Source: Escherichia phage PECP14. Taken from it: a stretch of 64,000 nt of DNA. The stretch is from sequence record OQ870555.1. One strand, 5' to 3'. A model generated the notes under the pieces. It was not told the origin of the DNA, did no database searches, and was given only the letters and a program-made list of their open reading frames with translations. The translations under genes and the position numbers were made by a program. Below, in pieces: positions 1 through 64,000 of the stretch; position 1 is the first letter of the stretch; each line of letters opens with the position of its first letter.

Positions 1-28
1 AGTGTTTCTTCTCTAACTTACCAATATA

Positions 29-919
29 TTATACCAAATCTTTGAGCGATTCGGCAACTAAAATTTCAATACGTTGAGCCAACATATCGATCTCTTCTTT
101 ATTTAAATCACCTGGGTCTTTGCCTTCTGGAAGAAGGAAGTTACCAACTACAGGTGTTAAACGTGTTTTTGTACGAATTAGCTTCGCTAGTGCTTGAGCA
201 GCTTTATTACCAGAGGCATCATTATCTAATAGGATAACTACTACTCTTACTCCAGCAATAATGTAAGGACTGAACTTATCAGCAATGTTATCAGATGTAA
301 ACTGATGTGTACCAAAGCAGCAAGAAGCATAATCCACACCGTTATCTTCTAGATTTAACATATCAAAGATACCTTCAACTAGAACAAGAACTGGTGTATT
401 ATATCGTACAGGGAAAATCGGTGGTGAAACTTGTTTTGGTTTTACTAAGTATTTAGGAGGGGCAGAACCGTTTATAGAACGTCCCAGAAATAGGATATTG
501 CGTCCAACAGCATCTGTTATTGGGAATACAATTCTGCCTTCCCAGTCTGCTTGATGTTGGAAAGCAAAATATTTCTTCAAGGTCTTAGAACTGATACCTC
601 GGAAATCACCTTCGAAAAGGTAAGCAGATTCAGGAATTGCAAGATTCGTAGATCCATTCCTAATCTCTGAAATCTTTTTACGTACTTGTGACAATCTTGG
701 TGACTGTCTGTACTGAGTCTCATTAAAATAATGGTAAATGCTCGGTATTCCTCTACCGAAGCCACAACTCAAGCAGTGCATAATACCTGATTCAGGATCA
801 ATACGCAAACTTGGGTGTTTATCATCATGATCTGGATTGAGACAACAGATGAGGATGTCCCCACCTGTGTCTTTGTATTCAATGCCTTTCAGATCAAGTA
901 GTTCTGTTATTCTACTCAT
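29..919 (-). CDS. DNA primase (zinc-finger + TOPRIM-like)
   Basis: N-terminal Cys/His cluster (CCLNPDHDDKHP...HCLSCGFG) and acidic TOPRIM-like core (VLVEGIFDM, LLDNDASG); adjacent to helicase. Confidence 0.65.
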   Translation of the reverse strand: MSRITELLDLKGIEYKDTGGDILICCLNPDHDDKHPSLRIDPESGIMHCLSCGFGRGIPSIYHYFNETQYRQSPRLSQVRKKISEIRNGSTNLAIPESAYLFEGDFRGISSKTLKKYFAFQHQADWEGRIVFPITDAVGRNILFLGRSINGSAPPKYLVKPKQVSPPIFPVRYNTPVLVLVEGIFDMLNLEDNGVDYASCCFGTHQFTSDNIADKFSPYIIAGVRVVVILLDNDASGNKAAQALAKLIRTKTRLTPVVGNFLLPEGKDPGDLNKEEIDMLAQRIEILVAESLKDLV

Positions 920-2439
920 ATATCGCTGGCCTGTTCACCTGTTGAATTTTCAGCTTTGTCTTTCTTAGCACGTTTAGGTTGAGCTGGTTTATCCTTTTCA
1001 ATAGGAATAACGAACTCAGCTTCCATTTGCGCAATATCTTCCATTGCTAGGTTGGTAGTATTATCCATTCGCAGAGTTTCCCAGTTCATCTTAGGCATAA
1101 ACTTCACACTATCAGAGGAACGAGTCTTAACGAAGTCAAACATAATAGCACCTTGACCGTTATCAGCTTTTGCAGCATTAAGATTAGCAGCCATATCTGC
1201 GGAATCAAGAATCCCTTTAGACATACGCGTTCTACCATCTTGGTCAATCTGGTAAGGGGCAACACCAGCCACGTTATGTTTCTGGCAGATAGATTTGAAA
1301 GATGAACTAACAACCATCTGTTCTTTCCAGTCATACATATCAATGGTCTTTGAATCTGGAAGTCTTGTTTGGTTAATATAGTCTAGAAGAGCTACAGTAA
1401 CCTTATCACCATACTTAGCAACTAGTTTATTTAATTCTACGTCAACCGTCGTAATAGACAGTTCAGGATCGTAAACGATGATCATAGGAGTGTGAAGCTC
1501 ATAGCCTTCAAGGAGTTTACTTTCCATATCATAGAAGTCACTCATTTTAGCCATAGTGTATTGCTTAACGAAGTTATCGAAAAGCTCTTCACCACCATTA
1601 AACATCCTAGCCCTAGTTCTGGCTAATCTCAACAGAGCAGCACCTTCAAGAGTGTTATTACGCATTGCTAATGCAGATACTCCAGCTAACATAGCCAGAT
1701 TACGTCTAAACACTTCGTGCTCTTTCATCTCAATTGAGAAGTATGGAGCAATGTCTCCATTCAAATATTGCTGAACCTGTATGTTTGAACAGATAATGGA
1801 TTTACCAGTACCACGCCAACCACCAAGCAGTAACGTTTCTGTGCGAGCTAAACCAATTTGAGCGTCGAACTCATTACAAATACCAAGAGCGATCAAGTTC
1901 AGTTTGGTATCTTCTTCTCTCTGGAAAATACGCATTGTGTCTGCGTTGAATACCTTTCCAGTATTCGTTACTTTCTCTTCTAATTTTAAGTGAAGGGAGG
2001 CAACTCGGTTGAGAATTTCTCCCTGATCCAGCATTGTTAAATCTTGAAGCACGTCTGTTTCTAGAAGTTTCAGGAATAGATCCTGTGTATATTCGGCTTC
2101 TAGGACTTCAAGCGCCTGTTCCATGCTCACTTCTGGAATTTGAGTGTTAGCTAAGACGACAAGAGCTTGAGAAAGGCGGGCGTTCCTATTGGCCTCAAGC
2201 ATCAGTGCGTCAATGGACGGCATTGCGTTATATTTCTTATAATAATTCTGGACGGCTTGGTAAATTGAGGAGAAAGCGTCATTAAAATGATCTTTATGCA
2301 GTTTTGAGAATGTTTCCAATGCTATTTGCTTCTGTTCAGAAGCGAGAAGCATCTTCAACACTACAGCTTGCACGTTAAACAAGGTCATTCTCCTTTGCAC
2401 GCTTTCGTGCCTTCTAAATGCAAAAAGGGGAAGGAGCAT
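916..2439 (-). CDS. DnaB-like replicative DNA helicase
   Basis: Walker A-like GGWRGTGKS and FSIEM motif; 4-bp overlap with primase ORF; start may instead be the internal Met at 2388. Confidence 0.65.
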   Translation of the reverse strand: MLLPLFAFRRHESVQRRMTLFNVQAVVLKMLLASEQKQIALETFSKLHKDHFNDAFSSIYQAVQNYYKKYNAMPSIDALMLEANRNARLSQALVVLANTQIPEVSMEQALEVLEAEYTQDLFLKLLETDVLQDLTMLDQGEILNRVASLHLKLEEKVTNTGKVFNADTMRIFQREEDTKLNLIALGICNEFDAQIGLARTETLLLGGWRGTGKSIICSNIQVQQYLNGDIAPYFSIEMKEHEVFRRNLAMLAGVSALAMRNNTLEGAALLRLARTRARMFNGGEELFDNFVKQYTMAKMSDFYDMESKLLEGYELHTPMIIVYDPELSITTVDVELNKLVAKYGDKVTVALLDYINQTRLPDSKTIDMYDWKEQMVVSSSFKSICQKHNVAGVAPYQIDQDGRTRMSKGILDSADMAANLNAAKADNGQGAIMFDFVKTRSSDSVKFMPKMNWETLRMDNTTNLAMEDIAQMEAEFVIPIEKDKPAQPKRAKKDKAENSTGEQASDI

Positions 2440-2470
2440 AGCCCCCTCCCCTTAGGTTTAATTTACCAGA

Positions 2471-3238
2471 TTATTCAGCAGCCGCAGCTTTTGCATCCAG
2501 TTTAGCACGCTTAGCGGCACCATCATAGTCCTTAGCAACCAGACCACGACGAGACAGCATAGATTTAACACCGCGCTCAGACTTACCAGTTTTCTCAGCG
2601 ATCTCAGCAACAGTCATGTTAGCCAGATCCAGACCTTCTAACAGATCTTCACGAGTTTTAGCACTTGAAGTTTCCTGTACCGGCATAGCAGCGATACGAC
2701 CTTCACGAAGCAGACTCAGAGCTTTACCACGGATCTGCTTAATATTGCGACCGAAGTGAGCAGCGATAGCTTCAATAGTAGCACCAGCAACAACCTGATT
2801 AACGAAATCAGTTTCTTCGTCAGGAGTGAAGGAACGAACAGCAGCAGCTTTTTCGGTTGGCTTAACAGAAGCAGTCATTTCCAGACTCAGGATCTTACCC
2901 TGTACCTGCTTAGCACCGAACTGACCACCAGCTACAGCAGCAGCGATTTCAGCGTAAGTATACTGACCAGCATGAGCGTTCAGGAAATCAACCAGTTCAG
3001 CTTCCTGCTCAGGAGTCCACGGGGATTTCTGTACTTCGTTTGCTTTCTGTACTTCGAAACCTTCTTTACGCAGCTTAGAGCCAACAGAGCGAGCGGTAAC
3101 GTCTTTGCCAGTCTCGGTAGCCAATTCAGCAGCGATAGCAGCTACTTGTTCTTGAGAGATTACAGCAACACCCAGAGCAGTGGCTTTTGCTTTCAGAGAC
3201 TCGGTTACACCTTCTACGTTCCAGTTCAGTTTAGACAT
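2471..3238 (-). CDS. hypothetical protein with three HTH-like repeats
   Basis: three repeated segments (YAEIAAAVAGG.., IEAIAAHFGRN.., VAEIAEKTGKS..); E. coli-optimal codon bias. Confidence 0.5.
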   Translation of the reverse strand: MSKLNWNVEGVTESLKAKATALGVAVISQEQVAAIAAELATETGKDVTARSVGSKLRKEGFEVQKANEVQKSPWTPEQEAELVDFLNAHAGQYTYAEIAAAVAGGQFGAKQVQGKILSLEMTASVKPTEKAAAVRSFTPDEETDFVNQVVAGATIEAIAAHFGRNIKQIRGKALSLLREGRIAAMPVQETSSAKTREDLLEGLDLANMTVAEIAEKTGKSERGVKSMLSRRGLVAKDYDGAAKRAKLDAKAAAAE

Positions 3239-4013
3239 TATTATTTTTCTCCAATAGTTCTTTAATCGACAGGATTTCTATCCCATTCGTTTCGGCTTTC
3301 TTATAAGATGAGGAAGAACGTTTTGATTCATCCTCACAGATTAGGTATTTGACGTCTTTGGTAACGGACTTCTTAACCGTATATCCTAGACTTTCTAAAT
3401 AGTTTGTTGCATCCGTTCGATTTGCAAAATCTTGCAAAGATCCGGTAATACAGACCGTGATTCCATTTGGCTGGGTAACTAAATCATCTGTAATGATGAT
3501 ATCCGCTTTAGCACCTCGAATACCTGTTGAGAATTTCCACGGTAATTCAATAACATCCTTGCCTTGTGGGGAATTTAGCCAGGTTTTGTAATTTTCTCCA
3601 GCCTTGCCGTCAGCCTTCACATCGTGGAAGCTAGTGCAATTTTGGGACAGTTTCTTTGCTGCAACCTCTCCAATAAGAGGAATTCCTAAAGAACCGAGAA
3701 CTGAACCAAAGTCAGTGTCTCCGCGAACCTTAGTATTTAACTCGCTAATCAATTTAGCGGCAACCTTGCTACCCACAGCTCCGACCAAATCTTCTTCGGT
3801 CAGGTAAAACAGTTCTGAGATCTTAGTCAGCTCCAGCTTCTCAATAGTTTTCGGGCCAAAGCCCTTTAACTTCATTTTTGTGCAGAAGTTCTCGATTAAC
3901 TTACTTGATTGCGCTGGACAGTTGGACTTATTCCTACAGAATAATTGCCCGTTGACAAGATCTAGCTTAGAACCACAAGAGGGACATTGTGTTGGAATTT
4001 CGATTTTCATCAA
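3231..4013 (-). CDS. NAD-dependent DNA ligase, C-terminal fragment (Zn-finger/HhH/BRCT)
   Basis: CPSCGSKL..C..C zinc finger, HhH-like GIPLIGEVAAKKL, BRCT-like tail. Confidence 0.7.
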   Translation of the reverse strand: MMKIEIPTQCPSCGSKLDLVNGQLFCRNKSNCPAQSSKLIENFCTKMKLKGFGPKTIEKLELTKISELFYLTEEDLVGAVGSKVAAKLISELNTKVRGDTDFGSVLGSLGIPLIGEVAAKKLSQNCTSFHDVKADGKAGENYKTWLNSPQGKDVIELPWKFSTGIRGAKADIIITDDLVTQPNGITVCITGSLQDFANRTDATNYLESLGYTVKKSVTKDVKYLICEDESKRSSSSYKKAETNGIEILSIKELLEKNNNV

Positions 4014-4040
4014 ATTTCTTCCTTATCAATTTATATAAAT

Positions 4041-4069
4041 ATTATAACAAGTATTTAAGCATTTAGCAA
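4041..4069 (-). promoter_or_regulatory. leftward early promoter inside the ligase gap
   Basis: minus strand TTGCTA-17-TATAAT + TATAAATTGATAAGGAAG directly upstream of the ligase C-terminal ORF. Confidence 0.5.
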
Positions 4070-4212
4070 CTACAATTTTAACTAACTTTGCTTACCCTCG
4101 CCATAACTTTCTATCCCTCAACTGAATGATAATAGTATATACCTAAGCGGCGAAAATGTCAATAACCACTTTATAATTCCGACATGGTAAACGGGTAGCA
4201 AAGGGTTACGAA

Positions 4213-5184
4213 TTAGTCGTATACTCGCTCTACTATACAAGGGATTACACCACCAGCACGAATCACTCGAATCTGGCAACCGATCTCTAAATCGAGAGCG
4301 TTAATATAATCAACGTTATTAAGAGTTGCTTTAACGATTGTGGCATCATCAATAATCACCGGCTCGAAATAACCAACTGGAGTTACTTTACCAGAAGCCC
4401 CTACTTGCCATTCAACTTTAACAAGTGTGGTAATTTCGCCTTCTTCATCCTCTTTAATAGCAAATGCGCCACGAGGAAATTTATTAGTCCAACCTTCACG
4501 GAAGAATTTGTTGTTATCATTAATACGAACAACTTTACCATCTGTCGGAATCCATTTAAAGAAGGAACGAACATTAACAACTGTCAAGAAGTTCTCATTC
4601 TCTAGCCAAAGCATATCTTTTAAATAGGCTTCTGTAATACCGACTGTTTCCGCTGAACACTGGATACCATATGCAACGAAGATTAAACCACCTTCACCAA
4701 TACGTTGGATGAAATCATCGCTGTCTTTCAGGTTAATAGCACCTGAAGCGTAGTTACGTTTGTTCTCTACTTCTTTAGTAATGAGAACTTCACCAGTGAT
4801 TTGAGTTGGAACTTTTTGGGAAATAGTTTTAGGGATGTTCAGCATTTTAACATTATGCGTTACATCATTCCCTAGAATACCGTTACCACGAGTTAACGCT
4901 TGAACAAATTCACCATTAATATATAATAGAGAAATCGCACAACCATCTAACTTATCAGTTTCAACCTGACCTAATGGATTGAATGGAGCTTTATCACCGC
5001 GACCGTAATAGACTTTCTGCAAAGAATACATACGATACAAATGAGGAATATCACCTTTCGGTCCGATTTCTTCCTCCAGTGGGAATCTTTTAATCAGACG
5101 ATCATATTCTTCATCGGAAATAAGACTCATTCCCTGGTAGTACGCTTCTTGACAACGTTTGATAAAGTCTTTTACATTATTCAT
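4213..5184 (-). CDS. NAD-dependent DNA ligase, N-terminal adenylation fragment
   Basis: KLDGCAIS (KxDG adenylation motif), OB-fold region; separate ORF upstream of the C-terminal fragment. Confidence 0.7.
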   Translation of the reverse strand: MNNVKDFIKRCQEAYYQGMSLISDEEYDRLIKRFPLEEEIGPKGDIPHLYRMYSLQKVYYGRGDKAPFNPLGQVETDKLDGCAISLLYINGEFVQALTRGNGILGNDVTHNVKMLNIPKTISQKVPTQITGEVLITKEVENKRNYASGAINLKDSDDFIQRIGEGGLIFVAYGIQCSAETVGITEAYLKDMLWLENENFLTVVNVRSFFKWIPTDGKVVRINDNNKFFREGWTNKFPRGAFAIKEDEEGEITTLVKVEWQVGASGKVTPVGYFEPVIIDDATIVKATLNNVDYINALDLEIGCQIRVIRAGGVIPCIVERVYD

Positions 5185-5395
5185 CGTCTGCGATTTCCAT
5201 TTTGAGTTCTTTGTTATACTGAGCAGCCATACCAGCTAAATCAGCAGCTTCTTTCAACCACGCATCTTTGTACGCTTTCTGGTTTGGAGTGCCGATACTA
5301 TCCTGGTAATTGATTCTTGCTATGGAGAGCAAATTAAGTTTTGCTTGAATCTTTGGAAGTGTTATTGTCATTGCCATAATTGATCCTCTCATCAA
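5177..5395 (-). CDS. hypothetical protein
   Basis: ORF with early-type promoter immediately upstream (5407-5435); overlaps ligase start by 8 nt. Confidence 0.4.
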   Translation of the reverse strand: MMRGSIMAMTITLPKIQAKLNLLSIARINYQDSIGTPNQKAYKDAWLKEAADLAGMAAQYNKELKMEIADDE

Positions 5396-5406
5396 TTTAT
5401 ATAAAT

Positions 5407-5435
5407 ATTATATATGAAAACTGAGTCGAAAGCAA
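5407..5435 (-). promoter_or_regulatory. leftward early promoter cassette
   Basis: minus strand TTGCTT-17-TATAAT + ATAAATTGATGAGAGGA. Confidence 0.5.
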
Positions 5436-5462
5436 GTACATTTATAAAGAAAAAGCCAAGAA

Positions 5463-5771
5463 CTAGGCATTCTTGGCTTTGAGTTCTTCAGCTCGTTTCT
5501 GTACTTCATGCAAGACCTCGGATTCACTGAGGATTTGCGTAAAAGCGTAGAATAGCTGTGATGTAGTTTCTAGGGTATAAGGAAAAGAGAAGCCGGATTT
5601 CGTTGGAAACCACTCTCCAGTAATATCTTGGAGCCAGTAACGAATTCCCATGTATAGATTCCCACGAAATTCAGATACGGTTAGTCTTACTTGTTCCCCC
5701 TCCTTCTCCCAAAGCATGATGGACTGGTCGTCAACGTGTCCTTCATAGTTTTGATTTACCTGATCGCTCAT
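5463..5771 (-). CDS. hypothetical protein
   Basis: ORF in gene-dense minus-strand block; hairpin terminator just downstream (5794-5812). Confidence 0.5.
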   Translation of the reverse strand: MSDQVNQNYEGHVDDQSIMLWEKEGEQVRLTVSEFRGNLYMGIRYWLQDITGEWFPTKSGFSFPYTLETTSQLFYAFTQILSESEVLHEVQKRAEELKAKNA

Positions 5772-5789
5772 TTACATATCCCAAATACA

Positions 5790-5815
5790 CAAAAAGCCCC
5801 ATATAGGGGCTAATT
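5790..5815. terminator. hairpin, possibly bidirectional terminator
   Basis: AAAAAGCCCCATATAGGGGCT palindrome between minus-strand genes. Confidence 0.4.
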
Positions 5816-5821
5816 GGTTTC

Positions 5822-6118
5822 TTATCGGCCTACTGGAGAAGCACGATCTAACTCTGACTGGAGGCTCGTCACACGGCGAACTTTCGCAACAGGAATGAAA
5901 CGGAAGCTATCGTTAGTACGAGAGAAAACGAGGATTTCATCTTCTTTCGGCTTACGGATGCGCTCACGTTTAATACGCTCAGCCAGGTATTTATCCTGAG
6001 CTGGATCAAATTCCATTGTACCCTGAAGGTACGTGGTTCCTTTCTGACGAAGTTTTTCGTAATGAAGATAAAACTCACCAAATTTTTCGCATTGAGCAAT
6101 AATTTCAGCTTTATTCAT
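5822..6118 (-). CDS. hypothetical protein
   Basis: ORF, same strand as neighbours. Confidence 0.45.
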   Translation of the reverse strand: MNKAEIIAQCEKFGEFYLHYEKLRQKGTTYLQGTMEFDPAQDKYLAERIKRERIRKPKEDEILVFSRTNDSFRFIPVAKVRRVTSLQSELDRASPVGR

Positions 6119-6154
6119 AACTGTATTCCTTGTGTTGGTGGATTTATCTAAGAA

Positions 6155-6565
6155 TTACTTAGTGATAGCTCGGATAGCTTCTGCCAGATGAGCAGCTGCT
6201 TTACCGGTCAGCTTGTCGATGATTGCGTCGTCCAGGAAGTCCGGTGCTAAGCCAGCATCAGAGAATGCAGAGCGAAGATCGGAGTGAGCCTGAGCTTTGG
6301 AAGTACGAGAACCACCAGAAGCTTTTTCTCCAGTAGATGCGCTTGATTTAGAAGTAGAGCCAGCAGCTTTCTTGATATACAGACCTGCTTTGGTCAGCTT
6401 CATACGGAAACCGTTCGGAGTTACACCATTTTCCTGAGCAATTTCGCTAACAATTTCCATGCTAACGCCCGGACGCTCATCTTCTGGGAATTGCTCCATA
6501 CGAGCAACGTAGTCGGAAGACATTTTTTCGAACAGTTCATCAGTCCACTGAGTTGGAGTAGTCAT
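6155..6565 (-). CDS. hypothetical protein (Ala/Ser-rich, high-expression codon usage)
   Basis: ORF with early-type promoter upstream (6624-6652); GC3-rich codons. Confidence 0.5.
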   Translation of the reverse strand: MTTPTQWTDELFEKMSSDYVARMEQFPEDERPGVSMEIVSEIAQENGVTPNGFRMKLTKAGLYIKKAAGSTSKSSASTGEKASGGSRTSKAQAHSDLRSAFSDAGLAPDFLDDAIIDKLTGKAAAHLAEAIRAITK

Positions 6566-6623
6566 ATTTTTCGATTTCCTTAATTAAGAATTAAACAGAA
6601 TAGTTCTTTCAAACTATGAGAAT

Positions 6624-6652
6624 ATTATATCAAGAATTACAGGATTAAGCAA
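6624..6652 (-). promoter_or_regulatory. leftward early promoter cassette
   Basis: minus strand TTGCTT-17-TATAAT. Confidence 0.5.
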
Positions 6653-6672
6653 CTGAAATTTTTCAGTAACTG

Positions 6673-6927
6673 CTACACATCTAGTTCAACGATCTCCCAA
6701 TCGTTGGCCAGAGCTTCGTCTAGAGTTAGCTCAGTGGTTTTCCACGATGCATCGTCTAGCGTGAGTTTAGTGCGTCCATCTTTAGACCACCACCATGTAA
6801 ATTCTACGATGTCATTATTATCAACATCTACTTTGATAATAGTAGTAGAATAAGTATTGTTTTCCCAGCTATCTCGCTGGAGATATTTTACATCTCCAGC
6901 TTTTAACAGATCAGTTAGTTTACTCAC
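6673..6927 (-). CDS. hypothetical protein
   Basis: ORF; 8-nt overlap with upstream gene. Confidence 0.45.
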   Translation of the reverse strand: MSKLTDLLKAGDVKYLQRDSWENNTYSTTIIKVDVDNNDIVEFTWWWSKDGRTKLTLDDASWKTTELTLDEALANDWEIVELDV

Positions 6928-7624
6928 GGCGTTTTCCTTTCTCTTTATCGAGTTTCAGGGCAGCTTTAACAGCTTCATTAACCAACGTGATAACTTCTTC
7001 ACGACTCCACTTAAAGCCTAGAGCTTTAACGTCAACACCCAGCTTTTCCAGATGTTTAACAGAAGCTAATTCGTAGTGCATATAGTGCACGTTCTGTTGT
7101 TTACCTTCTGATAACAACCAAACACGATAACAACCAACTGGATTAGTCATTGCTTTCTTGATCTCACCAATACACTGATAGCCAGGAACCCAAACAAGTT
7201 CACCAACTTCAAACTCTTCTGCCATTGCATCATCAGGAATCAGCGGAGGATTCAATGGATCAACAATATCGTTTAAACGAAGCAGAGCACCATAACGTTC
7301 CAGAACAGATTTAATCATCGCTACAGAACGATAGTTACGATCAGCAATTTCTTCAAAAGAATCACCAGAAAGATACTGTTCAATTACGTTTGCAAGCTCA
7401 ACACCCTCAATCAGTGTTCCGCGCTTCTTCTTTTTCATTTCCGCAACTTGAACCTGACGATCTCTCCATTCTTCGATCATTCGTTCCATAGTTGGGTTAG
7501 AAGAAACACCGAGCATTTCACATGCTGCTTTCTTAGTACCACCATTCTCCAGATGTTCAATAACCTTTTTAAAGGTTTCATCAGGGATTTCATGGATAAG
7601 TTTCTTTCTACGAGAACCAGCCAT
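6920..7624 (-). CDS. putative DNA-binding protein (HTH)
   Basis: N-terminal HTH-like segment (TKKAACEMLGVSSNPTMERMIEEW); early-type promoter upstream. Confidence 0.5.
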   Translation of the reverse strand: MAGSRRKKLIHEIPDETFKKVIEHLENGGTKKAACEMLGVSSNPTMERMIEEWRDRQVQVAEMKKKKRGTLIEGVELANVIEQYLSGDSFEEIADRNYRSVAMIKSVLERYGALLRLNDIVDPLNPPLIPDDAMAEEFEVGELVWVPGYQCIGEIKKAMTNPVGCYRVWLLSEGKQQNVHYMHYELASVKHLEKLGVDVKALGFKWSREEVITLVNEAVKAALKLDKEKGKRRE

Positions 7625-7655
7625 ATTTAAACTCCTCTCTCAAATTTATGAATCT

Positions 7656-7684
7656 ATTATACAGAAAATTTTTCCTGAAAGCAA
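7656..7684 (-). promoter_or_regulatory. leftward early promoter cassette
   Basis: minus strand TTGCTT-17-TATAAT + AGATTCATAAATTTGAGAGAGGAG. Confidence 0.5.
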
Positions 7685-7693
7685 ATAAAATTT

Positions 7694-7927
7694 TTATGAT
7701 TCTTTGAGCAAAGAAGCAAGTTCAGCATAGACTTTATCTAACTCAAAGCCAATGCGAAGAGACACACGAGTCTTCCGTTGTTTAAGTAACCATATGGAGA
7801 CATTAGGGATGCCAGCGAGACGAGGTGGTACAACCCTACATAGTTTCTCCGCAGTATCGTAAACAGAAGTTTTACGTTCTTTTATGGGAAACTTCCTTGT
7901 TTCCCACTTTTTATTCTTCACTGTCAT
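7694..7927 (-). CDS. hypothetical protein
   Basis: ORF 7694-7978 trimmed to the internal Met to limit overlap with the upstream helicase gene; start uncertain. Confidence 0.35.
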   Translation of the reverse strand: MTVKNKKWETRKFPIKERKTSVYDTAEKLCRVVPPRLAGIPNVSIWLLKQRKTRVSLRIGFELDKVYAELASLLKES

Positions 7928-10700
7928 TTCTAGCTCCCAATTCAGCAAGAGCTTCCTCATGCATCTGACGTTCTTCATCTGTCATAAACTTAACTGGAAT
8001 CGGCATACATTCGATCTTACAGTAAGTTCTGTACCAGTCCACAATCTTTTCCGTATCCAGATCTTTACCGATACCCATCATGCCAAGATACATACGAGCA
8101 TATTTTGGGTTAGCGCTCTGACCTGTCTTAAGGAAGAAATCCTTCTTCTTATTCTTAAGAGCTTCGATAAACGGTTTGATTGTTACGTTTGAACACTTTT
8201 TAATATCTTCCCAGAACATCTCGTGCATCTTATGGAAAAATGCAGCTCGATCATTCGGTTTATCCTTGATATACTGTTCAACGTGTTCCACTGTTACATC
8301 TTTAATAGAATCCAGATGATAATAGCGAACCAGAAGTAACTTGGCTTCATAGGCATCTGCATGACGTGGTGCGCAATATTCAGGAGTTGAGTGCAGAATA
8401 GCTTTGATTCGCTCTTCTGTATACTCTTTGCCTGCACCTTCGATAGTCCCCCAGCTTTCACTGAAGATATCAATAGTTGCACCTTGATCGAGAAGATAAT
8501 AACGCAAAGTACTGGTATAGTTTCTAGATTCCAGCTCACGACGGCGTGCGTACAGTTGCTGAGCTAACTCAATCCAACCCTCGTCAATATTATATTGCTC
8601 GGAACCCGCAGAGAATCCACTCGTAGATTTATCAATAAAATAATAAATGTTCTGAGCACCACGGTCGCGCCTGATTGCTTGAAAACGCATGTTTGGCGCT
8701 TGGTTTGAGGTTCTAGTGATTACGAATACGTTATCAAAATAGTTAAAGTCAACACCACTCGTTACAGATGGACTACATAATAAACAATCAATCTGTTGAT
8801 CAATTAGCTCATTAGTTGTATAATCCAGAATACGTCGGATATCTACATCAGACGTAGAGTTTGAGTGAATTTCTTTAACTAACGCACCAGTATTACGACG
8901 TAATGCCATTCCCTTCTCATTCAGTTCATCCGGGCCACAGTCAGATACTAGGATTGATTTCTCCCCCATCTCTAAAGATGTTTGAAGTGCAACCCAAATA
9001 CTGGATTCATCAGGGAATTCATAAGCATGAGCTTTCGCCAGCATTTTACGGTGGTGATTATAAAATGCGACTGGTTTATCAAAATCAATCAAAGAACCAT
9101 AGGCTTCAATCGTTTCTGCACTGATATCACCATCGGATAAGATAACAGTTTTAGCAGTAATAAGGATATCACGAAGAACCTGAATACATTCACGACGGTT
9201 TTTAACAACCGGAGCGAATAACAGATCATTCATTACTGCGTCACATTCATCAATAAAGATCGTATCAATCTGACCCACAAAGCTCTTGAACTTATGGATA
9301 GAGTGAATAGTTGAAGACATACGATCAATGGCACCACGTTTGAAGTTCAGCATATCAACTGACTTATCATACTGACCAGCACCGAATTTCTTCGCGTTAG
9401 AAGATACAAGTGCCCTAGTATTTGTGATTGCAATAAAGTTTCCTGGAAGAACACCTGCATCTAGCCACTTAGTTACTGCTGTAGTTTTACCCGTACCAAG
9501 ACTTGCCTTAACAAATGTTAAATGTCCTTTTGGGGGTACAATGTTAATTTTCAGGTACGGAACTTCTGGTGGAGAATCTGTGTCTAGACGTTTTAATGGT
9601 ACACCTTTTAAGTTTGGTGGAATCTCACGTTTGGAGTTATTTACAAAGGCTTTGAGAGCCTGCTTACGACCGTTATTAAAGTAATCTTGAATATTACGAC
9701 TATTATCTTTAGTCGCAATATACTCAGATAAAGCTGGTTTAATCTCACGTTCTAACCACGTAAAGTCAACACCATCTTCTAACGCTCTGTGATAAAGTTT
9801 TGGGATAATACGCAGGTACACTCCATCCTCAGCTTCTTCTAGTTCGCTGATGGTTTCTTCCACTTTATCAGATGCAGCCTTCTTGCCTTTAATTTGATCA
9901 AGTAAGGAGTAGAACTCTTCTTTAAACTCACCTCTAGTTGTTTCAAAGTCAACTAGGTTATTAGGTAGATTCACCTTCGAACCCTTAACATATACAAGAC
10001 GTGGTTTATTCTCCGCTTTAAACGGATCGACTATACCATCATCAAATAAGGGATCTGCAAAATAGTGAAGCTGAACAGAAGAATAATAAGCTAAGTCAGC
10101 AATATCAAAGCCATACTTTTGCTTACTACTGTCATTGATAGATGTAAATAAGAACTTTAACTGTCCCTGCGTTACCTTGACATTAGATTCTAGCATTAAG
10201 TGCATTCGGATACCTGGTTTTAATCCAGCCGAAGACGATGCATGGGCAATAAACCCTGCATCAAGAGGAAACATATCCTCACTAATACTATTCAACATCT
10301 TAATAATATGACGTGCCATGCCAACAAGATTAAACTTGTCATAGCCACCAGTATCTACAATACCATCCACGTCCATAGCAATAATATGACTAGGATTGGA
10401 TACGTTAAAGTTTCCCCTGGTACGACGCACATTATCTTTTGGAGCTAAACATTTACCACGAATAGCTACAATATGCGGGTCTTTGGTAAGACGACGCATG
10501 ATAGGTAACATTTCAGCAAGGTTTTGCGGGTCAAGTTCTTCAAGTACATCAAATTTGAAGGGCATGGAAGCTGGTTTACCTTCTGGATGCTCTTTAGAGA
10601 ATCGCTTTGCAAAGGTGTAATCTTCCACTTTGATCTCTTTCCAGATGCCAGTGGCTTTATCTCTGGAAAATCCTGCGTGACCTTGTAGGATTGAGAACAC
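7911..10700 (-). CDS. SF2 helicase / replication-origin-binding-type protein
   Basis: Walker A VKASLGTGKTT, Walker B FIDECD; ORF is open to 10823 but GTG at 10698-10700 has an AGGAG 7 nt upstream. Confidence 0.55.
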   Translation of the reverse strand: MFSILQGHAGFSRDKATGIWKEIKVEDYTFAKRFSKEHPEGKPASMPFKFDVLEELDPQNLAEMLPIMRRLTKDPHIVAIRGKCLAPKDNVRRTRGNFNVSNPSHIIAMDVDGIVDTGGYDKFNLVGMARHIIKMLNSISEDMFPLDAGFIAHASSSAGLKPGIRMHLMLESNVKVTQGQLKFLFTSINDSSKQKYGFDIADLAYYSSVQLHYFADPLFDDGIVDPFKAENKPRLVYVKGSKVNLPNNLVDFETTRGEFKEEFYSLLDQIKGKKAASDKVEETISELEEAEDGVYLRIIPKLYHRALEDGVDFTWLEREIKPALSEYIATKDNSRNIQDYFNNGRKQALKAFVNNSKREIPPNLKGVPLKRLDTDSPPEVPYLKINIVPPKGHLTFVKASLGTGKTTAVTKWLDAGVLPGNFIAITNTRALVSSNAKKFGAGQYDKSVDMLNFKRGAIDRMSSTIHSIHKFKSFVGQIDTIFIDECDAVMNDLLFAPVVKNRRECIQVLRDILITAKTVILSDGDISAETIEAYGSLIDFDKPVAFYNHHRKMLAKAHAYEFPDESSIWVALQTSLEMGEKSILVSDCGPDELNEKGMALRRNTGALVKEIHSNSTSDVDIRRILDYTTNELIDQQIDCLLCSPSVTSGVDFNYFDNVFVITRTSNQAPNMRFQAIRRDRGAQNIYYFIDKSTSGFSAGSEQYNIDEGWIELAQQLYARRRELESRNYTSTLRYYLLDQGATIDIFSESWGTIEGAGKEYTEERIKAILHSTPEYCAPRHADAYEAKLLLVRYYHLDSIKDVTVEHVEQYIKDKPNDRAAFFHKMHEMFWEDIKKCSNVTIKPFIEALKNKKKDFFLKTGQSANPKYARMYLGMMGIGKDLDTEKIVDWYRTYCKIECMPIPVKFMTDEERQMHEEALAELGARNDSEE

Positions 10701-11196
10701 AACAATACTCCTATGTTGGTTATTCGGATATCTTTCTTTAGGACTATTCAAAAGAATAGAACAACTATTACTACCATTTACACAAACATTAATCATCATC
10801 AAGCAGTATGAATAAGTTATCATACCTCAGTGCTGCGCTCTCTTAACTCTTATCCAGATCAGAACCTAGGTCATTGGCCGCTAAGCCGATTCTGATTGCC
10901 CTCACTATCCTATTGGTAGGTGGCTACTGGACGTGTCACCATTCGCTGCTCTTTTCGTTCGCACCCCCATATAAAGCTCTGCCTATATAACGAGCTAAAT
11001 ATGCACGGTTTGGATTTACCTTTCCGAATTCAGGGTACGCAGATCACTTAATTGATAATTAACTAATGCAGTATAAACACTAGTAATAGTTAAAACAACC
11101 CTTAATGGGGCAGCCTAACTGTTCCGTATTGCGGATTGTAAACAAGAAAAATTAGCAAAATCAATTTTTACTAATGTCTCTCAATTCAATATAAAT

Positions 11197-11225
11197 ATTA
11201 TATCAAGATTTTGAGCATCCTGCAA
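11197..11225 (-). promoter_or_regulatory. leftward early promoter followed by long leader
   Basis: minus strand TTGCAG-17-TATAAT; ~500 nt ORF-free before the helicase ORF. Confidence 0.45.
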
Positions 11226-11316
11226 GTAAAATTTTTCCGAAGGTGCTATCAGTGTCTTTGAGCACAGAGAAAACCGAGTCAAAACGACTCGGTAATCAGG
11301 ATTGAGCTAATGAAAA

Positions 11317-11712
11317 TCAATCATCATTTAGGCCTGGGACATAGATTCCAATGCGATTTAATCGACCTTTAGCTTCTTCGAGAATATCTTCGGTGTACTC
11401 CCAAATATCATCTTCTACTTGCAAAAGATAAGGGGATTCACCAGTTTCGGGGTCACGTGTAATGGCTAAACCACGTGGATGGAATATAGAGAAGTTGAGG
11501 GCAACAATCAAGCCCATGCTGGACAATTCATTCCAGTCAGCTTCCCAACCATCATCTTCATCTTCGTCCACAAAGACACCTACACTAGGGTCTGTTACAG
11601 AAGTAAACGGAAATGTTACACTAACCTTGTCAACCCCCAACCAACGTGCAAGGAGCCCCTCAGCACGCTCTACCAAACTAGGATCTATCTGACGCCAAAA
11701 TACTTGTTCCAT
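11317..11712 (-). CDS. hypothetical protein (paralog 1 of tandem pair)
   Basis: shares DW.EL..MGL..ALN...F.P and C-terminal G(I/Y)x(V/I)PGL with the adjacent ORF. Confidence 0.5.
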   Translation of the reverse strand: MEQVFWRQIDPSLVERAEGLLARWLGVDKVSVTFPFTSVTDPSVGVFVDEDEDDGWEADWNELSSMGLIVALNFSIFHPRGLAITRDPETGESPYLLQVEDDIWEYTEDILEEAKGRLNRIGIYVPGLNDD

Positions 11713-11721
11713 TCTGCCTCC

Positions 11722-12150
11722 TTAAGCAGTTAAACCTGGGATCATATACCCGAAACGACGAAGTTTCTGAATCCCCTCATTTACTTCTTCGGGCGAGTAT
11801 GACCAGCCCTCACGTTCATTTACCTGGAAAGCAGGAGCTTCACCAGTGCGATAATTTACAATAAGACGGTGATTTGCAGGCATAAACAGCTTATGGTTCA
11901 AGGCAAAAACCAGACCCATTTCATCAAGTTCTTTCCAGTCTACAATCTCTTCTACTCCCTCGCCTAAATCCACACTAACTCCAATACACGGAGCTTCCTC
12001 TAGCGGGCCTTTAAAGGATAAGAAGATATCGTTATTCTCACACCAAATCTTGAGCAGATTGATGGTTTCATTATACATACCATTAGGGAGAGAGCGCCAG
12101 AAGTTGAGAAGCATAGGATTTACCTCTTTCATGAAAATATTATTGAACAT
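11722..12150 (-). CDS. hypothetical protein (paralog 2 of tandem pair)
   Basis: paralogous to 11317-11712. Confidence 0.5.
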   Translation of the reverse strand: MFNNIFMKEVNPMLLNFWRSLPNGMYNETINLLKIWCENNDIFLSFKGPLEEAPCIGVSVDLGEGVEEIVDWKELDEMGLVFALNHKLFMPANHRLIVNYRTGEAPAFQVNEREGWSYSPEEVNEGIQKLRRFGYMIPGLTA

Positions 12151-12152
12151 GC

Positions 12153-12692
12153 TTATACCTTAAGTTTCTGAAGAGCCTTACACATTTCAAGATCTGGACT
12201 AAATTCCAGCATATAGCTGATAGCATTTAAATCTTGAAGGTTTATTCCAGTCCTGCCATTTACAATAACAGTAGGAAATTGGTACATCATAGCACCAGCA
12301 TCATCTAGGACGCACCAATGCTTGAGCTTATGTTTTTCTACGAAACGTAAGACAGAATTACCCCGAGATAAACCACCTCCAGTAAAATCTGTTGTACCAA
12401 GAAAACGATCGATCAAACCGAGTCCGGTCATAATCTGAACGTTCTCCATTTCATTTCGTACAGAAAACCATGAAGATACCCCAACAATCATTATTGGGGA
12501 TGGCTTAAGAAAGTTCTGAAAAGCCTGGAGTAATGGCTTGTAAACCCAATCACCACCAAAGAATAGCTTCTCACTATCTGGAGCATGATGGTGAGAGATG
12601 CTCGAATTGAGCACCCCATCAATATCCAGGAAAATCACAGGAGTATTACTTATTTCCACCAGTAGCATCCCACGTCCAGACTTTAACTTCAT
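12153..12692 (-). CDS. HAD-superfamily hydrolase/phosphatase-like
   Basis: motif I VIFLDIDGVLN near N-terminus. Confidence 0.45.
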   Translation of the reverse strand: MKLKSGRGMLLVEISNTPVIFLDIDGVLNSSISHHHAPDSEKLFFGGDWVYKPLLQAFQNFLKPSPIMIVGVSSWFSVRNEMENVQIMTGLGLIDRFLGTTDFTGGGLSRGNSVLRFVEKHKLKHWCVLDDAGAMMYQFPTVIVNGRTGINLQDLNAISYMLEFSPDLEMCKALQKLKV

Positions 12693-12831
12693 CAGTAAAA
12701 GGAACTGGAACCTTCAATTCACCTTTACCCCACATAACAGATAGGAACAGAGAATAAATGGTAATCATACCGATTAGGTTGACAAACCATACTAGACCTT
12801 TCCAGATACCCTTAAAAATCTTCTTCACCAT
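12646..12831 (-). CDS. small membrane protein
   Basis: start reassigned to the Met preceded by AAGGAGGG; hydrophobic segment LVWFVNLIGMITIYSLFL. Confidence 0.4.
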   Translation of the reverse strand: MVKKIFKGIWKGLVWFVNLIGMITIYSLFLSVMWGKGELKVPVPFTDEVKVWTWDATGGNK

Positions 12832-12994
12832 ATTCTCCCTCCTTAATAAGGAACTCTTTCCATTCTGCTGTATCCTCATAGATAACGCAGAAATCATCAC
12901 TCTTCCATGAGAAGTCATCAGTAGCAAATTCGAAACGGTAGCACCAACTACCGTCTGGCCATACTAAAAGATCACACATGCTTTTCTGGGACAT
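12812..12994 (-). CDS. hypothetical small protein
   Basis: internal Met start with GGAGGG SD; acidic C-terminus. Confidence 0.35.
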   Translation of the reverse strand: MSQKSMCDLLVWPDGSWCYRFEFATDDFSWKSDDFCVIYEDTAEWKEFLIKEGEYGEEDF

Positions 12995-13823
12995 AAATAT
13001 TTCCCTCCATAAAAGCTTCAACTTGATCAATAAAGTGTTTATTACCAAAAACTTCGGCAGCTCCAGCACGCCATACAGTAACACCACGTTTCTCATACTC
13101 AAGCTGTTCGTCATAACGAACTTGTGGGTTAACAACCATCATCTTAGTTCCACGACATACAGCAGGAAATAGCTCCCAGTTGAAGTCGATTACTTGGTTG
13201 CTACAACCTACTACAATAACCATATCATTGCTAGTAAGTGTATCAAACAGGTTAATCTGACCCATATACCACGGAGCCGTCTCACCAAAGAATGTTACGT
13301 TTGGTTTTACCCATTCGTAATCCTCAGGGGCAATCGCAGTATACCCAACATCTTCGATGATTTGGTTGCGACCCTGACGATAGATCACCTCTTTCAAGTA
13401 CCCGTGAGCGTGAATGATTTCATCACGAGGGATACCAGCACGTTCCAGAAGGTCATCAACGTTAGTAGTGAAGTTCTTCACGCTATCCTCACCATAACGC
13501 TGGAACCATTCTGCAATTCGCAGATGGGCAATGTTAGGCTCAACAGTCTGTAATTCCTGACGACGCATGTTGTAGAACTCATGAGTCTTGAGATACAGAT
13601 CGTTACCATCTTTATCAATGCCAGGGAAACGAGCACTGAAGTAGTTAGGATCATCTTCACCACAGAAGCGACGGAAGCCAGCTTCAAAGTTAGGCAAGCT
13701 ACATACTTCCTCTAGATCGTACTCATCCCACAAGGATTTCCCACTAGCAGTATCAGTACGGAAAGCACGAACACCACTATCTACACTCAAACCTGCACCA
13801 CTAACAACGATTAGTCTACGCAT
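12972..13823 (-). CDS. Sir2-like NAD-dependent deacylase/ADP-ribosyltransferase
   Basis: GAGLSVDSGVRAFR (Rossmann NAD motif), TTNVDDL (TQNID-like), catalytic HG. Confidence 0.65.
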   Translation of the reverse strand: MRRLIVVSGAGLSVDSGVRAFRTDTASGKSLWDEYDLEEVCSLPNFEAGFRRFCGEDDPNYFSARFPGIDKDGNDLYLKTHEFYNMRRQELQTVEPNIAHLRIAEWFQRYGEDSVKNFTTNVDDLLERAGIPRDEIIHAHGYLKEVIYRQGRNQIIEDVGYTAIAPEDYEWVKPNVTFFGETAPWYMGQINLFDTLTSNDMVIVVGCSNQVIDFNWELFPAVCRGTKMMVVNPQVRYDEQLEYEKRGVTVWRAGAAEVFGNKHFIDQVEAFMEGNIYVPEKHV

Positions 13824-14017
13824 TATACGATTCCTTGCTTGAATCCTTCGATGATATTTTGGAGCAGAATTGCTTCTTCTGGGCGAACCTTCTCTTGCTT
13901 AATAAGCATATCCAAACCAGCAATACAGGTAGCTACTCCAGCATTATACCCAGCATTCCACTGCTCCATGAGCATATTTTCTAAATTACTTTTTAGATTC
14001 TGATTCAAGAAGTCCAT
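13823..14017 (-). CDS. hypothetical protein
   Basis: start set at the internal Met with GGAGG SD (ORF extends to 14101). Confidence 0.35.
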   Translation of the reverse strand: MDFLNQNLKSNLENMLMEQWNAGYNAGVATCIAGLDMLIKQEKVRPEEAILLQNIIEGFKQGIV

Positions 14018-14189
14018 AAAGTTTTTCCTCCAATTCCATAATACGATTTTCGTAAGAAGCACGCAGCTTCTCGATGGACAAAGCACGAACTGTAACTTCA
14101 TCTGAATTGATCGCTAGCTGAGCTAGATCTTCTGTTTCCATACGTCCGTTGTAAATTAAGCGATATTTAAGATGTTTTACGTTTTTCAT
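13986..14189 (-). CDS. hypothetical protein (coiled-coil)
   Basis: ORF with AAGGA SD. Confidence 0.4.
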   Translation of the reverse strand: MKNVKHLKYRLIYNGRMETEDLAQLAINSDEVTVRALSIEKLRASYENRIMELEEKLYGLLESESKK

Positions 14190-14198
14190 TCTTGTTCC

Positions 14199-14480
14199 TT
14201 AGTTCTGTACTGTAAATTCATTCTTATCACAGTGAGCATAATAATACCCATACATACGATAAATTTTCACAGCCTTAGTAGACCCCTTCGATTCTTCATA
14301 ATCAATCCAGAGCCACTTGTCTTTACCTACATAATGTACCCGAAACTTCTTAACTTTCTTATCATTCCATGTTGCAACAACACGACGATAATCAAATCCG
14401 CCCAACCAATCTAGAGCCTTACGTTCTTCACTAGGCTCTCCAAGATGGGAAACATCTACTTTTGGAAGCAATTCGCTCAT
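14199..14480 (-). CDS. hypothetical protein
   Basis: ORF with early-type promoter upstream (14509-14537). Confidence 0.5.
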   Translation of the reverse strand: MSELLPKVDVSHLGEPSEERKALDWLGGFDYRRVVATWNDKKVKKFRVHYVGKDKWLWIDYEESKGSTKAVKIYRMYGYYYAHCDKNEFTVQN

Positions 14481-14508
14481 AGCTTTCTCCTCTCAAATTT
14501 ATAAATCA

Positions 14509-14537
14509 ATTATACATAAGTTTTAGCTCGAAAGCAA
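14509..14537 (-). promoter_or_regulatory. leftward early promoter cassette
   Basis: minus strand TTGCTT-17-TATAAT + ATAAATTTGAGAGGAG. Confidence 0.5.
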
Positions 14538-14573
14538 ATAAAATAAAAGCCAGGTCGACTAGCAACCTGGCTG
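14535..14573 (-). terminator. intrinsic terminator after nrdD
   Basis: minus strand AGCCAGGT...ACCTGGCT + TTTTATTTTATTT. Confidence 0.55.
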
Positions 14574-14578
14574 ATTCA

Positions 14579-16453
14579 TTATTTAGCGCGAATGTCTTGA
14601 TGTTTCACTCGACCCATAACCTCATGTTGTTTACCTGGGTTAAACGGACGAGCACCTGGATTTCCAAGATATCCACAAACTCGACGAGTTACCTCAAGAG
14701 TCTCAGGATCATGATTGCCACAAATTGGGCATTTGAAACCATCCTCAGAAGCTATAGTTTCACCCAAGAACCCACATTCCCCACAAGAGTCTACTGGAGT
14801 ATTAATACCGAAGTAATGAACTTTACTTGCAGCATAGTTAATAACCCATTCCAGTGCATCAGGGAATCGTTTCATATCCGGTAATTCCACATAGGAAATG
14901 CACCCACCAGAAGCAATAGGAGTAAAGTTAGACTCATAATCAAACTTCACATTTGGAGCAACCTTACGTTCTACATCAAGGTGATGGGAATTAGTGTAAT
15001 ATCCTTTAGCCAGAATATCTTCATGCTCTGGGAAATACTCACGGTCTAGGCGACAGAAGCGATCACATAGAGATTCAGATGGTGTAGCATACAGACTATA
15101 CCCTAATTGAGTCTCTTCCTTCTTCTGATCAGCACGATCACGCATGTATTGTAGCACACGTTGAACGAACTTGATACAAGACTCAGACATTGTATCTACA
15201 TCTTTACCAAACATGAGCTGCAACATTTCGTGGCAACCAATATATCCTAGAGATACAGAAGCACGCTTGTAGAAATGATCAAATACATATTCATCTGGCC
15301 CCAGACGTAATCCAAAGGCTCCTGACATATAGAGGATGGGCGCAGCTTTAGCTTGAATGTATTTTAAGCGATCAACCCTCCACTCCAATGCTTTTAACGC
15401 GGTATCCACACGCAGCTCAAGCAGATCGAAGAATAGATCAATATTTCCTTCCGCTTCGATAGCGATTCGAGGAAGGTTTACGGAAACAACGCCTAAGTTG
15501 TTACGACCAGAAGTTTCACCATCTTCCGCAGCAGCCAGGAACGAACGACAGCCCATAGAGACTTTGTAGTCCCCCGTAACTTCTACAACCTTATCATAAC
15601 TGATGTAGTCAGGATACATACGTTCAGCAGTACATTTCATAGCTAACTTCTTGATATCATAGTTAACATCACCAGGTTTCATGTTTACGCCCTCACGCAA
15701 AACAAATACCAGTTTAGGGAAGATAGCTGTACGTTTATTGATACCCAAACCATCCATACGTACTTCTAGTATTGCTTTCTGTACAAGACGTGCTTCCCAA
15801 GAAGTTCCTAGACCAAAACCAAAGGTAATAAACGGACTTTGACCATTAGAGTTGAACATCGTATTGATTTCATACTCCAGGCCCTGACAGGCATCGTAAA
15901 CTTCTTTCTCAGTCATTTCCGTAGCCATTACAGATGCTTTGGCTTCATCCTTAGTCCAACGCTTTGCAAACGCATGATTCTTATCATAAGACTTACGAAC
16001 ATAAGGAGCCAATACTTCATCTAATCGGTCTACAGAAGTACCCCCATATTGATGTGAACTAACCTGAGTGATAATCTGAGCTGTGATAGCAGCCGCAGTA
16101 GTAATAGAGTTTGGTGTACTGATTTCAGCATTACCAACCTTCATACCATTCTTCAACATATCTTCCAAAGCAACCAGGCAACAGTTAGTCATACCTAATG
16201 CAGCGTAATCAGCATCATGGAAGTGAATATCACCAATCATGTGAGCATTTCGAATCTGGATTGGCATTTCTTCCAGAATCAGATATTTACTCAATTCCCC
16301 TGCAAGCATATCCCTTTGTGTAGGGAAACGTTCTGAGGGCTTATTGGCATTATTAAACAGCAGCTCTTCATCTGCTGAACCTTCGATAATTTCTTTGCAG
16401 TTTCGAATCAAGGACTGCATTCCTTTATACTTTAGTTCTTCATTGCGATTCAT
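14579..16453 (-). CDS. nrdD: anaerobic ribonucleoside-triphosphate reductase (class III)
   Basis: C-terminal Cys cluster (CGECG...CPICG) and glycyl-radical motif RVCGYLG. Confidence 0.85.
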   Translation of the reverse strand: MNRNEELKYKGMQSLIRNCKEIIEGSADEELLFNNANKPSERFPTQRDMLAGELSKYLILEEMPIQIRNAHMIGDIHFHDADYAALGMTNCCLVALEDMLKNGMKVGNAEISTPNSITTAAAITAQIITQVSSHQYGGTSVDRLDEVLAPYVRKSYDKNHAFAKRWTKDEAKASVMATEMTEKEVYDACQGLEYEINTMFNSNGQSPFITFGFGLGTSWEARLVQKAILEVRMDGLGINKRTAIFPKLVFVLREGVNMKPGDVNYDIKKLAMKCTAERMYPDYISYDKVVEVTGDYKVSMGCRSFLAAAEDGETSGRNNLGVVSVNLPRIAIEAEGNIDLFFDLLELRVDTALKALEWRVDRLKYIQAKAAPILYMSGAFGLRLGPDEYVFDHFYKRASVSLGYIGCHEMLQLMFGKDVDTMSESCIKFVQRVLQYMRDRADQKKEETQLGYSLYATPSESLCDRFCRLDREYFPEHEDILAKGYYTNSHHLDVERKVAPNVKFDYESNFTPIASGGCISYVELPDMKRFPDALEWVINYAASKVHYFGINTPVDSCGECGFLGETIASEDGFKCPICGNHDPETLEVTRRVCGYLGNPGARPFNPGKQHEVMGRVKHQDIRAK

Positions 16454-16483
16454 TATACCCTCCTTCTCTAACTAAGACTACTA

Positions 16484-16512
16484 TTATAACTCATTCGAAG
16501 GCGGATGTCAAC
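16484..16512 (-). promoter_or_regulatory. leftward consensus promoter for nrdD
   Basis: minus strand reads TTGACA-17-TATAAT, then GAAGGAGGG SD and nrdD ATG. Confidence 0.55.
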
Positions 16513-16562
16513 AATATTTTACTATAAAGTTCTGTAACATGATCTGAGTCAAAAAATTTTAT

Positions 16563-16591
16563 TTGCCAACCTCTACTAAAAATAGTATAAT
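16563..16591 (+). promoter_or_regulatory. rightward promoter in divergent control region
   Basis: TTGCCA-17-TATAAT on plus strand upstream of phoH. Confidence 0.45.
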
Positions 16592-16703
16592 CACGCACCC
16601 GTGTACGCGATATAAAATGATTATCTAGTACCATACATCTCCCAGTAAAAGCAAGTAAATTTTTTATTTAAATGCAATATCATAGGCTTATTTAAAATTG
16701 TAG

Positions 16704-16738
16704 TTGCCTTTTACTGTATATAATGGTATAATATATTT
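16704..16738 (+). promoter_or_regulatory. rightward promoter(s) upstream of phoH
   Basis: TTGCCT followed by two overlapping TATAAT hexamers. Confidence 0.45.
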
Positions 16739-16805
16739 GTAAGTTGATAAACAAGATCTTTTTGTTGATCCTCTGTTAGCGAAGTACACTATAGGAGTGT
16801 TATTT

Positions 16806-17558
16806 ATGGGAAAACCGCGTCAGAAAAGAGAGAACCGTAATGGTTCAAGAAAGCGTAGCAACAAGTACGAGAGTAACGTAATTCAGGCTGACTTTTCGAA
16901 TGATTACGCCAATCCAGTTGCTAAATCCCTAGTTGGTAAAAACCGTGAGCAAAAATCATATATCAATATGATCAAGAATAACACAGTGACTGTGGGTATT
17001 GGTGAACCAGGTACTGGTAAAACCTTCATCCCGTCAGTTCTTGCAGCTCAGGAACTCGTAGACATTCACTCAGATATTGAGCAAGTGATCCTCGTGCGTC
17101 CGAACGAACCTCTAGGTAAATCTCTTGGTATGCTCCCAGGTGATCTGGCAGAAAAGCTAGAGCCTTGGTTGGAACCAATAGCCGATGGCATGAAATGGGC
17201 AATCGGTGATCACGCCTACAAAGGATATGTCGAACGCCAGAAAATTAAATTCCTGGCTATCGAACATGCCCGTGGCCGAACTTTCAACAACTCCTATGTA
17301 ATTGTCGATGAAGCTCAGAATATCTCCGTTGAAGCAATGATCTGTCTCCTGACTCGTGTCGGACAGGATTGCCGTTTAATCATCTGTGGAGATATCGCTC
17401 AGAAAGACATTAAGGGTGACTCCGGTCTAGCACTTCTTATGGAAGTCTATGAGAAGTACGAGAACGCCCCTTTCTCAATGATCGAACTAATTGATAACGT
17501 TCGTTCTGTTGAGTCTAAAGCATTCTACGATATCTTTAAGGATATGGGGAAGGTATAA
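16806..17558 (+). CDS. phoH: PhoH-like ATPase
   Basis: Walker A GEPGTGKTF, Walker B VIVDEAQN; TAGGAG SD before ATG 16806. Confidence 0.75.
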   Translation: MGKPRQKRENRNGSRKRSNKYESNVIQADFSNDYANPVAKSLVGKNREQKSYINMIKNNTVTVGIGEPGTGKTFIPSVLAAQELVDIHSDIEQVILVRPNEPLGKSLGMLPGDLAEKLEPWLEPIADGMKWAIGDHAYKGYVERQKIKFLAIEHARGRTFNNSYVIVDEAQNISVEAMICLLTRVGQDCRLIICGDIAQKDIKGDSGLALLMEVYEKYENAPFSMIELIDNVRSVESKAFYDIFKDMGKV

Positions 17559-17559
17559 T

Positions 17560-17802
17560 ATGGGAAACGTCGTACATCTGCACCGCAAAACTAAGATCCA
17601 CCGTACTTCACTGAGTGCTGCTAATATGATTACACGCAAAGAAGGGGAAGAAAGTCCAAAGACTTCCCTAGCGTGGAAAATTGTAGCCTCTAACCCAAAC
17701 CGGCCATTCAATTATAACGAACTTTCAACATCAGTAGATATTCTTCTGAGGGCGAATGCGAAAGCAAAAGTAATTAATCAAGCCGAAAAACTAGACTGGT
17801 AA
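17560..17802 (+). CDS. hypothetical protein
   Basis: ORF starting at ATG 17560 directly after phoH. Confidence 0.4.
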   Translation: MGNVVHLHRKTKIHRTSLSAANMITRKEGEESPKTSLAWKIVASNPNRPFNYNELSTSVDILLRANAKAKVINQAEKLDW

Positions 17803-17923
17803 TATAGAAGGCCTGGGTATGAAAATACTCGGGCCTTTTCTATCAGAAAATTTTATTTGCCAAATGACTGAGAATAAAGTAAACTATTTCCTTAATCCTG
17901 ATAATTACAAAAAGGAAAGCCAA

Positions 17924-20254
17924 ATGAGCCATCGCATCGAAAAAGTAATTAAACGTGACGGTACTGTTCAGGACTTTGCTCCTGAAAAACTCAATGATTG
18001 GGCCGCATGGGCATGTAAAGATACTGACGTAAGTTGGTCTGCCGTAGTTATGGCTGCCCTGAAAAATCTACCCAAAGGTGTTGTAGACTCCGATACACTC
18101 CAAGATGTGTTAATTAAAGCCGCTGAAGGTCTTATCAAAGACAATCCAGCATATGATACTGTAGCAAAGGAATTACGTCTTGCGCAGATGCGTAAACGCC
18201 TATATGATTCCTTCGAACCACCTTCTCTGCGTTTCTTCCACGATCATATGGTTCGTGTTGGCGCTTGGGAAGACATGAGTGCATGGATTAGCGATGATCA
18301 GTTTGACGCTCTGAATCAAGTTATTGACCATGATCGCGATCGTTTATTCACCAGTGGTGGACTGAAACAGTTCTTCGACAAGTATTCCCGTCGTAATATT
18401 GCAACTGGTGAAATTTATGAAACCCCGCAGTTTGCCTACATGGGTATGGCAATGGCGATGTTATCTCAACCTAACTGGACAATTCTAGATGCAATCGACC
18501 TCTACAATGCAATGTCGCTCCACAAAATCAACGTTCCTACGCCGCCACTGGTTGGCCTGCGCTCTAGTGACCGTGGATTTGCTAGTTGCTGCCTCGTGGA
18601 TTCCACTGACACTCTGGATTCAATCGACACAGCCGAGCACATCGTCTTCAAAATGGTCGCAGCCAGAGCGGGAATCGGGTATCATCTTGAAAGCCGATCA
18701 ATTGCTGATCCGGTGCGAAATGGGGCATTCCCGCATTCCGGAAAACTGCCATATTATCGACACATTGACCGTTCAGTAAAAGCTAACACTCAGCAAACCC
18801 GTGGCGGTTCTGCTACTGTGTCTTATCCATACTTCGATCCTGAAATCATTCAGTTGATGCAGGTTAAACAGCAACGTGCTACAGACGAGAATAAAATCGA
18901 TAAAATGGATTACTCTCTGAGCTTTAACAACCTTCTGTTAAAACGTTACCTGAAAAACGAAGATATTACGCTAATGTCCTACTTCTACGCACCAGAAGTT
19001 CATGAAGCGTTTTATGGCGAAGATGAGGCTAAGTTTGAAGAAATCTACATGGCAGCGGAGAAACGTGTGGCATCTCTTACAAAGATCGACCACGAAGGGA
19101 AAACAATTCCAGCAGCTCCTAGAATCTCTGCAAAAGAAATCCTAGATACTTGGTTACGCATCCGTATGGAAACAGGGCGTATGTACGCTCATCATATTGG
19201 TGAATCTAACCGTCATGGTAACTTCCTTGACCCGATTCGTATGACCAACCTTTGTGTAGAGATTACTCAGCCTACTCGTCCATTCCAGCACATTACGGAA
19301 CTGTACAAAACTGCGGATCAATTAGATGATATGCGTCCAGAAGATATTGGTGAAGTATCTCTGTGTAACTTAGGTGGTGTTGTACTTGGACGCATGGAAT
19401 CTCTGGCTGAGTGGGAAAAAACTTGCTACATCCTACTGAAATTCGTTGATACAATTATTGAAATTCAGGATTATCCGTTCCCAACTATGGAATATACAGC
19501 TAAGAAACGTCGTAATGTTGGTATTGGCCTGATGAACGCAGCAGGTGCAATGGCAGCAGAAGGTCTGGCTTATGAAGGTATTGAAGCCCGTAACTGGATT
19601 CACCGTGAGGCTGAAAAACTGTCTTACTTCCTGCATAAAGCCTCTGTACGCCTAGCTAAAGAACAGGGTGCATGTGAGTGGTTTGATCGTACTAAACCAT
19701 CTAAAGGAATTCTGGTAATCGACACGTACAAGAAAACTGTTGATGAACTGGTATCCGTAGGTCTAGAAATGGATTGGGAGTCTCTGCGTGCAGATATTCT
19801 GAAATATGGTATGCGTAATTCTGTTCTGACTGCTCAGATGCCAGGAGAAAGTTCTTCTGTTCTGCTAGGAGTTACTAACTCTATCGAACCGCCTCGTAAG
19901 ATTGTATCTATCAAGGGTAGTGCAGTGAATAAAGTAATTGCAATTGCTCCAGGTGCAACCGATTGGGAAACGTTAATGAGCTATAAACTGGCTTATGATG
20001 TAGATCGTATCGAGTGGATCAAATGGGTAGCAACTATGCAGAAATTCTTCAGTCAGTCTATCAGTACGAATATGTACTATGACTACACCAAGTTTGATAA
20101 TGAAATCATTCCTGGCCCAGTAGTAGTTCGTGATTTCATGACTGCTGTTAAGTATGGGTGGAAAACTTTCTACTATGCAAACTTCAATACCGCAAATGGT
20201 GGAGGTGCTGGAGAAGAAGCAGCCGGTTGTGCATCCGGCGGTTGTACTATTTAA
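17924..20254 (+). CDS. nrdA: ribonucleotide reductase large subunit (class Ia)
   Basis: ATP-cone N-terminus (VIKRDGTVQDF), catalytic-site Cys motifs, C-terminal CxxC tail; start at Met with AAGGA SD. Confidence 0.85.
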   Translation: MSHRIEKVIKRDGTVQDFAPEKLNDWAAWACKDTDVSWSAVVMAALKNLPKGVVDSDTLQDVLIKAAEGLIKDNPAYDTVAKELRLAQMRKRLYDSFEPPSLRFFHDHMVRVGAWEDMSAWISDDQFDALNQVIDHDRDRLFTSGGLKQFFDKYSRRNIATGEIYETPQFAYMGMAMAMLSQPNWTILDAIDLYNAMSLHKINVPTPPLVGLRSSDRGFASCCLVDSTDTLDSIDTAEHIVFKMVAARAGIGYHLESRSIADPVRNGAFPHSGKLPYYRHIDRSVKANTQQTRGGSATVSYPYFDPEIIQLMQVKQQRATDENKIDKMDYSLSFNNLLLKRYLKNEDITLMSYFYAPEVHEAFYGEDEAKFEEIYMAAEKRVASLTKIDHEGKTIPAAPRISAKEILDTWLRIRMETGRMYAHHIGESNRHGNFLDPIRMTNLCVEITQPTRPFQHITELYKTADQLDDMRPEDIGEVSLCNLGGVVLGRMESLAEWEKTCYILLKFVDTIIEIQDYPFPTMEYTAKKRRNVGIGLMNAAGAMAAEGLAYEGIEARNWIHREAEKLSYFLHKASVRLAKEQGACEWFDRTKPSKGILVIDTYKKTVDELVSVGLEMDWESLRADILKYGMRNSVLTAQMPGESSSVLLGVTNSIEPPRKIVSIKGSAVNKVIAIAPGATDWETLMSYKLAYDVDRIEWIKWVATMQKFFSQSISTNMYYDYTKFDNEIIPGPVVVRDFMTAVKYGWKTFYYANFNTANGGGAGEEAAGCASGGCTI

Positions 20255-20263
20255 TAAAAACAA

Positions 20264-20290
20264 GGAGATCTTCGGGTCTCCTTTTTCTTT
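20264..20290 (+). terminator. intrinsic terminator after nrdA
   Basis: GGAGATC-TTCG-GGTCTCC hairpin + TTTTTCTTT. Confidence 0.6.
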
Positions 20291-20335
20291 GAAATTTTAC
20301 TTGCTAATCGCTACCAGATTTGCTATAATATCTAT

Positions 20336-20833
20336 ATGAAATTAACACAGAGTAGATTAAAAGAGCTAATCTCCTATGACCCTGAAACTGGCGAATTTAC
20401 CTGGCTCCCAAGAAAAACTTTAGCAAAGCATTTATGGAACGCTAAAGCAGGAACCTATGATAAATTAGGGTATCTTCGTATAAAAGTTGAAGGAGTTCAA
20501 TATTTAGCTCATCGCCTAGCCTTCTTGTATATGACTGGAGAAATACCAGAAGGAAAAATTGACCATAAAGATACTAATCCGTCTAATTGCGCCTGGGATA
20601 ATCTCCGTGAAGCCACGAGTTCTCAAAATTCTATGAACTCGTGTGCAAGATCGGATAACCAGCTTGGAATGAAAAATATTCGTGTAAAAGGCACTTCATT
20701 TCAGGTTAGGATAGGCAAAGACGGCAAATCTTATACAAAAACTTTTAAAACCCTAGAAGAAGCTATAGAATGGAGAGACACCAAACTACTAGAACTTCAT
20801 GGGGACTTTGCAAACAACGGAGAAGCTAAATGA
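20336..20833 (+). CDS. HNH homing endonuclease with AP2-like DNA-binding domain
   Basis: IDHKDTNPSNCAWDNLREATSSQN (HNH), NIRVKGTSFQVRIGKDGK (AP2-like); sits between nrdA and nrdB. Confidence 0.7.
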   Translation: MKLTQSRLKELISYDPETGEFTWLPRKTLAKHLWNAKAGTYDKLGYLRIKVEGVQYLAHRLAFLYMTGEIPEGKIDHKDTNPSNCAWDNLREATSSQNSMNSCARSDNQLGMKNIRVKGTSFQVRIGKDGKSYTKTFKTLEEAIEWRDTKLLELHGDFANNGEAK

Positions 20834-21975
20834 CTACTTTACTTAACTTAGAATGGGATCATACTAACGCTGATCTTTTCCTCGGTGATTCTTTGGGTAT
20901 CGCAGATTATGTGCGTGTGGCACACCCCGAACTAGAGCGATTAGCTCTGTTGCAGCGTTCCCAGTTCTGGACTGAAACTGAAATTAGTCTTGAAGCTGAT
21001 AAAAAGCAGTGGGGTAATCTCCCACGTGATATTCAGGAAATTACTCTCCTGAACTTAGCATGGCAGACCCAAACAGATTCTTTCATTAGCCGTGCTCCTG
21101 AAGCAGCTATTATGCCGCTTGTAAGCCGTCCTGAATTGGAGGGTATGCTCAAGCAGTGGAGCTACTTCGAAGATCTGCACAGCCGTGCGTATAGTAATAT
21201 TATTCGTAACGTTCTGACTGATCCAGCAGAATTTATTGATTCTGTAACTAAAAACCAAGAAGCATTTGCACGTATCGCAGATTCTGTTGAACTGTTTGAT
21301 GAATTGTATCTGTTAGGTCAGTATTTCCTTGCAGTACGTGATCATCGTGGTGATAATACTTATCCAGAAACTGAGTTCCCTGAAGTTAAACGTGAAACTC
21401 AGGCTAAGCTGTTAGATGCTTACTTTGCAATCTACGGTCTGGAAGCAATGCAGTTCTACGCATCCTTTGCATGTACCTTTGCTCTAGCAGAGAACGATAT
21501 TCTGCAAGGTATTGCTAAGAACCTGCAATTAATCGCTAAAGATGAAGCTCTACATACTCAAATGTCTAAAGCTATCATCCAGATTATGTTCCAGCAGTTT
21601 GATAAAGATCTGGTAGACGAAGCATTAGCTAAAGCACCAGCACAACTCCTAAAAACTCTGAAAACTGAGATTGAATGGGGTCACTTTATCTTTAAAGGCC
21701 GTAGTCTGATTGGTTTGAACGCAGAACTGCTTGAAGAATACCTTTACTTTGTAGGACGTAACGCATTTATGCACATTGGTGTAGAATGGCCAAGCCACTT
21801 ACCTGTAATTACTAAGAATCCGATTCCGTGGATCATGAACTGGTTGGATACTACTTCTCTACAACCTGCTCCGCAAGAGATTCAGATTGGTGCAGCCTAC
21901 CGCGTAGGTCAAGTCACAGAAACCTCTGCTGATACTCTGAAAGATCTTGGCAACGAATTTGAGGGTATGTTCTAA
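20830..21975 (+). CDS. nrdB: ribonucleotide reductase small subunit
   Basis: di-iron ligand E/H motifs (FEDLHSRAY, DEALH). Confidence 0.8.
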   Translation: MTTLLNLEWDHTNADLFLGDSLGIADYVRVAHPELERLALLQRSQFWTETEISLEADKKQWGNLPRDIQEITLLNLAWQTQTDSFISRAPEAAIMPLVSRPELEGMLKQWSYFEDLHSRAYSNIIRNVLTDPAEFIDSVTKNQEAFARIADSVELFDELYLLGQYFLAVRDHRGDNTYPETEFPEVKRETQAKLLDAYFAIYGLEAMQFYASFACTFALAENDILQGIAKNLQLIAKDEALHTQMSKAIIQIMFQQFDKDLVDEALAKAPAQLLKTLKTEIEWGHFIFKGRSLIGLNAELLEEYLYFVGRNAFMHIGVEWPSHLPVITKNPIPWIMNWLDTTSLQPAPQEIQIGAAYRVGQVTETSADTLKDLGNEFEGMF

Positions 21976-22505
21976 TGATAGCAGCAATCTATGCAACTGG
22001 GCCGAATGGGGAGTTCGGCCTCAATGGTAAGCTCCCCTGGGGTTCTTTCAAAGAAGAACTAGATATCTTCTATGCTACATTGGATTCTCTAGCACCTGAT
22101 AATATTATTGTAGGAGCAGGAACTTGGTTAGCCTTCCCTGAGACTCTGCAAAAAAGAATACTAGGAGATTCTGACCTATTTATTTATGCAAATAGACCAC
22201 TACCTAACTCTGTAGGATCAGCTACACGCATAAGCAACATTGGATACCGTCTGCCTGATTTTCTCAAGGAAGAGGTAACTGTAGTATTAGGGGGAGCAAC
22301 TCTGCTTCTTGAAATGTATGTCAAAAATCATCTAGATATGGCGTATATCTCTACTATTACTTCAGCCACACCATTATCCGCTGATGTACATCTGCATCAT
22401 CATATTACTTTAACTAATTCAATGGCAACTAGAATGGACTATGTGGCAGGACAGAATGCAGATAAAACGCTTTCATTCTTACAAGAATTGGTGATATTTA
22501 AATGA
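21975..22505 (+). CDS. frd: dihydrofolate reductase
   Basis: [23 protein letters not shown]-terminus typical of DHFR. Confidence 0.7.
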
Positions 22506-23356
22506 AGCAATATATTGAAACTGGAAAACGTATTCTTGAAGAGGGTGTATGGGTAACGAATCCTAGAACAGGGGTTCGTTGCCTAACCATTATTGATGCA
22601 GACTTTACCTTTAACGTAGGGGCGGGAGAACTGCCGCTAGTAACTACTCGTAAAGCATTTGCTAAACAAGCAATAATGGAAATGATCGGATATCTCCGTG
22701 GGTACGACTCAGCAGCACAATTCCGCGCTATTGGTGTTAATACATGGAATGCTAATGCAAATGAAAATATTGCCTGGCTAGGTAATCCATTCCGTAAAGG
22801 CGAGGATGATATGGGACGAGTCTATGGTGTTCAAGGACGTCATTGGACTAATTCTGATGGTATGGTATTTGATCAGTTAGCCAAAGTCTATCATAATTTG
22901 AAGAAAGGGATTGACGATCGTGGAGAAATTTTAACTTTTTGGAACCCTGGGGAATTTCGTAAAGGATGCTTACGTCCATGTATGCATACCCATCAATTCT
23001 CTATTTTAGGTGATACACTATACCTAAACTCTTTCCAGAGGTCTAATGATTTCTTGCTGGGCCAAGTATTTAATATGGTGCAATGTTATGCACTTCTAGC
23101 TATTATGGCACAGATTACAGGTCTTAAGCCAGGTATTGCTCGTCAAAAGATTATCAATCTTCATATCTATGAAGATCAGTATAATGTTCTGATGGAGCAC
23201 AAGCAATTCGATCGTAAACCTTTTGCATCTCCTACTTTAGAAATCAATCCAAATATCCAAACTTTGGATGATGTATTAACGTGGGTAAATAAGGATGATT
23301 TTACTGTTCGTGGCTATGAACACCATCCTGCTATTGCATACCCATTCACAGTCTAA
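22502..23356 (+). CDS. thyA: thymidylate synthase
   Basis: ThyA-like length and motifs including catalytic-site CLRPCMHT. Confidence 0.8.
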
Positions 23357-23362
23357 TTCAAA

Positions 23363-23388
23363 TAGCCCTTCGGGGCTATTATATTTAA
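23363..23388 (+). terminator. intrinsic terminator after thyA
   Basis: AGCCC-TTCG-GGGCT hairpin followed by AT-rich tract. Confidence 0.5.
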
Positions 23389-23396
23389 ATTTCATT

Positions 23397-23424
23397 TGCT
23401 TACTGAGTGAAATTCAAATATAAT
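23397..23424 (+). promoter_or_regulatory. early promoter cassette (TTGCTT -35, TATAAT -10)
   Basis: A-rich upstream tract, TTGCT, 16-18 bp spacer, TATAAT, then conserved leader; precedes 23450 CDS. Confidence 0.5.
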
Positions 23425-23449
23425 ATATTTTATAAATTGGAGACACTTA

Positions 23450-23703
23450 TGGGACTCTTTAAAAAGAAAGTTTATTTAACACAAAGTCAAGAACGCAGGT
23501 TCTTAGCTCTGTCTCAGTATTACCATTTACCTTTCGATCATTTCATAGAACGGGCGTTAGAACAATTCCTAGAAAAGGAATTAAGGGCAATTAGACCTGA
23601 ACCGCCAAGAGCACCAAATGATGCACAGAGAGGTCATCCACGTATCCCACCTATGCCGCCAGTTCCACCAGCGACTAGGGTCATTATAGAAGGTGATAAA
23701 TAA
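23450..23703 (+). CDS. hypothetical protein (Pro-rich C-terminus)
   Basis: start after promoter cassette and GGAGA SD. Confidence 0.45.
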
Positions 23704-23972
23704 TGTCTATTCTTTTATCTGCTTTAGAAGCAAAGCAAAATACTATTGCTAGTATTAAAAAGGAAGTAATTGATCTGGAATCACTTATCGCCGTAGAAAT
23801 CGATAAAGCCATTAAAGATAAAGAATTTAACTGCCACATCCAGGGACTGACTGAATACTCAGAAAACGCTAGAAATAGCGTTATGCAAAAACTTAGCAAA
23901 CTAGGTTATGTTGTAGAAGCTAAGTATGAACAGCGTGAAGGTTTTTGGCTTGAAATTGATTGGAGCAAATAA
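23703..23972 (+). CDS. hypothetical protein
   Basis: ORF. Confidence 0.45.
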   Translation: MSILLSALEAKQNTIASIKKEVIDLESLIAVEIDKAIKDKEFNCHIQGLTEYSENARNSVMQKLSKLGYVVEAKYEQREGFWLEIDWSK

Positions 23973-24448
23973 TGTCGGTTTTCCACATATATACAGATGG
24001 TGCATGTAAAGGCAATCCTGGTTTAGGTGCGTGGGGATTTGTTGTCTATAATGATAATGATGATCGTATTGGCTCTAAATCTGGCTTTAGCCCTAAAACT
24101 ACTAATAACGAAATGGAACTTACTGCAATTGTAGAAGTTCTTCGTTGGTCTACTAAGAAAGATAATCGTCCAGTAATTATCTACACTGATTCTGCTTACT
24201 GCAAAAATGGTATGGAAAGCTGGATGTGGTCTTGGCAGAAGAAAGGCTGGAAGAAGGGAGATGGTGAAACTCCTCTCAATTTAGAACTCTGGCAAGAAGC
24301 GTTTAAACTAACTCAACAGTATATTAATTTCCATGATACTAACCCAACCTTTGTTAAGGTTAAAGGTCACTCAGGTATTCGTGGTAATGAAGAAGTTGAT
24401 GCTCTATGCAATACTGTAATTACTGAGCAAGAACTTGATGAGATGTAA
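23972..24448 (+). CDS. rnh: ribonuclease H
   Basis: YTDGAC...ELTAIVE...YTDSAY RNase H motifs. Confidence 0.75.
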   Translation: MSVFHIYTDGACKGNPGLGAWGFVVYNDNDDRIGSKSGFSPKTTNNEMELTAIVEVLRWSTKKDNRPVIIYTDSAYCKNGMESWMWSWQKKGWKKGDGETPLNLELWQEAFKLTQQYINFHDTNPTFVKVKGHSGIRGNEEVDALCNTVITEQELDEM

Positions 24449-24468
24449 TAAATAAATTAAAAATTCAC

Positions 24469-24497
24469 TTGCTTAAAGCCCTCGAATTTAGTATAAT
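24469..24497 (+). promoter_or_regulatory. early promoter cassette
   Basis: AAAAATTCACTTGCTTAAAG...GTATAATATT; 17-bp spacer. Confidence 0.55.
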
Positions 24498-24524
24498 ATT
24501 CGTATTGAAAGTGAGGAGGGCTTT

Positions 24525-24803
24525 ATGCGAATTTACAACTCAAATTCATTAGGATTTAAACCTTTGAGAAAACGCGCACAATCTCCGCGTCAGATCAGAA
24601 AGGCAAATATTGGTGAGCCAGAAACTAGGCTTCCACCACCTCCGGAGCAACGTCTAGTTTACCTAGACGAAGAATTAGCCGAAAGGGAACGCAAAGCTCA
24701 AGAAGAAATTGAGCGTAAGAAACTATGTACTGCTCCTGCATATAATAAGGGTGGTTATCAGTACGTTTCCAGTGAGGAACAAGCTAAGATGATCGGCAGA
24801 TAA
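24525..24803 (+). CDS. hypothetical protein
   Basis: promoter cassette + GAGGAGG SD. Confidence 0.5.
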   Translation: MRIYNSNSLGFKPLRKRAQSPRQIRKANIGEPETRLPPPPEQRLVYLDEELAERERKAQEEIERKKLCTAPAYNKGGYQYVSSEEQAKMIGR

Positions 24804-24820
24804 TTTTTAAAAAATTCATT

Positions 24821-24849
24821 TGCTAAACGCTTCAAAATTTCGTATAATA
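24821..24849 (+). promoter_or_regulatory. early promoter cassette
   Basis: TTGCTA-17-TATAAT followed by ATAAATTGAT leader. Confidence 0.55.
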
Positions 24850-24887
24850 TATCTCATAAATTGATTAACAAAAAAGGAAAACAAATA

Positions 24888-25403
24888 ATGGCTAAGCAGA
24901 AAAACGCAAAAACTCAGGCAGCTCCGGCAGTTAAAACTTTCGCTCAGACCGAAGCCAATCGTAAGGCTCGTCTGGAACGTCATCTGCGTAAGCATCCTAC
25001 TGATGCTCAGGCTCAGACTGCCCTGAAGTCTGCGGCTCCGGTTCGCCAGAAGCCGAAGGCCAAGAACTCTACTCGCGCAACTGCTAAGCAGGTTGTGTTC
25101 ATCAAGGGTGAAGGTCATAAGTCTGTACCGGTAACTCTGAGCTTTAACGGCGGTGCTGAGATGTTCGCCCGCAACGGTATGGCTCTGAAAGACTACGAAA
25201 AAGCAGTCAATCAGAAGCGTAAGCCAATGGCTGACGTAATACGTGAATCCCGTGGACAGTTTGGCTCCGTTAAACCGAATATTTTCGGTGTAGAGTATAG
25301 CCGTGACAACGTTCGCGCTCTGTGCTACGGTATCGGTATTAAGTTTACTGGTGCTTCTGATCGTAAATCCGCTAAACCTACTCGTAAGCGTAAAGCGAAG
25401 TAA
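24888..25403 (+). CDS. highly basic Lys/Ala-rich protein
   Basis: promoter cassette upstream; GC3-rich high-expression codon usage. Confidence 0.5.
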   Translation: MAKQKNAKTQAAPAVKTFAQTEANRKARLERHLRKHPTDAQAQTALKSAAPVRQKPKAKNSTRATAKQVVFIKGEGHKSVPVTLSFNGGAEMFARNGMALKDYEKAVNQKRKPMADVIRESRGQFGSVKPNIFGVEYSRDNVRALCYGIGIKFTGASDRKSAKPTRKRKAK

Positions 25404-25408
25404 TGATT

Positions 25409-25432
25409 GATGGGGCGAAAGCCCCATATACT
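25409..25432 (+). terminator. GAAA-tetraloop hairpin (terminator/stability element)
   Basis: GGGGCGAAAGCCCC; same hairpin recurs at 25689-25704. Confidence 0.4.
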
Positions 25433-25464
25433 AACTCTTTCTCTGACTAATTAAGGATATTTTT

Positions 25465-25680
25465 ATGTTCTCTAAGAAACCACGTTCCGTTACTGAAATC
25501 GTTGCTTCCTTTACCACTATTACTGATGAACTTCAAGCTCGTATTGAAGCTGACCAGAAAACTGCTGCTGATATTCAGAAACAGCAGGAAGAACTCGCTC
25601 TGAAACTGGCTGAAACCAATAAGAGTGAAAAATCTGCTCAAACTATTAAGGAAAATATCCTTAAACTGCTGGACAAGTAA
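25465..25680 (+). CDS. hypothetical small coiled-coil protein
   Basis: ORF with SD; between two GGGGCGAAAGCCCC hairpins. Confidence 0.45.
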   Translation: MFSKKPRSVTEIVASFTTITDELQARIEADQKTAADIQKQQEELALKLAETNKSEKSAQTIKENILKLLDK

Positions 25681-25688
25681 TTTAAATC

Positions 25689-25712
25689 AGGGGGCGAAAG
25701 CCCCTCTTATTT
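25689..25712 (+). terminator. GAAA-tetraloop hairpin (terminator/stability element)
   Basis: GGGGCGAAAGCCCC + CTTATTT. Confidence 0.4.
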
Positions 25713-25721
25713 GGAGAAACT

Positions 25722-25934
25722 ATGCGTAACTTCGTTGCAAAGAATGATTTTAACCGTGCTAGCACTCACAAGTCTGCTAGAGACTACACTCGTCTTTCTA
25801 AACATGAGCTTCTAGAAGAAATCATGGAAGAAAACTGGGATGTTAGTGAAAATGGAACAGACCTGTTTGAAGAAGAGGAACTTCCTCTGAAAGACCCCAA
25901 ACAGTGGGAGTCTATTAAAGAGACAGCTCTTTAA
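25722..25934 (+). CDS. hypothetical protein
   Basis: ORF. Confidence 0.4.
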   Translation: MRNFVAKNDFNRASTHKSARDYTRLSKHELLEEIMEENWDVSENGTDLFEEEELPLKDPKQWESIKETAL

Positions 25935-25964
25935 TAGTTTTCTACAACAATAAAGGACATAATT

Positions 25965-26666
25965 ATGAAATTCAAGCCCTTTGGTATGCTGGACATTGAA
26001 TCTCTAGGTACTCCAGGAAATTGCGGTACTACTCATATTGCAATGCCTTCTTTCGCTTTTGTAGCGATGCACGGAATTGATAAAGATCCTGATCTGGTAT
26101 TCGTTACTCTAGACGTTCAAGATCAGCTTAATGCGGGTGCTAAGGTAACTGCCTCTACTATTGCATTCTGGATGGATCAAGCTAAAAACAGTCCATCTGC
26201 GCTCCATATTATGGAGGCTCTAAATGGTCGTAATCCTAAACTGATTGCCTTCCGTGATGGTAAGCATCACTGCACTAATGACGTAGGCTCTAATTATGCT
26301 GCCTTCTCTATGGCTCAGAACATTATGGAATTGTCTCTAGGAGATAATGCTCTGTATTACGGCAATGGCCCAGAGTTTGATATGACAATCTACTCTGCAA
26401 ATACGTTCCATGCCGGAACCCATGAAGAAATAGTTCCGTGGAAATTCTGGAACTTAGGTAACGTTCGATCTTTCCGTAATCAGTGGATGCAAGCTGGTTA
26501 TAGCTATAAAGATCTAGAAGCCGAAGGTGCTAGCTGGGCAAAAGCTAAAATGGAAAAGATGGACACCATTCGTTATGGAATCTATCCTGTGAAGCATGAT
26601 CCAGCATTCGATGCTTTAGTTGAAAGTTATTGTGTAGCCGTCATGATCGAAAAAATCAAAATTTGA
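25965..26666 (+). CDS. putative DEDDh-type 3'-5' exonuclease
   Basis: MLDIESLG (exo I-like) and HDPAFDALV (exo III-like H..D) motifs. Confidence 0.45.
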   Translation: MKFKPFGMLDIESLGTPGNCGTTHIAMPSFAFVAMHGIDKDPDLVFVTLDVQDQLNAGAKVTASTIAFWMDQAKNSPSALHIMEALNGRNPKLIAFRDGKHHCTNDVGSNYAAFSMAQNIMELSLGDNALYYGNGPEFDMTIYSANTFHAGTHEEIVPWKFWNLGNVRSFRNQWMQAGYSYKDLEAEGASWAKAKMEKMDTIRYGIYPVKHDPAFDALVESYCVAVMIEKIKI

Positions 26667-26667
26667 T

Positions 26668-26696
26668 TTGCTTTCAGCTCCAAAATTCTGTATAAT
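26668..26696 (+). promoter_or_regulatory. early promoter cassette
   Basis: TTGCTT-17-TATAAT. Confidence 0.55.
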
Positions 26697-26736
26697 ATAT
26701 TCATAAATTTGAGAGAACAACAAAAGGAAAACAATT

Positions 26737-26919
26737 ATGCCAGTATCTAAAAACGTCCGTAAAAATGGTAAAGTAGCAAAACGTAACCTGGGTCTGCGTC
26801 GTATGGCTGAACGTCAGTCCGGCATCCAGAAAATCTTTAACGTACTGAATCGCGCCAATCCGAATATTGATAACAGTTCTGATACTGTTCTGCGCACTCT
26901 GCTGGCAATCGGTCTGTAA
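26737..26919 (+). CDS. small basic protein
   Basis: promoter cassette upstream. Confidence 0.45.
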   Translation: MPVSKNVRKNGKVAKRNLGLRRMAERQSGIQKIFNVLNRANPNIDNSSDTVLRTLLAIGL

Positions 26920-26973
26920 TAGACCGTTTTTAAAACAAATTCAAATCTCAAACTTCATATAAGGAAGCAAATA

Positions 26974-27612
26974 ATGACTACTCGTATCTCTAAAACTCGT
27001 GCTCTGGCAACTATCAAGTCTCTGGAAGCTAAAATCCGTAAAGCTACTGAACAACAGCTTTTGATTGCTGTTGGTGAAGGTAAAGACAAGAATCAAGTTG
27101 TCGTTGGTGCTGCAATCGAAGTAGATGCTCTGTCTACTCGTATTAAAACTGATTTCCAGTCTCTGCTGGATATGATGACCCAGCGTGATCATCTGAAAGC
27201 AGCGCTGATCAAGAGCAATGCTGAAACTGTTGTAGAGATCGGTTCCCGCTCTATGACTGTTGCGGAAGCAATCGAAGCTAAGCGTTCTATGGAACTCAAA
27301 GCTCAGTTGCTGGCTAACATGCGTAAGCAGTTCCATGCTGCTACTGTTAAGTTTAACACTCAGAAGGCTCAGTTTGATGCCAAGTATGAGCGTTTGCAGG
27401 ATACCATGGCTACCCGCGACAAGAAGACTTCCGAGGATGAAGTTAAGATGCAGCTTAACCTGCTGGAACTCAAGAACACTCCGTTCCTGATCGATCCGCT
27501 GGAGCTGGAAAAGCTGATCAAGCAACACGACGAAGAATACCAGGACTTTGCAACCAACGTTGACTTTGTTCTGTCTGAGTCCAACGCCTCTACTTTTATC
27601 GAAGTAGAGTAA
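26974..27612 (+). CDS. hypothetical protein (coiled-coil)
   Basis: ORF with strong codon bias. Confidence 0.5.
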   Translation: MTTRISKTRALATIKSLEAKIRKATEQQLLIAVGEGKDKNQVVVGAAIEVDALSTRIKTDFQSLLDMMTQRDHLKAALIKSNAETVVEIGSRSMTVAEAIEAKRSMELKAQLLANMRKQFHAATVKFNTQKAQFDAKYERLQDTMATRDKKTSEDEVKMQLNLLELKNTPFLIDPLELEKLIKQHDEEYQDFATNVDFVLSESNASTFIEVE

Positions 27613-27996
27613 TAATTTAAAAGACTAGTAAATCGGTAGACGAAAGCCCAAGCATCTTACCTCGCAGCAGCGGTTGAAATACGAGGTTAAATAAGACCGC
27701 TGACCATACTATAAAGTATAATCTATTGGAGATTATGTTTATTACATCAGACATTTAATCTGACACGTAAAAACAAAAGGTCGTTGGTAGTACCAACACA
27801 ACTTCAAAGATCAACGCTCAAGTATGAAAGCTGAAAAGTTAAAAGCACTCAAACTTCTAACCTTCTAAAGCTAAAAGATGCAAAGTATTCGTTGATGATT
27901 CAAACCCTAGATCAAAGGTACATGGCTCATAAGATATGGCCTGTGGCGCCTCTAGGCTGTTTATCGGTTTACTAGTCTCTCAATTTAAAAATGTAT

Positions 27997-28025
27997 TTGC
28001 TAATTAGTTTAGTTTTCTGTATAAT
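27997..28025 (+). promoter_or_regulatory. early promoter cassette
   Basis: TTGCTA-17-TATAAT + ...TAAATTGATGAGA. Confidence 0.55.
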
Positions 28026-28055
28026 ATATTTTTAAATTGATGAGACGAGGCTATT

Positions 28056-28373
28056 ATGATTTTTCATATTCTGATTGATGATGTGCGTAACCTTCATGGA
28101 ATGGACATTATCATTCGAACCCCCGAAGCCGCTGTTGAGTTTCTGAATAAAACCGATACCACAGGTCATTTCGTTTATATGGATAACGATCTGGCTGTAG
28201 ATGGTATGGAAGGTTATCAAATTCTTCGTTTACTCCTAGAATTTGGTCAGAGACCCAAGAAAGTGGTACTAGTAACCTCGAACCCAGTAGCTAAAGAGAC
28301 CATGCGTAATGATCTCTTAGACGAAGGGTATCAAGAAAGCCCTAATCGTATTGAGTACGATTGGCCGGAGTAA
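28056..28373 (+). CDS. standalone receiver (CheY-like) domain protein
   Basis: ILIDD ... FVYMDNDLAVDGMEGYQIL ... KVVLVTSNP matches receiver-domain landmarks. Confidence 0.45.
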   Translation: MIFHILIDDVRNLHGMDIIIRTPEAAVEFLNKTDTTGHFVYMDNDLAVDGMEGYQILRLLLEFGQRPKKVVLVTSNPVAKETMRNDLLDEGYQESPNRIEYDWPE

Positions 28374-28378
28374 ATAAA

Positions 28379-28828
28379 ATGAAGGCAGCTTTGCTTTTAA
28401 TAGCTGCCCTAACCTATAGCTTCAATAGTCATGCGACCTACGACTCAAAGCAGATTGATTGCATTGCAAAAAATATCTACTTCGAAGCACGAGGTGAGGG
28501 CACTAAAGGAATGATCGCAGTTGCACAGGTTACTAAAAACCGTGTTAACTCTGGTACTTTTCCTGATTCTTACTGTAAAGTAGTATATCAGTCTAACCAG
28601 TTCTCTTGGGTGGCCAAGAGACCAAAAGTTGATAAAACCGATGAGGCTTGGCAAGTTGCTAAGAATTTAGCTAGAGTGATATACTACGTTGATTTACCAC
28701 AAGATCCAACACATGGAGCGTTATACTTCCATAGTGGTAAAGATAAACCGTACTGGACAAAGAAGTTTAAGAAAACAACGAAGATTCAAGGCCATACGTT
28801 TTACAAGCCTGTGGTTAAGAAAACTTAA
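28379..28828 (+). CDS. SleB/CwlJ-type cell-wall hydrolase, secreted
   Basis: signal peptide MKAALLLIAALTYSFNSHA; NIYFEARGE...AVAQVTKNRV...QFSW motifs. Confidence 0.7.
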   Translation: MKAALLLIAALTYSFNSHATYDSKQIDCIAKNIYFEARGEGTKGMIAVAQVTKNRVNSGTFPDSYCKVVYQSNQFSWVAKRPKVDKTDEAWQVAKNLARVIYYVDLPQDPTHGALYFHSGKDKPYWTKKFKKTTKIQGHTFYKPVVKKT

Positions 28829-28837
28829 AAAATTCGA

Positions 28838-28866
28838 TTGCTTAAAGCCTTAAATTTCTGTATAAT
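28838..28866 (+). promoter_or_regulatory. early promoter cassette
   Basis: TTGCTT-17-TATAAT + ATAAATTAATGAGAGGA. Confidence 0.55.
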
Positions 28867-28897
28867 ACTTTCATAAATTAATGAGAGGAAGCGAAAT

Positions 28898-29068
28898 ATG
28901 AAATCAGTTGTAATTATTGGTGTTAATACTCGTGGTATCCGTACTACGAAAACAGTTAAAACTACTAACGTTGCTGAAATTACTACAAACCCTAAGAAGT
29001 TTGATTTCGCCAAAGTCTCGGCAGTTATGACAGAACAATCTTTTAACCAAGCACTGGGAATTAAATAA
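28898..29068 (+). CDS. small hypothetical protein
   Basis: 56-codon ORF after promoter cassette and GAGAGGA SD. Confidence 0.3.
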   Translation: MKSVVIIGVNTRGIRTTKTVKTTNVAEITTNPKKFDFAKVSAVMTEQSFNQALGIK

Positions 29069-29517
29069 TGGAAGAGAATATTCTAGATGTTTTGCGTAGG
29101 GCTTTGCAGGAATCTAAGGTTGATGGTTCTGATAAAGAAGTAGCTAAAAGCTACCAGACCATAATCGGAGATCTTCAGCGTGTTGATAAAGACTTCATTA
29201 CTTCTGAACAGTTTGTATCTTATCTAAAAGCTCAACTGAAAAGCATTAATCAGACGAAAGCTAAACTTCACGGTCAAGACCTTGATAATTATAGCTTGCA
29301 GTCTGCTCAGTATGAATATATACTGAACAAATGGTTACAACAGTATCTGCCGCCTCAGCTTTCTGATTCTGAGATTCGCAAATACTTTGCAGAATTAGTT
29401 AAGTTGAACCCTGGGATTACGAAGGGTATGCTGATGAAAGCGATTAAGGAAGAATTCCCTGGTCGTTATGATGGTGGTATTGCTGCTCAAGTTGCTGGCG
29501 AATTCAATAAAAATTGA
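29068..29517 (+). CDS. GatB/YqeY-domain-like protein
   Basis: C-terminal GMLMKAIKEEFPGRYDGGIAAQVAGEF. Confidence 0.4.
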   Translation: MEENILDVLRRALQESKVDGSDKEVAKSYQTIIGDLQRVDKDFITSEQFVSYLKAQLKSINQTKAKLHGQDLDNYSLQSAQYEYILNKWLQQYLPPQLSDSEIRKYFAELVKLNPGITKGMLMKAIKEEFPGRYDGGIAAQVAGEFNKN

Positions 29518-29518
29518 T

Positions 29519-29547
29519 TTGCTAAACGCTTCAAAATTCTGTATAAT
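29519..29547 (+). promoter_or_regulatory. early promoter cassette driving a non-coding region
   Basis: TTGCTA-17-TATAAT; no ORF downstream until tRNA-Arg at 30382. Confidence 0.55.
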
Positions 29548-29569
29548 AGATTCATAAATTAGAGAACAG

Positions 29570-30381
29570 CGAGCCGATTACGCTGAGTGAGTTTAGTGAT
29601 TCCTAATAGGATAGCTATTCCACTGAATAGAGTCGGTGAGTTGGAGACTAGTAAGTACTCTGAGAGAGGCTACGAGCTAACGCTTATTGCTATTGATAGG
29701 GAACTGAAAATCTGCGGAAAACTCGGGAGCTGTCCCGAAATCTCGTAAACTCTTCTCTAGTTTATGTTAGTGGGGTGTCGAACTGACTTATGTGATAACA
29801 CTGCCAGATGCTCACAGGCTGACATTGAGCTTTACTGCTCCTTCTGGAAAGAATCGGATAACTCGGGCTTATACCGGATAAGCATTCGCTGCTGGAGTAC
29901 ATACTATGACGGTTCAGGAGGTACGCCACCTGATCAGTATTAGGTTAGAATCGAAACAGCTAAACCACGAGGAAACCTGACGGCCTCAACCAAACTCGGA
30001 ACTCGGGATCACTGCCTAGTGTGTACCCCGTTTAACCTGAGACTAGGCATCCAGCTTCGCATCGAAAATCGGAGGTGCGATTCTAACAGACCGCGTAACT
30101 ATGAGAGTGGGAAACGCTGACATGAGAGATGTCACTAATGGTGCCCAATAGTACAGGTAATTCGCGATAATTCCTGTTGAGCGGCAGCAGTAGGCTGGGA
30201 GTCATGACCTAAGCCTAACCGAGTTCTTCACATACGGAGAACATAACCACAAAGTCACCCTGACTTAAACTGGAAGATATTGTCTGACGGAAGGGCTGCA
30301 GAGCTTAATCTGAGGGGGCTGACCCTACCTACCGTCGGGTATCTTTAAGAGCTTTTATAAGAGTTCTTAAAAATACCTAAA
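29570..30381 (+). ncRNA. candidate long structured non-coding RNA / leader co-transcribed with tRNA-Arg
   Basis: ~810 bp downstream of an early promoter with no ORF of 60 aa or more on either strand; visibly GC-richer than flanking coding DNA. Confidence 0.35.
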
Positions 30382-30456
30382 CGGGGTGTAGTCTAAGGGA
30401 TAGGCAGGAGTCTTCTAAATTCCTTTATGCAGGTTCGAATCCTGTCACCTCGGCCA
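30382..30456 (+). tRNA. tRNA-Arg(TCT)
   Basis: hand-folded cloverleaf; AC loop CTTCTAA; T-arm GCAGG-TTCGAAT-CCTGT; CCA encoded. Confidence 0.6.
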
Positions 30457-30694
30457 ATTTTATTAACTGCTAGGAAAATAAAGTGAAAACACGATATATA
30501 GTAAAAGTAGTAGGTGAACATTCACAAGTAAATACCACCGATGTTACAGCGCTAGCATTTGAAGTAGTCTCCGGTATAGTCATATTTCATAACGGAGATA
30601 TCAAAGCTCCTGAATTTGCTGTGGATGCTAGCCTGTTTATTTCTGCAACTAAAGTAACTGTAGTAGCTAACTCTTCTAAATAATAAGGAAATAT

Positions 30695-31639
30695 ATGTTT
30701 ACTAAAAACACTAAAGAACTGACTTCCGATCAAAAAGTAATTCGTACTATTAAACGTTGGGGTGTTGGTGCTGTAGTTGGTCTTGGCGCTCTTATTCTGG
30801 CTCTCAATTCCTATACAGTTGTTCAGGACGGTACGGTTAAAACTCAGACTTTCCTGGGTAAAGTTAGTCCTAATCCTGTATTGCCGGGGTTCCATATTGT
30901 CAACCCATTCGCCTCTTTTGATACTTTTAGTACGAAAGATATTTCTATGAAACTGGATAAACTTCAGGTTCCTAGCCAGGATAAGTTTAAGTCTACAGTT
31001 GACATTACCGTTATGTTGCAGTTTGATGGTGCTAAAGCTCCTATGAACCGTGTTAACGCAGGTACTCAGGATCAAGCTCTGAACAAGTACGTTGAAGAGA
31101 AGATGCTGTCTACGATTCGTGAGTTTGGTAAGTCTGTACCAAAAGCACAAGATCTGTTCGACGCTAAGATTCAGGCTCAACTGCAAACCGCTATTCAGCA
31201 AGAAGTAGAAGAGTATGCGCGTCCTTATGGTTACACCGTTAAGCAAGTATTCCTTCAGGATATTACTCTGCCACCGGTAATCATGGAACAGGTACAGAAC
31301 ACCAAAGTTCGTGAAGAACAAGTTAACGCTGCAAAAGCTGAACTGGCTCGTGTTGAACAAGAAGCACAGCAGAAAGTTAAGCAAGCTGAGGCAGATCGTT
31401 CCGCTCGTGAAAACATGGCAGTAGCTAACGAACGTGACGCAGATGCTAAACTGTACGCAGCTAAGAAAGAAGCTGAAGCTAACGCCGCTCTGCAACGTAC
31501 CATTACTCCTGAAATGATTCGTTGGAAGCAGCTGGAAGTTGAAATGCTTCGTGCTGAAAAATACCAAGGGGGTGTACCACAGACTGTTGTCGGTACTGGC
31601 TACGATGGTCAAATGATCATGGATATGCGTAACAAGTAA
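30695..31639 (+). CDS. SPFH/band-7 (prohibitin/HflK-like) membrane protein
   Basis: N-terminal TM helix, SPFH core, long Ala/Glu/Gln coiled-coil tail; two terminators downstream. Confidence 0.65.
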   Translation: MFTKNTKELTSDQKVIRTIKRWGVGAVVGLGALILALNSYTVVQDGTVKTQTFLGKVSPNPVLPGFHIVNPFASFDTFSTKDISMKLDKLQVPSQDKFKSTVDITVMLQFDGAKAPMNRVNAGTQDQALNKYVEEKMLSTIREFGKSVPKAQDLFDAKIQAQLQTAIQQEVEEYARPYGYTVKQVFLQDITLPPVIMEQVQNTKVREEQVNAAKAELARVEQEAQQKVKQAEADRSARENMAVANERDADAKLYAAKKEAEANAALQRTITPEMIRWKQLEVEMLRAEKYQGGVPQTVVGTGYDGQMIMDMRNK

Positions 31640-31662
31640 TAGTTACACGTAATCTTCGAACC

Positions 31663-31698
31663 AAGCCCGCGTTTCCTTCGAGAGCGCGGGCTTTTCTG
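31663..31698 (+). terminator. intrinsic terminator after SPFH gene
   Basis: AGCCCGCG...CGCGGGCT stem + TTTTCTG. Confidence 0.6.
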
Positions 31699-31714
31699 TA
31701 TTTAAGGCAAAAGA

Positions 31715-31754
31715 AAAAGCCCCTTACCTTTCGGCAGGGGCTTTTGTTTTTTGG
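31715..31754 (+). terminator. second, possibly bidirectional terminator
   Basis: AAAAAGCCCCT...AGGGGCTTTTGTTTTTT at the convergence point of plus and minus genes. Confidence 0.6.
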
Positions 31755-31959
31755 TTTAGAACCATACTCTCTTGTTACAACAACCACTCATACGGGAGAC
31801 CAATCTTGACTGAAAATCTACTCTAGGGGGCAGGATAAGAGTAGGCTTAAAGGCAAACGGATTGAACACCGGTATTTGTGTAAACATTGCTGGAGAGCAA
31901 CAACGTGCTACAGGTATTGGGCAGCACGAAACAGATTTTCTGCAACACATAATTCCTCC

Positions 31960-32376
31960 TTAGGAGTTATTACCGCCATTTTGAGCTTTTGCAACTTGGC
32001 TTTGGCAGAAGCTATTAAACTTACCCATAAGTGCTACAAGCTGTTTCCCATCCTCTGTCTTTGCGAAGTCTTCGAAAAGGGCTAGTACTGCCTGTCCTTC
32101 CGCAGAAACCTGCGGTTGTTGGGTTTGTTGCTGAACTTGCTGCTGAGGCACCTGTTGCTGCATTTGTTGAGGCATTTGCGACTGCCCGCTCATTTGCTGC
32201 ATCATTTGCATAGGACTCACACTTCCAGGGTTTTGCTGGAGTTGCTGCTGCATCTGTTGCGCTTCTGCTAAACGCTGTTGCAACTGTTGTAGGTAAGGGT
32301 TATCCAGACCCGGAATGGGCTGCTGAGAGCCCATTGGTTGATTAAATCCGTTGTTCACAAAACCATATTTACTCAT
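31960..32376 (-). CDS. glutamine-rich low-complexity protein
   Basis: over 30% Gln with poly-Q(M/P) tracts; convergent with neighbouring plus-strand genes. Confidence 0.45.
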   Translation of the reverse strand: MSKYGFVNNGFNQPMGSQQPIPGLDNPYLQQLQQRLAEAQQMQQQLQQNPGSVSPMQMMQQMSGQSQMPQQMQQQVPQQQVQQQTQQPQVSAEGQAVLALFEDFAKTEDGKQLVALMGKFNSFCQSQVAKAQNGGNNS

Positions 32377-32398
32377 AATGGGCTCCTCCCCTTAAAGA

Positions 32399-33400
32399 TT
32401 AGGCTGGTACTTTAGCCTGTAGAGCTGCTAGAGTCTGAGTAATTGCACCCAGGCTTACAGCGATTTGATTGATTACCTGACCGTTTGCACCGCTACCTGC
32501 AGCGATTGCTTCACGCAGACGGCATTCATTCAGTTCGTCTTGGATACGCGCAGTAGTTACACCAGCAATCGCAGTCTGAAGTTCGCAGCAGCACTCAGCA
32601 AGCTGACGTTCGATAGCGTTCTGGTTAGCACACATCTGAGCCTGAACAGCGGCAAACTGGTTGTTAGTCTGAAGAGACTGCTGGAAAGCAATCTGGGCAG
32701 AGTCAAACTTGTCTTGTGCACGAGCGATCTGGTTAGCAGCGAAAGCTTGATCCATCTGGCGAGAAAGATCGAACTGACCCTGAATAACGTTACGAGTTTC
32801 CTGACAGATCTGGTTGGACAGGTTAGCACCAGTACCATACACAGTAGTCAGAATCTGTTGAGTGCTAGAAGCTTGAGCAGCACCTACACCATTAACAGCG
32901 CTCAGAACAGCACCAGTACCTTGATTCGCTTCGGTACGAGCAGTGTTGATTGCAGCTAGAATACTTGCAGTATCCTGGTTAGATAGGATAGCATCCACAG
33001 CAGTTCCCTCAGCGGCAACACCAGCACCACGTCCGAAACCACCGAAACCACCGAATCCGCCTGTTAATAGAGCACCAATCAGGATAGCTCCGAATAGACC
33101 CATACCTTCACCGCCGAAAGCACCATTTGCTACTGCTGGGTAACCACCCATCAGACCTGGGAAGCCGCTAGTGAATACGTTTACTGGTTCTTGCATTTTA
33201 TGTTTCCTATGTTTATGACAGCCCTCATGGTCGTCATCTTCATCATCTTCATCGTCATCATCGTGATCACGATGTTTCTTTTCGTAGGCCTTGACCTTCT
33301 CCCACTTATGTTTGTCTGATTCCTCATGACGTCTCAGTTCTGCTGCGACTTCACTGACGGTCTCAGGTTTCTTAGTTGCTTCTTCTGTCATTTTTGACAC
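32399..33400 (-). CDS. hypothetical protein: acidic/His-rich N-term, Gly-zipper segment, Ala/Gln-rich domain
   Basis: DDDDEDDEDDDHEGCHKHRKHK then GGFGGFGGFGRG; TTGACA-type promoter and AGGAGGTG SD upstream. Confidence 0.5.
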   Translation of the reverse strand: MSKMTEEATKKPETVSEVAAELRRHEESDKHKWEKVKAYEKKHRDHDDDDEDDEDDDHEGCHKHRKHKMQEPVNVFTSGFPGLMGGYPAVANGAFGGEGMGLFGAILIGALLTGGFGGFGGFGRGAGVAAEGTAVDAILSNQDTASILAAINTARTEANQGTGAVLSAVNGVGAAQASSTQQILTTVYGTGANLSNQICQETRNVIQGQFDLSRQMDQAFAANQIARAQDKFDSAQIAFQQSLQTNNQFAAVQAQMCANQNAIERQLAECCCELQTAIAGVTTARIQDELNECRLREAIAAGSGANGQVINQIAVSLGAITQTLAALQAKVPA

Positions 33401-33459
33401 CTCCTAGTATATAGAAAATGTGTGTCTCTTTGATCACTCATCTATAACATATACTTTAC

Positions 33460-33500
33460 ACTACCCCAGCGAAAATGTCAAGGGGTCTTTAAAAATTGCC
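33460..33500 (-). promoter_or_regulatory. leftward sigma70-like promoter for the convergent module
   Basis: minus strand CCTTGACATTTT...TAAAGT, then TAGGAGGTG SD before 33400 ATG; coordinates approximate. Confidence 0.4.
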
Positions 33501-33597
33501 CCCGGATTTTTAGTGGGATAACAATTTCTGGACCTCACCACTCACCTGCTACCCTTAAGTGCCCTGCGATTTTCCACTAAAAAGTTTAAAAATTCGA

Positions 33598-33626
33598 TTG
33601 CTTGAATGCTAAATTCTCTGTATAAT
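33598..33626 (+). promoter_or_regulatory. early promoter cassette
   Basis: TTGCTT-17-TATAAT + TTATAAATTTGAGAGAGGAA. Confidence 0.55.
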
Positions 33627-33656
33627 ATATTTATAAATTTGAGAGAGGAATCAAAT

Positions 33657-34712
33657 ATGATTAAGACTGGTCTAGTAATTGGTAAGTTCGCACCATTAAC
33701 GCGTGGTCATATTAACCTAATAAACACAGCAGCAACTATGTGTGAACGAGTTATTGTTGTAGTTAGTCATGATAATCGTTGGCTGGATAAGCAGAACACA
33801 CGTGATCAGGAAGTATTACAGTTAAAGAATCGACTTCGTTGGTTAGAACAAACTTACGCGGATATTGAGCACGTTTCGGTAGAGTACATTATTGAAGATG
33901 ATATTCCTGAATATCCGAATGGTTGGCCGGAATATGCTAGAATCCTTAATGAAAATTATGGACATTTGCCTGAGATCACCATTTTCTCTAGCGAACTAGA
34001 CTATGATGCAGAATATAAGAAATATCTGCCGAAGTTTGGTCATTATATTGTAGATTCTGATCGGACTCGTGTTCCAATCTCAGCTACAATGATTCGTAAT
34101 GATCTTATGAAGTATTGGGAGTTTCTTCCTAGCGTAGTTCGTAAAGATTACGTGCGTAAGGTTGTAATCATTGGGACTGAAAGCTCAGGCAAAACAACTT
34201 TAACAAAGTACCTTGCGAAATTATATAATACTTCGTGGGTAGAAGAATATGGTCGTACTTACTGCGAAGTTGATCTAGTTGGTAATGAAGAACTCCTGAC
34301 TAGCGAGGACTATAATAAAATTGCATTCAGGCACAAAGAGCTAGAGTTTGAGGCAGAACGTACTGCAAATAAGATCATGTTTGTAGACACAAATGCTTTC
34401 ATTACAGAGTTTTATCACAGACTTTACGAGCATCGTAAAAATCCGGTTGTAACAGCTATTGCTAAAGAAGAGCATTATGATTTAGTTATAGTTTTAGCAC
34501 CTACTGTTAAGTGGGTAGATGATGGTTTACGTATTAACTCCGATCGTTCAATTACTTCTGAACTGTTCGAGCAGATGAAGAAAGAATTTCCTAATCAGTT
34601 TCCAGAAGGGCGTACTGTATATATTGACTCCCCGGACTATAAGGTTCGTATGGACGAAGCAGTAAACGCAGTAGACTGGCTGATTCATCACTTTAACGTT
34701 GGAGAGTTTTAA
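33657..34712 (+). CDS. NadR-like NMN adenylyltransferase / ribosylnicotinamide kinase
   Basis: GKFAPLTRGH (HxGH nucleotidyltransferase) and GTESSGKTTL (Walker A kinase). Confidence 0.65.
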   Translation: MIKTGLVIGKFAPLTRGHINLINTAATMCERVIVVVSHDNRWLDKQNTRDQEVLQLKNRLRWLEQTYADIEHVSVEYIIEDDIPEYPNGWPEYARILNENYGHLPEITIFSSELDYDAEYKKYLPKFGHYIVDSDRTRVPISATMIRNDLMKYWEFLPSVVRKDYVRKVVIIGTESSGKTTLTKYLAKLYNTSWVEEYGRTYCEVDLVGNEELLTSEDYNKIAFRHKELEFEAERTANKIMFVDTNAFITEFYHRLYEHRKNPVVTAIAKEEHYDLVIVLAPTVKWVDDGLRINSDRSITSELFEQMKKEFPNQFPEGRTVYIDSPDYKVRMDEAVNAVDWLIHHFNVGEF

Positions 34713-34713
34713 T

Positions 34714-35391
34714 ATGACTAACTATCTTGTAAATGACTTTAAAAACTGGAAACCTTTGGAATATCTGTGGCTGTTTATAGCAGTCGCCTTTATTAGTTTA
34801 GCTAACTATAATGGTACAGCTCTAGATTGGGCTACTGCAATAACCAACGTGGTTTGTGTTATTCTGGTTGCAAAAGGACGTGTTTCCAACTATATTTGGG
34901 GCTTAGTTGGTGTTCTTACCTATGGTATTACAGCTTTAAACGCAGATCTTTATGGTAACGCTGCACTAAACCTGCTATACTACGTTCCTATGCAGTTTTA
35001 TGGAATGTACTTATGGCATAAAAATAAGCCAAGTAATCTGCCAGATGTTCCAACTAAGGTTCTGACTAAAGCCCAAGCTCTGCTGACTCTAGGGATTCTA
35101 GCAGTAGCCACGTTAGGGTATGGTAGTTTCTTAGCTACTACGGCTGATCCATTCCCAATGTTGGATGCATTTACTGCGGTAGGTAGTGTGATCGCTATGT
35201 GGCTTATGGTTAAGCAGTATGCCGAGCAGTGGCTGATCTGGATTGCTATTAACATTGGTACTGTATATATTTGGCTTGTAACTGCCCAGTCTACGGGTGC
35301 TTCTTATGCAATCCTAGCAATGTGGCTGGTGTTCTTAGGTAACTCTATTATGGGAGCCTATAAAGGCTACTTTGTAAGAGTTAACAAATAA
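34714..35391 (+). CDS. pnuC: PnuC-like nicotinamide riboside transporter
   Basis: polytopic membrane protein with PnuC-like W/Y-rich helices; directly follows NadR-like gene. Confidence 0.6.
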   Translation: MTNYLVNDFKNWKPLEYLWLFIAVAFISLANYNGTALDWATAITNVVCVILVAKGRVSNYIWGLVGVLTYGITALNADLYGNAALNLLYYVPMQFYGMYLWHKNKPSNLPDVPTKVLTKAQALLTLGILAVATLGYGSFLATTADPFPMLDAFTAVGSVIAMWLMVKQYAEQWLIWIAINIGTVYIWLVTAQSTGASYAILAMWLVFLGNSIMGAYKGYFVRVNK

Positions 35392-35396
35392 AGTAG

Positions 35397-35425
35397 TTAT
35401 AGCCCTCTAAGCGAGGGCTATTATA
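35397..35425 (+). terminator. hairpin terminator after pnuC
   Basis: ATAGCCCTC-TAAGC-GAGGGCTAT. Confidence 0.5.
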
Positions 35426-35438
35426 CAGAAATTTTCAC

Positions 35439-35467
35439 TTGCTTTATATAGAAAATTTCTGTATAAT
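35439..35467 (+). promoter_or_regulatory. early promoter cassette
   Basis: TTGCTT-17-TATAAT; near-identical leader to the 33598 copy. Confidence 0.55.
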
Positions 35468-35497
35468 ATATTTATAAATTTGAGAGAGGAATCAAAC

Positions 35498-35794
35498 ATG
35501 AAACACATTGTACTTGCATTGACTCTAGTATCTACTTCTGTATTTGCTGCTCCACAACAGGAACTTTGTCAAGTTCAAGTTTGTAATAAGCTAGAACGAT
35601 TTACTCTAGACATTTGGTCGCACATTAAAGATAATATGGGTGAACAGTGTTTTGATATTGTTCTGCCAAAAGAACAAGCTGTTCCTGGGGCTGTTCTCAG
35701 CTCAGAATCACGTTGGTGGCAGGGTTCTTCTATCAACCCAACTAAGAAGTCAGTGACACGTATCAAACAAGTATATCAGTGCAATGTTCAGTAA
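35498..35794 (+). CDS. small secreted Cys-containing protein
   Basis: signal peptide MKHIVLALTLVSTSVFAAP. Confidence 0.45.
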   Translation: MKHIVLALTLVSTSVFAAPQQELCQVQVCNKLERFTLDIWSHIKDNMGEQCFDIVLPKEQAVPGAVLSSESRWWQGSSINPTKKSVTRIKQVYQCNVQ

Positions 35795-35802
35795 AATTTC
35801 AC

Positions 35803-35831
35803 TTGCTTAATGCCGAAATTTTCTGTATAAT
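35803..35831 (+). promoter_or_regulatory. early promoter cassette preceding tRNA-Ser
   Basis: TTGCTT-17-TATAAT. Confidence 0.55.
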
Positions 35832-35845
35832 ATATTCATAAATTC

Positions 35846-35939
35846 GGAAGATTAACCCTAAAGGTAAGGGAGCTGTTTGCTAAACAGCCAGTAGCTGTGG
35901 AGACACGGTGTGCCAGTTCGAATCTGGCATCTTCCTCCA
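35846..35939 (+). tRNA. tRNA-Ser(GCT)
   Basis: acceptor GGAAGAT/ATCTTCC; AC loop TTGCTAA; long variable arm; follows promoter. Confidence 0.7.
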
Positions 35940-35944
35940 AATTT

Positions 35945-36022
35945 GGTTCTCAAGCTCATTTGGTATGAGCCGTCGCCTCATAAGCGAAAGGTAGGTAGGT
36001 TCGAATCCTCCGGGAGCCACCA
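35945..36022 (+). tRNA. tRNA-Met/Ile2(CAT)
   Basis: D-stem GCTC/GAGC; AC loop CTCATAA; T-loop TTCGAAT; CCA encoded. Confidence 0.55.
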
Positions 36023-36039
36023 ATTAACTAGGAGACTAT

Positions 36040-36225
36040 ATGTCTAGATTCTATGAAATGAAGAAAGCATTAGAAGAATGTCGGTGTAAGGATTGTCATG
36101 GTGGTGGTAGGCAGGATGATGCAGAACCTGGGGATATTTTCTGTAGAGAATGGGAATGTCCTACATGTAAAGGTACTGGTATCAACCCTGAATATGCAAT
36201 TTGTCTAGACATTGAGCGAGGCTAA
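36040..36225 (+). CDS. small Cys-rich (zinc-ribbon-like) protein
   Basis: CRCKDC...CREWECPTC. Confidence 0.4.
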   Translation: MSRFYEMKKALEECRCKDCHGGGRQDDAEPGDIFCREWECPTCKGTGINPEYAICLDIERG

Positions 36226-36565
36226 GATGGATATTTTTACTACTCCGGCAATAAACCTTTTAGGTGTTGGCTTGTTCCAAGCTACGGTGTATCGTACTGA
36301 TGATTCTACTGATGTGGTAACGTTCATCGTACCTGAGTTCTTCCTAGAAAAGTTCTTTGAAGAGTTTGAGCAGTTCCGTGAAGAACACAATGCTCATTCC
36401 GATATGGAAGATCTAGCAGCTATGTTCCCTGTGGTTTACGGCTATATCTTTGAAGGTAATGGCCTAGATCTTAATAAATCTGAACTCGTTGAACTTAATT
36501 GGGGCATCAATTTTGAAGTTGGCTCTCCATTCCCTCGATATTTCCAGGGTTTAGAGATTCGCTAA
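36212..36565 (+). CDS. hypothetical protein
   Basis: ORF. Confidence 0.45.
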   Translation: MSEAKMDIFTTPAINLLGVGLFQATVYRTDDSTDVVTFIVPEFFLEKFFEEFEQFREEHNAHSDMEDLAAMFPVVYGYIFEGNGLDLNKSELVELNWGINFEVGSPFPRYFQGLEIR

Positions 36566-36573
36566 GATTACAT

Positions 36574-36650
36574 GGGGGTGTAATCGAATTGGCATAGGTA
36601 CTGGACTTAAAATTCAGGTTTTGTGGGTTCGAATCCCACCACCCCTACCA
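36574..36650 (+). tRNA. tRNA, anticodon TAA (isotype uncertain)
   Basis: acceptor GGGGGTG/CACCCCT; T-arm GTGGG-TTCGAAT-CCCAC; AC loop CTTAAAA with short variable loop. Confidence 0.5.
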
Positions 36651-36665
36651 AATTAAGGAAATAAA

Positions 36666-36788
36666 ATGAAAGCTATTAAGAAAGCACTACGTAAATTTAT
36701 GTACTGTCGTTTTCATAGCATCAAGACTTCAACTAATGGTACGACTTATGATCGCTATGATCCTAAGTTTGGCTTACATTCTAAATAA
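36666..36788 (+). CDS. small hypothetical protein
   Basis: 40-codon ORF with AAGGAAA SD after a tRNA. Confidence 0.3.
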   Translation: MKAIKKALRKFMYCRFHSIKTSTNGTTYDRYDPKFGLHSK

Positions 36789-36801
36789 CTGGAGATAATA
36801 A

Positions 36802-37008
36802 ATGGCTAATCCTGAAATTACTGCACAGCGCTTTATGCTGAAAGGTATTATTGCTGAAGCAGGCATGACAGAAGAAGTTGCAGATTTTCAAAAGCAGTTC
36901 CTAAATATTCTCACTCAAGCCAAAGAGCTAGGAGAGAAAGAACATGGCGCGGCTATTATGGCAATCACATTGGTTGGGCTTGATCTGGCAGAAGAATCAG
37001 GAGTTTAA
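36802..37008 (+). CDS. hypothetical protein
   Basis: ORF. Confidence 0.4.
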   Translation: MANPEITAQRFMLKGIIAEAGMTEEVADFQKQFLNILTQAKELGEKEHGAAIMAITLVGLDLAEESGV

Positions 37009-37038
37009 CTCCTCCAAGCAGAAATTTTAAAAATGTAC

Positions 37039-37068
37039 TTGCTTTTTACTTAAGATTTCTGCTATAAT
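37039..37068 (+). promoter_or_regulatory. early promoter cassette
   Basis: TTGCTT-18-TATAAT. Confidence 0.5.
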
Positions 37069-37098
37069 AGTTATATAAATTGATGAAGGAGTTAACGA

Positions 37099-37374
37099 AT
37101 GTCAAAACGTGTTACTGCAACTGGTGTTGAAAGTGCTGTTTGTAAATCCTGGGGTGGCTGGGAAGGTGAGATTGAATGGCTTTATTTCTACGATGTAGAA
37201 CTTCTGCCGGAAGTCAAAGCTAAATGTGTGGAAGCTGGTATGGCTCCTGATGCAAAGGCTGATATCGAAATCACCATGACTAAGCTAGAAGGTCGTGTAA
37301 TTACGCTCAATGATGATTATGAAGAAGTGTTCGAGCTTCCATTCAAACTGAGTGTCACCCCTAGCTTCGAGTAA
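37099..37374 (+). CDS. hypothetical protein
   Basis: promoter cassette + AAGGAG SD. Confidence 0.45.
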   Translation: MSKRVTATGVESAVCKSWGGWEGEIEWLYFYDVELLPEVKAKCVEAGMAPDAKADIEITMTKLEGRVITLNDDYEEVFELPFKLSVTPSFE

Positions 37375-37410
37375 CTGATATAGCACTGAGCAAGTTCTTT
37401 AAAATTTGAC

Positions 37411-37439
37411 TTGCTCAGTCCTTCAAAACTTGATATAAT
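37411..37439 (+). promoter_or_regulatory. early promoter preceding tRNA cluster
   Basis: TTGACTTGCTC / TATAAT. Confidence 0.5.
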
Positions 37440-37503
37440 AGTTATCTAATTTGGAAAACATATTTAAAAGTGTTTAAACTAGTATTTGAATATTTCTAAA
37501 TAT

Positions 37504-37594
37504 GTTGGATTAGTATCGTAGAGGTAGCGAAGCAGACTGTAAATCTGCCGACTCGGAAGGGTCTCGGGTGGTTCGACTCCATCATCCAACACCA
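37504..37594 (+). tRNA. tRNA-Tyr(GTA)
   Basis: AC arm GCAGA-CTGTAAA-TCTGC; long variable arm. Confidence 0.6.
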
Positions 37595-37601
37595 AATTTA
37601 A

Positions 37602-37678
37602 GTCCTGTTAGACAAACTGGTAAAGTCACTACCCTTTCAAGGTAGGATTTGCGGGTTCGATCCCCGCACAGGACGCCA
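37602..37678 (+). tRNA. tRNA-Glu(TTC)
   Basis: acceptor GTCCTGT/ACAGGAC; AC loop CTTTCAA; T-arm GCGGG-TTCGATC-CCCGC. Confidence 0.7.
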
Positions 37679-37687
37679 AATTCTGCA

Positions 37688-37763
37688 TTCCTAGAGTGTT
37701 ACTGGACAGCATGTCGGTCTCCAAAACCGTACGGTCTAGGTTCGAGTCCTAGTAGGTTTGCCA
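37688..37763 (+). tRNA. tRNA-like, anticodon CCA (Trp?), non-canonical acceptor
   Basis: AC arm TCGGT-CTCCAAA-ACCGT and T-arm CTAGG-TTCGAGT-CCTAG are good but acceptor stem does not pair. Confidence 0.35.
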
Positions 37764-37769
37764 ATATTT

Positions 37770-37844
37770 GCACCTTTAGCTGAGATGGATTAGCGCTTGC
37801 CTGAAGAGCTTGAGAGGTTGGATCGTTACCAACGGGGTGCACCA
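37770..37844 (+). tRNA. tRNA-Phe(GAA)
   Basis: acceptor GCACCTT/GGGGTGC; AC loop CTGAAGA; T-arm GTTGG-ATCGTTA-CCAAC (atypical loop). Confidence 0.5.
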
Positions 37845-37846
37845 AT

Positions 37847-38134
37847 TTGAAGGAGATGCTGATGCATCCTGAAAACTTCTTTATTTACTGTGCGGATAAG
37901 TCACTGAAACGCAGAATTAACAAAGTCTATCATTATCGTGCTAGTCAACAGCCTTATGTTTATGCTTTTGATGGAGAAACCATTCCACTAGAGCAGTTGG
38001 CTTGTGATTACATGGTATTGAAGAACTTTGATGAGACAAAGATCTCAAGCGTTCATAATCGACAGAACCCATTAACGTGGAAGTATAAGAAGAAAAAGAA
38101 AGGCATCATATTTCTGAAAAATGTAGTTGCTTAA
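37847..38134 (+). CDS. hypothetical protein
   Basis: ORF after tRNA cluster. Confidence 0.4.
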   Translation: MKEMLMHPENFFIYCADKSLKRRINKVYHYRASQQPYVYAFDGETIPLEQLACDYMVLKNFDETKISSVHNRQNPLTWKYKKKKKGIIFLKNVVA

Positions 38135-38155
38135 CCGCTTAAAGTTCTGTATAAT
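38127..38155 (+). promoter_or_regulatory. early promoter cassette
   Basis: TTGCTT-17-TATAAT. Confidence 0.5.
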
Positions 38156-38184
38156 TATTACATAAATTGAACTGGAGAAGCAAC

Positions 38185-38409
38185 ATGACAGAACAAGAAT
38201 TGAAAGAACGTAAGCTGGTAATGCTTCGCTTACTAAACATTTTCTCTGGTATGGATGGTGGTATTGACTTCGTTAATCTACGTTGCTTTGTAGAAGAAGC
38301 AGAAGGTGAGGCTATCACTAGGATTCTTAAACATATGGGTTTGTTATTAGATGTTGCTAATGTGGCTACTCAATATAAGCTCGAAGATTTACCGGAGCGT
38401 GTTAAATGA
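38185..38409 (+). CDS. hypothetical protein
   Basis: promoter cassette + GGAGA SD. Confidence 0.4.
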   Translation: MTEQELKERKLVMLRLLNIFSGMDGGIDFVNLRCFVEEAEGEAITRILKHMGLLLDVANVATQYKLEDLPERVK

Positions 38410-38597
38410 AAATGTTAGTTAAATTTAAGTGTTGTGGTTCTGAACATATTTTCACTCGTTATAGAGAGTTTAAGATGTGTGAGTGTGGTAAGTCAGGCTA
38501 TGATGCTGGAGATGGCTATTATGCTAGATCTATAGGACATTATAAAGATCTAGAGTTTACTAATCTCGAAAAGCAAGATAAATCGACCGTTGGCTGA
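38406..38597 (+). CDS. small Cys-containing protein
   Basis: ORF overlapping previous stop. Confidence 0.4.
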   Translation: MKMLVKFKCCGSEHIFTRYREFKMCECGKSGYDAGDGYYARSIGHYKDLEFTNLEKQDKSTVG

Positions 38598-38659
38598 ATG
38601 GCTTAGGCGGAGGCCTGCAAAACCTCCTTATGTGAGTTCGAATCTCATGCGGTCGTCCA
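38584..38659 (+). tRNA. tRNA-Cys(GCA)
   Basis: acceptor CGACCGT/GCGGTCG; AC loop CTGCAAA; T-loop TTCGAAT. Confidence 0.6.
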
Positions 38660-38666
38660 AATTTTA

Positions 38667-38749
38667 GGGTCGTTAGCCAAGCGGTTTGGCGGTGGACTGT
38701 TAATCCATGTCGAAAGACAACGTAGGTTCGAATCCTACACGGCCCGCCA
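38667..38749 (+). tRNA. tRNA-Asn(GTT), extended variable region
   Basis: acceptor GGGTCGT/ACGGCCC; AC arm GTGGA-CTGTTAA-TCCAT; T-arm GTAGG-TTCGAAT-CCTAC. Confidence 0.55.
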
Positions 38750-38852
38750 TATTCTGTGTAGAGTTAAGTAAACCGGTAGCCAACCAGCTATCATTACTGA
38801 TATCGAATTCAGTCACAGATACCATTTTTCATTAACAACTGAGGAAATAGAT

Positions 38853-39038
38853 ATGACAACTCGTGCAATTGCTCGACTAGAAGCTGATCGTGATAATCTG
38901 ATTAATAATATTAAGGTTCGTGGTAATATTATTAAGGCTCTGAAAGCTGAACTTCTTGAAGAACTTCAAGGTCAAGTAGAGCGTCGTGAAGCTCTAAAAG
39001 AGGTTGAGGAAGCTATCGAAAAACTCAAAACTGAGTAA
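38853..39038 (+). CDS. small coiled-coil protein
   Basis: ORF with GAGGAAA SD. Confidence 0.4.
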   Translation: MTTRAIARLEADRDNLINNIKVRGNIIKALKAELLEELQGQVERREALKEVEEAIEKLKTE

Positions 39039-39047
39039 ATAAATTAT

Positions 39048-39124
39048 GCGATCGGGGCTGGCTTGGTAATGGTACTCCCCTGTCACGGGAGAGAATGTGG
39101 GTTCGAATCCCATCGGTCGCGCCA
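39048..39124 (+). tRNA. tRNA-Asp(GTC)
   Basis: AC arm CTCCC-CTGTCAC-GGGAG; T-arm GTGGG-TTCGAAT-CCCAT. Confidence 0.7.
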
Positions 39125-39138
39125 ATTTAGGCTATAGT

Positions 39139-39330
39139 ATGACACGCAAATATTTAGTTATTAAAGGTGAACATGCAGGACAAACTGTATACTCATTGAA
39201 ATTTCATGATTATGGTTTAGCCTCAGATGATACTCGATATACTGGAATAGAGCATACAAGTGTAACATTAGACGAAACAGGTGATTATCCTAGTTTTACT
39301 ATTCCTAAAGATTTCTTAAAAGAGATTTAA
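39139..39330 (+). CDS. hypothetical protein
   Basis: start moved downstream of tRNA-Asp. Confidence 0.4.
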   Translation: MTRKYLVIKGEHAGQTVYSLKFHDYGLASDDTRYTGIEHTSVTLDETGDYPSFTIPKDFLKEI

Positions 39331-39331
39331 T

Positions 39332-39408
39332 GCTTCCATAGCTCAACTGGTTAGAGCTACCGCCTCTTAAGCGGAGGGTTGAAGGTTCAAGTCCTTCTGG
39401 GAGTACCA
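39332..39408 (+). tRNA. tRNA-Lys(CTT)
   Basis: D-stem GCTC/GAGC; AC loop CTCTTAA; T-arm GAAGG-TTCAAGT-CCTTC. Confidence 0.6.
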
Positions 39409-39611
39409 AACAAATAGAGTAAAGGCTACAGTAGGTGCACCCTTACGGACTGCTACACCGGACTCTATTCATTAACAAACATTCTAGCGTGGTGGAGAGG
39501 GGACACCAGCTTGCCGAGGGTAGAAGCTCGTTCGATTCGAGTGAAAGAATGGTTCTCGTAAATCCGCACAAGTGATAGCAGGTTCAAGTCCTGCCTAGAT
39601 TGACTTATTAT
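39409..39611 (+). other. degenerate tRNA-like elements
   Basis: two T-arm-like hairpins (CTCG-TTCGATT-CGAG; GCAGG-TTCAAGT-CCTGC) with no complete cloverleaf. Confidence 0.3.
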
Positions 39612-39685
39612 GCGTTCGTAGTTAAAAGGTATAATTTTTGGTTGCCAACCAGAAGTTGAGGGTTCGATTCCCTCCGACCGCACCA
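39612..39685 (+). tRNA. tRNA-Gly(GCC)
   Basis: AC arm TTTGG-TTGCCAA-CCAGA; T-arm GAGGG-TTCGATT-CCCTC. Confidence 0.6.
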
Positions 39686-39933
39686 AATTTAGGTTTCTGC
39701 TTCCTAGAGAACGAACTCCTAGATAAACAAGGTGATGAGTTTCCGGCCGGTTCTAGTCGCTGAAAATCCTCCCGACCAGGTAGGTGTAAGTAAACGAAAG
39801 TTTACTTATTAAGTAAGTCCGACACATCGGCGGGTGTGTTCTAGTACTTAAAGAAGGTCTAGCAAACTTTCTCGCTAGCATGAGTTGATAGCTCGGTGAC
39901 TTACCTAATAAGTAAATTTATTAAAAAATGTAG

Positions 39934-39962
39934 TTGCTATTTAGCTTAATTCTCTGTATAAT
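39934..39962 (+). promoter_or_regulatory. early promoter preceding tRNA-Pro/Met cluster
   Basis: TTGCTA-17-TATAAT. Confidence 0.5.
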
Positions 39963-39994
39963 ATATTTTATAAAGTGAGTTAACAAAGAATATT

Positions 39995-40072
39995 CTCCGT
40001 GTAGCTCAGTTTGGCCAGAGCGTTTCGTTTGGGGCGATAGGGTCGGGGGTTCAAATCCTCCCACGGAGACCA
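39995..40072 (+). tRNA. tRNA-Pro(TGG)
   Basis: acceptor CTCCGTG/CACGGAG; D-stem GCTC/GAGC; AC loop TTTGGGG. Confidence 0.7.
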
Positions 40073-40078
40073 AACAAT

Positions 40079-40156
40079 TGCGGGTTAGATCTCTGGTAGA
40101 GATCGCTAGTCTCATAAGCTAGAAAGAGGTAGGTTCGATTCCTGCACCCGCTTCCA
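40079..40156 (+). tRNA. tRNA-Met(CAT), possibly initiator (1:72 mismatch)
   Basis: D-stem GATC/GATC; AC arm CTAGT-CTCATAA-GCTAG; T-arm GTAGG-TTCGATT-CCTGC. Confidence 0.55.
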
Positions 40157-40177
40157 ATTCAATAGAAGGATTTCGAA

Positions 40178-40342
40178 ATGAAATTATTTCGCTTAAAAGT
40201 AAGTGATCTACGTTCTAGTAAAGATCGTAAGAAGTATCTATTAGCCCATTACGGTAAAGATAAAAATGAAGTAATGGCGGAATTTGGTATTAATCATCCT
40301 TACTTGAAAGTCTACTCTATTAAAGAAGTATACATGTACTAA
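40178..40342 (+). CDS. small hypothetical protein
   Basis: 54-codon ORF between tRNAs. Confidence 0.3.
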   Translation: MKLFRLKVSDLRSSKDRKKYLLAHYGKDKNEVMAEFGINHPYLKVYSIKEVYMY

Positions 40343-40344
40343 AT

Positions 40345-40423
40345 AGATCGCTAGCTCAATTGGTTTAGCAGCACCCGGCTTTTAACCGGAAGGTTCTGGG
40401 TTCGAGTCCCAGGCGGTCTACCA
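40345..40423 (+). tRNA. tRNA-Lys(TTT)
   Basis: acceptor AGATCGC/GCGGTCT; AC loop CTTTTAA; T-arm CTGGG-TTCGAGT-CCCAG. Confidence 0.65.
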
Positions 40424-40440
40424 ATTTAAAGGAATTTGTT

Positions 40441-40758
40441 ATGAATATTAACAAAGTTCTAGAAACAATATCAGAAATGTCTGGTAGAGCTGGAAAACGC
40501 TTTACTGAACTATGTATTAAAAATCAAAAAGTACCAGAACATCAATGTCATTATTGTCGAGATTGTGAACAATACCATGAAATGTGTATGGTTGAAGATT
40601 GGGTCTGGAATCAGATAAGAAAAGAACAACCCAAAGATATTGTTCTATGTTTTACTTGTATGGAACGACGTTTAGGACGTAAAATTACTCTTAAAGATCT
40701 TAAACATGTTCCCTGTAACGCTCCTTACTTCATTGGCTTTAGAATGGAGAGATTTTAA
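40441..40758 (+). CDS. Cys/His-rich protein, possible HNH-type nuclease
   Basis: CHYCRDCEQYHEMC...CFTCMERR. Confidence 0.35.
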   Translation: MNINKVLETISEMSGRAGKRFTELCIKNQKVPEHQCHYCRDCEQYHEMCMVEDWVWNQIRKEQPKDIVLCFTCMERRLGRKITLKDLKHVPCNAPYFIGFRMERF

Positions 40759-40891
40759 TGACTATCTGGTTTTACTTAATGAAGCAGAAAATAAAAGATC
40801 CCTATGTATTCTCTGCCGATTTTACAATAGGTATGTTTATAGCAGGTTTCTGTGAATTTGTAGTTGAAGCCTACATTATAGGAAGTCTTTT

Positions 40892-40965
40892 GCTCGGTTA
40901 GTTTAATGGGAGAACCCCGTCTTTACACGGCGGTTGCGATAGTTCGATTCTATCACCGAGTACCA
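40892..40965 (+). tRNA. tRNA-Val(TAC)
   Basis: AC arm CCGTC-TTTACAC-GGCGG; T-arm GATAG-TTCGATT-CTATC. Confidence 0.65.
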
Positions 40966-40990
40966 ATTAACTCAAAATAAGGAATTGCAA

Positions 40991-41344
40991 ATGCAATTAT
41001 CAAGCAAGGTTCAAGGCTATTTCGGACATGTAACAATGGAGTTCGCTATCTCTAAAGGTTGGGACTTCGAACAAGATTTAGCTGAGTTCTACAAAGATAT
41101 TGATCTGAACGTACCGTACATGGGACTCTCAACTGGTCAAGAGATCACAGAAGCCGACGTGTTCAAGGCAAGTCAAGGTGAGGTAACACCTAGTTTTGCC
41201 GAGTTCTGGTTAGGTATCACACTGAAAGAAGATGCACCGGATAGTGGAGTACTAATGACTAGTATGCACTCTGGAAGCTCTGATTACCTTTTCGTTAGTG
41301 ACGTTAAGGAAATACAAGAAATCTGCAAAAATGTACTTGCTTGA
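40991..41344 (+). CDS. hypothetical protein
   Basis: ORF after tRNA-Val. Confidence 0.45.
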   Translation: MQLSSKVQGYFGHVTMEFAISKGWDFEQDLAEFYKDIDLNVPYMGLSTGQEITEADVFKASQGEVTPSFAEFWLGITLKEDAPDSGVLMTSMHSGSSDYLFVSDVKEIQEICKNVLA

Positions 41345-41365
41345 TGCTTAATTTCTTGTTATAAT
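41337..41365 (+). promoter_or_regulatory. early promoter driving a non-coding stretch
   Basis: TTGCTT-17-TATAAT; next ORF starts 360 bp downstream. Confidence 0.5.
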
Positions 41366-41725
41366 ATTTATATAAATTGATGTGAAAATAGCTGCCTAGA
41401 TATTAGGTGTATGACGTCTACACTAGCAGAGCTACCGAAAAAAGAGATCCTCAGGATAAACGCCGTAGCAAAATTAGTCTGATATCCATCAATTTAGTTC
41501 ACTAAGGTATTAGCTCGACCTAGGACTGGCTGCCAAAAAGCACGGTTGCAATTAGACCCATAATGGCGGGGGATACTTTGCAAGAAGTTCTAGATTAGTC
41601 CACTAGATTCAGCGGCAACTGAATAGTGTATCGGGTTTGTGGAGAGCGGTTATCCTCTACTGGCTAATGTCTGAGGGTAATACGCACACCGAGCTAATAG
41701 CCTTAGTAAACTAGAAGGAATATCT
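41366..41725 (+). ncRNA. candidate promoter-driven non-coding RNA
   Basis: 360 bp with no ORF after the promoter at 41337-41365; GC-rich. Confidence 0.3.
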
Positions 41726-41989
41726 ATGTTTGATCTTAAAGATATGGCTAAGAAACTAATGTCGCAACGTTATCAACAAAGAACCCTCCATAAACGAGTT
41801 TCCGATATGAAGAAACGTTGCAATAATGCTAAGTATTATAATAGTCTTAATAAACTATCTGATATAGATCTTGCTAAAACTGAAGCAATATATAATCACT
41901 TAGTAGTAGAATCTGATATAGTGAATAAAGATATTGCTAGGCTAGAAGCTCAGATTGTAGCAACTGTTCTCGATATGTATAGAGAATAA
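41726..41989 (+). CDS. hypothetical protein
   Basis: ORF. Confidence 0.45.
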   Translation: MFDLKDMAKKLMSQRYQQRTLHKRVSDMKKRCNNAKYYNSLNKLSDIDLAKTEAIYNHLVVESDIVNKDIARLEAQIVATVLDMYRE

Positions 41990-41998
41990 ATAAATTTT

Positions 41999-42077
41999 GG
42001 GGAATGGGTCTGCATGGAGTGGACACCTCGCTTGCACCGAGGACATCAGAACGGTTCGATTCCGTTATTCTCCACCA
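41999..42077 (+). tRNA. tRNA-Ala(TGC)
   Basis: AC arm CCTCG-CTTGCAC-CGAGG; T-arm AACGG-TTCGATT-CCGTT. Confidence 0.6.
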
Positions 42078-42083
42078 AAATTC

Positions 42084-42159
42084 GGGGTCATAGGTTATTT
42101 GGTTAAACTTACTGCCTTGCAAGCAGTGGAACTCAGTTCAATTCTGAGTGACTCCACCA
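42084..42159 (+). tRNA. tRNA, anticodon TGC (second Ala-type)
   Basis: AC arm ACTGC-CTTGCAA-GCAGT; T-arm CTCAG-TTCAATT-CTGAG. Confidence 0.55.
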
Positions 42160-42178
42160 AACAAATTAAGGAAATAAT

Positions 42179-42397
42179 ATGGTATTCTTAGCAGCCTCTG
42201 TAGTTCTTGCAGCTTTAGCACTAGCTATCTATTTTAGAACTATTAAAGATTTAGCTAAAGAAAAGAAAACTTTCTTTACTGATTATTCTTGGGGCGCTCC
42301 ATATACCGTCCGCTTTATCAGCTTAGAAGCTATGCTGATAATGGTATTCAGTGGTATAGGTTCCGTTGTTACAGGGTTACTATTTATTTCTAACTAA
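42179..42397 (+). CDS. small membrane protein
   Basis: two hydrophobic helices. Confidence 0.45.
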   Translation: MVFLAASVVLAALALAIYFRTIKDLAKEKKTFFTDYSWGAPYTVRFISLEAMLIMVFSGIGSVVTGLLFISN

Positions 42398-42404
42398 ATA
42401 AAAT

Positions 42405-42485
42405 GGGGATGTGGCGAAATTGGCAGACGCGCTAGATTTAGGTTCTAGTCTTCGGGTGTGGGTTCGAGTCCCTCCATCCCTACCA
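42405..42485 (+). tRNA. tRNA-Leu(TAG)
   Basis: AC arm CTAGA-TTTAGGT-TCTAG; long variable arm. Confidence 0.6.
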
Positions 42486-42659
42486 AACATTGGATTAACT
42501 CATGATGAAAACTCCTATAACTGATATCTGGTTAGCTGTTAATACATTAACTAAAGAGTATGTGTTTATAGAGTATGGTCAGAGGTATGACCAAAAGATG
42601 TATAATCTCATACTTCCAGTATCCGCTAATGAAGTTTATGATTTAATCCTGAGATCTAC

Positions 42660-42750
42660 GGAAGAGCAAATCGATTAGGTGACGAAAACCACTTGGAAAG
42701 TGGCTGACTGGTAAAACGGCTTGAGAGTTCGAATCTCTCTTCTTCCGCCA
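42660..42750 (+). tRNA. tRNA-Ser(GGA)
   Basis: AC loop TTGGAAA; long variable arm; T-arm GAGAG-TTCGAAT-CTCTC. Confidence 0.55.
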
Positions 42751-42757
42751 AACAACT

Positions 42758-42847
42758 GGAAGGTAGGACATAGTGGTATGTAACAGGTCTTGAAAACCTG
42801 CCCGCTGTAGCGATATGGTGATGGTTCGACTCCATTACCTTCCTCCA
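42758..42847 (+). tRNA. tRNA-Ser(TGA)
   Basis: AC arm CAGGT-CTTGAAA-ACCTG; long variable arm; T-loop TTCGACT. Confidence 0.65.
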
Positions 42848-42865
42848 ACTAATAAGGAAAACCTT

Positions 42866-43069
42866 ATGAAACACATTGTTAAGTATACCGAAAGCGAACG
42901 TGGCTGGGGTGGTGAAATCTGGTATCGTCCATTTGACACCGAGGCCGAAGCCTTGATGGAAGTTAATGATGTAAATAAAGATCTACCTAAAGATCATGTG
43001 CCAACATACTACATCCAAGCTGAGTATATTGGTGTTAAGGATAAGGTTCCCGAAGGTTACAAGTTTTAA
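42866..43069 (+). CDS. hypothetical protein
   Basis: start after tRNA-Ser with AAGGAAA SD. Confidence 0.45.
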   Translation: MKHIVKYTESERGWGGEIWYRPFDTEAEALMEVNDVNKDLPKDHVPTYYIQAEYIGVKDKVPEGYKF

Positions 43070-43388
43070 ATAATTCTTGAAGTATGCCGGAATCGGTAGA
43101 CGGGGCTTCCTAAAGGGCGTAAGGGGAACATCCACTCCTCATAAGATACCCGAAAACGAGGCTGAGATAAATGGTCTATCTCGTGAAGGTTCAAGTCCTT
43201 CTGCTTCTTGATACATCAATGGCTCAAAGAGTAACGGTGCACCTTTCTAGAGAATTTCCTGGGCGAGAATCCAGGTGTAATCAACTAGTTGTTAGTGTGA
43301 TGAGTTTCGGAGAGCCGCCACAATTGAAGTCTTTAGAATGGGTATCGCCCTTTAGCCCCTCCGAAAGGGATAACTAGAGATTTCAATT

Positions 43389-43465
43389 GTGGCTATATCA
43401 TAATTGGTTAATGATCCTGATTGTGAATCAGGCCTATGTGGATTCGAATTCCACTAGCCACCCCA
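43389..43465 (+). tRNA. tRNA-His(GTG)
   Basis: AC arm CCTGA-TTGTGAA-TCAGG; T-arm GTGGA-TTCGAAT-TCCAC. Confidence 0.7.
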
Positions 43466-43471
43466 AATATT

Positions 43472-43546
43472 GCGTCCTTATTTCAATGGAAAGAATGTAA
43501 AGCTACGAACTTTACGATCGGGGTTCGATTCCCTGAGGATGCACCA
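43472..43546 (+). tRNA. tRNA-Arg(ACG)
   Basis: AC arm TAAAG-CTACGAA-CTTTA; T-loop TTCGATT. Confidence 0.65.
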
Positions 43547-43570
43547 ATTAACTTATATAGGAACTAAAAT

Positions 43571-43771
43571 ATGGCTGATTTCTGCAAAGAATGCTCTATC
43601 GATATGTGGGGCAAAGATACTGGTGATCTTTCTGGTCTGATTACAGAAGCCGAAGTTAAAGAAGGCTATGGTGCTGTTGTAATCTGTGAAGGTTGTGGTA
43701 TTATTCGTGTTGATCATAATGGTAAACGTCTAGAAGAACCAGATCCAATTGCCACGGTTCCTGTAGAATAA
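43571..43771 (+). CDS. small Cys-rich protein
   Basis: CKEC...CEGCG. Confidence 0.4.
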   Translation: MADFCKECSIDMWGKDTGDLSGLITEAEVKEGYGAVVICEGCGIIRVDHNGKRLEEPDPIATVPVE

Positions 43772-43778
43772 AAATTAT

Positions 43779-43854
43779 TGGGATGTAGATCAATTGGCAG
43801 ATCGTCGGCCTCTGACTCCGAAGGTTCCACGTTCGATCCGTGGCATCCCAGCCA
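43779..43854 (+). tRNA. tRNA-Gln(CTG)
   Basis: AC loop CTCTGAC; T-arm CCACG-TTCGATC-CGTGG. Confidence 0.65.
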
Positions 43855-43860
43855 AATACT

Positions 43861-43936
43861 TGGAGAGTAGTGTAACGGTTAGCACAACGGCCTTTGACTC
43901 CGTTAATGGTAGGTTCGATTCCTCCTTCTCCAGCCA
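43861..43936 (+). tRNA. tRNA-Gln(TTG)
   Basis: AC loop CTTTGAC; T-loop TTCGATT. Confidence 0.6.
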
Positions 43937-43942
43937 ATTTAT

Positions 43943-44017
43943 GCGTGATTAGTTCAGTGGCTAGAATAACTGGCTTCCAACCAGTAGACACGAGTTCGAC
44001 TCTCGTATCCCGCACCA
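43943..44017 (+). tRNA. tRNA-Gly(TCC)
   Basis: AC arm ACTGG-CTTCCAA-CCAGT; T-arm ACGAG-TTCGACT-CTCGT. Confidence 0.65.
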
Positions 44018-44033
44018 AATATAAGGAAACGTT

Positions 44034-44255
44034 ATGCACGTTTTTGAGTTTCGTAATAAAAACCCTAATAGACGAGTTTTAATTATTGGTGAAACATATC
44101 GAGCTTATGAGCAAGAAGATGGTTCGGTTTTATTAAATGATGAAAAGCAAGGCTATAGTTTTCATCCAGAAGAAACATATGAGGAATTTCGTACTAAGTT
44201 TCTTTTACCAGACTGGCTAGCAATAGCTGAGCAAAGAGAACCCGAAGATGGCTGA
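44034..44255 (+). CDS. hypothetical protein
   Basis: ORF. Confidence 0.45.
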   Translation: MHVFEFRNKNPNRRVLIIGETYRAYEQEDGSVLLNDEKQGYSFHPEETYEEFRTKFLLPDWLAIAEQREPEDG

Positions 44256-44422
44256 TAATCTAAAGCTAAAGGTAGATAAACAAATGAAGTGCGTTGAGGT
44301 TGAGTTGGGTGAAGAACGTTTAAAACTCTCCTTCGAATTCTTACAACAGTTGGCTATGACAGTAATGTCTGATAAGTCTCCTGTATTTGAAAAAGAAATT
44401 CCGTTGAAATAACGGGTTTATT

Positions 44423-44497
44423 GCTCCTAAAGCATTGCTGGCAATGCAGTTGCCTTGTAAGCATCTGAACCGGGTTCGATTCCTGGTGGGAGCACCA
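44423..44497 (+). tRNA. tRNA-Thr(TGT)
   Basis: D-stem GCAT/ATGC; AC loop CTTGTAA; T-loop TTCGATT. Confidence 0.65.
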
Positions 44498-44512
44498 AAT
44501 TTAAAAATTCAT

Positions 44513-44541
44513 TTGCCTTCTCTCTTATTTCTTGTTATAAT
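44513..44541 (+). promoter_or_regulatory. early promoter cassette
   Basis: TTGCCT-17-TATAAT. Confidence 0.5.
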
Positions 44542-44571
44542 ATTTATATAAATTAATGAGAGGGAAGGCAA

Positions 44572-44865
44572 ATGAAACGTTATCTTTCTGTCGTATTCCA
44601 AACGGGTGGTCAACGCTACACTTACGAATTTCCTGAGTCTTGGAAAATCAAAGAGGGTGATCAAGTTGTTGTGCTAACACCTCGTGAAGGCTTCAAAGTA
44701 GTAACGGTTAAACAAGTATTTCCAAAAGATCACGAACCATCTAAGTCTATTAACTATAAGATGATTCATGGTCTGGTACGAAAAGTACCTAGAACAGAAG
44801 TCGAAGTAGATAAAACTGGAGAAGCTAAATACCAGTATACCTCTTACTTAGACGAAATGATGTAA
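44572..44865 (+). CDS. hypothetical protein
   Basis: promoter cassette + GAGGGAAGG SD. Confidence 0.5.
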   Translation: MKRYLSVVFQTGGQRYTYEFPESWKIKEGDQVVVLTPREGFKVVTVKQVFPKDHEPSKSINYKMIHGLVRKVPRTEVEVDKTGEAKYQYTSYLDEMM

Positions 44866-44866
44866 T

Positions 44867-44942
44867 GCTCCGATAGTTCAAACGGTTAGAACAGGCGACC
44901 GATAATCATCAAATCTTGGTTCGATCCCAAGTCGGAGTACCA
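44867..44942 (+). tRNA. tRNA-Ile(GAT)
   Basis: D-stem GTTC/GAAC; AC loop CCGATAA; T-arm CTTGG-TTCGATC-CCAAG. Confidence 0.55.
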
Positions 44943-44948
44943 AATTAT

Positions 44949-45021
44949 AGTTAGTTGGCAGAGTGGTTATGCACCTCCTTCATACGGAGTGACTACAGTG
45001 GTTCAAATCCACTACTAACTA
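44949..45021 (+). tRNA. tRNA-Met/Ile2(CAT), CCA not encoded
   Basis: acceptor AGTTAGT/ACTAACT; AC loop TTCATAC; T-arm AGTGG-TTCAAAT-CCACT. Confidence 0.55.
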
Positions 45022-45393
45022 CTAAACAGAGGATCAGGTCATTGTACCAGATCCTGCTGAGAAGAGAGTCCACATTCTATAAATGCCCGGGCGTGACAGC
45101 AGGAAGTAGACTGCAACTCCATGCTATCCAGGAGTATAAATGTAGAAGCTAGGACTTTAGATAGACATTGTCTTAGCGTGAGCAATCACGTAGTTGCAAC
45201 AGACCTGGAAGATCGCAACGTTAAAATCAAAGTTCCAGTGCTTATTTATCTAATCGAGACCATCAATCTCACCGGAATGCTAGCACCCCAACAGTAGCTA
45301 GTGATTAGATAATAAGCAAGCCTGCCTTCCAGTTTTTATCTTGCTTCTGGGTTAACAAAAAGCTGAGCCAAATTCTAACATCAGGGAGATCTA
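45022..45393 (+). ncRNA. candidate non-coding RNA downstream of tRNA cluster
   Basis: 370 bp ORF-poor GC-rich stretch between the last tRNA and the grcA-like gene. Confidence 0.25.
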
Positions 45394-45762
45394 ATGAAAG
45401 CATATCAAAGTCTTAAGTCTGGCGTAATTAACATTGTTCATAACAATCAGATCATTCAACTATATTCTAAAGATGGTGAACTTAAACAGAAAGTTCTAGT
45501 CGAAGATCTAGAAGGTATCACACCTCACTTTGACCCTGAGGCCTTTCGCATTGTAGATGTGGAAGTGGTTCCTCAAGTCGAGGGTGGTCAGCACCTAAAT
45601 GTCAATGTGTTAAGCCGTGATCAGCTTTTGGATGCACAGAAACATCCTGAAAAATATCCTCAGTTGACCATCCGTGTCTCTGGCTATGCTGTTCGATTTA
45701 ACGCATTGACGCGTGAACAACAGAACGACGTTATTAGTCGTACATTTACTCAGGCGATATAA
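45394..45762 (+). CDS. grcA: autonomous glycyl-radical cofactor (GrcA/YfiD-like)
   Basis: C-terminus [35 protein letters not shown] (glycyl-radical motif RVSGY). Confidence 0.75.
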
Positions 45763-45843
45763 TGGGGTTTGGATACGATTTCTCCCAGCTACGCAAGGTA
45801 GTCGAGCAAACTCCATTTATCTCCCAAGTTTTAGGAGAAATGT

Positions 45844-46137
45844 GTGGATCGAGCATTAAGACGCCATCACCGGCAACGTGTGAAAAACAATCGCAAGAAG
45901 TATTGGACAGTCTTCCCACATGAAGAAAGCCCTAAGCGGTTAGGCATTATCACTACCACTCCTTGCATCTGTTCTTGTTGGATGTGTGGGAATCCTCGCA
46001 AATACCATAAGAATAGTAAAGCAGGCATGAAAATCTCGGAGATTAAAAAGATGGATGCAATGATCTTAGGTATCGGATACGGCGAAGGTATTTCAAATGA
46101 TGAATTTGATGGCTTCGTAGGTTTCGGTGAAGGTTAA
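45844..46137 (+). CDS. hypothetical protein
   Basis: ORF followed by hairpin terminator. Confidence 0.4.
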   Translation: MDRALRRHHRQRVKNNRKKYWTVFPHEESPKRLGIITTTPCICSCWMCGNPRKYHKNSKAGMKISEIKKMDAMILGIGYGEGISNDEFDGFVGFGEG

Positions 46138-46145
46138 TTAATAAC

Positions 46146-46184
46146 AAACCCCAGCTATTGAATAAGTAGTCTGGGGTTTTCTTG
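46146..46184 (+). terminator. intrinsic terminator
   Basis: AACCCCAG...CTGGGGTT + TTTCTT. Confidence 0.55.
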
Positions 46185-46201
46185 TATATAGGATTTTCGA
46201 A

Positions 46202-46387
46202 ATGAAAATTTTTAAAGTGAACTATAGCGGCCTGTGGTTAGGTGGTACAGCTATTGTTGTTGCGGAAACTGCGGAAGAAGCAATCGAACTGGCTAGAAAC
46301 CATAGAAGTTCTATAGAATTCGAGAATGTGACAGTAGAAGAACTCCCTAGCAGTGGGGTAGTGTACAACGACAACGGAGATTACTAA
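46202..46387 (+). CDS. hypothetical protein
   Basis: ORF. Confidence 0.4.
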   Translation: MKIFKVNYSGLWLGGTAIVVAETAEEAIELARNHRSSIEFENVTVEELPSSGVVYNDNGDY

Positions 46388-46445
46388 TGTTATATTTTGA
46401 AGTTCGTCCACATTAAGTTAATTTAAGAGACTTAATGGAGGTAAT

Positions 46446-46841
46446 ATGAGCCGTACATATCGTAAACAATCTGGTAATCGTCACTGGCGTGATGCACATC
46501 GTTCTACTTATAATTTTCATAGCACTAATATCCGTATTCCATATATCTACACGGATAGGGATGGTAAGCAGTGGAAATATTATCAAGTTCGATCCAATGA
46601 AGCATGGGCTAAAACTTGGGATGAAATTGAGAAGGAGATCCAGGAAAACATCATTCGTAACGAGAAGAAAGATGGGCACTGGTGGGATTCTATTAGTAGA
46701 AGTGTTAAGTGGCATTCTAACAAAATGGTTCGTCAGGGAAACCGTCGTGAACTTCACCGTGTGATGAAAGATCCAGAAAATTACGACTATAATCGTGATC
46801 ATGACCTGCGTAAGCGTGGGTTATGGTGGGTTTACGACTAA
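46446..46841 (+). CDS. hypothetical protein (basic, Trp-rich)
   Basis: ORF. Confidence 0.45.
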   Translation: MSRTYRKQSGNRHWRDAHRSTYNFHSTNIRIPYIYTDRDGKQWKYYQVRSNEAWAKTWDEIEKEIQENIIRNEKKDGHWWDSISRSVKWHSNKMVRQGNRRELHRVMKDPENYDYNRDHDLRKRGLWWVYD

Positions 46842-46858
46842 TTTCATAAATAATTCAT

Positions 46859-46888
46859 TTGCTAAAACCCTCTCCTTTTGATATAATA
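46859..46888 (+). promoter_or_regulatory. early promoter cassette
   Basis: TTGCTA-18-TATAAT + ATAAATTGATGAGAGGG. Confidence 0.5.
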
Positions 46889-46917
46889 TTTATATAAATT
46901 GATGAGAGGGCTTTGAA

Positions 46918-47190
46918 ATGAAAGAAGCAGAAATTAATGAAATGGCTAGAGTATTCATCGTTTCCTATATGCAAGGCAGTTGCAATAGTTTATTCGAGTC
47001 TGCTGTAGTATTTCAGGAAATGTTAGCCGAGAAAGGCGTACATATGGAAGATACTGAAATTGAAGATCTTCTAATGGAAACTTGTAGTAGTGCTGAAGTC
47101 TTCCAGTGTGGTAACTGTAATTGGTGGTGTCCAGAGCATGACCGTTCTGAAGAAGGTTCCTACTGTTCCGATTGTGAAGGAGAAGAATAA
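46918..47190 (+). CDS. Cys-rich hypothetical protein
   Basis: CGNCNWWC...CSDCEGEE. Confidence 0.45.
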   Translation: MKEAEINEMARVFIVSYMQGSCNSLFESAVVFQEMLAEKGVHMEDTEIEDLLMETCSSAEVFQCGNCNWWCPEHDRSEEGSYCSDCEGEE

Positions 47191-47489
47191 TGAATAAGTT
47201 TATTATTGCTCTGGTAATTTCAGCAGTCAGTTTCGGTTCTCTGGCATCTACCAAAGTTTCTATGAAAAATGGTAATGTTAAAGTTCAGCAGAATGGCATT
47301 ACCACCGAATATGGTAAAGTACGTGATGTAAAAGAACGTAATGGCAAAGTAGAAATATATACTAATAAAAACTTCTCTACTCCGGCTGTTACTGTTAGTA
47401 AACGTGGTGAAATCACTACTCAACGTACTAATAGTTCTGATTCTTTTACTTGCCGTTATGACTGCGGCTTTGAAGGTGAAGATGAGTAA
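47190..47489 (+). CDS. secreted hypothetical protein
   Basis: signal peptide MNKFIIALVISAVSFGSLAS. Confidence 0.45.
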   Translation: MNKFIIALVISAVSFGSLASTKVSMKNGNVKVQQNGITTEYGKVRDVKERNGKVEIYTNKNFSTPAVTVSKRGEITTQRTNSSDSFTCRYDCGFEGEDE

Positions 47490-47901
47490 TTTAGACCCTA
47501 GAATTAAACATGCAGTTGAAGAAATCCAAGATCAAATCGATGAGGATTTCACTGTTTGGTCAAGATTTGGTAATGGTGAAGGTTGTCAGCTTTATAGCAT
47601 GAAAATGGGTATCTCGATTGAACTTAGTATCAATCCCGAGGGTAACGTAGAAGCCCAACCCATGTTCAGTGTTCCAGGCTTCTCTGGATTTGTTATGGGC
47701 ATGAAACTATGTCTACCAAATAAACATCTTTACCGTGTTATCTGTCAGCTAGAAACAATTAAACATTTCTTGCCAGAAGATAACATTAATGACTACTATC
47801 ATGAAGTTGTAGCAGCTTACATGATGAAAGAACGCAAACGTCGGAGAGCAGAACGTGAAAGAGCTAAATCTCAACAGTCTAGTACAGATTCCAGCAACTG
47901 A
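47482..47901 (+). CDS. hypothetical protein
   Basis: start set to the internal Met overlapping previous stop. Confidence 0.4.
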   Translation: MSNLDPRIKHAVEEIQDQIDEDFTVWSRFGNGEGCQLYSMKMGISIELSINPEGNVEAQPMFSVPGFSGFVMGMKLCLPNKHLYRVICQLETIKHFLPEDNINDYYHEVVAAYMMKERKRRRAERERAKSQQSSTDSSN

Positions 47902-48151
47902 TGCTGTACTAGACTTCCTCAAGCAGGAACATATTAAGTTCTGGACTAACTATGCAGAACAGTACGAAGAAACTTCTAGTGCAATAACATTCGCGGATAA
48001 ACGAATAGCTGAGTATACAGATCCTAGAGTTAAGAATGGTATGATTACTTTACCGCTTTGGGATGTAATGGAAAAGTTTGGTAAAGATTTGTGCCCAGGT
48101 TGTATACCATTATTTGTTACTATTCTAATTGATGAAAAGGATCTTAAATGA
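47855..48151 (+). CDS. hypothetical protein
   Basis: GTG-initiated ORF. Confidence 0.35.
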   Translation: MKELNLNSLVQIPATDAVLDFLKQEHIKFWTNYAEQYEETSSAITFADKRIAEYTDPRVKNGMITLPLWDVMEKFGKDLCPGCIPLFVTILIDEKDLK

Positions 48152-48432
48152 TTATCTCTCCATTTGCTTTGTGGTTTGTTATTGGTGCAGTTGTCGCGAT
48201 TTACAGTCTGATTGATGATCTGTATATCTCTAAAAATAAAGATGTTATTCTTTATGTTATAAACAAATATCGTCCACCAGAATTAGCAGAATTTGACGAT
48301 GAAAAGATGTTCAAATTCATTATGTCAGGTATGCTTATTATGGACACCTTGTTCGGGCCAGTAGCTACTTATTTCTTCTTCCGTAAAACTCGTAAGATGA
48401 AAAAGTTCCGTGCTGAAATGCAGAGCAAGTAA
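48148..48432 (+). CDS. small membrane protein
   Basis: hydrophobic helices. Confidence 0.45.
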   Translation: MIISPFALWFVIGAVVAIYSLIDDLYISKNKDVILYVINKYRPPELAEFDDEKMFKFIMSGMLIMDTLFGPVATYFFFRKTRKMKKFRAEMQSK

Positions 48433-48548
48433 AGAACTCGCGTAGGACCGAGTTGCGTCACCTGCAACTGTTACGGATAAGGGAGTCGTGCCCCTTAGTG
48501 CGGTAAGTGGTGAGTTGGTCGCTGACCTCAACTTTAACTGGAGATATC

Positions 48549-48896
48549 ATGAGCTTTATTTTATTCATTGTAGCAACATGGTTTATTATTGGTTTAGGCT
48601 ATGCTATTGCAGTTATTCGTCATCTGGATGAATACTCTGCTGAATGGTTTATTAAGTACCTACGTTTAGACGATCAAGAACACGAGTTCGACAGTGCTGA
48701 GGAAAGGCAGGCTGTCCAGTCAATGACTCCCAAAGAATGCTTGCTTTACATGCGTGTAATTGGTTTCTTTGGACTGTTGGTAGCAGGGCCATTAGGTCTT
48801 ACTATTGCTCCCTACAAAGAAGTTGTTGACGACATTAAACTATGGAGAACCGCTGGATCGCTACGTCGTGCTAGAGAATTAAGTAAACAAGAGTGA
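48549..48896 (+). CDS. membrane protein
   Basis: GGAGA SD; TM helices; terminator follows. Confidence 0.45.
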   Translation: MSFILFIVATWFIIGLGYAIAVIRHLDEYSAEWFIKYLRLDDQEHEFDSAEERQAVQSMTPKECLLYMRVIGFFGLLVAGPLGLTIAPYKEVVDDIKLWRTAGSLRRARELSKQE

Positions 48897-48930
48897 TGAT
48901 AATCACCTCCTAGCAAGAATAATAATGACA

Positions 48931-48968
48931 AAGCCCAGCCTGCAATTTTGCGACTGGGCTATTTTTGT
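48931..48968 (+). terminator. intrinsic terminator
   Basis: AGCCCAG...CTGGGCT + ATTTTTG. Confidence 0.55.
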
Positions 48969-48981
48969 AATAAAATTTCAG

Positions 48982-49010
48982 TTGCTCAGATGCCACAAGT
49001 ATTGTATAAT
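48982..49010 (+). promoter_or_regulatory. early promoter
   Basis: TTGCTC-17-TATAAT. Confidence 0.5.
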
Positions 49011-49041
49011 ATGTTTATAGATTGAGGCAAAAGGATAATTT

Positions 49042-49740
49042 ATGAGAATCATTTCAAAGTTCAATGATGTATACGATTTGCAGAATAGTTTATTTGATCC
49101 AGATCGTGTCTGGGAGCGTAAAACTGAAGAGCTGCTAGTAAAAGTAACTGACGATGTAGAAAAGAATATCGTTCATAATCGTCAGGTGTTTCGTGAGGGT
49201 TCCTTATCCTTCCGTGGTGACTTCGAATACTCAGTAAATCCACTGTTTATTGCAGGTGAAGTTTACTGGTTACATGAACTGTCCTGCTGGCATCCAGCAT
49301 TCAGTTTCAAAACGTTCAACATCGATGCTGTGTTCGATAAAATGGAAGAAATGGGATTACATGCCCGTTCTTACTTACTAGATAAGAATCGTGGTGATGT
49401 TCGTGAAACCATGCGAGATATGTTGGTTGAAGCAAAACCTAAAGCAGAACGTATCTTATCTGAACTGCGCGTACCAATTGCATATGTGAAGGGTATTAAG
49501 AAGAACGATAACGACGATGTTCGTAACTTCGTAATTCAGACCAACATTCGTTTCCACCAGTCGGGTATTCCGTGGCAGGAAATTGAAAGTAACTTATACC
49601 GTTTACACCAAGTTCTCGAACAGTATATTTTCGGTGTACTAGGAACTGGTGAGCCTGATATGATTACCGTATCAGATAAAGACAGGTTAGCAGCACATGG
49701 ATTTGATACAAAAACTTCTTTCAGGAATATGGCAAGGTAA
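49042..49740 (+). CDS. hypothetical protein
   Basis: promoter cassette upstream. Confidence 0.5.
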   Translation: MRIISKFNDVYDLQNSLFDPDRVWERKTEELLVKVTDDVEKNIVHNRQVFREGSLSFRGDFEYSVNPLFIAGEVYWLHELSCWHPAFSFKTFNIDAVFDKMEEMGLHARSYLLDKNRGDVRETMRDMLVEAKPKAERILSELRVPIAYVKGIKKNDNDDVRNFVIQTNIRFHQSGIPWQEIESNLYRLHQVLEQYIFGVLGTGEPDMITVSDKDRLAAHGFDTKTSFRNMAR

Positions 49741-50146
49741 GTGGTATATCCTGGGAGCTGGTCTTGCGATAGGTATCGGATTCGGTGCTTATCACTTAGT
49801 AAGTAAGGTTGAAACTCTAGCTGGAGATCTTGCAGTTGCGACTAAAAAGATCTCCACTCTAGAGACTTCCCTTAATAAGGTGAAAACTGAGAGTGAACTT
49901 CGTGAGACTCGAATGAACCAGTATTTCACAATGAATAATATTTCGCAAGCAGATCTAGACAAAAAGATTAAGCAGCTAGATAAAGCTCTTAGTCGTCAAG
50001 ATGTTATCGCTGCAAAGCCTGGATTGGTAACATTAATTGCTAAAAAGCAGAATAAAGAGTTCGAGGAAAGATTAGCATGTTTAACTGGAAACTTGGAGTA
50101 CTGCTCGCAGCCGCAATCACAATCACAGGCTGTGCAGAAGAAATAA
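49697..50146 (+). CDS. membrane-anchored coiled-coil protein
   Basis: N-terminal TM then coiled coil. Confidence 0.45.
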   Translation: MDLIQKLLSGIWQGKWYILGAGLAIGIGFGAYHLVSKVETLAGDLAVATKKISTLETSLNKVKTESELRETRMNQYFTMNNISQADLDKKIKQLDKALSRQDVIAAKPGLVTLIAKKQNKEFEERLACLTGNLEYCSQPQSQSQAVQKK

Positions 50147-50430
50147 AACCAGAGCCATCTCATGAGTTAAAGCAAGCTCATGTTGACTGGCCTAAAGGAC
50201 TTCAGCCGTGTAGCTTTGATTTCAAATTCGAAAAGAAATTAGCTACAAATGGTGAAGATGGCGTAGTAGTTGTTGTACCTTACAAAGATTGGAATGCAAA
50301 AGCAAAATGCGAGGAAGCAGTTTACTCTTACATTTCACGACTGACCGGTATGGTTTGCTTCTATCGTCAAGATTTACAAGAAAAACGTTGCTTAGTTTAC
50401 TATCCACCCATTACAAATAGGAAAGATTAA
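50077..50430 (+). CDS. putative lipoprotein
   Basis: lipobox LAAAITITGC. Confidence 0.45.
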   Translation: MFNWKLGVLLAAAITITGCAEEIKPEPSHELKQAHVDWPKGLQPCSFDFKFEKKLATNGEDGVVVVVPYKDWNAKAKCEEAVYSYISRLTGMVCFYRQDLQEKRCLVYYPPITNRKD

Positions 50431-51182
50431 TGTCAGTATTAGTCGGTTTACATGGTGAGGCTGGTGCGGGAAAAGATACCGTTGCAGAATTAATGATTGA
50501 CTGGTGTAATGACACGTTCCCAACGTGTTTATCCCGTCGTTACAGTTTTGCTAAACCCGTTTACGAACTTGCATCCGTAATCCTCGGGGTAACTCCAGAG
50601 TTTCTGGGAGAGCGCAGGGGAAAAGAGATTGACCAATGGTTTACGGTCACACAATCTCAATTGGAGCGAGCTAGAGACGTATGGTTTAAGTATGGTATCG
50701 ATAAGTTTGAGGACTTCTCGTACGTTTGGCCGATTTTTGAAGGAAAATACCTTGATCCTCAGCAGTTAATTGGGCAAGCTGATGATGCGCTGTATAGCGT
50801 ATTTATCTCCCCAAGAAAAATGCTACAGCTTGTAGGTACTGAGTTAGGAAGGCAGCTGGTGCATGAACGCATTTGGCTCATAATTCTGGAGCAATCCATC
50901 GATAAAGACGACCCAGACGTCGCAATCGTTACCGATGTGCGTTTCCCCAATGAGGGAGAGCTAATCATGGAAACCAATACTCTAGATATGGATTCCATGC
51001 TTATTAAGGTTGAATCTGGTATTACTAATAAGTATCGCATCGAGACAGATCATCCGTCTGAAAGCGGTATTCCTGAAAAATACATTTCTCATAAATTTGA
51101 GAATACCTTCAACGGACTTGATGCACTTCGTACTGATGTGTACCACTTCTGTGACTTAGAGCTAGAACCACTAGTTGGATAA
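50430..51182 (+). CDS. deoxynucleoside monophosphate kinase-like P-loop kinase
   Basis: P-loop GEAGAGKDT at N-terminus. Confidence 0.55.
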   Translation: MSVLVGLHGEAGAGKDTVAELMIDWCNDTFPTCLSRRYSFAKPVYELASVILGVTPEFLGERRGKEIDQWFTVTQSQLERARDVWFKYGIDKFEDFSYVWPIFEGKYLDPQQLIGQADDALYSVFISPRKMLQLVGTELGRQLVHERIWLIILEQSIDKDDPDVAIVTDVRFPNEGELIMETNTLDMDSMLIKVESGITNKYRIETDHPSESGIPEKYISHKFENTFNGLDALRTDVYHFCDLELEPLVG

Positions 51183-51194
51183 TTAAGGATCACT

Positions 51195-51794
51195 ATGACT
51201 AATAAGAAAGAAGAAAAGACTAACCTGTTTCACACTGTTCGCCAATCTAACGAATATACCTTTTTCTTTGATGAAGAATTAGGCTCACCGGATGAGTATC
51301 GTGACCTATCCATGATACTGATGCAGGCTGGTGAAGATGATGAAATTAATCTGATGATTAATGGGCCTGGTGGTTACGTTGATACTGCTGCACAACTATC
51401 TAATCTAATCGCTAACTGTCGTGGAACGGTTATTGGACACCTGCTCGGTCCTAGTGCTTCTGCTTACTGCACAATCTTCCTGTCTTGCCACGGTTGGGTT
51501 GTACATCCACATGCTACGCTTATGGGACATACGTTCTCTGGCGGATTCTGTGAGAAAGGTCAAGAAATCAAGAAAGCCTATGAATCTTACAACCAGTTTG
51601 TAGAAGATATGATGCTCGATGTTTACTTCCCGTTCTTCTCTATTGACGAGATCGAGGACATGGTAAAAGAGAATAAGAATATCTACCTCAACAGCAAAGA
51701 AATCAATAAGCGTATTGAAATTTTGGCGAATTATCGCAAAGAGCAATATAGTAAAGCTCAAGCTCCACATCCAGAAGAACATGGAGAAGTGTAA
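51195..51794 (+). CDS. ClpP/S14-like peptidase domain protein (tentative)
   Basis: INGPGGYVDTAAQLSNLI...GPSASAYCTIFLSC resembles ClpP core. Confidence 0.35.
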   Translation: MTNKKEEKTNLFHTVRQSNEYTFFFDEELGSPDEYRDLSMILMQAGEDDEINLMINGPGGYVDTAAQLSNLIANCRGTVIGHLLGPSASAYCTIFLSCHGWVVHPHATLMGHTFSGGFCEKGQEIKKAYESYNQFVEDMMLDVYFPFFSIDEIEDMVKENKNIYLNSKEINKRIEILANYRKEQYSKAQAPHPEEHGEV

Positions 51795-51802
51795 GTAGTT
51801 TT

Positions 51803-51836
51803 AAGCCAGAGTTGTTAAACTCTGGCTTTTCTTTTG
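51803..51836 (+). terminator. intrinsic terminator
   Basis: AGCCAGAGTT-GTTA-AACTCTGGCT + TTTCTTTT. Confidence 0.6.
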
Positions 51837-51897
51837 CCTAAAATTCTTCTTGACAACGACAAAAAATTATGCTCCAGAAGTGATCTTTAAAAACACG

Positions 51898-51926
51898 TTG
51901 TAATTTTCCTCTAGAATTAGTATAAT
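51898..51926 (+). promoter_or_regulatory. sigma70-like promoter upstream of holin-like gene
   Basis: TTGTAA-17-TATAAT followed by GGAGG SD and GTG start. Confidence 0.45.
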
Positions 51927-51950
51927 GGTAATGGTTAGAGGAGGTTACAA

Positions 51951-52607
51951 GTGGAAAAGTTTCTACAACTATTAACGGTACTGCTCCAAGAAGCGAAAGA
52001 TCCAGCTTCGCTACTAAAACGTCTGCTAACTATCTTAGTTGCTGTCATTATTTTCTTGTTTGTAAGTAACACTAGCGAGGTGATGTCATTTTTAAAGACT
52101 TTCTCCACGTCTGCGGTTTTACAGGATGTTCAAACCCAAAGGATAGATAACTTTCCTAATGTAGCACGAGAAAAGAGCATGGTCCTTTTCTCTCAGACGG
52201 GTGCGGATGCTGTTTTTGTAGTCAAGTATAAACCCGATGCTATAAACGATTATTCGAACATTATTGCATGGGAAAGCAATGCGCAATTGGATAGGGCTGA
52301 CTTGGCCGATAAAGCAGTAAACAAGACGTCTGAACTTTATAGACGTCACCTGGAAGGCTTTAACTACGCTTCGGATTTAAGTGTAAAAGTAAATAAATAT
52401 ATGGGGTCAAATATACCCGCGTTTAAGAACGTTACTTTTAATTACGTCTACACTTGTCCGTATTTCAATCTAAATAATATCTATGCTGGATACATAGGTA
52501 TTGCCTGGAAGGATAAACCCGTAGATACAGCTGACTCGGAACAATTTAATGAGTACTTAACAAAGCTTTGCTCACCGCAGCAAAGATCATTAGGTAGATC
52601 TATATGA
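51951..52607 (+). CDS. membrane protein, holin candidate
   Basis: GTG start with GGAGG SD; N-terminal TM; immediately upstream of endolysin. Confidence 0.4.
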   Translation: MEKFLQLLTVLLQEAKDPASLLKRLLTILVAVIIFLFVSNTSEVMSFLKTFSTSAVLQDVQTQRIDNFPNVAREKSMVLFSQTGADAVFVVKYKPDAINDYSNIIAWESNAQLDRADLADKAVNKTSELYRRHLEGFNYASDLSVKVNKYMGSNIPAFKNVTFNYVYTCPYFNLNNIYAGYIGIAWKDKPVDTADSEQFNEYLTKLCSPQQRSLGRSI

Positions 52608-53017
52608 GTTTTAAATTTGGTAAAAATAGCGAAAAACAATTAGCAACTGTTAAGCCCGAGCTACAAAAGGTAGCTCGTAGGGCTTTAGAACTATCTCCGT
52701 ATGATTTCACAATCGTACAAGGTATTCGTACAGTAGCACAAAGTGCCCAAAACATTGCTAATGGTACTTCATTTTTGAAAGACCCTAGCAAGAGTAAACA
52801 TGTAACGGGAGACGCTATCGATTTTGCACCATATATTAATGGTAAGATTGATTGGAAAGATCTGGAAGCATTTTGGGCTGTTAAGAAGGCTTTTGAACAA
52901 GCTGGTAAGGAACTTGGTGTCAAACTTCGTTTTGGTGCCGACTGGAATAGTTCTGGTGATTATCATGATGAGATCGATCGTGGTACTTACGACGGTGGTC
53001 ACGTAGAATTAGTCTGA
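52604..53017 (+). CDS. lys: endolysin, L-alanyl-D-glutamate peptidase (M15-like)
   Basis: SKHVTGDAIDF ... DGGHVEL zinc-ligand H/D/H pattern; 137 aa. Confidence 0.65.
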   Translation: MSFKFGKNSEKQLATVKPELQKVARRALELSPYDFTIVQGIRTVAQSAQNIANGTSFLKDPSKSKHVTGDAIDFAPYINGKIDWKDLEAFWAVKKAFEQAGKELGVKLRFGADWNSSGDYHDEIDRGTYDGGHVELV

Positions 53018-53027
53018 TAATAAATCA

Positions 53028-53052
53028 AGGCGGGGTAATTCCCGCCTTTTAA
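53028..53052 (+). terminator. intrinsic terminator after endolysin
   Basis: GGCGGG-GTAATT-CCCGCC + TTTT. Confidence 0.55.
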
Positions 53053-53092
53053 AGCAAAGGGGGCTTTAAAAACTTAATGATAGGAGAAAGCC

Positions 53093-53509
53093 ATGTTTGC
53101 AGAACTATTCACCATGATATTACTAGGAATATGGAAAATAAGCCTAGTAATTTTCATCTTAATGATAATTCTCACTATTGTCGCACTAGTTACCCAAAAT
53201 GATACATTAAAGAAAGTCGTTCATGGGCTAGAGTATATAATTATGGGCACATTCGGCGTTTGCAAATGCAACTGCCAGAGGAATACGAAATATTGTTGGC
53301 TTTGGATGGAGTTAGAGAACTGCATCACAGTAGCCCTGGCTGTCTCATTCGGTATGATTCTTATGGCCCTTACTCTAGCATTGATACCACTAATGTTAGC
53401 TGGGGGAGTCACGGCTTATTTCACCCTTTTCTCCCCTATACTTATGTATTCAATATATCCAATAACTATGTACTTAGTTAGGAAGAGATTCCCACATCAA
53501 GCACACTAA
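53093..53509 (+). CDS. polytopic membrane protein
   Basis: four hydrophobic helices. Confidence 0.45.
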   Translation: MFAELFTMILLGIWKISLVIFILMIILTIVALVTQNDTLKKVVHGLEYIIMGTFGVCKCNCQRNTKYCWLWMELENCITVALAVSFGMILMALTLALIPLMLAGGVTAYFTLFSPILMYSIYPITMYLVRKRFPHQAH

Positions 53510-53522
53510 TATAAAAAAGTAG

Positions 53523-53551
53523 TTGACTTTCCGCTGAAATTTTTATATAAT
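53523..53551 (+). promoter_or_regulatory. early promoter (TTGACT variant)
   Basis: TTGACT-17-TATAAT + ATAAATTGAATCAGAGGAG. Confidence 0.55.
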
Positions 53552-53584
53552 ATTTGTATAAATTGAATCAGAGGAGTTTCACAA

Positions 53585-53995
53585 ATGTCAGATCGTTACT
53601 ATACTCAGATGGCTAACCATTACAATATGGCTCCGTATGAATTGAACATCGCATTACGTGACCTCGATTCACCAGAGCGTGCAAAACTTGAGAAAAAGGC
53701 GGGAATTCGTATGTCTAGCAAGGGCAAGAAACTTACTCGTATTGACTTAAATACCATGCTAATGGAAGAGCTTGGCGTGAATATTGAAGGTCAGAAGTTG
53801 CCTCTCAATGTTCTTGAAACGATGCTGGATAAAGTCAAAAAGAAAACCTATAAGAAAGTACAAGTACCGGAAGGCAGGCTAAAAGCCCCTTATCAGGCTG
53901 CTGTATCTGAGTGCTTAGGTGCTACCTTAGATCTTAGCACTGCAACAGTAAAAGTAATGAAGGCATTTTTGGAGGCCATTAATAAACATGAGTAA
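53585..53995 (+). CDS. hypothetical protein
   Basis: promoter cassette upstream. Confidence 0.5.
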   Translation: MSDRYYTQMANHYNMAPYELNIALRDLDSPERAKLEKKAGIRMSSKGKKLTRIDLNTMLMEELGVNIEGQKLPLNVLETMLDKVKKKTYKKVQVPEGRLKAPYQAAVSECLGATLDLSTATVKVMKAFLEAINKHE

Positions 53996-54278
53996 ATTAG
54001 TATATCTATTGAAGGGATCTACCTGCAATCCATGCAAGATGTTTGAGCCTGTATTTGATAAAGTAGTACAGGATTACAGTTTAGAAGTTCATAAAGAGAC
54101 TGATAACACAGAACTTATGCAGAAATTTGGCGTTCGTCAGGTTCCTGTAGTAGTTCTAGCAGATCGTCTCCCGAATGGTCGTGTGGAAGCCAACCACATT
54201 CTGATTGGTCGTCAGCTTCGTAAGGAAACTATGCACGATGCAATCAAAAACTTCCTGGAAGATAATCCAGAAGATTAA
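53988..54278 (+). CDS. thioredoxin/glutaredoxin-like protein
   Basis: CNPC active-site-like motif. Confidence 0.5.
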   Translation: MSKLVYLLKGSTCNPCKMFEPVFDKVVQDYSLEVHKETDNTELMQKFGVRQVPVVVLADRLPNGRVEANHILIGRQLRKETMHDAIKNFLEDNPED

Positions 54279-54284
54279 TACCCA

Positions 54285-54316
54285 AAGCCTAGTCTTAGCT
54301 GACTAGGCTTTTTTAT
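54285..54316 (+). terminator. intrinsic terminator
   Basis: AAGCCTAGTC...GACTAGGCTT + TTTTT. Confidence 0.6.
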
Positions 54317-54319
54317 TAC

Positions 54320-54349
54320 TTGCTTTCTGCTAAAAATTTTGATATAATA
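54320..54349 (+). promoter_or_regulatory. early promoter cassette
   Basis: TTGCTT-18-TATAAT. Confidence 0.5.
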
Positions 54350-54379
54350 TATGTATAAATTGATGAGAGGAGTATCACA

Positions 54380-54760
54380 TTGAATTACGCATATCTTATA
54401 ATACATAACAACGTGGTCTGTGGTACTCGTGCTGTAGAAATGGGAATCACAGAAGAAAAATATAAGTCACTGCCTGAAAAGGAGCAAGAATATTATGTTG
54501 AGCAAGCTGCTTGGGAATATGCTGAAGTTTATCCCGAAGAACGTGAAGGCCGTGTTACTATTGTTGTTGCTCTGGGGCTGGTGGGCTGTGATACCGAAGT
54601 TGATACAGATCTAGAAACACTTGAAGAATGGGAAGGATTGGATATTGCAGAACAAAATGCTATCATCCGTCAATCTTTCTGGGAAGTAGTAGACTGTCAC
54701 GTTGTCTTTGAGCCAAATGATACAGAAGCTGAAAAACACACTAATTGGATGACTCGATAA
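54380..54760 (+). CDS. hypothetical acidic protein
   Basis: TTG start after promoter cassette. Confidence 0.4.
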   Translation: MNYAYLIIHNNVVCGTRAVEMGITEEKYKSLPEKEQEYYVEQAAWEYAEVYPEEREGRVTIVVALGLVGCDTEVDTDLETLEEWEGLDIAEQNAIIRQSFWEVVDCHVVFEPNDTEAEKHTNWMTR

Positions 54761-55623
54761 TGAAAAAAGAATTTAACCTGCACGAAATGTTAGTAGTACC
54801 AGACGATGTTAACCTGTTCTTCGTAGGAGATATTCACGGCTGTAATGATATGCTGGAAGATGCTCTTAAACTAGCAGGATATAAAGAAAAGCGTGACTAT
54901 GTTGTCTGTGTTGGCGACTTAATTGACCGTGGCCCGCAGAACTTACAGGTTCTAGCCAAATTCTTATATAACCCACGCTTCCGTAGCGTTCGTGGCAACC
55001 ATGATCAGTTTATGATTGCCGGGGATTATGCCAACTGGATGTATAATGGTGGAATGTGGGCAATGAATGATCTGGATACCGATACAATTAAAGGTATCGC
55101 AGAAGATATGGCAGTTAAAATGCCAGTATTCATGACTGTACTCCATCGTGGCAAGAAATACGGTGTTGTTCATGGTGGAATACCATTCCAGTATAAAGAT
55201 GCGGGATTCGATGTACATACACCTAATTGGGACGATATTATTGATCATATCGCTGCAAGTGAAAATGATCCTAATGATCATCCTAGTTATTACATTGAGC
55301 CATATCTATGGGATCGTGATGTAATTCAGGAAATTGGTTTTCATCTGTCTAAGCAAGGTGCAGAGCACCCCTATTTCCAGCGTTATGCAGGATTTAAAGA
55401 TGAATTGACTGTGGAAGTACCAGAAGTTGAGAGTGTGGATTTCGTATTCCACGGACACACTGGTGTTCCTTACCCAATTCTGTACAAGAACCGTGTTTAT
55501 CTCGATACTGGCGGTGTTTTCAACGGGCAGTTGACGGTTGCGCAAGTTAATGATGAAGCTGGTAAGATTATGACATTTACCACTGACAAAGATGATAGCT
55601 GTGGTGTACAGAGGATTCTATAA
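54760..55623 (+). CDS. Ser/Thr protein phosphatase (PPP-family metallophosphatase)
   Basis: GDIHGC, GDLIDRG, RGNHD motifs. Confidence 0.75.
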   Translation: MKKEFNLHEMLVVPDDVNLFFVGDIHGCNDMLEDALKLAGYKEKRDYVVCVGDLIDRGPQNLQVLAKFLYNPRFRSVRGNHDQFMIAGDYANWMYNGGMWAMNDLDTDTIKGIAEDMAVKMPVFMTVLHRGKKYGVVHGGIPFQYKDAGFDVHTPNWDDIIDHIAASENDPNDHPSYYIEPYLWDRDVIQEIGFHLSKQGAEHPYFQRYAGFKDELTVEVPEVESVDFVFHGHTGVPYPILYKNRVYLDTGGVFNGQLTVAQVNDEAGKIMTFTTDKDDSCGVQRIL

Positions 55624-55991
55624 TGGAACGTGAAGAACGTTATGTAGTTATAAAGCTGTCTGATATTGAGAAAGCCCTAGAATTAGGGCATATCACTCAA
55701 AGTAACTTTACCACTTTGGAACATATCTTGTCCAAACTATGGTATAGTCGAGCACAACGTGGTAAAGAAGATCTCAAAACCGTCGTGGTAGAGCATGATT
55801 GGCCAGAGTACGAAGAAGTCTGGAAAATGCTAGAGAATCGTGTTGGTTTTGAGCAAGCACGACAGGAAGAACTTGACAAAGGATATCAAGAAGCGAAAGA
55901 GCACCATGAGGTTTATGATGAAATATTCAAACTTCGTGGTATTAGTAGTTATTGTCAGGGTTGGAATAAATATGCGGAGGAAGTTCTGTAA
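55623..55991 (+). CDS. hypothetical protein
   Basis: ORF. Confidence 0.45.
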   Translation: MEREERYVVIKLSDIEKALELGHITQSNFTTLEHILSKLWYSRAQRGKEDLKTVVVEHDWPEYEEVWKMLENRVGFEQARQEELDKGYQEAKEHHEVYDEIFKLRGISSYCQGWNKYAEEVL

Positions 55992-56197
55992 TGAAGAGAT
56001 TACTACTATTATCAGTACTAATACTAGCTGGATGTGATTCCTACGATGATAATATGAGATTTACTGCAGAAGATACAAAACACTTATGTGATGTAGCTGG
56101 AGGTGAGCTAGATTATTCCAGTATTCAAATTGGACTCACAAAAGGTATATTCTACGATAGTTATACTATTACATCCACATGTGTAAGGGATAAATAA
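55991..56197 (+). CDS. putative lipoprotein
   Basis: lipobox LILAGC. Confidence 0.4.
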   Translation: MKRLLLLSVLILAGCDSYDDNMRFTAEDTKHLCDVAGGELDYSSIQIGLTKGIFYDSYTITSTCVRDK

Positions 56198-56787
56198 TGA
56201 AAGTTAAATTCTGGAGTGAACTCCACTTAGACCACCCAGGGATTCTTCGTTTTCGCCCCTGGTTTAAGAACATGAAAGAGCACGATGAGTATATCCTAGA
56301 TACTTTGTCCAAGCACATTGGCAAGCGTACAAAACTTGTGCTGCTAGGAGATAGTGCCGTGGGGCGAGAAGGGTTGGCCAAGTTGAAGTCGGTTATCCAC
56401 AACGTGCCTAACCAGCTAATTATGGGAAACCACGATGCAGAGCGTCAGGGTCTACGTATTAAAGATCTTGTAGACGTTTATGACGATATTCAGGCTCTAG
56501 GTAAGCAAACAGGTGGTGGCAAGAAGTTCTGGCTGTCGCACTGTCCTTTACACCCAGAGGAACTTCGTGGTAAGCTGAACATTCACGGACATGTGCACAC
56601 CAATTCTGTGCGTGACCCACGTTATATCAACGTCTCTTTTGAGATGAGCAAGACTCCTATTCCTTTAGAGGATATTGTGTCTGGCAAGTTCACAAGCTAT
56701 GATAAAGTGGTTAACTGCACTACTGGTGAAGTACTCCAAATCGATGAAGATGTGGTAGCGGTATTGAGGGAAGATATCAATGTTTGA
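56197..56787 (+). CDS. calcineurin-like metallophosphoesterase
   Basis: LLGDSAVG, GNHD, GHVHT motifs. Confidence 0.55.
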   Translation: MKVKFWSELHLDHPGILRFRPWFKNMKEHDEYILDTLSKHIGKRTKLVLLGDSAVGREGLAKLKSVIHNVPNQLIMGNHDAERQGLRIKDLVDVYDDIQALGKQTGGGKKFWLSHCPLHPEELRGKLNIHGHVHTNSVRDPRYINVSFEMSKTPIPLEDIVSGKFTSYDKVVNCTTGEVLQIDEDVVAVLREDINV

Positions 56788-56849
56788 TTTTGATGGCATG
56801 GCTCGTGAGATATTTATAGCAATAGGGATAGTAGTTCTTATCTCTTTCT

Positions 56850-56880
56850 TTATAGGCCTAGGCTTAGGCCTTTTATTTTA
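56850..56880 (+). terminator. palindromic hairpin + T-run
   Basis: GGCCTAGGCTTAGGCC + TTTTATTTTA. Confidence 0.45.
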
Positions 56881-56888
56881 AAACTTCA

Positions 56889-56918
56889 TTTGCTAAAACG
56901 CTTAGTTTTCTGTATAAT
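56889..56918 (+). promoter_or_regulatory. early promoter cassette
   Basis: TTGCTA-18-TATAAT. Confidence 0.5.
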
Positions 56919-56948
56919 TACTTTATAAATTGATGAGAAGGAATCAAA

Positions 56949-57380
56949 ATGCAAAAGATTGATAAAGCACTCTTAATCGCAACAGCAGATAAGTTTGAGC
57001 AAGTTAAAGCTACTTTTAAGGCAGTCTTTCAGTCCTATGTTCAAGACAAATCGAACCCGATTTCTGAGCGTTTGATGATGTGGGAATGTTTTGCTTGCAA
57101 TGCTCTGCTAATTTCCGATTATAAGGGAGAAGTATCTGAGGAATTGCATGAGATCTTTATTAATGAGGATACTCCACGCTATCAGTTAGTGAACTTCCAA
57201 GATCTAGCTGAGCAAGTTATTCCTGATGATCTTTGGGACAAGTATTACGGTGATCCTGAAGAAGATGGTATGGAACCTGAGAAGTGCATTGAACTGATCT
57301 GTAAGGATCATCCTGAAATTGCTGAGAAATTTGAGTTAGTATTTGCTTCTGAGTTCTCAGGTTTCGTTAACGATTGGTAA
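56949..57380 (+). CDS. hypothetical protein
   Basis: promoter cassette upstream. Confidence 0.5.
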   Translation: MQKIDKALLIATADKFEQVKATFKAVFQSYVQDKSNPISERLMMWECFACNALLISDYKGEVSEELHEIFINEDTPRYQLVNFQDLAEQVIPDDLWDKYYGDPEEDGMEPEKCIELICKDHPEIAEKFELVFASEFSGFVNDW

Positions 57381-57397
57381 GTAAATAAAAAATTCAG

Positions 57398-57426
57398 TTG
57401 CTTTTAGCTTTAAAATTCTGTATAAT
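57398..57426 (+). promoter_or_regulatory. early promoter cassette
   Basis: TTGCTT-17-TATAAT. Confidence 0.5.
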
Positions 57427-57458
57427 AAGTTCATAAATTAATGAGAGAGGAAATTCTA

Positions 57459-57710
57459 ATGGAAAACATGACTAAAACTGAAATGGCTAACGTTCTGGCA
57501 ATTCTCCTCGATATGCAGGGTTTTGAAGGTCAGCTCATGAAGATGTCTATTCCGGCAATGAAAAAGATGTACGATTCTCTGAACAAGAATGCTATGGCAT
57601 TCAACCTCGCAAAACAGGAAGCACGTTTTGCGAAAGAGCATCAAGCAACTGCCGAACGTCGTGCAGCATCTTTTGAGCGTGAAGTTAAGCAACTAAAAGG
57701 TAAGAAATAA
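57459..57710 (+). CDS. hypothetical protein
   Basis: promoter cassette + GAGAGAGG SD. Confidence 0.45.
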   Translation: MENMTKTEMANVLAILLDMQGFEGQLMKMSIPAMKKMYDSLNKNAMAFNLAKQEARFAKEHQATAERRAASFEREVKQLKGKK

Positions 57711-58123
57711 TGACTTACAGCCAATTCTTCTATTCACTAGGGCTTGGTGCCTTAGTTTCACTCTGTATTTCGATGGGCACGACGGGCTATATGCTTAGTC
57801 AAAGAGATGCAGATTTACCAAAACCAGTAACTAAAGAAGTATACGTTTATTCTAGTCCTGAAGTACAAGCAATAGCGGAACGTAATAGAGTGCTCGCAGA
57901 AGCAAACGTTGCACTTAAACAAACAGAATTAGATGAAGCGTTATCGAAATATTCTGGGGTTGAAGTAGTAGATGCCTACAAAATGGAAGACTCAATTGAA
58001 GTCAAGCTTCAAATTGAAGAGGGTAAAAGATTCTGTAAAATGAATGATTCCTCCTTATTAAAAATTAAGTTTTATGAAACTATAAGCCCCTACATTAAAT
58101 GTAGTAATGGAGTAACGGATTAA
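57710..58123 (+). CDS. membrane-anchored protein
   Basis: N-terminal TM. Confidence 0.45.
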   Translation: MTYSQFFYSLGLGALVSLCISMGTTGYMLSQRDADLPKPVTKEVYVYSSPEVQAIAERNRVLAEANVALKQTELDEALSKYSGVEVVDAYKMEDSIEVKLQIEEGKRFCKMNDSSLLKIKFYETISPYIKCSNGVTD

Positions 58124-58404
58124 TGATTACAGAAATTTTAATTGGATTGCTGGTTCTCACGACTTTAGCAGCAATTGGTGGAATCATTGGCATTCTTAAT
58201 GCTAATAAAAATATGGAAGCAATGAAGGCCACCAATAATGCGCTTTGGGAAAAATATATAGCTGCTGAAAAAGATATCGAAGACACGCAAAGACGTTCAG
58301 ATCTTCTTAAAGAAAAGCTAAAGAATGTTGAAGCTCTTGTTGGTAACACTAAACTTCCTATTAAAGTCCTGCGCGCTCAGGTAATCACGGAGATTAAGAA
58401 ATGA
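58123..58404 (+). CDS. small membrane protein
   Basis: ORF. Confidence 0.4.
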   Translation: MITEILIGLLVLTTLAAIGGIIGILNANKNMEAMKATNNALWEKYIAAEKDIEDTQRRSDLLKEKLKNVEALVGNTKLPIKVLRAQVITEIKK

Positions 58405-58646
58405 TGTTAATTATCTTAGCTTTTTATCTGGTTATTATTGGTGTTCTGGTTACTAAGTATCACACCTGGACTCCAAAGAACGTTGGTAAAGTAGCACTGT
58501 TTGTTCTGCCAGTTCCTATCATCATTGTTGCTATGTTGTTCACGATGTTGGCAGGTAAAGTGACAAAAACTGACGTAAAACGCATTGTAGACGAACTACA
58601 GCAATCTTCTGACCTGATCGAGGATATTCTGAAAGATGAAGCTTAA
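58401..58646 (+). CDS. small membrane protein
   Basis: ORF. Confidence 0.4.
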   Translation: MMLIILAFYLVIIGVLVTKYHTWTPKNVGKVALFVLPVPIIIVAMLFTMLAGKVTKTDVKRIVDELQQSSDLIEDILKDEA

Positions 58647-58968
58647 TTTTAGTGAATTAACCCTGCTGGACGAGTTTCTAGGTTTTGTTACTGAACGTGG
58701 GTTTATTAACGTAGACCCCCAGACACTAGAAGTCCTTCAATCTATCCAGAATAAAACTAAAACAGATCTGGAAGACTTATGGCGACCGCTTTCTGAGTTA
58801 ACTCCTCTTAATATGAAGGTGATTGTTAAAAATATTGAAACTGGTGAAGAACGTGAGATGGTTCGTAAAGAACTAGCTAATAGTTATTCTCCAGAGTCCT
58901 TAGTGATGCATCATGACGATGAACCAGAAACACTTTGGACAGCCCATTACGTTTGGCGTCTACCTTGA
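58636..58968 (+). CDS. hypothetical protein
   Basis: ORF. Confidence 0.45.
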   Translation: MKLNFSELTLLDEFLGFVTERGFINVDPQTLEVLQSIQNKTKTDLEDLWRPLSELTPLNMKVIVKNIETGEEREMVRKELANSYSPESLVMHHDDEPETLWTAHYVWRLP

Positions 58969-59067
58969 TTGATTTAACAACTGTTACGGCAATCCTAATC
59001 TTCGGTTTAGTGGTTGCCGTTTTCATAATCGTTGAGCAGGCCAAAGTAATACGGAGACTTAAAAACA

Positions 59068-59268
59068 ATGCTAAGACTTCTTAGTTCTAAGCTCTCCCAA
59101 TCCATTTGGGAGTATTTTATAATTTTACCAGCTTTTATGTTAAGTTGTGCAATCATTAACATTATGTATCAAGAAGCTGGTTGGACAGTTCAAGATTTCC
59201 ACATTTCACAAGTTCTTCCTTTCATGTATGAAGGCGTTATCGCAGCAATAAATGGAGTTCGTAAATGA
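59068..59268 (+). CDS. small membrane protein
   Basis: ORF. Confidence 0.4.
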   Translation: MLRLLSSKLSQSIWEYFIILPAFMLSCAIINIMYQEAGWTVQDFHISQVLPFMYEGVIAAINGVRK

Positions 59269-59732
59269 CAGCACTGCAAAGATTACAGAATTACTGGTTT
59301 GATGGCCAATTTAATGATCTATTCATCCAGTTGTTTGTCGAAACGAACGGACGTTTTAATTACCGCTTCTTTAATACTTTCCATGAGACGAAGTTCTCGC
59401 ATACAGAGATTAATGCAGCGATTCAAGATCTCACCGGTTCTAAGGTAATTCCTTATCGTGATGTAGATTTTGCACCTGATTGTTTTGGTTTTGAACTGTT
59501 TAAGAAAGCGTATAAGTTCGGTAAGTTCGAAGATGCACGACATTGGATTCATGACTTCTGGTATAACACCGATATCGTTCCTAGCCGTGTACTGATCCTC
59601 AACTGGATTGCTAAACAACATCCGCCGAAAGCACAGTCGGCATTCCTTCCAACTGATACAGGAAATCTTTACCATGACACAAAAGAAAAATCCAGTGCTA
59701 GAGCAGATGAAGCAGTTGGAGAAGCAGATTGA
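59265..59732 (+). CDS. hypothetical protein
   Basis: ORF. Confidence 0.45.
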   Translation: MTALQRLQNYWFDGQFNDLFIQLFVETNGRFNYRFFNTFHETKFSHTEINAAIQDLTGSKVIPYRDVDFAPDCFGFELFKKAYKFGKFEDARHWIHDFWYNTDIVPSRVLILNWIAKQHPPKAQSAFLPTDTGNLYHDTKEKSSARADEAVGEAD

Positions 59733-60057
59733 GGAAGGAAGCGTTGATGGGCAGTCAATTGTCAATCATGCTTTCGATCTTACAGTAGGATGTGCTAATC
59801 CGCTGGTGGCAGGTGAAACAGCAGATATTCTTGGGCTTTTAATGGCAGTTGGCCAGTTAATCGAGATTACCCAAGAAGAGCTAGATAATGATGAAGAAGT
59901 AACTGTTCATGATGTTCTCGGTGCTCTAGATCTGATTGTTAATGCTTATGCCTATAAACGCCGCCACTCAATTGATGAATATCTAGTTTCTCGTGAGATT
60001 ACTGAATCTCTTCTGGAAACTGCTGATATGGCCTTAAACGGCAAGCAACTTCACTAA
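59674..60057 (+). CDS. hypothetical protein
   Basis: internal Met start; overlaps previous ORF by 59 nt; terminator follows. Confidence 0.35.
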   Translation: MTQKKNPVLEQMKQLEKQIEEGSVDGQSIVNHAFDLTVGCANPLVAGETADILGLLMAVGQLIEITQEELDNDEEVTVHDVLGALDLIVNAYAYKRRHSIDEYLVSREITESLLETADMALNGKQLH

Positions 60058-60062
60058 TCCTA

Positions 60063-60092
60063 GAGGCCAGGACTTAATTGTTCTGGCCTTTC
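60063..60092 (+). terminator. hairpin terminator
   Basis: GGCCAG...CTGGCC + TTTCGTG. Confidence 0.45.
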
Positions 60093-60614
60093 GTGTATAC
60101 TATGAGAGATAAAATAAACGAATTACTTTATGAGGAAGCATTACAATTCCCCATAAATAGATTCACTAAATCAGATGGATCTATTAATAGAACTAAGCTC
60201 AAACAACTTCATCCAGACTTCCAGCAAGATGCACTTAATCTTATCTTTATCAGGAGAGCTGTAGAAGCACATGGTAAGTTCTTTGGATATGAAAGAGTTA
60301 AGTATAGAACTATGCAGCAGCAGGTTGAGATCTATTGCCCAGATCACGATGGTTACTTCTTGCAAACTGCACGGTCTCACTTAGAAGGACATGGTTGCCG
60401 ATTATGCGCTCATAAAGTTGTGACACGCTTAACAGAATATGGAGTGTACACCGTACCAGCACCTTTCCACAAATTTGTAGTTGACGGTGAGCATATAATT
60501 TGGTATAATAAAGATCAAAAGTTAAAACAGGAGTTAAAGAAAGATGGAGTACGTAGTCTGGTCAAACCCATTAGCTCTACTCTCCCACAAACTGTTCAAG
60601 ACGACGTGGGGTAG
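60078..60614 (+). CDS. hypothetical Cys/His-containing protein
   Basis: YCPDHDG...HGCRLCAHK. Confidence 0.4.
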   Translation: MFWPFVYTMRDKINELLYEEALQFPINRFTKSDGSINRTKLKQLHPDFQQDALNLIFIRRAVEAHGKFFGYERVKYRTMQQQVEIYCPDHDGYFLQTARSHLEGHGCRLCAHKVVTRLTEYGVYTVPAPFHKFVVDGEHIIWYNKDQKLKQELKKDGVRSLVKPISSTLPQTVQDDVG

Positions 60615-60828
60615 GAATGAGATAACTGTTAATGAGAATCCACTTAATCATCAACATCCTTTAGTCCCAATTCTCTATAAGATTATTATAAATGGTACAG
60701 AATACTTATTAGATGATTTTGGTAAAGAGTTTGTACAAGAAGCCATAGAAGATAATAGTATCTCTATGCGTGAAGTAATTAATAGAGCAGCCAACTTTGA
60801 TAAGAGTTGGATGCTAATCTGGGGTTAA
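60544..60828 (+). CDS. hypothetical protein
   Basis: ORF overlapping previous by 71 nt; start uncertain. Confidence 0.3.
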   Translation: MEYVVWSNPLALLSHKLFKTTWGRNEITVNENPLNHQHPLVPILYKIIINGTEYLLDDFGKEFVQEAIEDNSISMREVINRAANFDKSWMLIWG

Positions 60829-60829
60829 T

Positions 60830-61063
60830 ATGGAAATTATAGCAAGTGTCTTAGTAGTTATGTTATTCATCGTAATACTTGTATCTTTCGTTATTATGCG
60901 TAGAGCTAGAGAACTAGCGGAGGACGTAATGAAGTTACGTGGCGAGGTGGCTACTCTTAAATTACAGCGTGAGTCTCTTAAGTTATTTGTGGCTCAAGGT
61001 AGCCTAGAACATACAGCGGAAGACTTCATCGTATATCTTAAACGTTACATGGGAATCAAATAA
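60830..61063 (+). CDS. small membrane protein
   Basis: ORF. Confidence 0.4.
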   Translation: MEIIASVLVVMLFIVILVSFVIMRRARELAEDVMKLRGEVATLKLQRESLKLFVAQGSLEHTAEDFIVYLKRYMGIK

Positions 61064-61248
61064 TGGAAACACTACTTCTTGTACTACTAGGTGGCTCACT
61101 CTTAACCATTCTAGGCTTGATAATTGTATGCAGTCGCCTCAATGTTAAGAATCTAGAATTAAATAGTGAGAATGAGATTCTTAACCGAGAAATTAAACAA
61201 CATAATATCGCAGCTCGTAAGCTATTAGATAAACTGGAGAATAAATAA
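61063..61248 (+). CDS. small membrane protein
   Basis: ORF. Confidence 0.4.
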   Translation: METLLLVLLGGSLLTILGLIIVCSRLNVKNLELNSENEILNREIKQHNIAARKLLDKLENK

Positions 61249-61859
61249 TGTTTACACAACAAACCATTAAAGTAGTTGCAGATCATGAACTAGACACATG
61301 GGATTACAGCTTTAAAGATCTGACTGCTACAGTACAGTTTAAATCTATGCAACTGTCGTTTTTACACACTGATCTTCAAGGTTGTAAAGAGTTTCAGGCT
61401 AAACTCATGAATGCTCGTGCTATCTTTGGCACAGCTCGCATTCCGGCTGATAATCTGATTAATGCACTGATCGATGCAGGATACAAACTTGTGAAGACTG
61501 AGGTGAACCGCCCAAGTACTCCAGTGACTATTCGGGATCCGTGGCAGTCAGGGCCAATCGCAATGCTGAATAATTCTGATAAAAGATTAATGTCGGATAT
61601 GCACAATGTTCCTTGTGGTGGCGTGGTAAGTAATACGCAATCATATAAGTTTGGGGAAGATTGCAGTCCTTCTGTACAATTGAAACATACTCAAGAAGCT
61701 CTCGAATCTGATATGCGAAGCGTAGCACCTGCGGATGCTGGAGTTTCTAGGAACTCATATACTATTCATCTGAGCACGCCATCTAGTAAGAATGAGAGCT
61801 TAGCTGATGCTGTTATGGAAGCTCTTGTTGATCTGACTAACAGTAAGGGTTTTAATTAA
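61248..61859 (+). CDS. hypothetical protein
   Basis: ORF. Confidence 0.5.
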   Translation: MFTQQTIKVVADHELDTWDYSFKDLTATVQFKSMQLSFLHTDLQGCKEFQAKLMNARAIFGTARIPADNLINALIDAGYKLVKTEVNRPSTPVTIRDPWQSGPIAMLNNSDKRLMSDMHNVPCGGVVSNTQSYKFGEDCSPSVQLKHTQEALESDMRSVAPADAGVSRNSYTIHLSTPSSKNESLADAVMEALVDLTNSKGFN

Positions 61860-62590
61860 TGAAAGATTTGGCTGTAAAGTTTAAGAATATTCTAGCCCTC
61901 GCTAAGGGGGCAGATCATCGCTGTTTCTCTGATCTAACCGCTGAGGAGAAACATGCAGTAATGTTTGTTTGTGAGATGTTCCCTGCTAGATGGGAAGGTG
62001 GTAAGATTAAGTATGATAACAAAGCTGCAAAAGCTGACCTTGCTTACTCTTACGTTGATATGAATAAACTTCTCAAGTCTTTAGACCCAACTGCTAAAGG
62101 CCACATGGGAAACTATATTCACGTTATTATTGATGAACCTCTCCCAGCTTATAGAGAAACATCCGCTAGAGAAGCATTAGAAGCATATCCAGAACAATTG
62201 TACATTCCACCTAAGAAATGTAAGTTCGATCATCTTCCAACATTAGCATTTGAAACTAGCATCACATTTGAAGATATTTATAGAACGATTGGAGCTGTAG
62301 TAGCACGGATTGCAGTGGCACATCATCGTGATATAGAACTTACTACAGCGGAAGATTATATTCTATATGCTATTCATGATGAAAAGGATTCTTTCAAACG
62401 TTTAATGGATGCCCTAGGATTAGGTAGTCTCACTGCGCTTGTGCTTAACCAGGCTCCTAGAACCAAGCGTTATGCAAAAGGATCTATTACTCTCGAAGAA
62501 ACAGGATCTACATCTTCATTCCTTGCTACATATATTTATCTAGCATCTAAAGGAATCTATCTAAAGGCTAGAAAGAATGTCACTATATAA
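61859..62590 (+). CDS. hypothetical protein
   Basis: ORF. Confidence 0.5.
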   Translation: MKDLAVKFKNILALAKGADHRCFSDLTAEEKHAVMFVCEMFPARWEGGKIKYDNKAAKADLAYSYVDMNKLLKSLDPTAKGHMGNYIHVIIDEPLPAYRETSAREALEAYPEQLYIPPKKCKFDHLPTLAFETSITFEDIYRTIGAVVARIAVAHHRDIELTTAEDYILYAIHDEKDSFKRLMDALGLGSLTALVLNQAPRTKRYAKGSITLEETGSTSSFLATYIYLASKGIYLKARKNVTI

Positions 62591-62933
62591 AGTATATATT
62601 CTTGCAAATAGGGATCTGACGAAGATCCCTAAGAGAACAAAGATCGGTATTAGTATGAATCCACATAATAGGATTCAAACACTAAACTTAGATAAGATAG
62701 TTTATCGAGGTTTTGACGATCTATATGTATATGGAATCTATGAAACCCACAATCCTAGAGATCTAGAAGCCGCTGCACATATCTACTTTAAGAAATACCG
62801 CTGTAACTTAAAAGGATTCGAAGGATGCACAGAGTTCTTTGATATTCACCCACAACTTGCAGAACGATTCCTATTAAATACAGGAGCCAAGAAGATTTAC
62901 GAACCCAATATCAATCTCGAAGAGGATGTATAA
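62577..62933 (+). CDS. GIY-YIG-like (T5orf172-type) domain protein
   Basis: YKVYILAN...KIGISMNPHNRIQTLN resembles GIY-YIG/T5orf172 core. Confidence 0.45.
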   Translation: MSLYKVYILANRDLTKIPKRTKIGISMNPHNRIQTLNLDKIVYRGFDDLYVYGIYETHNPRDLEAAAHIYFKKYRCNLKGFEGCTEFFDIHPQLAERFLLNTGAKKIYEPNINLEEDV

Positions 62934-62950
62934 ACGTTAACAAAATCTTC

Positions 62951-62980
62951 TTGACAACTCATTGCGGCACATGTTATAAT
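62951..62980 (+). promoter_or_regulatory. sigma70 consensus-like promoter facing the repeat region
   Basis: TTGACA-18-TATAAT; no ORF downstream within the window. Confidence 0.5.
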
Positions 62981-63256
62981 AATCTCATAGATTAAAAACA
63001 ACTCTTGTTTTGAACTCTAGGGGCGATGATTATTACACTTAGTATTACGTCTATACGTTGCGACAGCACGAGTATAGATCTAATTACTAAGTCTTCCGTA
63101 ATACTCACGCGCCCCACGGGTAAGCTCTCATGAAATGGGGGCTACTTTACTTTTTTATTTATATGAATATATTTAAAGGCAATATTTGTGTTCAAGATGA
63201 TACACTTGTTGCCTCCGCTCTTCCTAGGATGGCACAACACTTTCTAGTAGACTCCT

Positions 63257-63880
63257 AAGTTTCTAGGAAAACTCTTGCATTCTAGGGCAGTTTCTCACCT
63301 ACTATAAATATCCTAGGCCGGTTTCCTATACAGGGCGGTTATAGGGAGGGCGGTTATTTCTAGAAGACATTTTTCCAAAACACATTTCTGGAAATTGCTA
63401 TCGGATTTGCACATTATGTTTCTAGAAATTTATGGTCGGATTTGCACATTGATAGGAGTCTCCGAAGTTTTTAGGAACACTGAAAATAGCAGCATTATTT
63501 CGGGCCGAAGGCCCATGATTGCCTGAGTTTTTAGAGCCACAGGAATTTTCACTTGTCAAGCGATTTTGCCCCATTTTGCTAATAAAATTTCGCAGAATCT
63601 CCACTAATCTCAATTCTAGCCAAAACATCTCACATTATCCCCAAAAACGCAGCAAATCGGTGCTAAAGCACCAACACCGCTGCTCCTCTCGTAGTTCCTC
63701 CCAAAATCTCGTCGAATTCGCACTTCTCCCCAAACTCACACAATCACACACCCTCTCATCGAAGTCACAAAAATCTTGTCGGATTCGCACACCTTAACAC
63801 TTGCCAGATTTGCACATATTCTAGCTAATTCCACAAGAATCGAGCCGCGCTCGTGATTGCTGGAGTTTTTAGGAAAATTC
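63257..63880 (+). repeat. second dispersed repeat family (A/G)AGTTT(T/C)TAG(G/A)
   Basis: copies near 63257, 63463, 63525, 63862; plus GGGCGGTTAT tandem pair at 63335-63358 and GGGCCGAAGGCCC hairpin at 63501-63515. Confidence 0.55.
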
Positions 63881-64000
63881 ATTGTCGGATTCGCACATAT
63901 AAAAAATATTTCCCATCGGATTTGCACACTACCAAAAATTGTCGGATTCGCACATGCACGCTGGCACGTAATCCGTGGGGGCAAATGTCGGATTTGCACA
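63401..64000 (+). repeat. array of 8 direct copies of a ~15-bp motif (T)GTCGGAT(T/C)(T/C)GCACA
   Basis: copies near 63401, 63435, 63777, 63807 (partial), 63883, 63915, 63939, 63986; same orientation, irregular spacing, no ORF. Confidence 0.7.

What the first reader, a model, noticed from the sequence alone, without database searches (positions are those of the whole stretch)
24888..31639. Cluster of genes with host-like, high-expression codon usage
ORFs at 24888-25403, 25465-25680, 26737-26919, 26974-27612 and 30695-31639 (also 2471-3238 and 6155-6565) use CTG/CGT/GCT/GGT-rich codons, in contrast to the AT-rich usage of most ORFs in the window. This suggests very high expression, or recent acquisition from an enterobacterial host.
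Basis: seen in the sequence. Interest (0 to 1): 0.4.

Follow-up and report, generated by a model that had tools for sequence, protein, structure and literature searches.

The report
Host-optimised codons mark abundant phage proteins
Seven genes of this T5-like phage really do use the host's preferred 'fast' codons, as its capsid and DNA-binding protein genes do. This marks them as very highly expressed rather than taken from the host: a well-known kind of signal that here picks out several abundant proteins of unknown function, one followed by an apparently undescribed structured RNA.

Summary
I built a CAI reference from 29 E. coli ribosomal-protein and elongation-factor genes. Each lies 5-13 SD above a synonymous-resampling null, yet GC3 hardly differs.

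The window is the early region of a T5-like phage (Epseptimavirus). In a 98%-identical relative, the only other genes this biased are the major capsid protein and SSB, so the bias tracks abundance.

The genes are homologues of T5 D5, D3, T5.089 (DUF7022), T5.086, T5.085 and T5.080 (SPFH), plus a 71-aa ORF. Two sit directly behind orthologues of the classic strong T5 promoters PH207 and PN26.

The bias persists in orthologues at 33-45% protein identity, while their neighbours stay ordinary. There is no coding-sequence match in 5,426 E. coli genomes, and the genes are interspersed rather than forming an island.

Verdict: translational selection on very highly expressed genes, a known phenomenon, not recent host acquisition.

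In passing: gene 26974-27612 is followed by a ~355-nt pseudoknotted RNA with strong covariation. It lies 3' of this gene family in 74 of 88 loci and is absent from Rfam.

The parts
2471..3238 (-). D5-like DNA-binding regulator (T5 gene D5 / T5.118 homologue), 255 aa. Highest CAI in the window (0.773).
   Evidence: PHROG 323 'transcriptional regulator, D5-like', E=1.5e-71. HTH / sigma-70 region 4 Pfam hits. Synteny behind ligB. CAI rank 1.
6155..6565 (-). T5 gene D3 (T5.113) homologue, 136 aa, annotated 'DNA binding protein'. CAI 0.697.
   Evidence: PHROG 1725, E=1.3e-49. T5 RefSeq gene D3 lies behind promoter P-N26. CAI rank 3.
6624..6652 (-). Orthologue of T5 promoter P-N26 (TTGCTT-N17-TATAAT), directly upstream of the D3 homologue.
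   Evidence: Regex scan. 69 of 71 aligned bases identical to the P-N26 feature of the T5 RefSeq record.
24820..24848 (+). Orthologue of T5 promoter P-H207 (TTGCTA-N17-TATAAT), directly upstream of the DUF7022 gene.
   Evidence: Promoter scan, 10 of 12 matches. 69 of 74 aligned bases identical to the P-H207 feature of the T5 RefSeq record.
24888..25403 (+). DUF7022 protein (T5.089 homologue), 171 aa, pI 10.9, net charge +27, mostly disordered. CAI 0.680.
   Evidence: PF22887, E=2e-79, full length. Charge and pI. AF2 model pLDDT 63.5, pTM 0.24. Found almost only in Demerecviridae. T5.089 is 'Fit' in the CRISPRi-ART screen.
25465..25680 (+). 71-aa coiled-coil-like ORF (PHROG 2380). CAI 0.658. No counterpart annotated in T5.
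   Evidence: T5 has only 42 bp between T5.089 and T5.088.
25690..25705 (+). Terminator-like GNRA hairpin (GGGGGCGAAAGCCCCT) closing the DUF7022-p71 unit. A near-copy lies at about 25412-25425 between the two genes.
26668..26696 (+). T5-type promoter (TTGCTT-N17-TATAAT) upstream of the 60-aa gene. Orthologue of the promoter annotated before T5.086.
   Evidence: 72 of 75 bases identical.
26737..26919 (+). 60-aa very basic protein (T5.086 homologue; pI 11.9). CAI 0.669. A terminator-like hairpin at 26910-26926 overlaps its stop codon.
   Evidence: (PHROG 5252).
26974..27612 (+). 212-aa helical protein ('p212', T5.085 homologue). CAI 0.702. Mislabelled 'tail fiber protein' in databases. The family is widespread in phages.
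   Evidence: AF2 pLDDT 81.5. No informative fold match. Early-region or tRNA-cluster context in other phages.
27623..27977 (+). Conserved structured RNA immediately 3' of p212. Closing stem 27623-27638 with 27962-27977. H-type pseudoknot: H1 27659-27664 with 27682-27687, H2 27668-27674 with 27696-27702. YAAAG-repeat middle at about 27790-27895. 3' three-helix domain 27906-27956 with invariant loop CTCATAAGATATGG (27926-27939).
   Evidence: Fold z=-6.0. Covariation: 25 of 35 pairs with compensatory changes, 95% of cells paired, 0 of 500 shuffles. H2. 74 of 88 p212 loci carry it at this position. No Rfam match.
29519..29547 (+). Orthologue of T5 promoter P16-17. It heads the RNAX - tRNA-Arg - SPFH unit.
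29555..30381 (+). Counterpart of T5 'RNAX' (a stable RNA of unknown function). The ORFs called inside it (29587-29748, 29764-29943) have CAI 0.19 and 0.27, among the lowest in the window, and are probably not coding.
   Evidence: T5 RefSeq misc_RNA rnaX. Fold z=-3.7. CAI.
30382..30456 (+). tRNA-Arg(UCU), which reads AGA. AGA never occurs in the seven flagged genes.
30695..31639 (+). SPFH/Band-7 membrane protein (T5.080 homologue), 314 aa, N-terminal transmembrane segment. CAI 0.617.
   Evidence: PF01145, 70 bits. PHROG 200. Weak similarity to QmcA and prohibitins. T5 RefSeq note 'single transmembrane domain'.
31663..31693 (+). Strong hairpin terminator (12 bp, 7 GC) after the SPFH gene. It corresponds to T5's 'efficient bidirectional terminator'.
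2425..2453 (-). Strong hairpin terminator (13 bp, 8 GC) immediately after the D5 gene.
32399..33400 (-). Near-miss: T5.077 homologue, 333 aa, acidic/His-rich plus Gly-rich hydrophobic segment. CAI 0.56 (rank 9, z=6.5).
35846..45022 (+). Phage tRNA cluster of 27 tRNA genes by ARAGORN (28 in the window with tRNA-Arg at 30382). The anticodons include those for TTA, CTA, AGA, GGA, ACA, TCA, CCA, GCA, GTA and CAA, codons common in ordinary phage genes and avoided in the flagged genes.

Best explanation
The seven ORFs are native T5-like phage genes whose synonymous codons have been shaped by translational selection, because their products are made in very large, roughly stoichiometric amounts.

The products fall into three groups:
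- DNA-binding proteins: D5 and D3.
- Two extremely basic small proteins that probably bind nucleic acid: DUF7022 and the 60-aa protein.
- Likely scaffold or coat-type proteins: the helical p212, the 71-aa coiled-coil protein and the SPFH membrane protein.

Proposed mechanism:
1. Strong sigma-70 early promoters give abundant mRNA. This step is shown by homology to named T5 promoters for DUF7022 and D3.
2. Those mRNAs are written almost entirely in the codons read by the host's most abundant tRNAs (CTG, CGT, GCT, GGT, ACT, TCT, GTT, CCG, AAC, ATC). They avoid AGA/AGG, CTA, TTA, ATA, GGA and ACA. This step is shown.
3. As a result, elongation is fast and does not drain rare tRNAs. This step is inferred.

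The rest of the genome drifts towards AT-rich codons and is served by the phage's own tRNA set. Shown: the phage tRNAs are cognate to the codons that the flagged genes avoid. Inferred: that this amounts to a division of labour.
For: 1. Size of the bias. The seven ORFs are exactly ranks 1-7 of 113, with z=5-13 against a null that fixes amino-acid composition. ENC is the lowest in the window, and they are the PC1 extremes in an unsupervised analysis.
2. Calibration inside the same phage lineage. Of 170 genes (window plus the rest of the 98%-identical Bas26), the top nine by CAI are D5, SSB, the major capsid protein and the other six flagged genes. Tail tube (0.54) and decoration protein (0.52) follow, and low-copy virion proteins score 0.27-0.45.
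3. The usage resembles the host's highly expressed genes rather than its average genes. RSCU correlates at r=0.89 versus 0.48. The C-ending share in NNY families is 0.53 versus 0.36 (Fisher p=3e-7), which runs against the phage's AT bias.
4. Gene-specific conservation.
- In Enterobacter phage KKP_3711 (33-42% protein identity), the orthologues of DUF7022, p60 and p212 score 0.71, 0.62 and 0.58. Orthologues of their low-CAI neighbours score 0.30-0.48.
- In a Klebsiella Sugarlandvirus, DUF7022 scores 0.61.
- In T5 the pattern is the same (0.51-0.64 versus 0.21-0.46).
5. Transcription signals. The DUF7022 and D3 genes lie directly behind orthologues (93-97% identical) of the T5 promoters annotated P-H207 and P-N26, and p60 has its own annotated promoter. 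The units are closed by hairpin terminators. From my own knowledge: PH207 and PN26 come from the Gentz & Bujard 1985 set of 'highly efficient' T5 promoters. That paper is cited, and Ph207 and Pn25 are used as strong core promoters, in PMC6146998.
6. Importance. D3, D5 and T5.089 are among only 17 'Fit' genes of 162 in the T5 CRISPRi-ART screen (PMC11879866 supplement). The enrichment gives p=0.016.
7. The phenomenon is established for phages (Lucks et al. 2008, PMC2266997).
Against: No direct measurement of mRNA or protein abundance was available. I found no T5 proteome or transcriptome time course in the searchable library.

CAI is a proxy, and short genes (59-70 codons) give noisy values.

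Promoter presence does not discriminate: 24 T5-type promoters occur in the window, most of them in front of ordinary genes. Shine-Dalgarno strength does not correlate with CAI (rho -0.13, p=0.17).

D2, which lies behind the P-N25 orthologue, has only a moderately raised CAI (0.51).

The T5 orthologues are less extreme (0.51-0.64).

T5.080, T5.085 and T5.086 are 'Not Fit' in the knock-down screen. High expression therefore does not mean they are essential under laboratory conditions.
Confidence: 0.85

Rival explanations
1. Recent horizontal acquisition of these genes from an enterobacterial host chromosome, so that they still carry host codon usage.
For: The codon usage is host-like in the sense of a high CAI. 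One product has a domain also found in host proteins (SPFH).
Against: - No coding-sequence match in 5,426 complete E. coli genomes at blastn 'distant' sensitivity. The only hit is a 69-bp promoter-like stretch in engineered laboratory strains.
- RSCU correlates at only 0.48 with ordinary E. coli genes, and GC3 is 0.39 against the host's roughly 0.50.
- The relatives of DUF7022 and p212 are in phages and phage-like contigs, apart from stray records such as a Solibacillus chromosome.
- The SPFH protein scores only 26 bits against QmcA.
- The genes are interspersed with ordinary genes on both strands, with no compositional break.
- The orthologues and their bias are conserved down to 33% protein identity across Demerecviridae.
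Confidence: 0.02
2. The bias reflects timing rather than amount. These early genes must be translated before the phage's own tRNAs accumulate, so they are written only in codons served by host tRNAs.
For: All seven genes lie in the early region. Several sit behind sigma-70 early promoters. They use the A-ending codons cognate to phage tRNAs half as often as other genes (8.2% versus 16.4%) and never use AGA or CTA.
Against: About a hundred other ORFs in the same early region, many of them on the same transcripts or directly adjacent, have ordinary AT-rich codon usage. The late major capsid protein gene has the same bias (0.73), as do the tail tube and decoration genes to a lesser degree. Timing may add to the effect but cannot be the main determinant.
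Confidence: 0.2
3. The apparent bias is an artefact of amino-acid composition, gene length, strand compositional asymmetry or chance.
For: Three of the genes are short (59-70 codons) or compositionally unusual (Ala/Lys/Gln-rich).
Against: - The null model holds the amino-acid sequence fixed and still gives z=5.0-13.4.
- The genes lie on both strands.
- ENC and the unsupervised PCA, which do not use the host reference, pick out the same genes.
- The bias recurs in orthologues with saturated synonymous divergence.
Confidence: 0.01
4. The genes were acquired from another phage, or form a mobile module with a different genomic codon usage.
For: p71 is present in Epseptimavirus but absent from T5. 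The p212 family is widespread in unrelated phages.
Against: Six of the seven genes are syntenic and conserved across Tequintavirus, Epseptimavirus and a more distant Markadamsvirinae member. DUF7022 is also conserved in Sugarlandvirus. The shared direction of the bias, towards host-optimal codons, is the same one seen in the core genes MCP, SSB and D5.
Confidence: 0.03

Closest known systems
Translational selection for host-preferred codons in highly expressed phage genes (Lucks, Nelson, Kudla & Plotkin 2008, PMC2266997). Earlier work on T7 (Sharp et al. 1985) and T4 (Cowe & Sharp 1991) is cited from my own knowledge.
   Same: A subset of phage genes is enriched in the codons preferred by the host's highly expressed genes, independently of GC3. 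The capsid gene is in the subset.
   Different: In the published surveys the enriched class is the head and tail proteins. Here most members are early, non-virion proteins: D5, D3, SSB, DUF7022, p60, p212 and SPFH. Four of them have no known function.
E. coli 'highly expressed gene' codon class (Sharp & Li 1987 CAI reference set)
   Same: The same preferred codons (CTG, CGT, GCT, GGT, ACT/ACC, TCT/TCC, GTT, CCG, AAC, ATC) and the same avoided ones (AGA/AGG, CTA, ATA, GGA). RSCU r=0.89. The CAI of 0.62-0.77 overlaps ribosomal-protein genes such as rplB (0.77).
   Different: GC3 is lower (0.39 versus 0.50). Preference for C over T in two-fold families is only partial (53%). GAT, CAT and AAG remain frequent, so the phage's AT mutation pressure is still visible.
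Classic strong early promoters of phage T5 (PN25, PN26, PH207; Gentz & Bujard 1985, Deuschle et al. 1986, from my own knowledge; features annotated in NC_005859)
   Same: The window carries near-identical orthologues. P-H207 and P-N26 directly precede two of the codon-optimised genes.
   Different: The promoter type is not specific to the optimised genes: there are 24 copies in the window. The P-N25 orthologue drives D2, whose bias is only moderate.
Large structured RNAs associated with phage tRNA clusters: GOLLD and ROOL RNAs, T4 species 1/2 RNAs, T5 RNAX (from my own knowledge, plus for RNAX). These are comparators for the side finding only.
   Same: A structured RNA of a few hundred nucleotides with unknown function, encoded in phages. 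It is co-oriented with tRNA genes and often directly abuts them.
   Different: No sequence or structure match to any Rfam 15 family. It is about 355 nt, against roughly 600-800 nt for ROOL and GOLLD. It is strictly linked to one protein family (p212), which is not reported for those RNAs.

Membership tests
Translationally selected, highly expressed gene class (CAI sense) | Synonymous codon choice shifted towards the codons of the host's ribosomal-protein/EF genes, beyond what amino-acid composition explains | tested here: met
   CAI 0.62-0.77 versus a median of 0.36. z=5-13 with the amino-acid sequence fixed. RSCU r=0.89 with the E. coli RP/EF genes.
Translationally selected, highly expressed gene class (CAI sense) | Bias is independent of base composition (GC3) and of strand | tested here: met
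   PC1 of RSCU correlates with CAI (rho -0.86) but not with GC3 (rho -0.08). The genes lie on both strands.
Translationally selected, highly expressed gene class (CAI sense) | Proteins of known high copy number in the same genome share the bias | tested here: met
   Major capsid protein 0.73, SSB 0.73, tail tube 0.54, decoration protein 0.52. Low-copy virion proteins score 0.27-0.45.
Translationally selected, highly expressed gene class (CAI sense) | Bias maintained in orthologues after long divergence, while neighbouring genes stay unbiased | tested here: met
   KKP_3711, JIPh_Kp127 and T5.
Translationally selected, highly expressed gene class (CAI sense) | Directly measured high mRNA or protein abundance during infection | not testable with these tools
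   No T5-group proteome or transcriptome found. Indirect support only, from named strong promoters.
Recently acquired host (enterobacterial) genes | Nucleotide similarity to host chromosomes | tested here: not met
   No coding match in 5,426 E. coli genomes for 24888-27612 or 30483-33400. Salmonella chromosomes were not searched. D5 and D3 were not searched.
Recently acquired host (enterobacterial) genes | Codon usage and GC3 like average host genes | tested here: not met
   RSCU r=0.48 with 20 ordinary E. coli genes. GC3 0.39 versus 0.51.
Recently acquired host (enterobacterial) genes | Contiguous island with a compositional break and patchy distribution among related phages | tested here: not met
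   The genes are interspersed, with no GC or skew break. DUF7022 is present in 529 phage records, 526 of them with at least 80% coverage. Synteny is conserved in T5 and KKP_3711.
SPFH / Band 7 family (for 30695-31639) | SPFH domain scoring above the Pfam gathering threshold, with an N-terminal membrane anchor | tested here: met
   PF01145, 70.2 bits against a cut-off of 23.6, residues 50-224. Hydrophobic segment at about residues 22-44 in the translation. T5 RefSeq note 'single transmembrane domain'.
SPFH / Band 7 family (for 30695-31639) | Assembly into large membrane-attached oligomeric cages | not testable with these tools
   Inferred only, from distant similarity to QmcA and prohibitin chains solved as multi-chain assemblies (26 QmcA chains in entry 8z5g).
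T5 D5-like DNA-binding regulator (for 2471-3238) | Full-length match to the D5 family, and position downstream of ligB | tested here: met
   PHROG 323, E=1.5e-71, residues 1-253. Synteny.
Tail fibre protein (database label of 26974-27612) | Location in the late/structural module, or a fold or sequence relation to known fibre proteins | tested here: not met
   The gene lies in the early region. Homologues sit next to UvsY and RNA ligase, in tRNA clusters and in a Solibacillus chromosome. The helical-bundle model has no fibre-like match.
Any Rfam 15 family, including tmRNA, GOLLD and ROOL (for the RNA at 27623-27977) | Covariance-model match at or near the gathering score | tested here: not met
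   No hit in the window at the gathering threshold. No hit at E<=5 on 27560-28060 apart from chance miRNA matches over the adjacent promoter. No hit in 15 distant loci. ARAGORN finds no tmRNA.
Structured non-coding RNA (generic; for 27623-27977) | Base pairs maintained by compensatory substitutions in an alignment not fitted to the structure | tested here: met
   25 of 35 pairs have changes on both sides. 95.1% of cells are paired, versus 75.3% in shuffles (0 of 500 reach the observed value) and 38-54% when partners are slid.

The most novel reading that the evidence does not exclude
The codon-optimised gene 26974-27612 (the p212 / T5.085 family) and the ~355-nt pseudoknotted RNA immediately 3' of it (27623-27977) form a previously undescribed, abundantly expressed protein-RNA module.

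The module is conserved across very different phages: T5-like, T4-like, ~145-kb phages and others, plus at least one Bacillaceae chromosome. It usually sits inside or next to co-oriented tRNA gene clusters. In some phages a tRNA gene starts about 10 nt after the RNA's closing stem, so RNase P may release the RNA's 3' end there.

Its middle section, a run of 8-9 single-stranded YAAAG repeats, would act as a multivalent binding platform or sponge for p212 or for a host RNA-binding factor involved in translation or RNA turnover.
Probability: 0.35. Interest if true: 0.7.

Novelty: new member of a known kind. Interest (0 to 1): 0.35.

Why it matters
The codon signal itself is textbook: it shows translational selection for host-preferred codons.

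Its practical value is as a cheap pointer. It predicts that four uncharacterised early proteins of T5-like phages are made in amounts comparable to SSB and the capsid protein. These are DUF7022/T5.089, T5.086, T5.085 and the SPFH protein T5.080.

One of them, T5.089, is already known to matter for T5 fitness and sits behind PH207, one of the strong promoters borrowed by biotechnology. That makes these proteins priority targets for working out how T5-like phages reorganise DNA, membrane and translation in the host.

The analysis also shows how this phage splits its genes between two translational regimes. A handful of top-expressed genes are written for host tRNAs. The bulk are written in AT-rich codons that the phage's own tRNAs can read.

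The side finding, a covarying RNA strictly linked to the p212 family and to tRNA clusters, would be a new phage RNA class if confirmed.

Tried and rejected
- **Shine-Dalgarno strength as a second expression signal.** It does not discriminate (Spearman -0.13, p=0.17).
- **Promoter presence as a discriminator.** There are 24 T5-type promoters in the window, most before ordinary genes.
- **Host acquisition.** Rejected.
- **Function of DUF7022.** The AF2 model is too poor to search with (pLDDT 63.5, pTM 0.24). The PDB profile search found nothing. I noticed a resemblance to ribosomal or histone-like basic proteins, but that is only an impression and was not tested.
- **tmRNA for the RNA.** I considered it because the RNA has paired ends, a pseudoknot and an unstructured middle. 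Rejected: neither ARAGORN nor Rfam gives a match, and there is no tRNA-like 3' end.
- **Literature.** Searches for a T5 transcriptome or proteome, for T5.089/DUF7022 and for T5 stable RNAs found nothing usable. Gentz & Bujard 1985 is not held.
- **Full-length covariance model of the RNA.** Not attempted, because about 360 positions exceeds the tool's calibration limit. I used nhmmer profiles instead.
- **The H2 pseudoknot helix.** It is supported by position-consistent complementary segments of different sequence in 12 of 13 sequences examined. Per-sequence shuffle p-values are modest (0.01-0.7). It was not scored on an alignment.

Full report
**What the window is.** Megablast of 24000-32000 finds 512 phage records. 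The best are 98-99% identical Salmonella and E. coli phages of the genus Epseptimavirus (Demerecviridae, T5-like). Annotation of E. coli phage GreteKellenberger (Bas26, NC_105113) and of T5 itself (NC_005859) lays out the window as follows:
- Primase, helicase, D5, ligase, D3, D2 and related genes on the - strand (1-16.4 kb).
- nrd, frd and thy on the + strand.
- A block of small early genes (24.5-31.6 kb).
- A cluster of 27 tRNA genes (35.8-45 kb); the window's 28th tRNA gene, tRNA-Arg, lies at 30382.
- More early and lysis genes.

Overall G+C is about 40% with no compositional break around the finding.

**Checking the observation.** I called 113 ORFs consistent with the strand blocks. I derived CAI weights from 29 E. 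coli K-12 ribosomal-protein, tufA and fusA genes read from the chromosome. These weights correlate at r=0.976 with the Sharp-Li table as I remember it.
Their CAI values are 0.773, 0.702, 0.697, 0.680, 0.669, 0.658 and 0.617. The other 106 have a median of 0.356 and a maximum of 0.577. The chance of naming exactly the top seven is 2.6e-11.
- With each protein sequence fixed and synonymous codons resampled from the usage of the other genes, the seven lie 5.0-13.4 SD above expectation.
- The named codons behave as described. CTG is 74% of Leu (18% elsewhere), CGT 80% of Arg, GCT 70% of Ala and GGT 78% of Gly. CTA (0/90), TTA (2/90), AGA+AGG (0/66), GGA, ACA and ATA are almost absent.
- Host-independent measures agree. 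For the five flagged genes of at least 100 codons, ENC is 32.8-37.8, against a median of 47 for the other genes of that size. The first axis of an RSCU PCA carries 23% of the variance. It correlates with CAI (rho -0.86) but not GC3, and the flagged genes are its extremes.

Two refinements apply. GC3 hardly differs (0.39 versus 0.34), so this is a choice of optimal codons, not G+C enrichment. And the 'cluster' is not contiguous, because ordinary genes are interleaved.

**What the genes are.**
- 2471-3238 is the homologue of T5 D5, a DNA-binding regulator.
- 6155-6565 is T5 D3 ('DNA binding protein').
- 24888-25403 is T5.089, a DUF7022 protein with pI 10.9 and net charge +27. It is predicted to be largely disordered (pLDDT 63.5).
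- 25465-25680 is a 71-aa ORF with no counterpart annotated in T5.
- 26737-26919 is T5.086, 60 aa with pI 11.9.
- 26974-27612 is T5.085, a 212-aa helical protein whose 'tail fiber' label is a propagated error.
- 30695-31639 is T5.080, an SPFH/Band-7 protein with an N-terminal membrane anchor.

**Why high expression is the best reading.**
1. Calibration. The window genes can be combined with the rest of the 98%-identical Bas26 genome, giving 170 genes. The top nine by CAI are then D5, SSB (0.733), the major capsid protein (0.732) and the six other flagged genes. A2 (0.60), tail tube (0.54) and decoration protein (0.52) follow, and low-copy virion proteins score 0.27-0.45.
2. Resemblance to the host. 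The flagged genes resemble the host's highly expressed genes (RSCU r=0.89), not its ordinary genes (0.48). Their CAI overlaps rplB (0.77) and exceeds rpoA (0.52). In two-fold NNY families they shift towards C (53% versus 36%, p=3e-7), against the phage's AT pressure.
3. Conservation. The bias is gene-specific and old.
 - In Enterobacter phage KKP_3711 (33-42% protein identity), the DUF7022, p60 and p212 orthologues score 0.71, 0.62 and 0.58. Orthologues of the unbiased neighbours score 0.30-0.48.
 - A Klebsiella Sugarlandvirus DUF7022 scores 0.61.
 - T5 shows the same pattern at 0.51-0.64.
4. Promoters. The T5 RefSeq record annotates P-H207 immediately upstream of T5.089, P-N26 upstream of D3 and P-N25 upstream of D2. 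The window carries orthologues 93-97% identical at the same places.
 - From my own knowledge, these belong to the classic set of very efficient T5 promoters (Gentz & Bujard 1985). PMC6146998 cites that paper and uses Ph207 and Pn25 as strong core promoters.
 - The SPFH gene follows P16-17, RNAX and tRNA-Arg, which is a stable-RNA operon.
5. Fitness data. D3, D5 and T5.089 are among only 17 'Fit' genes of 162 in the T5 CRISPRi-ART screen (PMC11879866 supplement; hypergeometric p=0.016).

The general phenomenon is established (Lucks et al. 2008, PMC2266997).

**Why host acquisition fails.**
- blastn at 'distant' sensitivity finds no coding match for 24888-27612 or 30483-33400 in 5,426 complete E. 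coli genomes. The only hit is a 69-bp stretch over the promoter at 26649-26717, in engineered laboratory strains.
- DUF7022 occurs almost only in T5-like phages. The p212 family is widespread in phages and phage-like contigs.
- The SPFH protein scores only 26 bits against E. coli QmcA.
- The genes are scattered on both strands, and six of the seven are syntenic and conserved between Epseptimavirus, T5 and KKP_3711 (DUF7022 also in a Sugarlandvirus).

**Timing versus amount.** A 'timing' variant would say these genes must be translated before phage tRNAs accumulate. It may contribute. It cannot be the main cause, because about a hundred neighbouring early ORFs are unbiased and the late capsid gene is equally biased.

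**Relation to the phage tRNAs.** The 28 tRNA genes in the window include anticodons for TTA, CTA, AGA, GGA, ACA, TCA, CCA, GCA, GTA and CAA. These codons make up 16.4% of codons in ordinary genes and 8.2% in the flagged genes. I infer a division of labour: bulk genes drift to AT-rich codons that the phage tRNAs support, while the few top-expressed genes stay tuned to the host's major tRNAs.

**Limits.**
- No abundance data could be found.
- Promoter presence (24 T5-type promoters) and SD strength do not discriminate.
- T5.080, T5.085 and T5.086 are dispensable in the knock-down screen.
- The functions of DUF7022, p60, p71 and p212 remain unknown despite family, structure and fold searches.

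**Side finding: a structured RNA after p212.** The 444-nt 'non-coding' gap after p212 folds far better than shuffles (z=-6.0).
- *Conservation.* It is conserved at the nucleotide level in KKP_3711, although the flanking proteins are only 41-50% identical. There its 21-bp closing stem is rebuilt from different bases.
- *Structure.* An 11-sequence MAFFT alignment covers T5-like phages, Pectobacterium phages and ~145-kb phages. RNAalifold on it gives a closing stem, a helix ACCUC/GGAGGU and a three-helix 3' domain with the invariant loop CUCAUAAGAUAUGG.
- *Covariation.* 25 of 35 pairs show compensatory changes. 95.1% of cells are paired, against 75.3% in shuffles (0 of 500) and 38-54% for slid partners. 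Four conserved G-U pairs place the RNA on the + strand.
- *Pseudoknot.* A second helix between the loop of the first helix and the segment 6-9 nt after it recurs with different sequences in 12 of 13 sequences examined, which implies an H-type pseudoknot.
- *Middle region.* It is a run of YAAAG repeats predicted to be unpaired.
- *Linkage to p212.* A profile of the 11 sequences hits 75 of 88 loci that encode a p212 homologue. 74 of the hits start within 330 nt of the stop codon on the same strand. The median ORF-free gap is 417 nt.
- *Linkage to tRNAs.* In 30 of 53 diverse loci, co-oriented tRNA genes lie within 1.5 kb. In some a tRNA gene starts about 10 nt after the closing stem.
- *Novelty.* No Rfam 15 family matches, either here or in 15 distant loci. 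T5's RefSeq record has no feature there.

I regard the RNA as real with probability of about 0.85-0.9. Its function and its relation to p212 are open.

**Verdict.** The 'high expression' reading is well supported and the 'host acquisition' reading is not. As a phenomenon it is ordinary. Its value is as a pointer to a short list of abundant, uncharacterised T5-group proteins, and to the p212-associated RNA.

Noticed in passing
window 27623-27977 (+): A ~355-nt structured RNA lies immediately 3' of gene 26974-27612. It has a long closing stem, an H-type pseudoknot, a YAAAG-repeat middle and a conserved 3' domain. Covariation is strong (25 of 35 pairs). It is present 3' of the p212 homologue in 74 of 88 loci, has no Rfam match and is not annotated in T5.
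   Followed up: partly
loci L040-L092 (p212 homologues in IMG/VR contigs); also L009, L011, L093: The p212 gene plus its RNA usually sits inside or beside co-oriented tRNA gene clusters (30 of 53 diverse loci). In several ~145-kb phages a tRNA-Thr gene starts about 10 nt after the RNA's closing stem. One homologue, with a weak RNA hit, lies in a Solibacillus chromosome outside any obvious prophage.
   Followed up: partly
window 29555-30381 (+), with ORFs 29587-29748 and 29764-29943: This is the counterpart of T5 'RNAX' (a stable RNA of unknown function) between promoter P16-17 and tRNA-Arg. It folds better than shuffles (z=-3.7). The two ORFs called inside it in some records have CAI 0.19 and 0.27, among the lowest in the window, and are probably not genes.
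   Followed up: partly
window 26649-26717: The promoter region upstream of the 60-aa gene matches (82-86% over 59-69 bp) unannotated insertions in engineered E. coli laboratory strains. These are presumably T5-derived expression promoters.
   Followed up: no
window 25412-25425 and 25690-25705 (+): Two near-identical GNRA-tetraloop hairpins (GGGGCGAAAGCCCC) flank the 71-aa gene. The first has no T-tract, so it may be an mRNA processing or stabilising element rather than a terminator.
   Followed up: no
window 25465-25680 (+): The codon-optimised 71-aa ORF has no counterpart in the T5 RefSeq annotation, which has only 42 bp between T5.089 and T5.088. The gene therefore appears to be specific to Epseptimavirus relative to T5 (other Demerecviridae were not checked).
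   Followed up: partly
window 31960-33400 (-): Two convergent genes with odd composition lie here. One is a 333-aa protein with a D/E/H-rich tract, a Gly-rich hydrophobic segment and a Q/A-rich C-terminal half (CAI 0.56, z=6.5). The other is a 138-aa Q-rich protein. Both are of unknown function (PHROGs 8119 and 7894).
   Followed up: no
window 37770-37841 (+): Rfam's tRNA model finds a tRNA that ARAGORN missed. It corresponds to tRNA-Phe in the Bas26 annotation.
   Followed up: no
window 35945-36022 (+): The 'tRNA-Met (CAT)' next to tRNA-Ser(GCT) corresponds to the gene T5 annotates as tRNA-Ile2 (CAU). It would read ATA, another codon avoided by the flagged genes.
   Followed up: no
window 24888-27612; public records PP105779, NC_005859 and others: Public annotations of these genes are inconsistent and partly wrong. 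Labels include 'tail fiber protein', 'tail tape measure protein', 'structural protein', 'swarming motility protein' and 'lipoprotein', and they appear to be propagated from PHROG or BLAST names. The 'virion structural protein' label for DUF7022 could not be traced to any experiment.
   Followed up: partly
window 6920-7624 (-) and 7656-7684 (-): D2 lies behind the orthologue of PN25, the T5 promoter used in common expression vectors, yet it has only a moderately raised CAI (0.51). Promoter identity alone therefore does not predict the codon bias.
   Followed up: partly

What the first reader, a model, noticed from the sequence alone, without database searches (positions are those of the whole stretch)
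28056..28828. Orphan receiver-domain-like protein next to a secreted SleB-type cell-wall hydrolase
The 105-aa ORF matches response-regulator receiver landmarks (ILIDD, YMDNDLAVDGMEGYQIL, VVLVTSNP) but has no output domain or kinase partner. The next gene, overlapping by 13 nt, encodes a signal-peptide-bearing SleB/CwlJ-family hydrolase (NIYFEARGE...QFSW), separate from the endolysin at 52604-53017. A phage CheY-like protein could hijack host phosphorelays; the hydrolase could modify peptidoglycan early in infection.
Basis: partly seen in the sequence, partly recalled or inferred. Interest (0 to 1): 0.55.

Follow-up and report, generated by a model that had tools for sequence, protein, structure and literature searches.

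The report
T5 cREC protein and exported hydrolase
These are two already-catalogued early genes of a T5-like phage: a stripped-down receiver-fold protein of the 'cREC' family, predicted to be a cyclic-phosphate esterase rather than a signalling protein, and a secreted SleB-type cell-wall enzyme. The pair is ordinary, but an unannotated, strongly conserved structured RNA lies just upstream.

Summary
The window is a T5-like phage (Epseptimavirus, about 99% identical to deposited genomes). Both ORFs are real and under purifying selection (dN/dS about 0.1 against T5).

**ORF2** is the T5.083 homologue, a Hydrolase_2 (SleB/CwlJ) domain with a Sec-type signal peptide and the catalytic Glu36. Its start is most likely ATG 28379, which leaves a 5-nt gap rather than a 13-nt overlap.

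The two genes share a T5 early promoter. Their adjacency is lineage-specific: they are separated in phage My1, and cREC is absent from the corresponding locus in PR1, Sealy and Slocum. One product is cytoplasmic and the other periplasmic, so functional coupling is unlikely.

Both genes are already annotated in public records.

Noticed in passing: the cREC slot holds swapped alleles, one fused to an HNH endonuclease, and a 370-nt covariation-supported RNA with a tRNA-like pseudoknot ending in ACCA lies at 27615-27988.

The parts
27615..27988 (+). Conserved structured non-coding RNA element directly upstream of the operon. Its relation to the two genes is unproven. In AAS21-like phages, My1 and Slocum it forms the 5' leader of the next gene.
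   Evidence: - MFE z-score is -5.0 against shuffles.
- 50 pairs, 97.5% of cells paired, 28 pairs with compensatory changes; slid controls give 33-45% paired.
- Helices: H1 27622-27642 with 27958-27978; pseudoknot H2 27659-27664 with 27682-27687; H3 27668-27674 with 27696-27702; then an invariant ACCA at 27703-27706.
- No Rfam match.
27997..28025 (+). Sigma-70-type promoter of the cREC-hydrolase unit (TTGCTA-17 nt-TATAAT), bracketed by an 18-nt palindrome (27980-27997 and 28023-28040).
   Evidence: - Promoter scan: 10 of 12 matches.
- T5 carries an annotated promoter at the equivalent position, 43067-43141.
- Palindrome found.
28047..28050 (+). Shine-Dalgarno sequence GAGG of ORF1, 5 nt before the ATG.
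   Evidence: Read directly from the sequence.
28056..28373 (+). cREC protein: 105 aa, T5.084 homologue, stand-alone truncated receiver-fold domain, predicted cytoplasmic.
   Evidence: - PF20274: E 1.1e-14, 55 bits against a cutoff of 27.
- phrog_1479: E 9e-30.
- D8, D9, R21, D43, D45 and G53 are invariant in 80 family members.
28367..28370 (+). Shine-Dalgarno sequence GGAG of the hydrolase gene. It lies inside the end of ORF1, 8 nt before ATG 28379.
   Evidence: Read directly from the sequence.
28379..28828 (+). Exported SleB/CwlJ-type cell-wall hydrolase: 149 aa, T5.083 homologue. Signal peptide is residues 1-19 (nt 28379-28435, predicted cleavage SHA|TY). Catalytic Glu36 is at nt 28484-28486. 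Cys28 and Cys66 are invariant.
   Evidence: - PF07486: E 4e-26.
- PDB 4f55 (SleB): E 7e-9, with FEARGE aligned to GESRGE.
- N-terminal hydrophobic segment, E36 and both Cys conserved in 6 Demerecviridae.
28838..28866 (+). Next promoter (TTGCTT-17 nt-TATAAT). It marks the downstream boundary of the two-gene unit.
   Evidence: Read from the sequence. It corresponds to T5 'promoter P-D/E 33' upstream of T5.082. It falls below the scan threshold used.

Best explanation
**Shown**
- The region is a two-gene early transcription unit of a T5-like phage, the homologue of T5.084-T5.083.
- Gene 1 encodes a 12-kDa acidic, stand-alone member of the cREC family (PF20274). This is a minimal receiver-fold domain with five strands and three helices.
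- It keeps the receiver acidic pocket: D8 and D9 after β1, D43 at the end of β3, and T74 at the end of β4. It adds invariant D45, R11/R21 and N76.
- It has lost helices α1 and α5 and the Lys109 equivalent.
- Gene 2 encodes a 15-kDa basic, single-domain Hydrolase_2 (SleB/CwlJ-type) enzyme. It has an N-terminal Sec-type signal peptide, the catalytic Glu36 and two conserved cysteines.

**Inferred**
- cREC is not a phosphorelay component. It is probably a cytoplasmic phosphoesterase that uses the receiver/HAD-like Asp pocket. By analogy with HAD 'DxD' phosphatases, D43 would be the nucleophile and D45 the acid/base.
- Its likely substrates are cyclic phosphates: 2',3'-cyclic ends of cleaved RNA or tRNA, or cyclic ADP-ribose-type products. 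This would serve phage RNA repair or NAD/ADPr counter-defence.
- The hydrolase is exported by Sec independently of the holin. It probably acts as a lytic transglycosylase on host peptidoglycan in the periplasm, as an accessory to the canonical holin-M15 endolysin cassette.
- The two genes are co-expressed but not functionally coupled.
For: **Identity and context**
- The window is 99% identical to Epseptimavirus genomes. Some public records already name the pair 'cyclic-phosphate processing receiver domain-containing protein' and 'cell wall hydrolase SleB'.

**cREC**
- Pfam and PHROG hits.
- 403 representative clusters at E<=0.001, nearly all stand-alone proteins of about 100 aa.
- Invariant D8, D9, R21, D43, D45 and G53.
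- AF2 model pLDDT 90 with topology β-β-α-β-α-β-α-β.
- BFVD matches are other phage cREC proteins.
- Register against CheY: D43=D57, T74=T87, S95=K109, P96=P110.
- The same window encodes SIR2 plus HAD_SAK_2 (12153-13823), NadR plus PnuC (33606-35391), an Rv2179c-like 3'-5' exoribonuclease (25965-26666), a YqeY-like protein and 28 tRNAs. This fits the NAD/RNA-repair setting described for T5-like phage SP15 in PMC9503650.

**Hydrolase**
- Family and structure matches.
- Signal-peptide-like N-terminus, E36, C28 and C66 conserved down to 38% identity.
- The catalytic Glu is essential for SleB lytic transglycosylase activity (PMC12331253).

**Transcription unit**
- Promoters flank the pair.

**No coupling**
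- In My1 the two genes lie 2.8 kb apart.
- In PR1, Sealy and Slocum the hydrolase is present without a cREC gene beside it.
- Seven distant cREC loci contain no Hydrolase_2 gene.
Against: - No cREC protein has been characterised experimentally. PMC9503650 says so, and no later paper was found. The esterase activity and its substrate are therefore inference.
- My own sample of 7 distant cREC loci showed no RNA ligase, sirtuin, Nudix or Macro gene within about 6 kb. These genes sit in arrays of small unknown phage genes, so the published contextual argument was not independently reproduced.
- No RNA ligase was found among the window ORFs scanned.
- In this genome the SIR2/HAD genes are 15 kb away on the other strand.
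- The signal peptide is judged by simple rules (hydrophobicity, S-H-A at -3..-1), not by a trained predictor.
- The glycosidic-bond specificity of the hydrolase on ordinary (non-cortex) peptidoglycan is unknown.
Confidence: 0.6

Rival explanations
1. Phosphorelay hijack. The protein is a CheY-like phospho-acceptor that draws phosphoryl groups from host histidine kinases, Hpt proteins or acetyl phosphate, and so rewires host signalling.
For: - It has a receiver fold.
- The acidic pair D8/D9, the D57-equivalent D43 and the T87-equivalent T74 are conserved.
- It is a single-domain protein, like CheY.
Against: - No PF00072 hit at E<=10.
- The family profile against solved receiver domains gives only E 0.09-0.9.
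- Helices α1 and α5 are absent from a pLDDT-90 model.
- There is no Lys109 equivalent.
- The extra invariant D45 and R21 are atypical of receiver domains.
- The family is reported never to occur with histidine kinases (PMC7824862).
- No kinase was seen in any of the 9 loci examined with Pfam-annotated genes.
Confidence: 0.07
2. Non-catalytic binder. The cREC pocket binds, rather than cleaves, a phosphorylated ligand. It would act as a sponge for a nucleotide immune signal, or as a small regulatory or adaptor protein that binds a host or phage partner.
For: - Small stand-alone acidic phage proteins are often sponges or inhibitors (my own knowledge).
- The gene sits in accessory-gene arrays in distant phages.
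- The slot shows allele replacement, which is typical of host-interaction genes.
Against: - Strict invariance of four acidic residues plus Arg in 80 diverse members is more typical of a catalytic site.
- Both receiver domains and HAD enzymes use this geometry for phosphoryl chemistry (my own knowledge).
Confidence: 0.2
3. Functional pair. cREC and the hydrolase work together, for example with cREC controlling hydrolase expression or export, or processing a cell-wall precursor.
For: - They share a promoter, with a 5-nt spacing and the hydrolase SD inside the end of cREC.
- The order is conserved through Markadamsvirinae and AAS21-like phages, even where cREC is only 57-66% identical.
- One distant locus has SLT-helicase-cREC.
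Against: - The predicted compartments differ. cREC has no signal peptide, and the hydrolase is exported.
- In My1 the two genes are 2.8 kb apart. In PR1, Sealy and Slocum the hydrolase has no cREC beside it.
- cREC alleles are swapped independently of the hydrolase.
- More than 1400 phage records have the hydrolase domain but only about 490 have cREC.
Confidence: 0.05
4. The hydrolase is a second true endolysin that contributes directly to final lysis, rather than an early remodelling or accessory enzyme.
For: - PHROG families of this domain are annotated 'endolysin'.
- Many Gram-negative phages annotate this domain as their endolysin.
Against: - It lies 23 kb from the holin-endolysin cassette.
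- It has its own early-type promoter and a cleavable-type signal peptide, so it would reach the wall before and independently of holin triggering.
- No experimental data were found.
Confidence: 0.25

Closest known systems
T5.084 / T5.083 of Escherichia phage T5 (NC_005859), and the identical genes in Epseptimavirus genomes
   Same: - Orthologues: 92% (cREC) and 89% (hydrolase) amino-acid identity to T5, and 100% to many Salmonella phages.
- Same order, same flanking promoters and same neighbouring genes.
   Different: Nothing substantive. T5.084 is annotated 'hypothetical', and T5.083 is annotated 'endolysin' in RefSeq.
cREC family (Pfam PF20274; Iyer, Aravind and co-workers, PMC7824862 and PMC9503650)
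   Same: - Profile match above threshold.
- Conserved Asp residues.
- Stand-alone architecture of about 100 aa, phage-borne, no histidine kinase.
- The genome also carries the sirtuin + SAK-HAD, NadR and tRNA genes discussed for T5-like phage SP15.
   Different: - Here the immediate neighbour is a cell-wall hydrolase, not a Nudix, sirtuin, 2H or RNA-ligase gene.
- The activity remains a prediction.
CheY and two-component receiver domains (PF00072)
   Same: - Acidic pair after β1, Asp at the end of β3, Thr at the end of β4, and a Pro at the K109+1 position.
   Different: - No profile hit.
- α1 and α5 are missing.
- No Lys109.
- Extra invariant D45, R11, R21 and N76.
- No kinase partner.
HAD-superfamily phosphatases (DxD motif)
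   Same: The 'D43-N-D45' motif resembles the HAD nucleophile plus Asp+2 acid/base pair in an acidic pocket. This resemblance and the known CheY/HAD active-site similarity rest on my own knowledge.
   Different: The motif sits after β3, not β1. There is no cap domain and no HAD profile hit. The resemblance is an analogy only.
Bacillus SleB / CwlJ spore-cortex lytic enzymes (PDB 4f55, 4fet)
   Same: - Same catalytic domain, with E 7e-9 to 4f55.
- The catalytic Glu motif is conserved.
- Single-domain architecture, like CwlJ.
   Different: - It lacks SleB's N-terminal peptidoglycan-binding domain.
- It has a Sec signal peptide.
- The host has no muramic-δ-lactam cortex, so the substrate must be ordinary peptidoglycan.
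SleB-like lytic transglycosylases of Gram-negative bacteria (for example Zymomonas mobilis SleB, bioRxiv 10.64898/2026.07.21.739787)
   Same: A Hydrolase_2 enzyme acting on vegetative Gram-negative peptidoglycan.
   Different: That enzyme has a cellular housekeeping role. This one is phage-encoded and expressed from an early promoter.

Membership tests
Two-component receiver domain (Response_reg, PF00072; CheY-like) | Significant match to the receiver sequence profile | tested here: not met
   - No PF00072 hit even at E<=10.
- The cREC family profile against solved response regulators gives E 0.09-0.9.
- hhalign against CheY gives probability 2.4%.
Two-component receiver domain (Response_reg, PF00072; CheY-like) | (βα)5 flavodoxin-like fold | tested here: inconclusive
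   - However, the model has only three helices, with α1 and α5 absent.
- This rests on a predicted structure.
Two-component receiver domain (Response_reg, PF00072; CheY-like) | Acidic pair after β1 and phospho-acceptor Asp at the end of β3 | tested here: met
   - D8, D9 and D43 are invariant in 80 family members.
- D43 aligns with CheY D57.
- Phosphorylation itself is not testable here.
Two-component receiver domain (Response_reg, PF00072; CheY-like) | Conserved Thr/Ser at the end of β4 and Lys at the end of β5 | tested here: not met
   - T74 aligns with T87.
- The K109 position is S95, and no Lys is conserved there in the family.
Two-component receiver domain (Response_reg, PF00072; CheY-like) | Cognate histidine kinase or Hpt partner, or an output domain | tested here: not met
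   - None among the 42 window ORFs scanned with Pfam.
- None in the T5 and SIY1lw annotation of the stretches fetched (together window ~15-42 kb).
- None near cREC in the 9 loci with Pfam-annotated genes.
cREC (PF20274, cyclic-phosphate processing receiver domain) | Profile match above the curated threshold | tested here: met
   55.3 bits against a cutoff of 27, E 1.1e-14, covering profile positions 2-86 of 88.
cREC (PF20274, cyclic-phosphate processing receiver domain) | Conserved catalytic-type Asp residues at receiver positions | tested here: met
   D8, D9, D43 and D45 are invariant.
cREC (PF20274, cyclic-phosphate processing receiver domain) | Genomic association with NAD/ADPr-processing or RNA-repair genes, and never with histidine kinases | tested here: inconclusive
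   - The same window has SIR2 + HAD_SAK_2, NadR + PnuC, an Rv2179c-like exoribonuclease and 28 tRNAs. None of these is adjacent to cREC.
- Seven distant loci show no such neighbours and no kinase.
cREC (PF20274, cyclic-phosphate processing receiver domain) | Cyclic-phosphate or cADPr phosphoesterase activity | not testable with these tools
   This is a prediction only, and the family is stated to be experimentally uncharacterised (PMC9503650). No later paper was found.
SleB/CwlJ cell-wall hydrolase (Hydrolase_2, PF07486) | Profile match and similarity to the solved SleB catalytic domain | tested here: met
   - PF07486: 92 bits against a cutoff of 27, full-length 1-100/100.
- PDB 4f55: E 7.1e-9.
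SleB/CwlJ cell-wall hydrolase (Hydrolase_2, PF07486) | Catalytic glutamate | tested here: met
   - E36 in YFEARGE aligns with the Glu of YGESRGE in 4f55.
- E36 is invariant in 6 Demerecviridae homologues.
- PMC12331253 states that SleB's catalytic glutamate is essential for its activity, but does not give its position. That it is the Glu of this motif rests on my own recollection of the 4f55 structure paper, which could not be opened.
SleB/CwlJ cell-wall hydrolase (Hydrolase_2, PF07486) | N-terminal peptidoglycan-binding domain (SleB proper) | tested here: not met
   The mature protein is a single domain of 130 aa, and there is no PG_binding hit. The architecture is like CwlJ.
SleB/CwlJ cell-wall hydrolase (Hydrolase_2, PF07486) | Lytic transglycosylase chemistry and substrate specificity | not testable with these tools
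   This needs muropeptide analysis.
Sec-exported protein | Cleavable N-terminal signal peptide | tested here: inconclusive
   - The N-terminus has an MK n-region, an 11-residue hydrophobic core (Kyte-Doolittle 2.6) and S-H-A at positions -3 to -1.
- The equivalent segment is present in all 6 homologues down to 38% identity.
- The two Cys are invariant.
- No trained signal-peptide predictor was available.
Canonical phage lysis cassette endolysin | Linked to holin and spanin genes | tested here: not met
   The holin T (51951-52607) and the M15 peptidase (52604-53017) lie 23 kb away.

The most novel reading that the evidence does not exclude
This locus could be a counter-defence and RNA-repair hot spot with two linked parts.

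1. cREC may be an enzyme that opens 2',3'-cyclic phosphates on nuclease-cut tRNAs, or destroys cyclic ADP-ribose-type immune signals. The wholesale allele swapping in its slot, including an HNH-endonuclease fusion, would then reflect an arms race.

2. The adjacent 370-nt RNA may be an undescribed class of phage non-coding RNA. It has a long closing helix, a covarying pseudoknot that ends in ACCA like a tRNA acceptor arm, and an A-rich core with 6-9 AAAG repeats. It could act as a tRNA mimic, decoy or protein sponge that belongs to the same module.
Probability: 0.2. Interest if true: 0.75.

Novelty: already known. Interest (0 to 1): 0.3.

Why it matters
As submitted, the finding re-discovers two catalogued T5 genes, and the 'phosphorelay hijack' idea does not hold.

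The finding still has some value because T5 is a tractable model phage. It carries a minimal, stand-alone member of the cREC family, for which no experiment exists. A clean biochemical test on T5.084 would settle a five-year-old prediction about how phages process cyclic-phosphate or ADP-ribose-derived molecules.

The exported SleB-type enzyme is a conserved holin-independent wall hydrolase in Demerecviridae, and its role in infection is unknown.

The more novel item is outside the finding. An unannotated structured RNA is more conserved than the genes around it. It would deserve its own study.

Tried and rejected
**Checks that came back negative**
- Classical receiver membership: no PF00072 hit. 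The profile search against PDB and hhalign against CheY were not significant.
- PADLOC defence models for cREC, the hydrolase, the T5.085 homologue and the exonuclease: no hits.
- Literature on T5.083, T5.084 or their accessions: none found.
- Literature on cREC beyond the two defining papers: none.
- Literature on a T5 stable or tRNA-like RNA at this site: none.
- Rfam and ARAGORN on the intergenic RNA: no family match. The only hits were spurious microRNA matches to the promoter palindrome.

**Searches that failed or were uninformative**
- The search for related loci with the 80-sequence cREC alignment failed because it has no sufficiently conserved stretch.
- The AFDB50 fold library was unavailable.
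- The SleB structure paper PMC3415495 is not held.
- Neighbourhood sampling of 7 distant cREC genes looked for Hydrolase_2, kinase or RNA-repair partners and found nothing informative.
- The DNA pattern scan for more RNA homologues returned mostly T5-like isolates and one new divergent member (L013). L017, L020, L026 and L028 look like chance matches at 33-42% identity.

**Ideas rejected**
- The 13-nt overlap was rejected in favour of the ATG 28379 start.
- Coupling between cREC and the hydrolase was rejected because the compartments differ and the adjacency is not conserved.
Full report
**What the window is**

The 3 kb around the finding is 98-99% identical over its full length to many T5-like phages of Salmonella and E. 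coli (Demerecviridae, Markadamsvirinae, Epseptimavirus/Tequintavirus). It matches 492 phage records in all. In T5 itself the two genes are T5.084 ('hypothetical protein, similar to KVP40.0304') and T5.083 ('endolysin'). Annotated promoters lie on each side of the pair. Salmonella phage SIY1lw already labels them 'cyclic-phosphate processing receiver domain-containing protein' and 'cell wall hydrolase SleB domain-containing protein'.

**Checking the observation**

ORF1 (28056-28373, 105 aa) and the quoted motifs are present.

The second ORF is listed mechanically from TTG 28361. However, an ATG at 28379 lies 8 nt after a GGAG. Public records use this start, and it is kept in relatives whose cREC is only 57-66% identical. 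The '13-nt overlap' is therefore more likely a 5-nt gap.

Both genes are under purifying selection against T5, with dN/dS of 0.09 and 0.10.

A sigma-70-type promoter (TTGCTA-17-TATAAT, 27997-28025) precedes ORF1. A second promoter (28838-28866) follows ORF2 and corresponds to T5 promoter P-D/E 33. The pair is therefore a two-gene early unit.

**What ORF1 is**

- It matches Pfam PF20274 cREC_REC (E 1.1e-14, 55 bits against a cutoff of 27) and phrog_1479 (E 9e-30). No Response_reg hit appears even at E<=10.
- An exhaustive profile search found 403 representative clusters at E<=0.001. Nearly all are stand-alone proteins of about 100 aa. A few are fusions, for example HNH_3-cREC.
- In an alignment of 80 diverse members, D8, D9, R21, D43, D45 and G53 are invariant. 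R11, D17, P67, N76, L87 and Y92 are nearly invariant.
- An AlphaFold model built on 15 homologues has pLDDT 90 and pTM 0.85. Its topology is β1-loop-β2-α-β3-α-β4-α-β5.
- The best viral-structure matches are other phage cREC proteins.
- The profile-sequence alignment with CheY has low probability, but it puts D43 on D57, T74 on T87, S95 on K109 and P96 on P110.

The domain is nevertheless a reduced one: helices α1 and α5 and the conserved Lys are missing, and D45, R11/R21 and N76 are added as invariant residues.

**Is it a phosphorelay protein?**

I judge this unlikely (about 7%).
- It fails the sequence-family test.
- It lacks α1, which is the main kinase-docking surface (established knowledge of receiver domains).
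- It lacks the Lys that contacts the phosphoryl group.
- The family was defined as never occurring with histidine kinases (PMC7824862).
- No kinase appears among the 42 window ORFs I scanned, in the T5 and SIY1lw annotation of the stretches fetched (together window ~15-42 kb), or near cREC in the nine loci whose called genes carry Pfam hits.

**How cREC probably works**

Iyer, Aravind and co-workers predicted that cREC resolves 2',3'-cyclic RNA ends or cyclic ADP-ribose derivatives. They state that this is experimentally uncharacterised (PMC7824862, PMC9503650), and I found no later paper.

Evidence in favour in this genome:
- A SIR2-family gene next to a 'Swiss-army-knife' HAD phosphatase (12153-13823, minus strand). 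This is the neighbourhood described for T5-like phage SP15 in PMC9503650.
- NadR-like and PnuC NAD-salvage genes (33606-35391).
- An Rv2179c-like 3'-5' exoribonuclease 1.4 kb upstream.
- A YqeY-like protein.
- 28 tRNA genes starting 2 kb downstream.

The D43-x-D45 arrangement resembles the nucleophile and acid/base pair of HAD phosphatases. This is my inference.

Evidence against, or missing:
- None of these genes is adjacent to cREC.
- No RNA ligase was seen.
- In seven distant cREC loci the gene sits among small unknown phage genes, with no RNA-repair or NAD neighbour within 6 kb.

I give the esterase mechanism roughly even odds and a non-catalytic binder role about 0.2.

**What ORF2 is**

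- It matches PF07486 Hydrolase_2 (E 4e-26, full length) and the SleB catalytic-domain crystal structures 4f55 and 4fet (E 7e-9). FEARGE aligns with GESRGE.
- SleB's catalytic Glu is reported as essential for its lytic transglycosylase activity (PMC12331253).
- E36, C28 and C66 are invariant in six Demerecviridae homologues down to 38% identity. All six have an N-terminal hydrophobic segment with small residues before a predicted cleavage site (here MKAALLLIAALTYSFNSHA|TY).
- The mature protein is a basic single domain of 15 kDa. It lacks SleB's peptidoglycan-binding domain.
- The canonical lysis cassette (T-type holin plus M15 peptidase) lies at 51951-53017. This enzyme is therefore a separate hydrolase that would be exported independently of the holin.
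- The domain is widespread in phages of Gram-negative bacteria, with 1450 records.
- Its presence in T5-like phages has been noted in print, without functional data (PMC3326045, PMC11180984).

**Are the two genes a functional pair?**

Probably not.
- cREC has no export signal, whereas the hydrolase does.
- In Pectobacterium phage My1 the two genes are 2.8 kb apart.
- In Providencia phage PR1, Klebsiella phage Sealy and Serratia phage Slocum, the hydrolase has no cREC gene beside it.
- None of the distant cREC genes has a Hydrolase_2 neighbour.

**Noticed on the way: allele replacement**

In an ENA T5-like contig (L002), DNA identity to the window is 84-100% on both flanks but only 57-59% inside cREC. 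Synonymous divergence is 1.36 in cREC against 0.25 in the adjacent hydrolase.

A third allele class (about 51% identical) is fused to an HNH_3 endonuclease domain at the same position in phages JLBYU43 and Shivani. The cREC slot is therefore exchanged as a cassette. This could reflect homing-endonuclease-driven replacement or selection on a host-interaction gene.

**Noticed on the way: a structured RNA**

The 443-nt gap upstream of cREC is more conserved than the flanking genes. It is 94-100% identical between the window, T5 and L002, compared with 82-91% for the genes. Over the element itself, identity to T5 is 95.5%, while synonymous sites differ by about 40%. It folds far better than shuffled sequence, with z = -5.0.

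Homologous gaps exist downstream of the T5.085 homologue in four further lineages: AAS21/KEY-like phages (L003), My1, a My1 relative (L013) and Slocum. Together with the T5-like group that makes five lineages, which are only 45-50% identical to the window.

On an 8-sequence alignment, a 50-pair structure behaves as follows:
- 97.5% of cells are paired.
- 28 pairs show compensatory double changes.
- The covariation score is 0.60.
- Controls with partners slid by 1-3 columns give 33-45% paired and scores of 0.05-0.11.
- No shuffle out of 500 reaches the observed values.

The structure has these features:
- A 21-bp closing helix (27622-27642 with 27958-27978).
- An H-type pseudoknot (27659-27664 with 27682-27687, and 27668-27674 with 27696-27702). 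Its 7-bp second stem is followed by an invariant ACCA (27703-27706). The arrangement resembles a tRNA acceptor arm.
- A 3' hairpin domain (27906-27956).
- An A-rich core with 6-9 AAAG motifs in every lineage, against about 2 expected by chance.
- Many G-U pairs, which place the RNA on the gene strand.

Rfam 15 and ARAGORN give no match. In the non-T5 lineages the element ends 12-15 nt before the ribosome-binding site of the next gene, which is cREC in L003 and the hydrolase in My1 and Slocum. In T5-like phages a palindrome-bracketed promoter lies in between. Its function is unknown, and I found no description of it.

**Verdict**

The family assignments are right at fold level. The proposed mechanism, phosphorelay hijack, is not supported. 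Both genes are already known and annotated.

The open questions are the untested biochemistry of cREC and the role of an exported wall hydrolase. The genuinely new item is the neighbouring RNA, which lies outside the finding's coordinates.

Noticed in passing
window 27615-27988 (+): Unannotated 370-nt structured RNA, more conserved than the flanking genes. It has 50 pairs, 97.5% paired, 28 with compensatory changes across 5 lineages. Features are a 21-bp closing helix, a covarying H-type pseudoknot followed by an invariant ACCA (tRNA-acceptor-like), and an A-rich core with 6-9 AAAG repeats. No Rfam or ARAGORN match.
   Followed up: yes
window 27980-27997 and 28023-28040: An 18-nt, 94%-complementary palindrome brackets the cREC promoter from its -35 to its -10 element. 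It is present in T5-like phages and absent from AAS21-like, My1 and Slocum relatives, where the RNA element abuts the next gene's ribosome-binding site. It may be an operator or an inserted promoter cassette.
   Followed up: partly
window 28056-28373; L002 6001-6318; L042 1285-2106: The cREC slot is exchanged as a cassette. L002 has 57% identity inside the gene but 84-100% in the flanks (dS 1.36 against 0.25 in the neighbouring hydrolase). JLBYU43 and Shivani carry a 273-aa HNH_3-cREC fusion at the same place.
   Followed up: partly
window 12153-12692 (-) and 12972-13823 (-): A HAD_SAK_2 ('Swiss army knife' RNA-repair phosphatase) gene lies next to a SIR2-family gene. This is the sirtuin-HAD neighbourhood proposed as an NAD-dependent RNA-repair system in T5-like phage SP15 (PMC9503650).
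   Followed up: no
window ~29550-30381 (+), promoter 29519-29547: A non-coding stretch of about 830 nt runs between the YqeY-like gene and tRNA-Arg(TCT). It corresponds to the T5 'rnaX' stable RNA of unknown function. There is no Rfam match.
   Followed up: no
window 26974-27612 (+) and 25965-26666 (+): The 212-aa T5.085 homologue is widely annotated 'tail fiber protein', yet it lies among early genes and has no Pfam or PADLOC hit. Its upstream neighbour is annotated variously as metallopeptidase or exonuclease, and matches the Rv2179c-like 3'-5' exoribonuclease family.
   Followed up: partly
L012 (Serratia phage Slocum) 2386-2851: The annotated start of the Slocum hydrolase (2534, 105 aa) removes its signal peptide. 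An upstream ATG after an SD gives MKRALLLIALFLFSF..., matching the other Demerecviridae homologues.
   Followed up: partly
window 3231-4013 (-) and 4213-5184 (-): The NAD-dependent DNA ligase is split into two ORFs. One holds the adenylation and OB domains, and the other holds the HhH and BRCT domains.
   Followed up: no
L038 4014-6321: In a distant contig, cREC directly follows a UvrD-type helicase and an SLT lytic transglycosylase. This is the only other case seen of a wall-cleaving enzyme near a cREC gene, and it is probably incidental.
   Followed up: no
L003 8120-8193 (+): ARAGORN reports a tRNA with a four-base anticodon (tgag) in the AAS21-like contig, downstream of the hydrolase region.
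   Followed up: no
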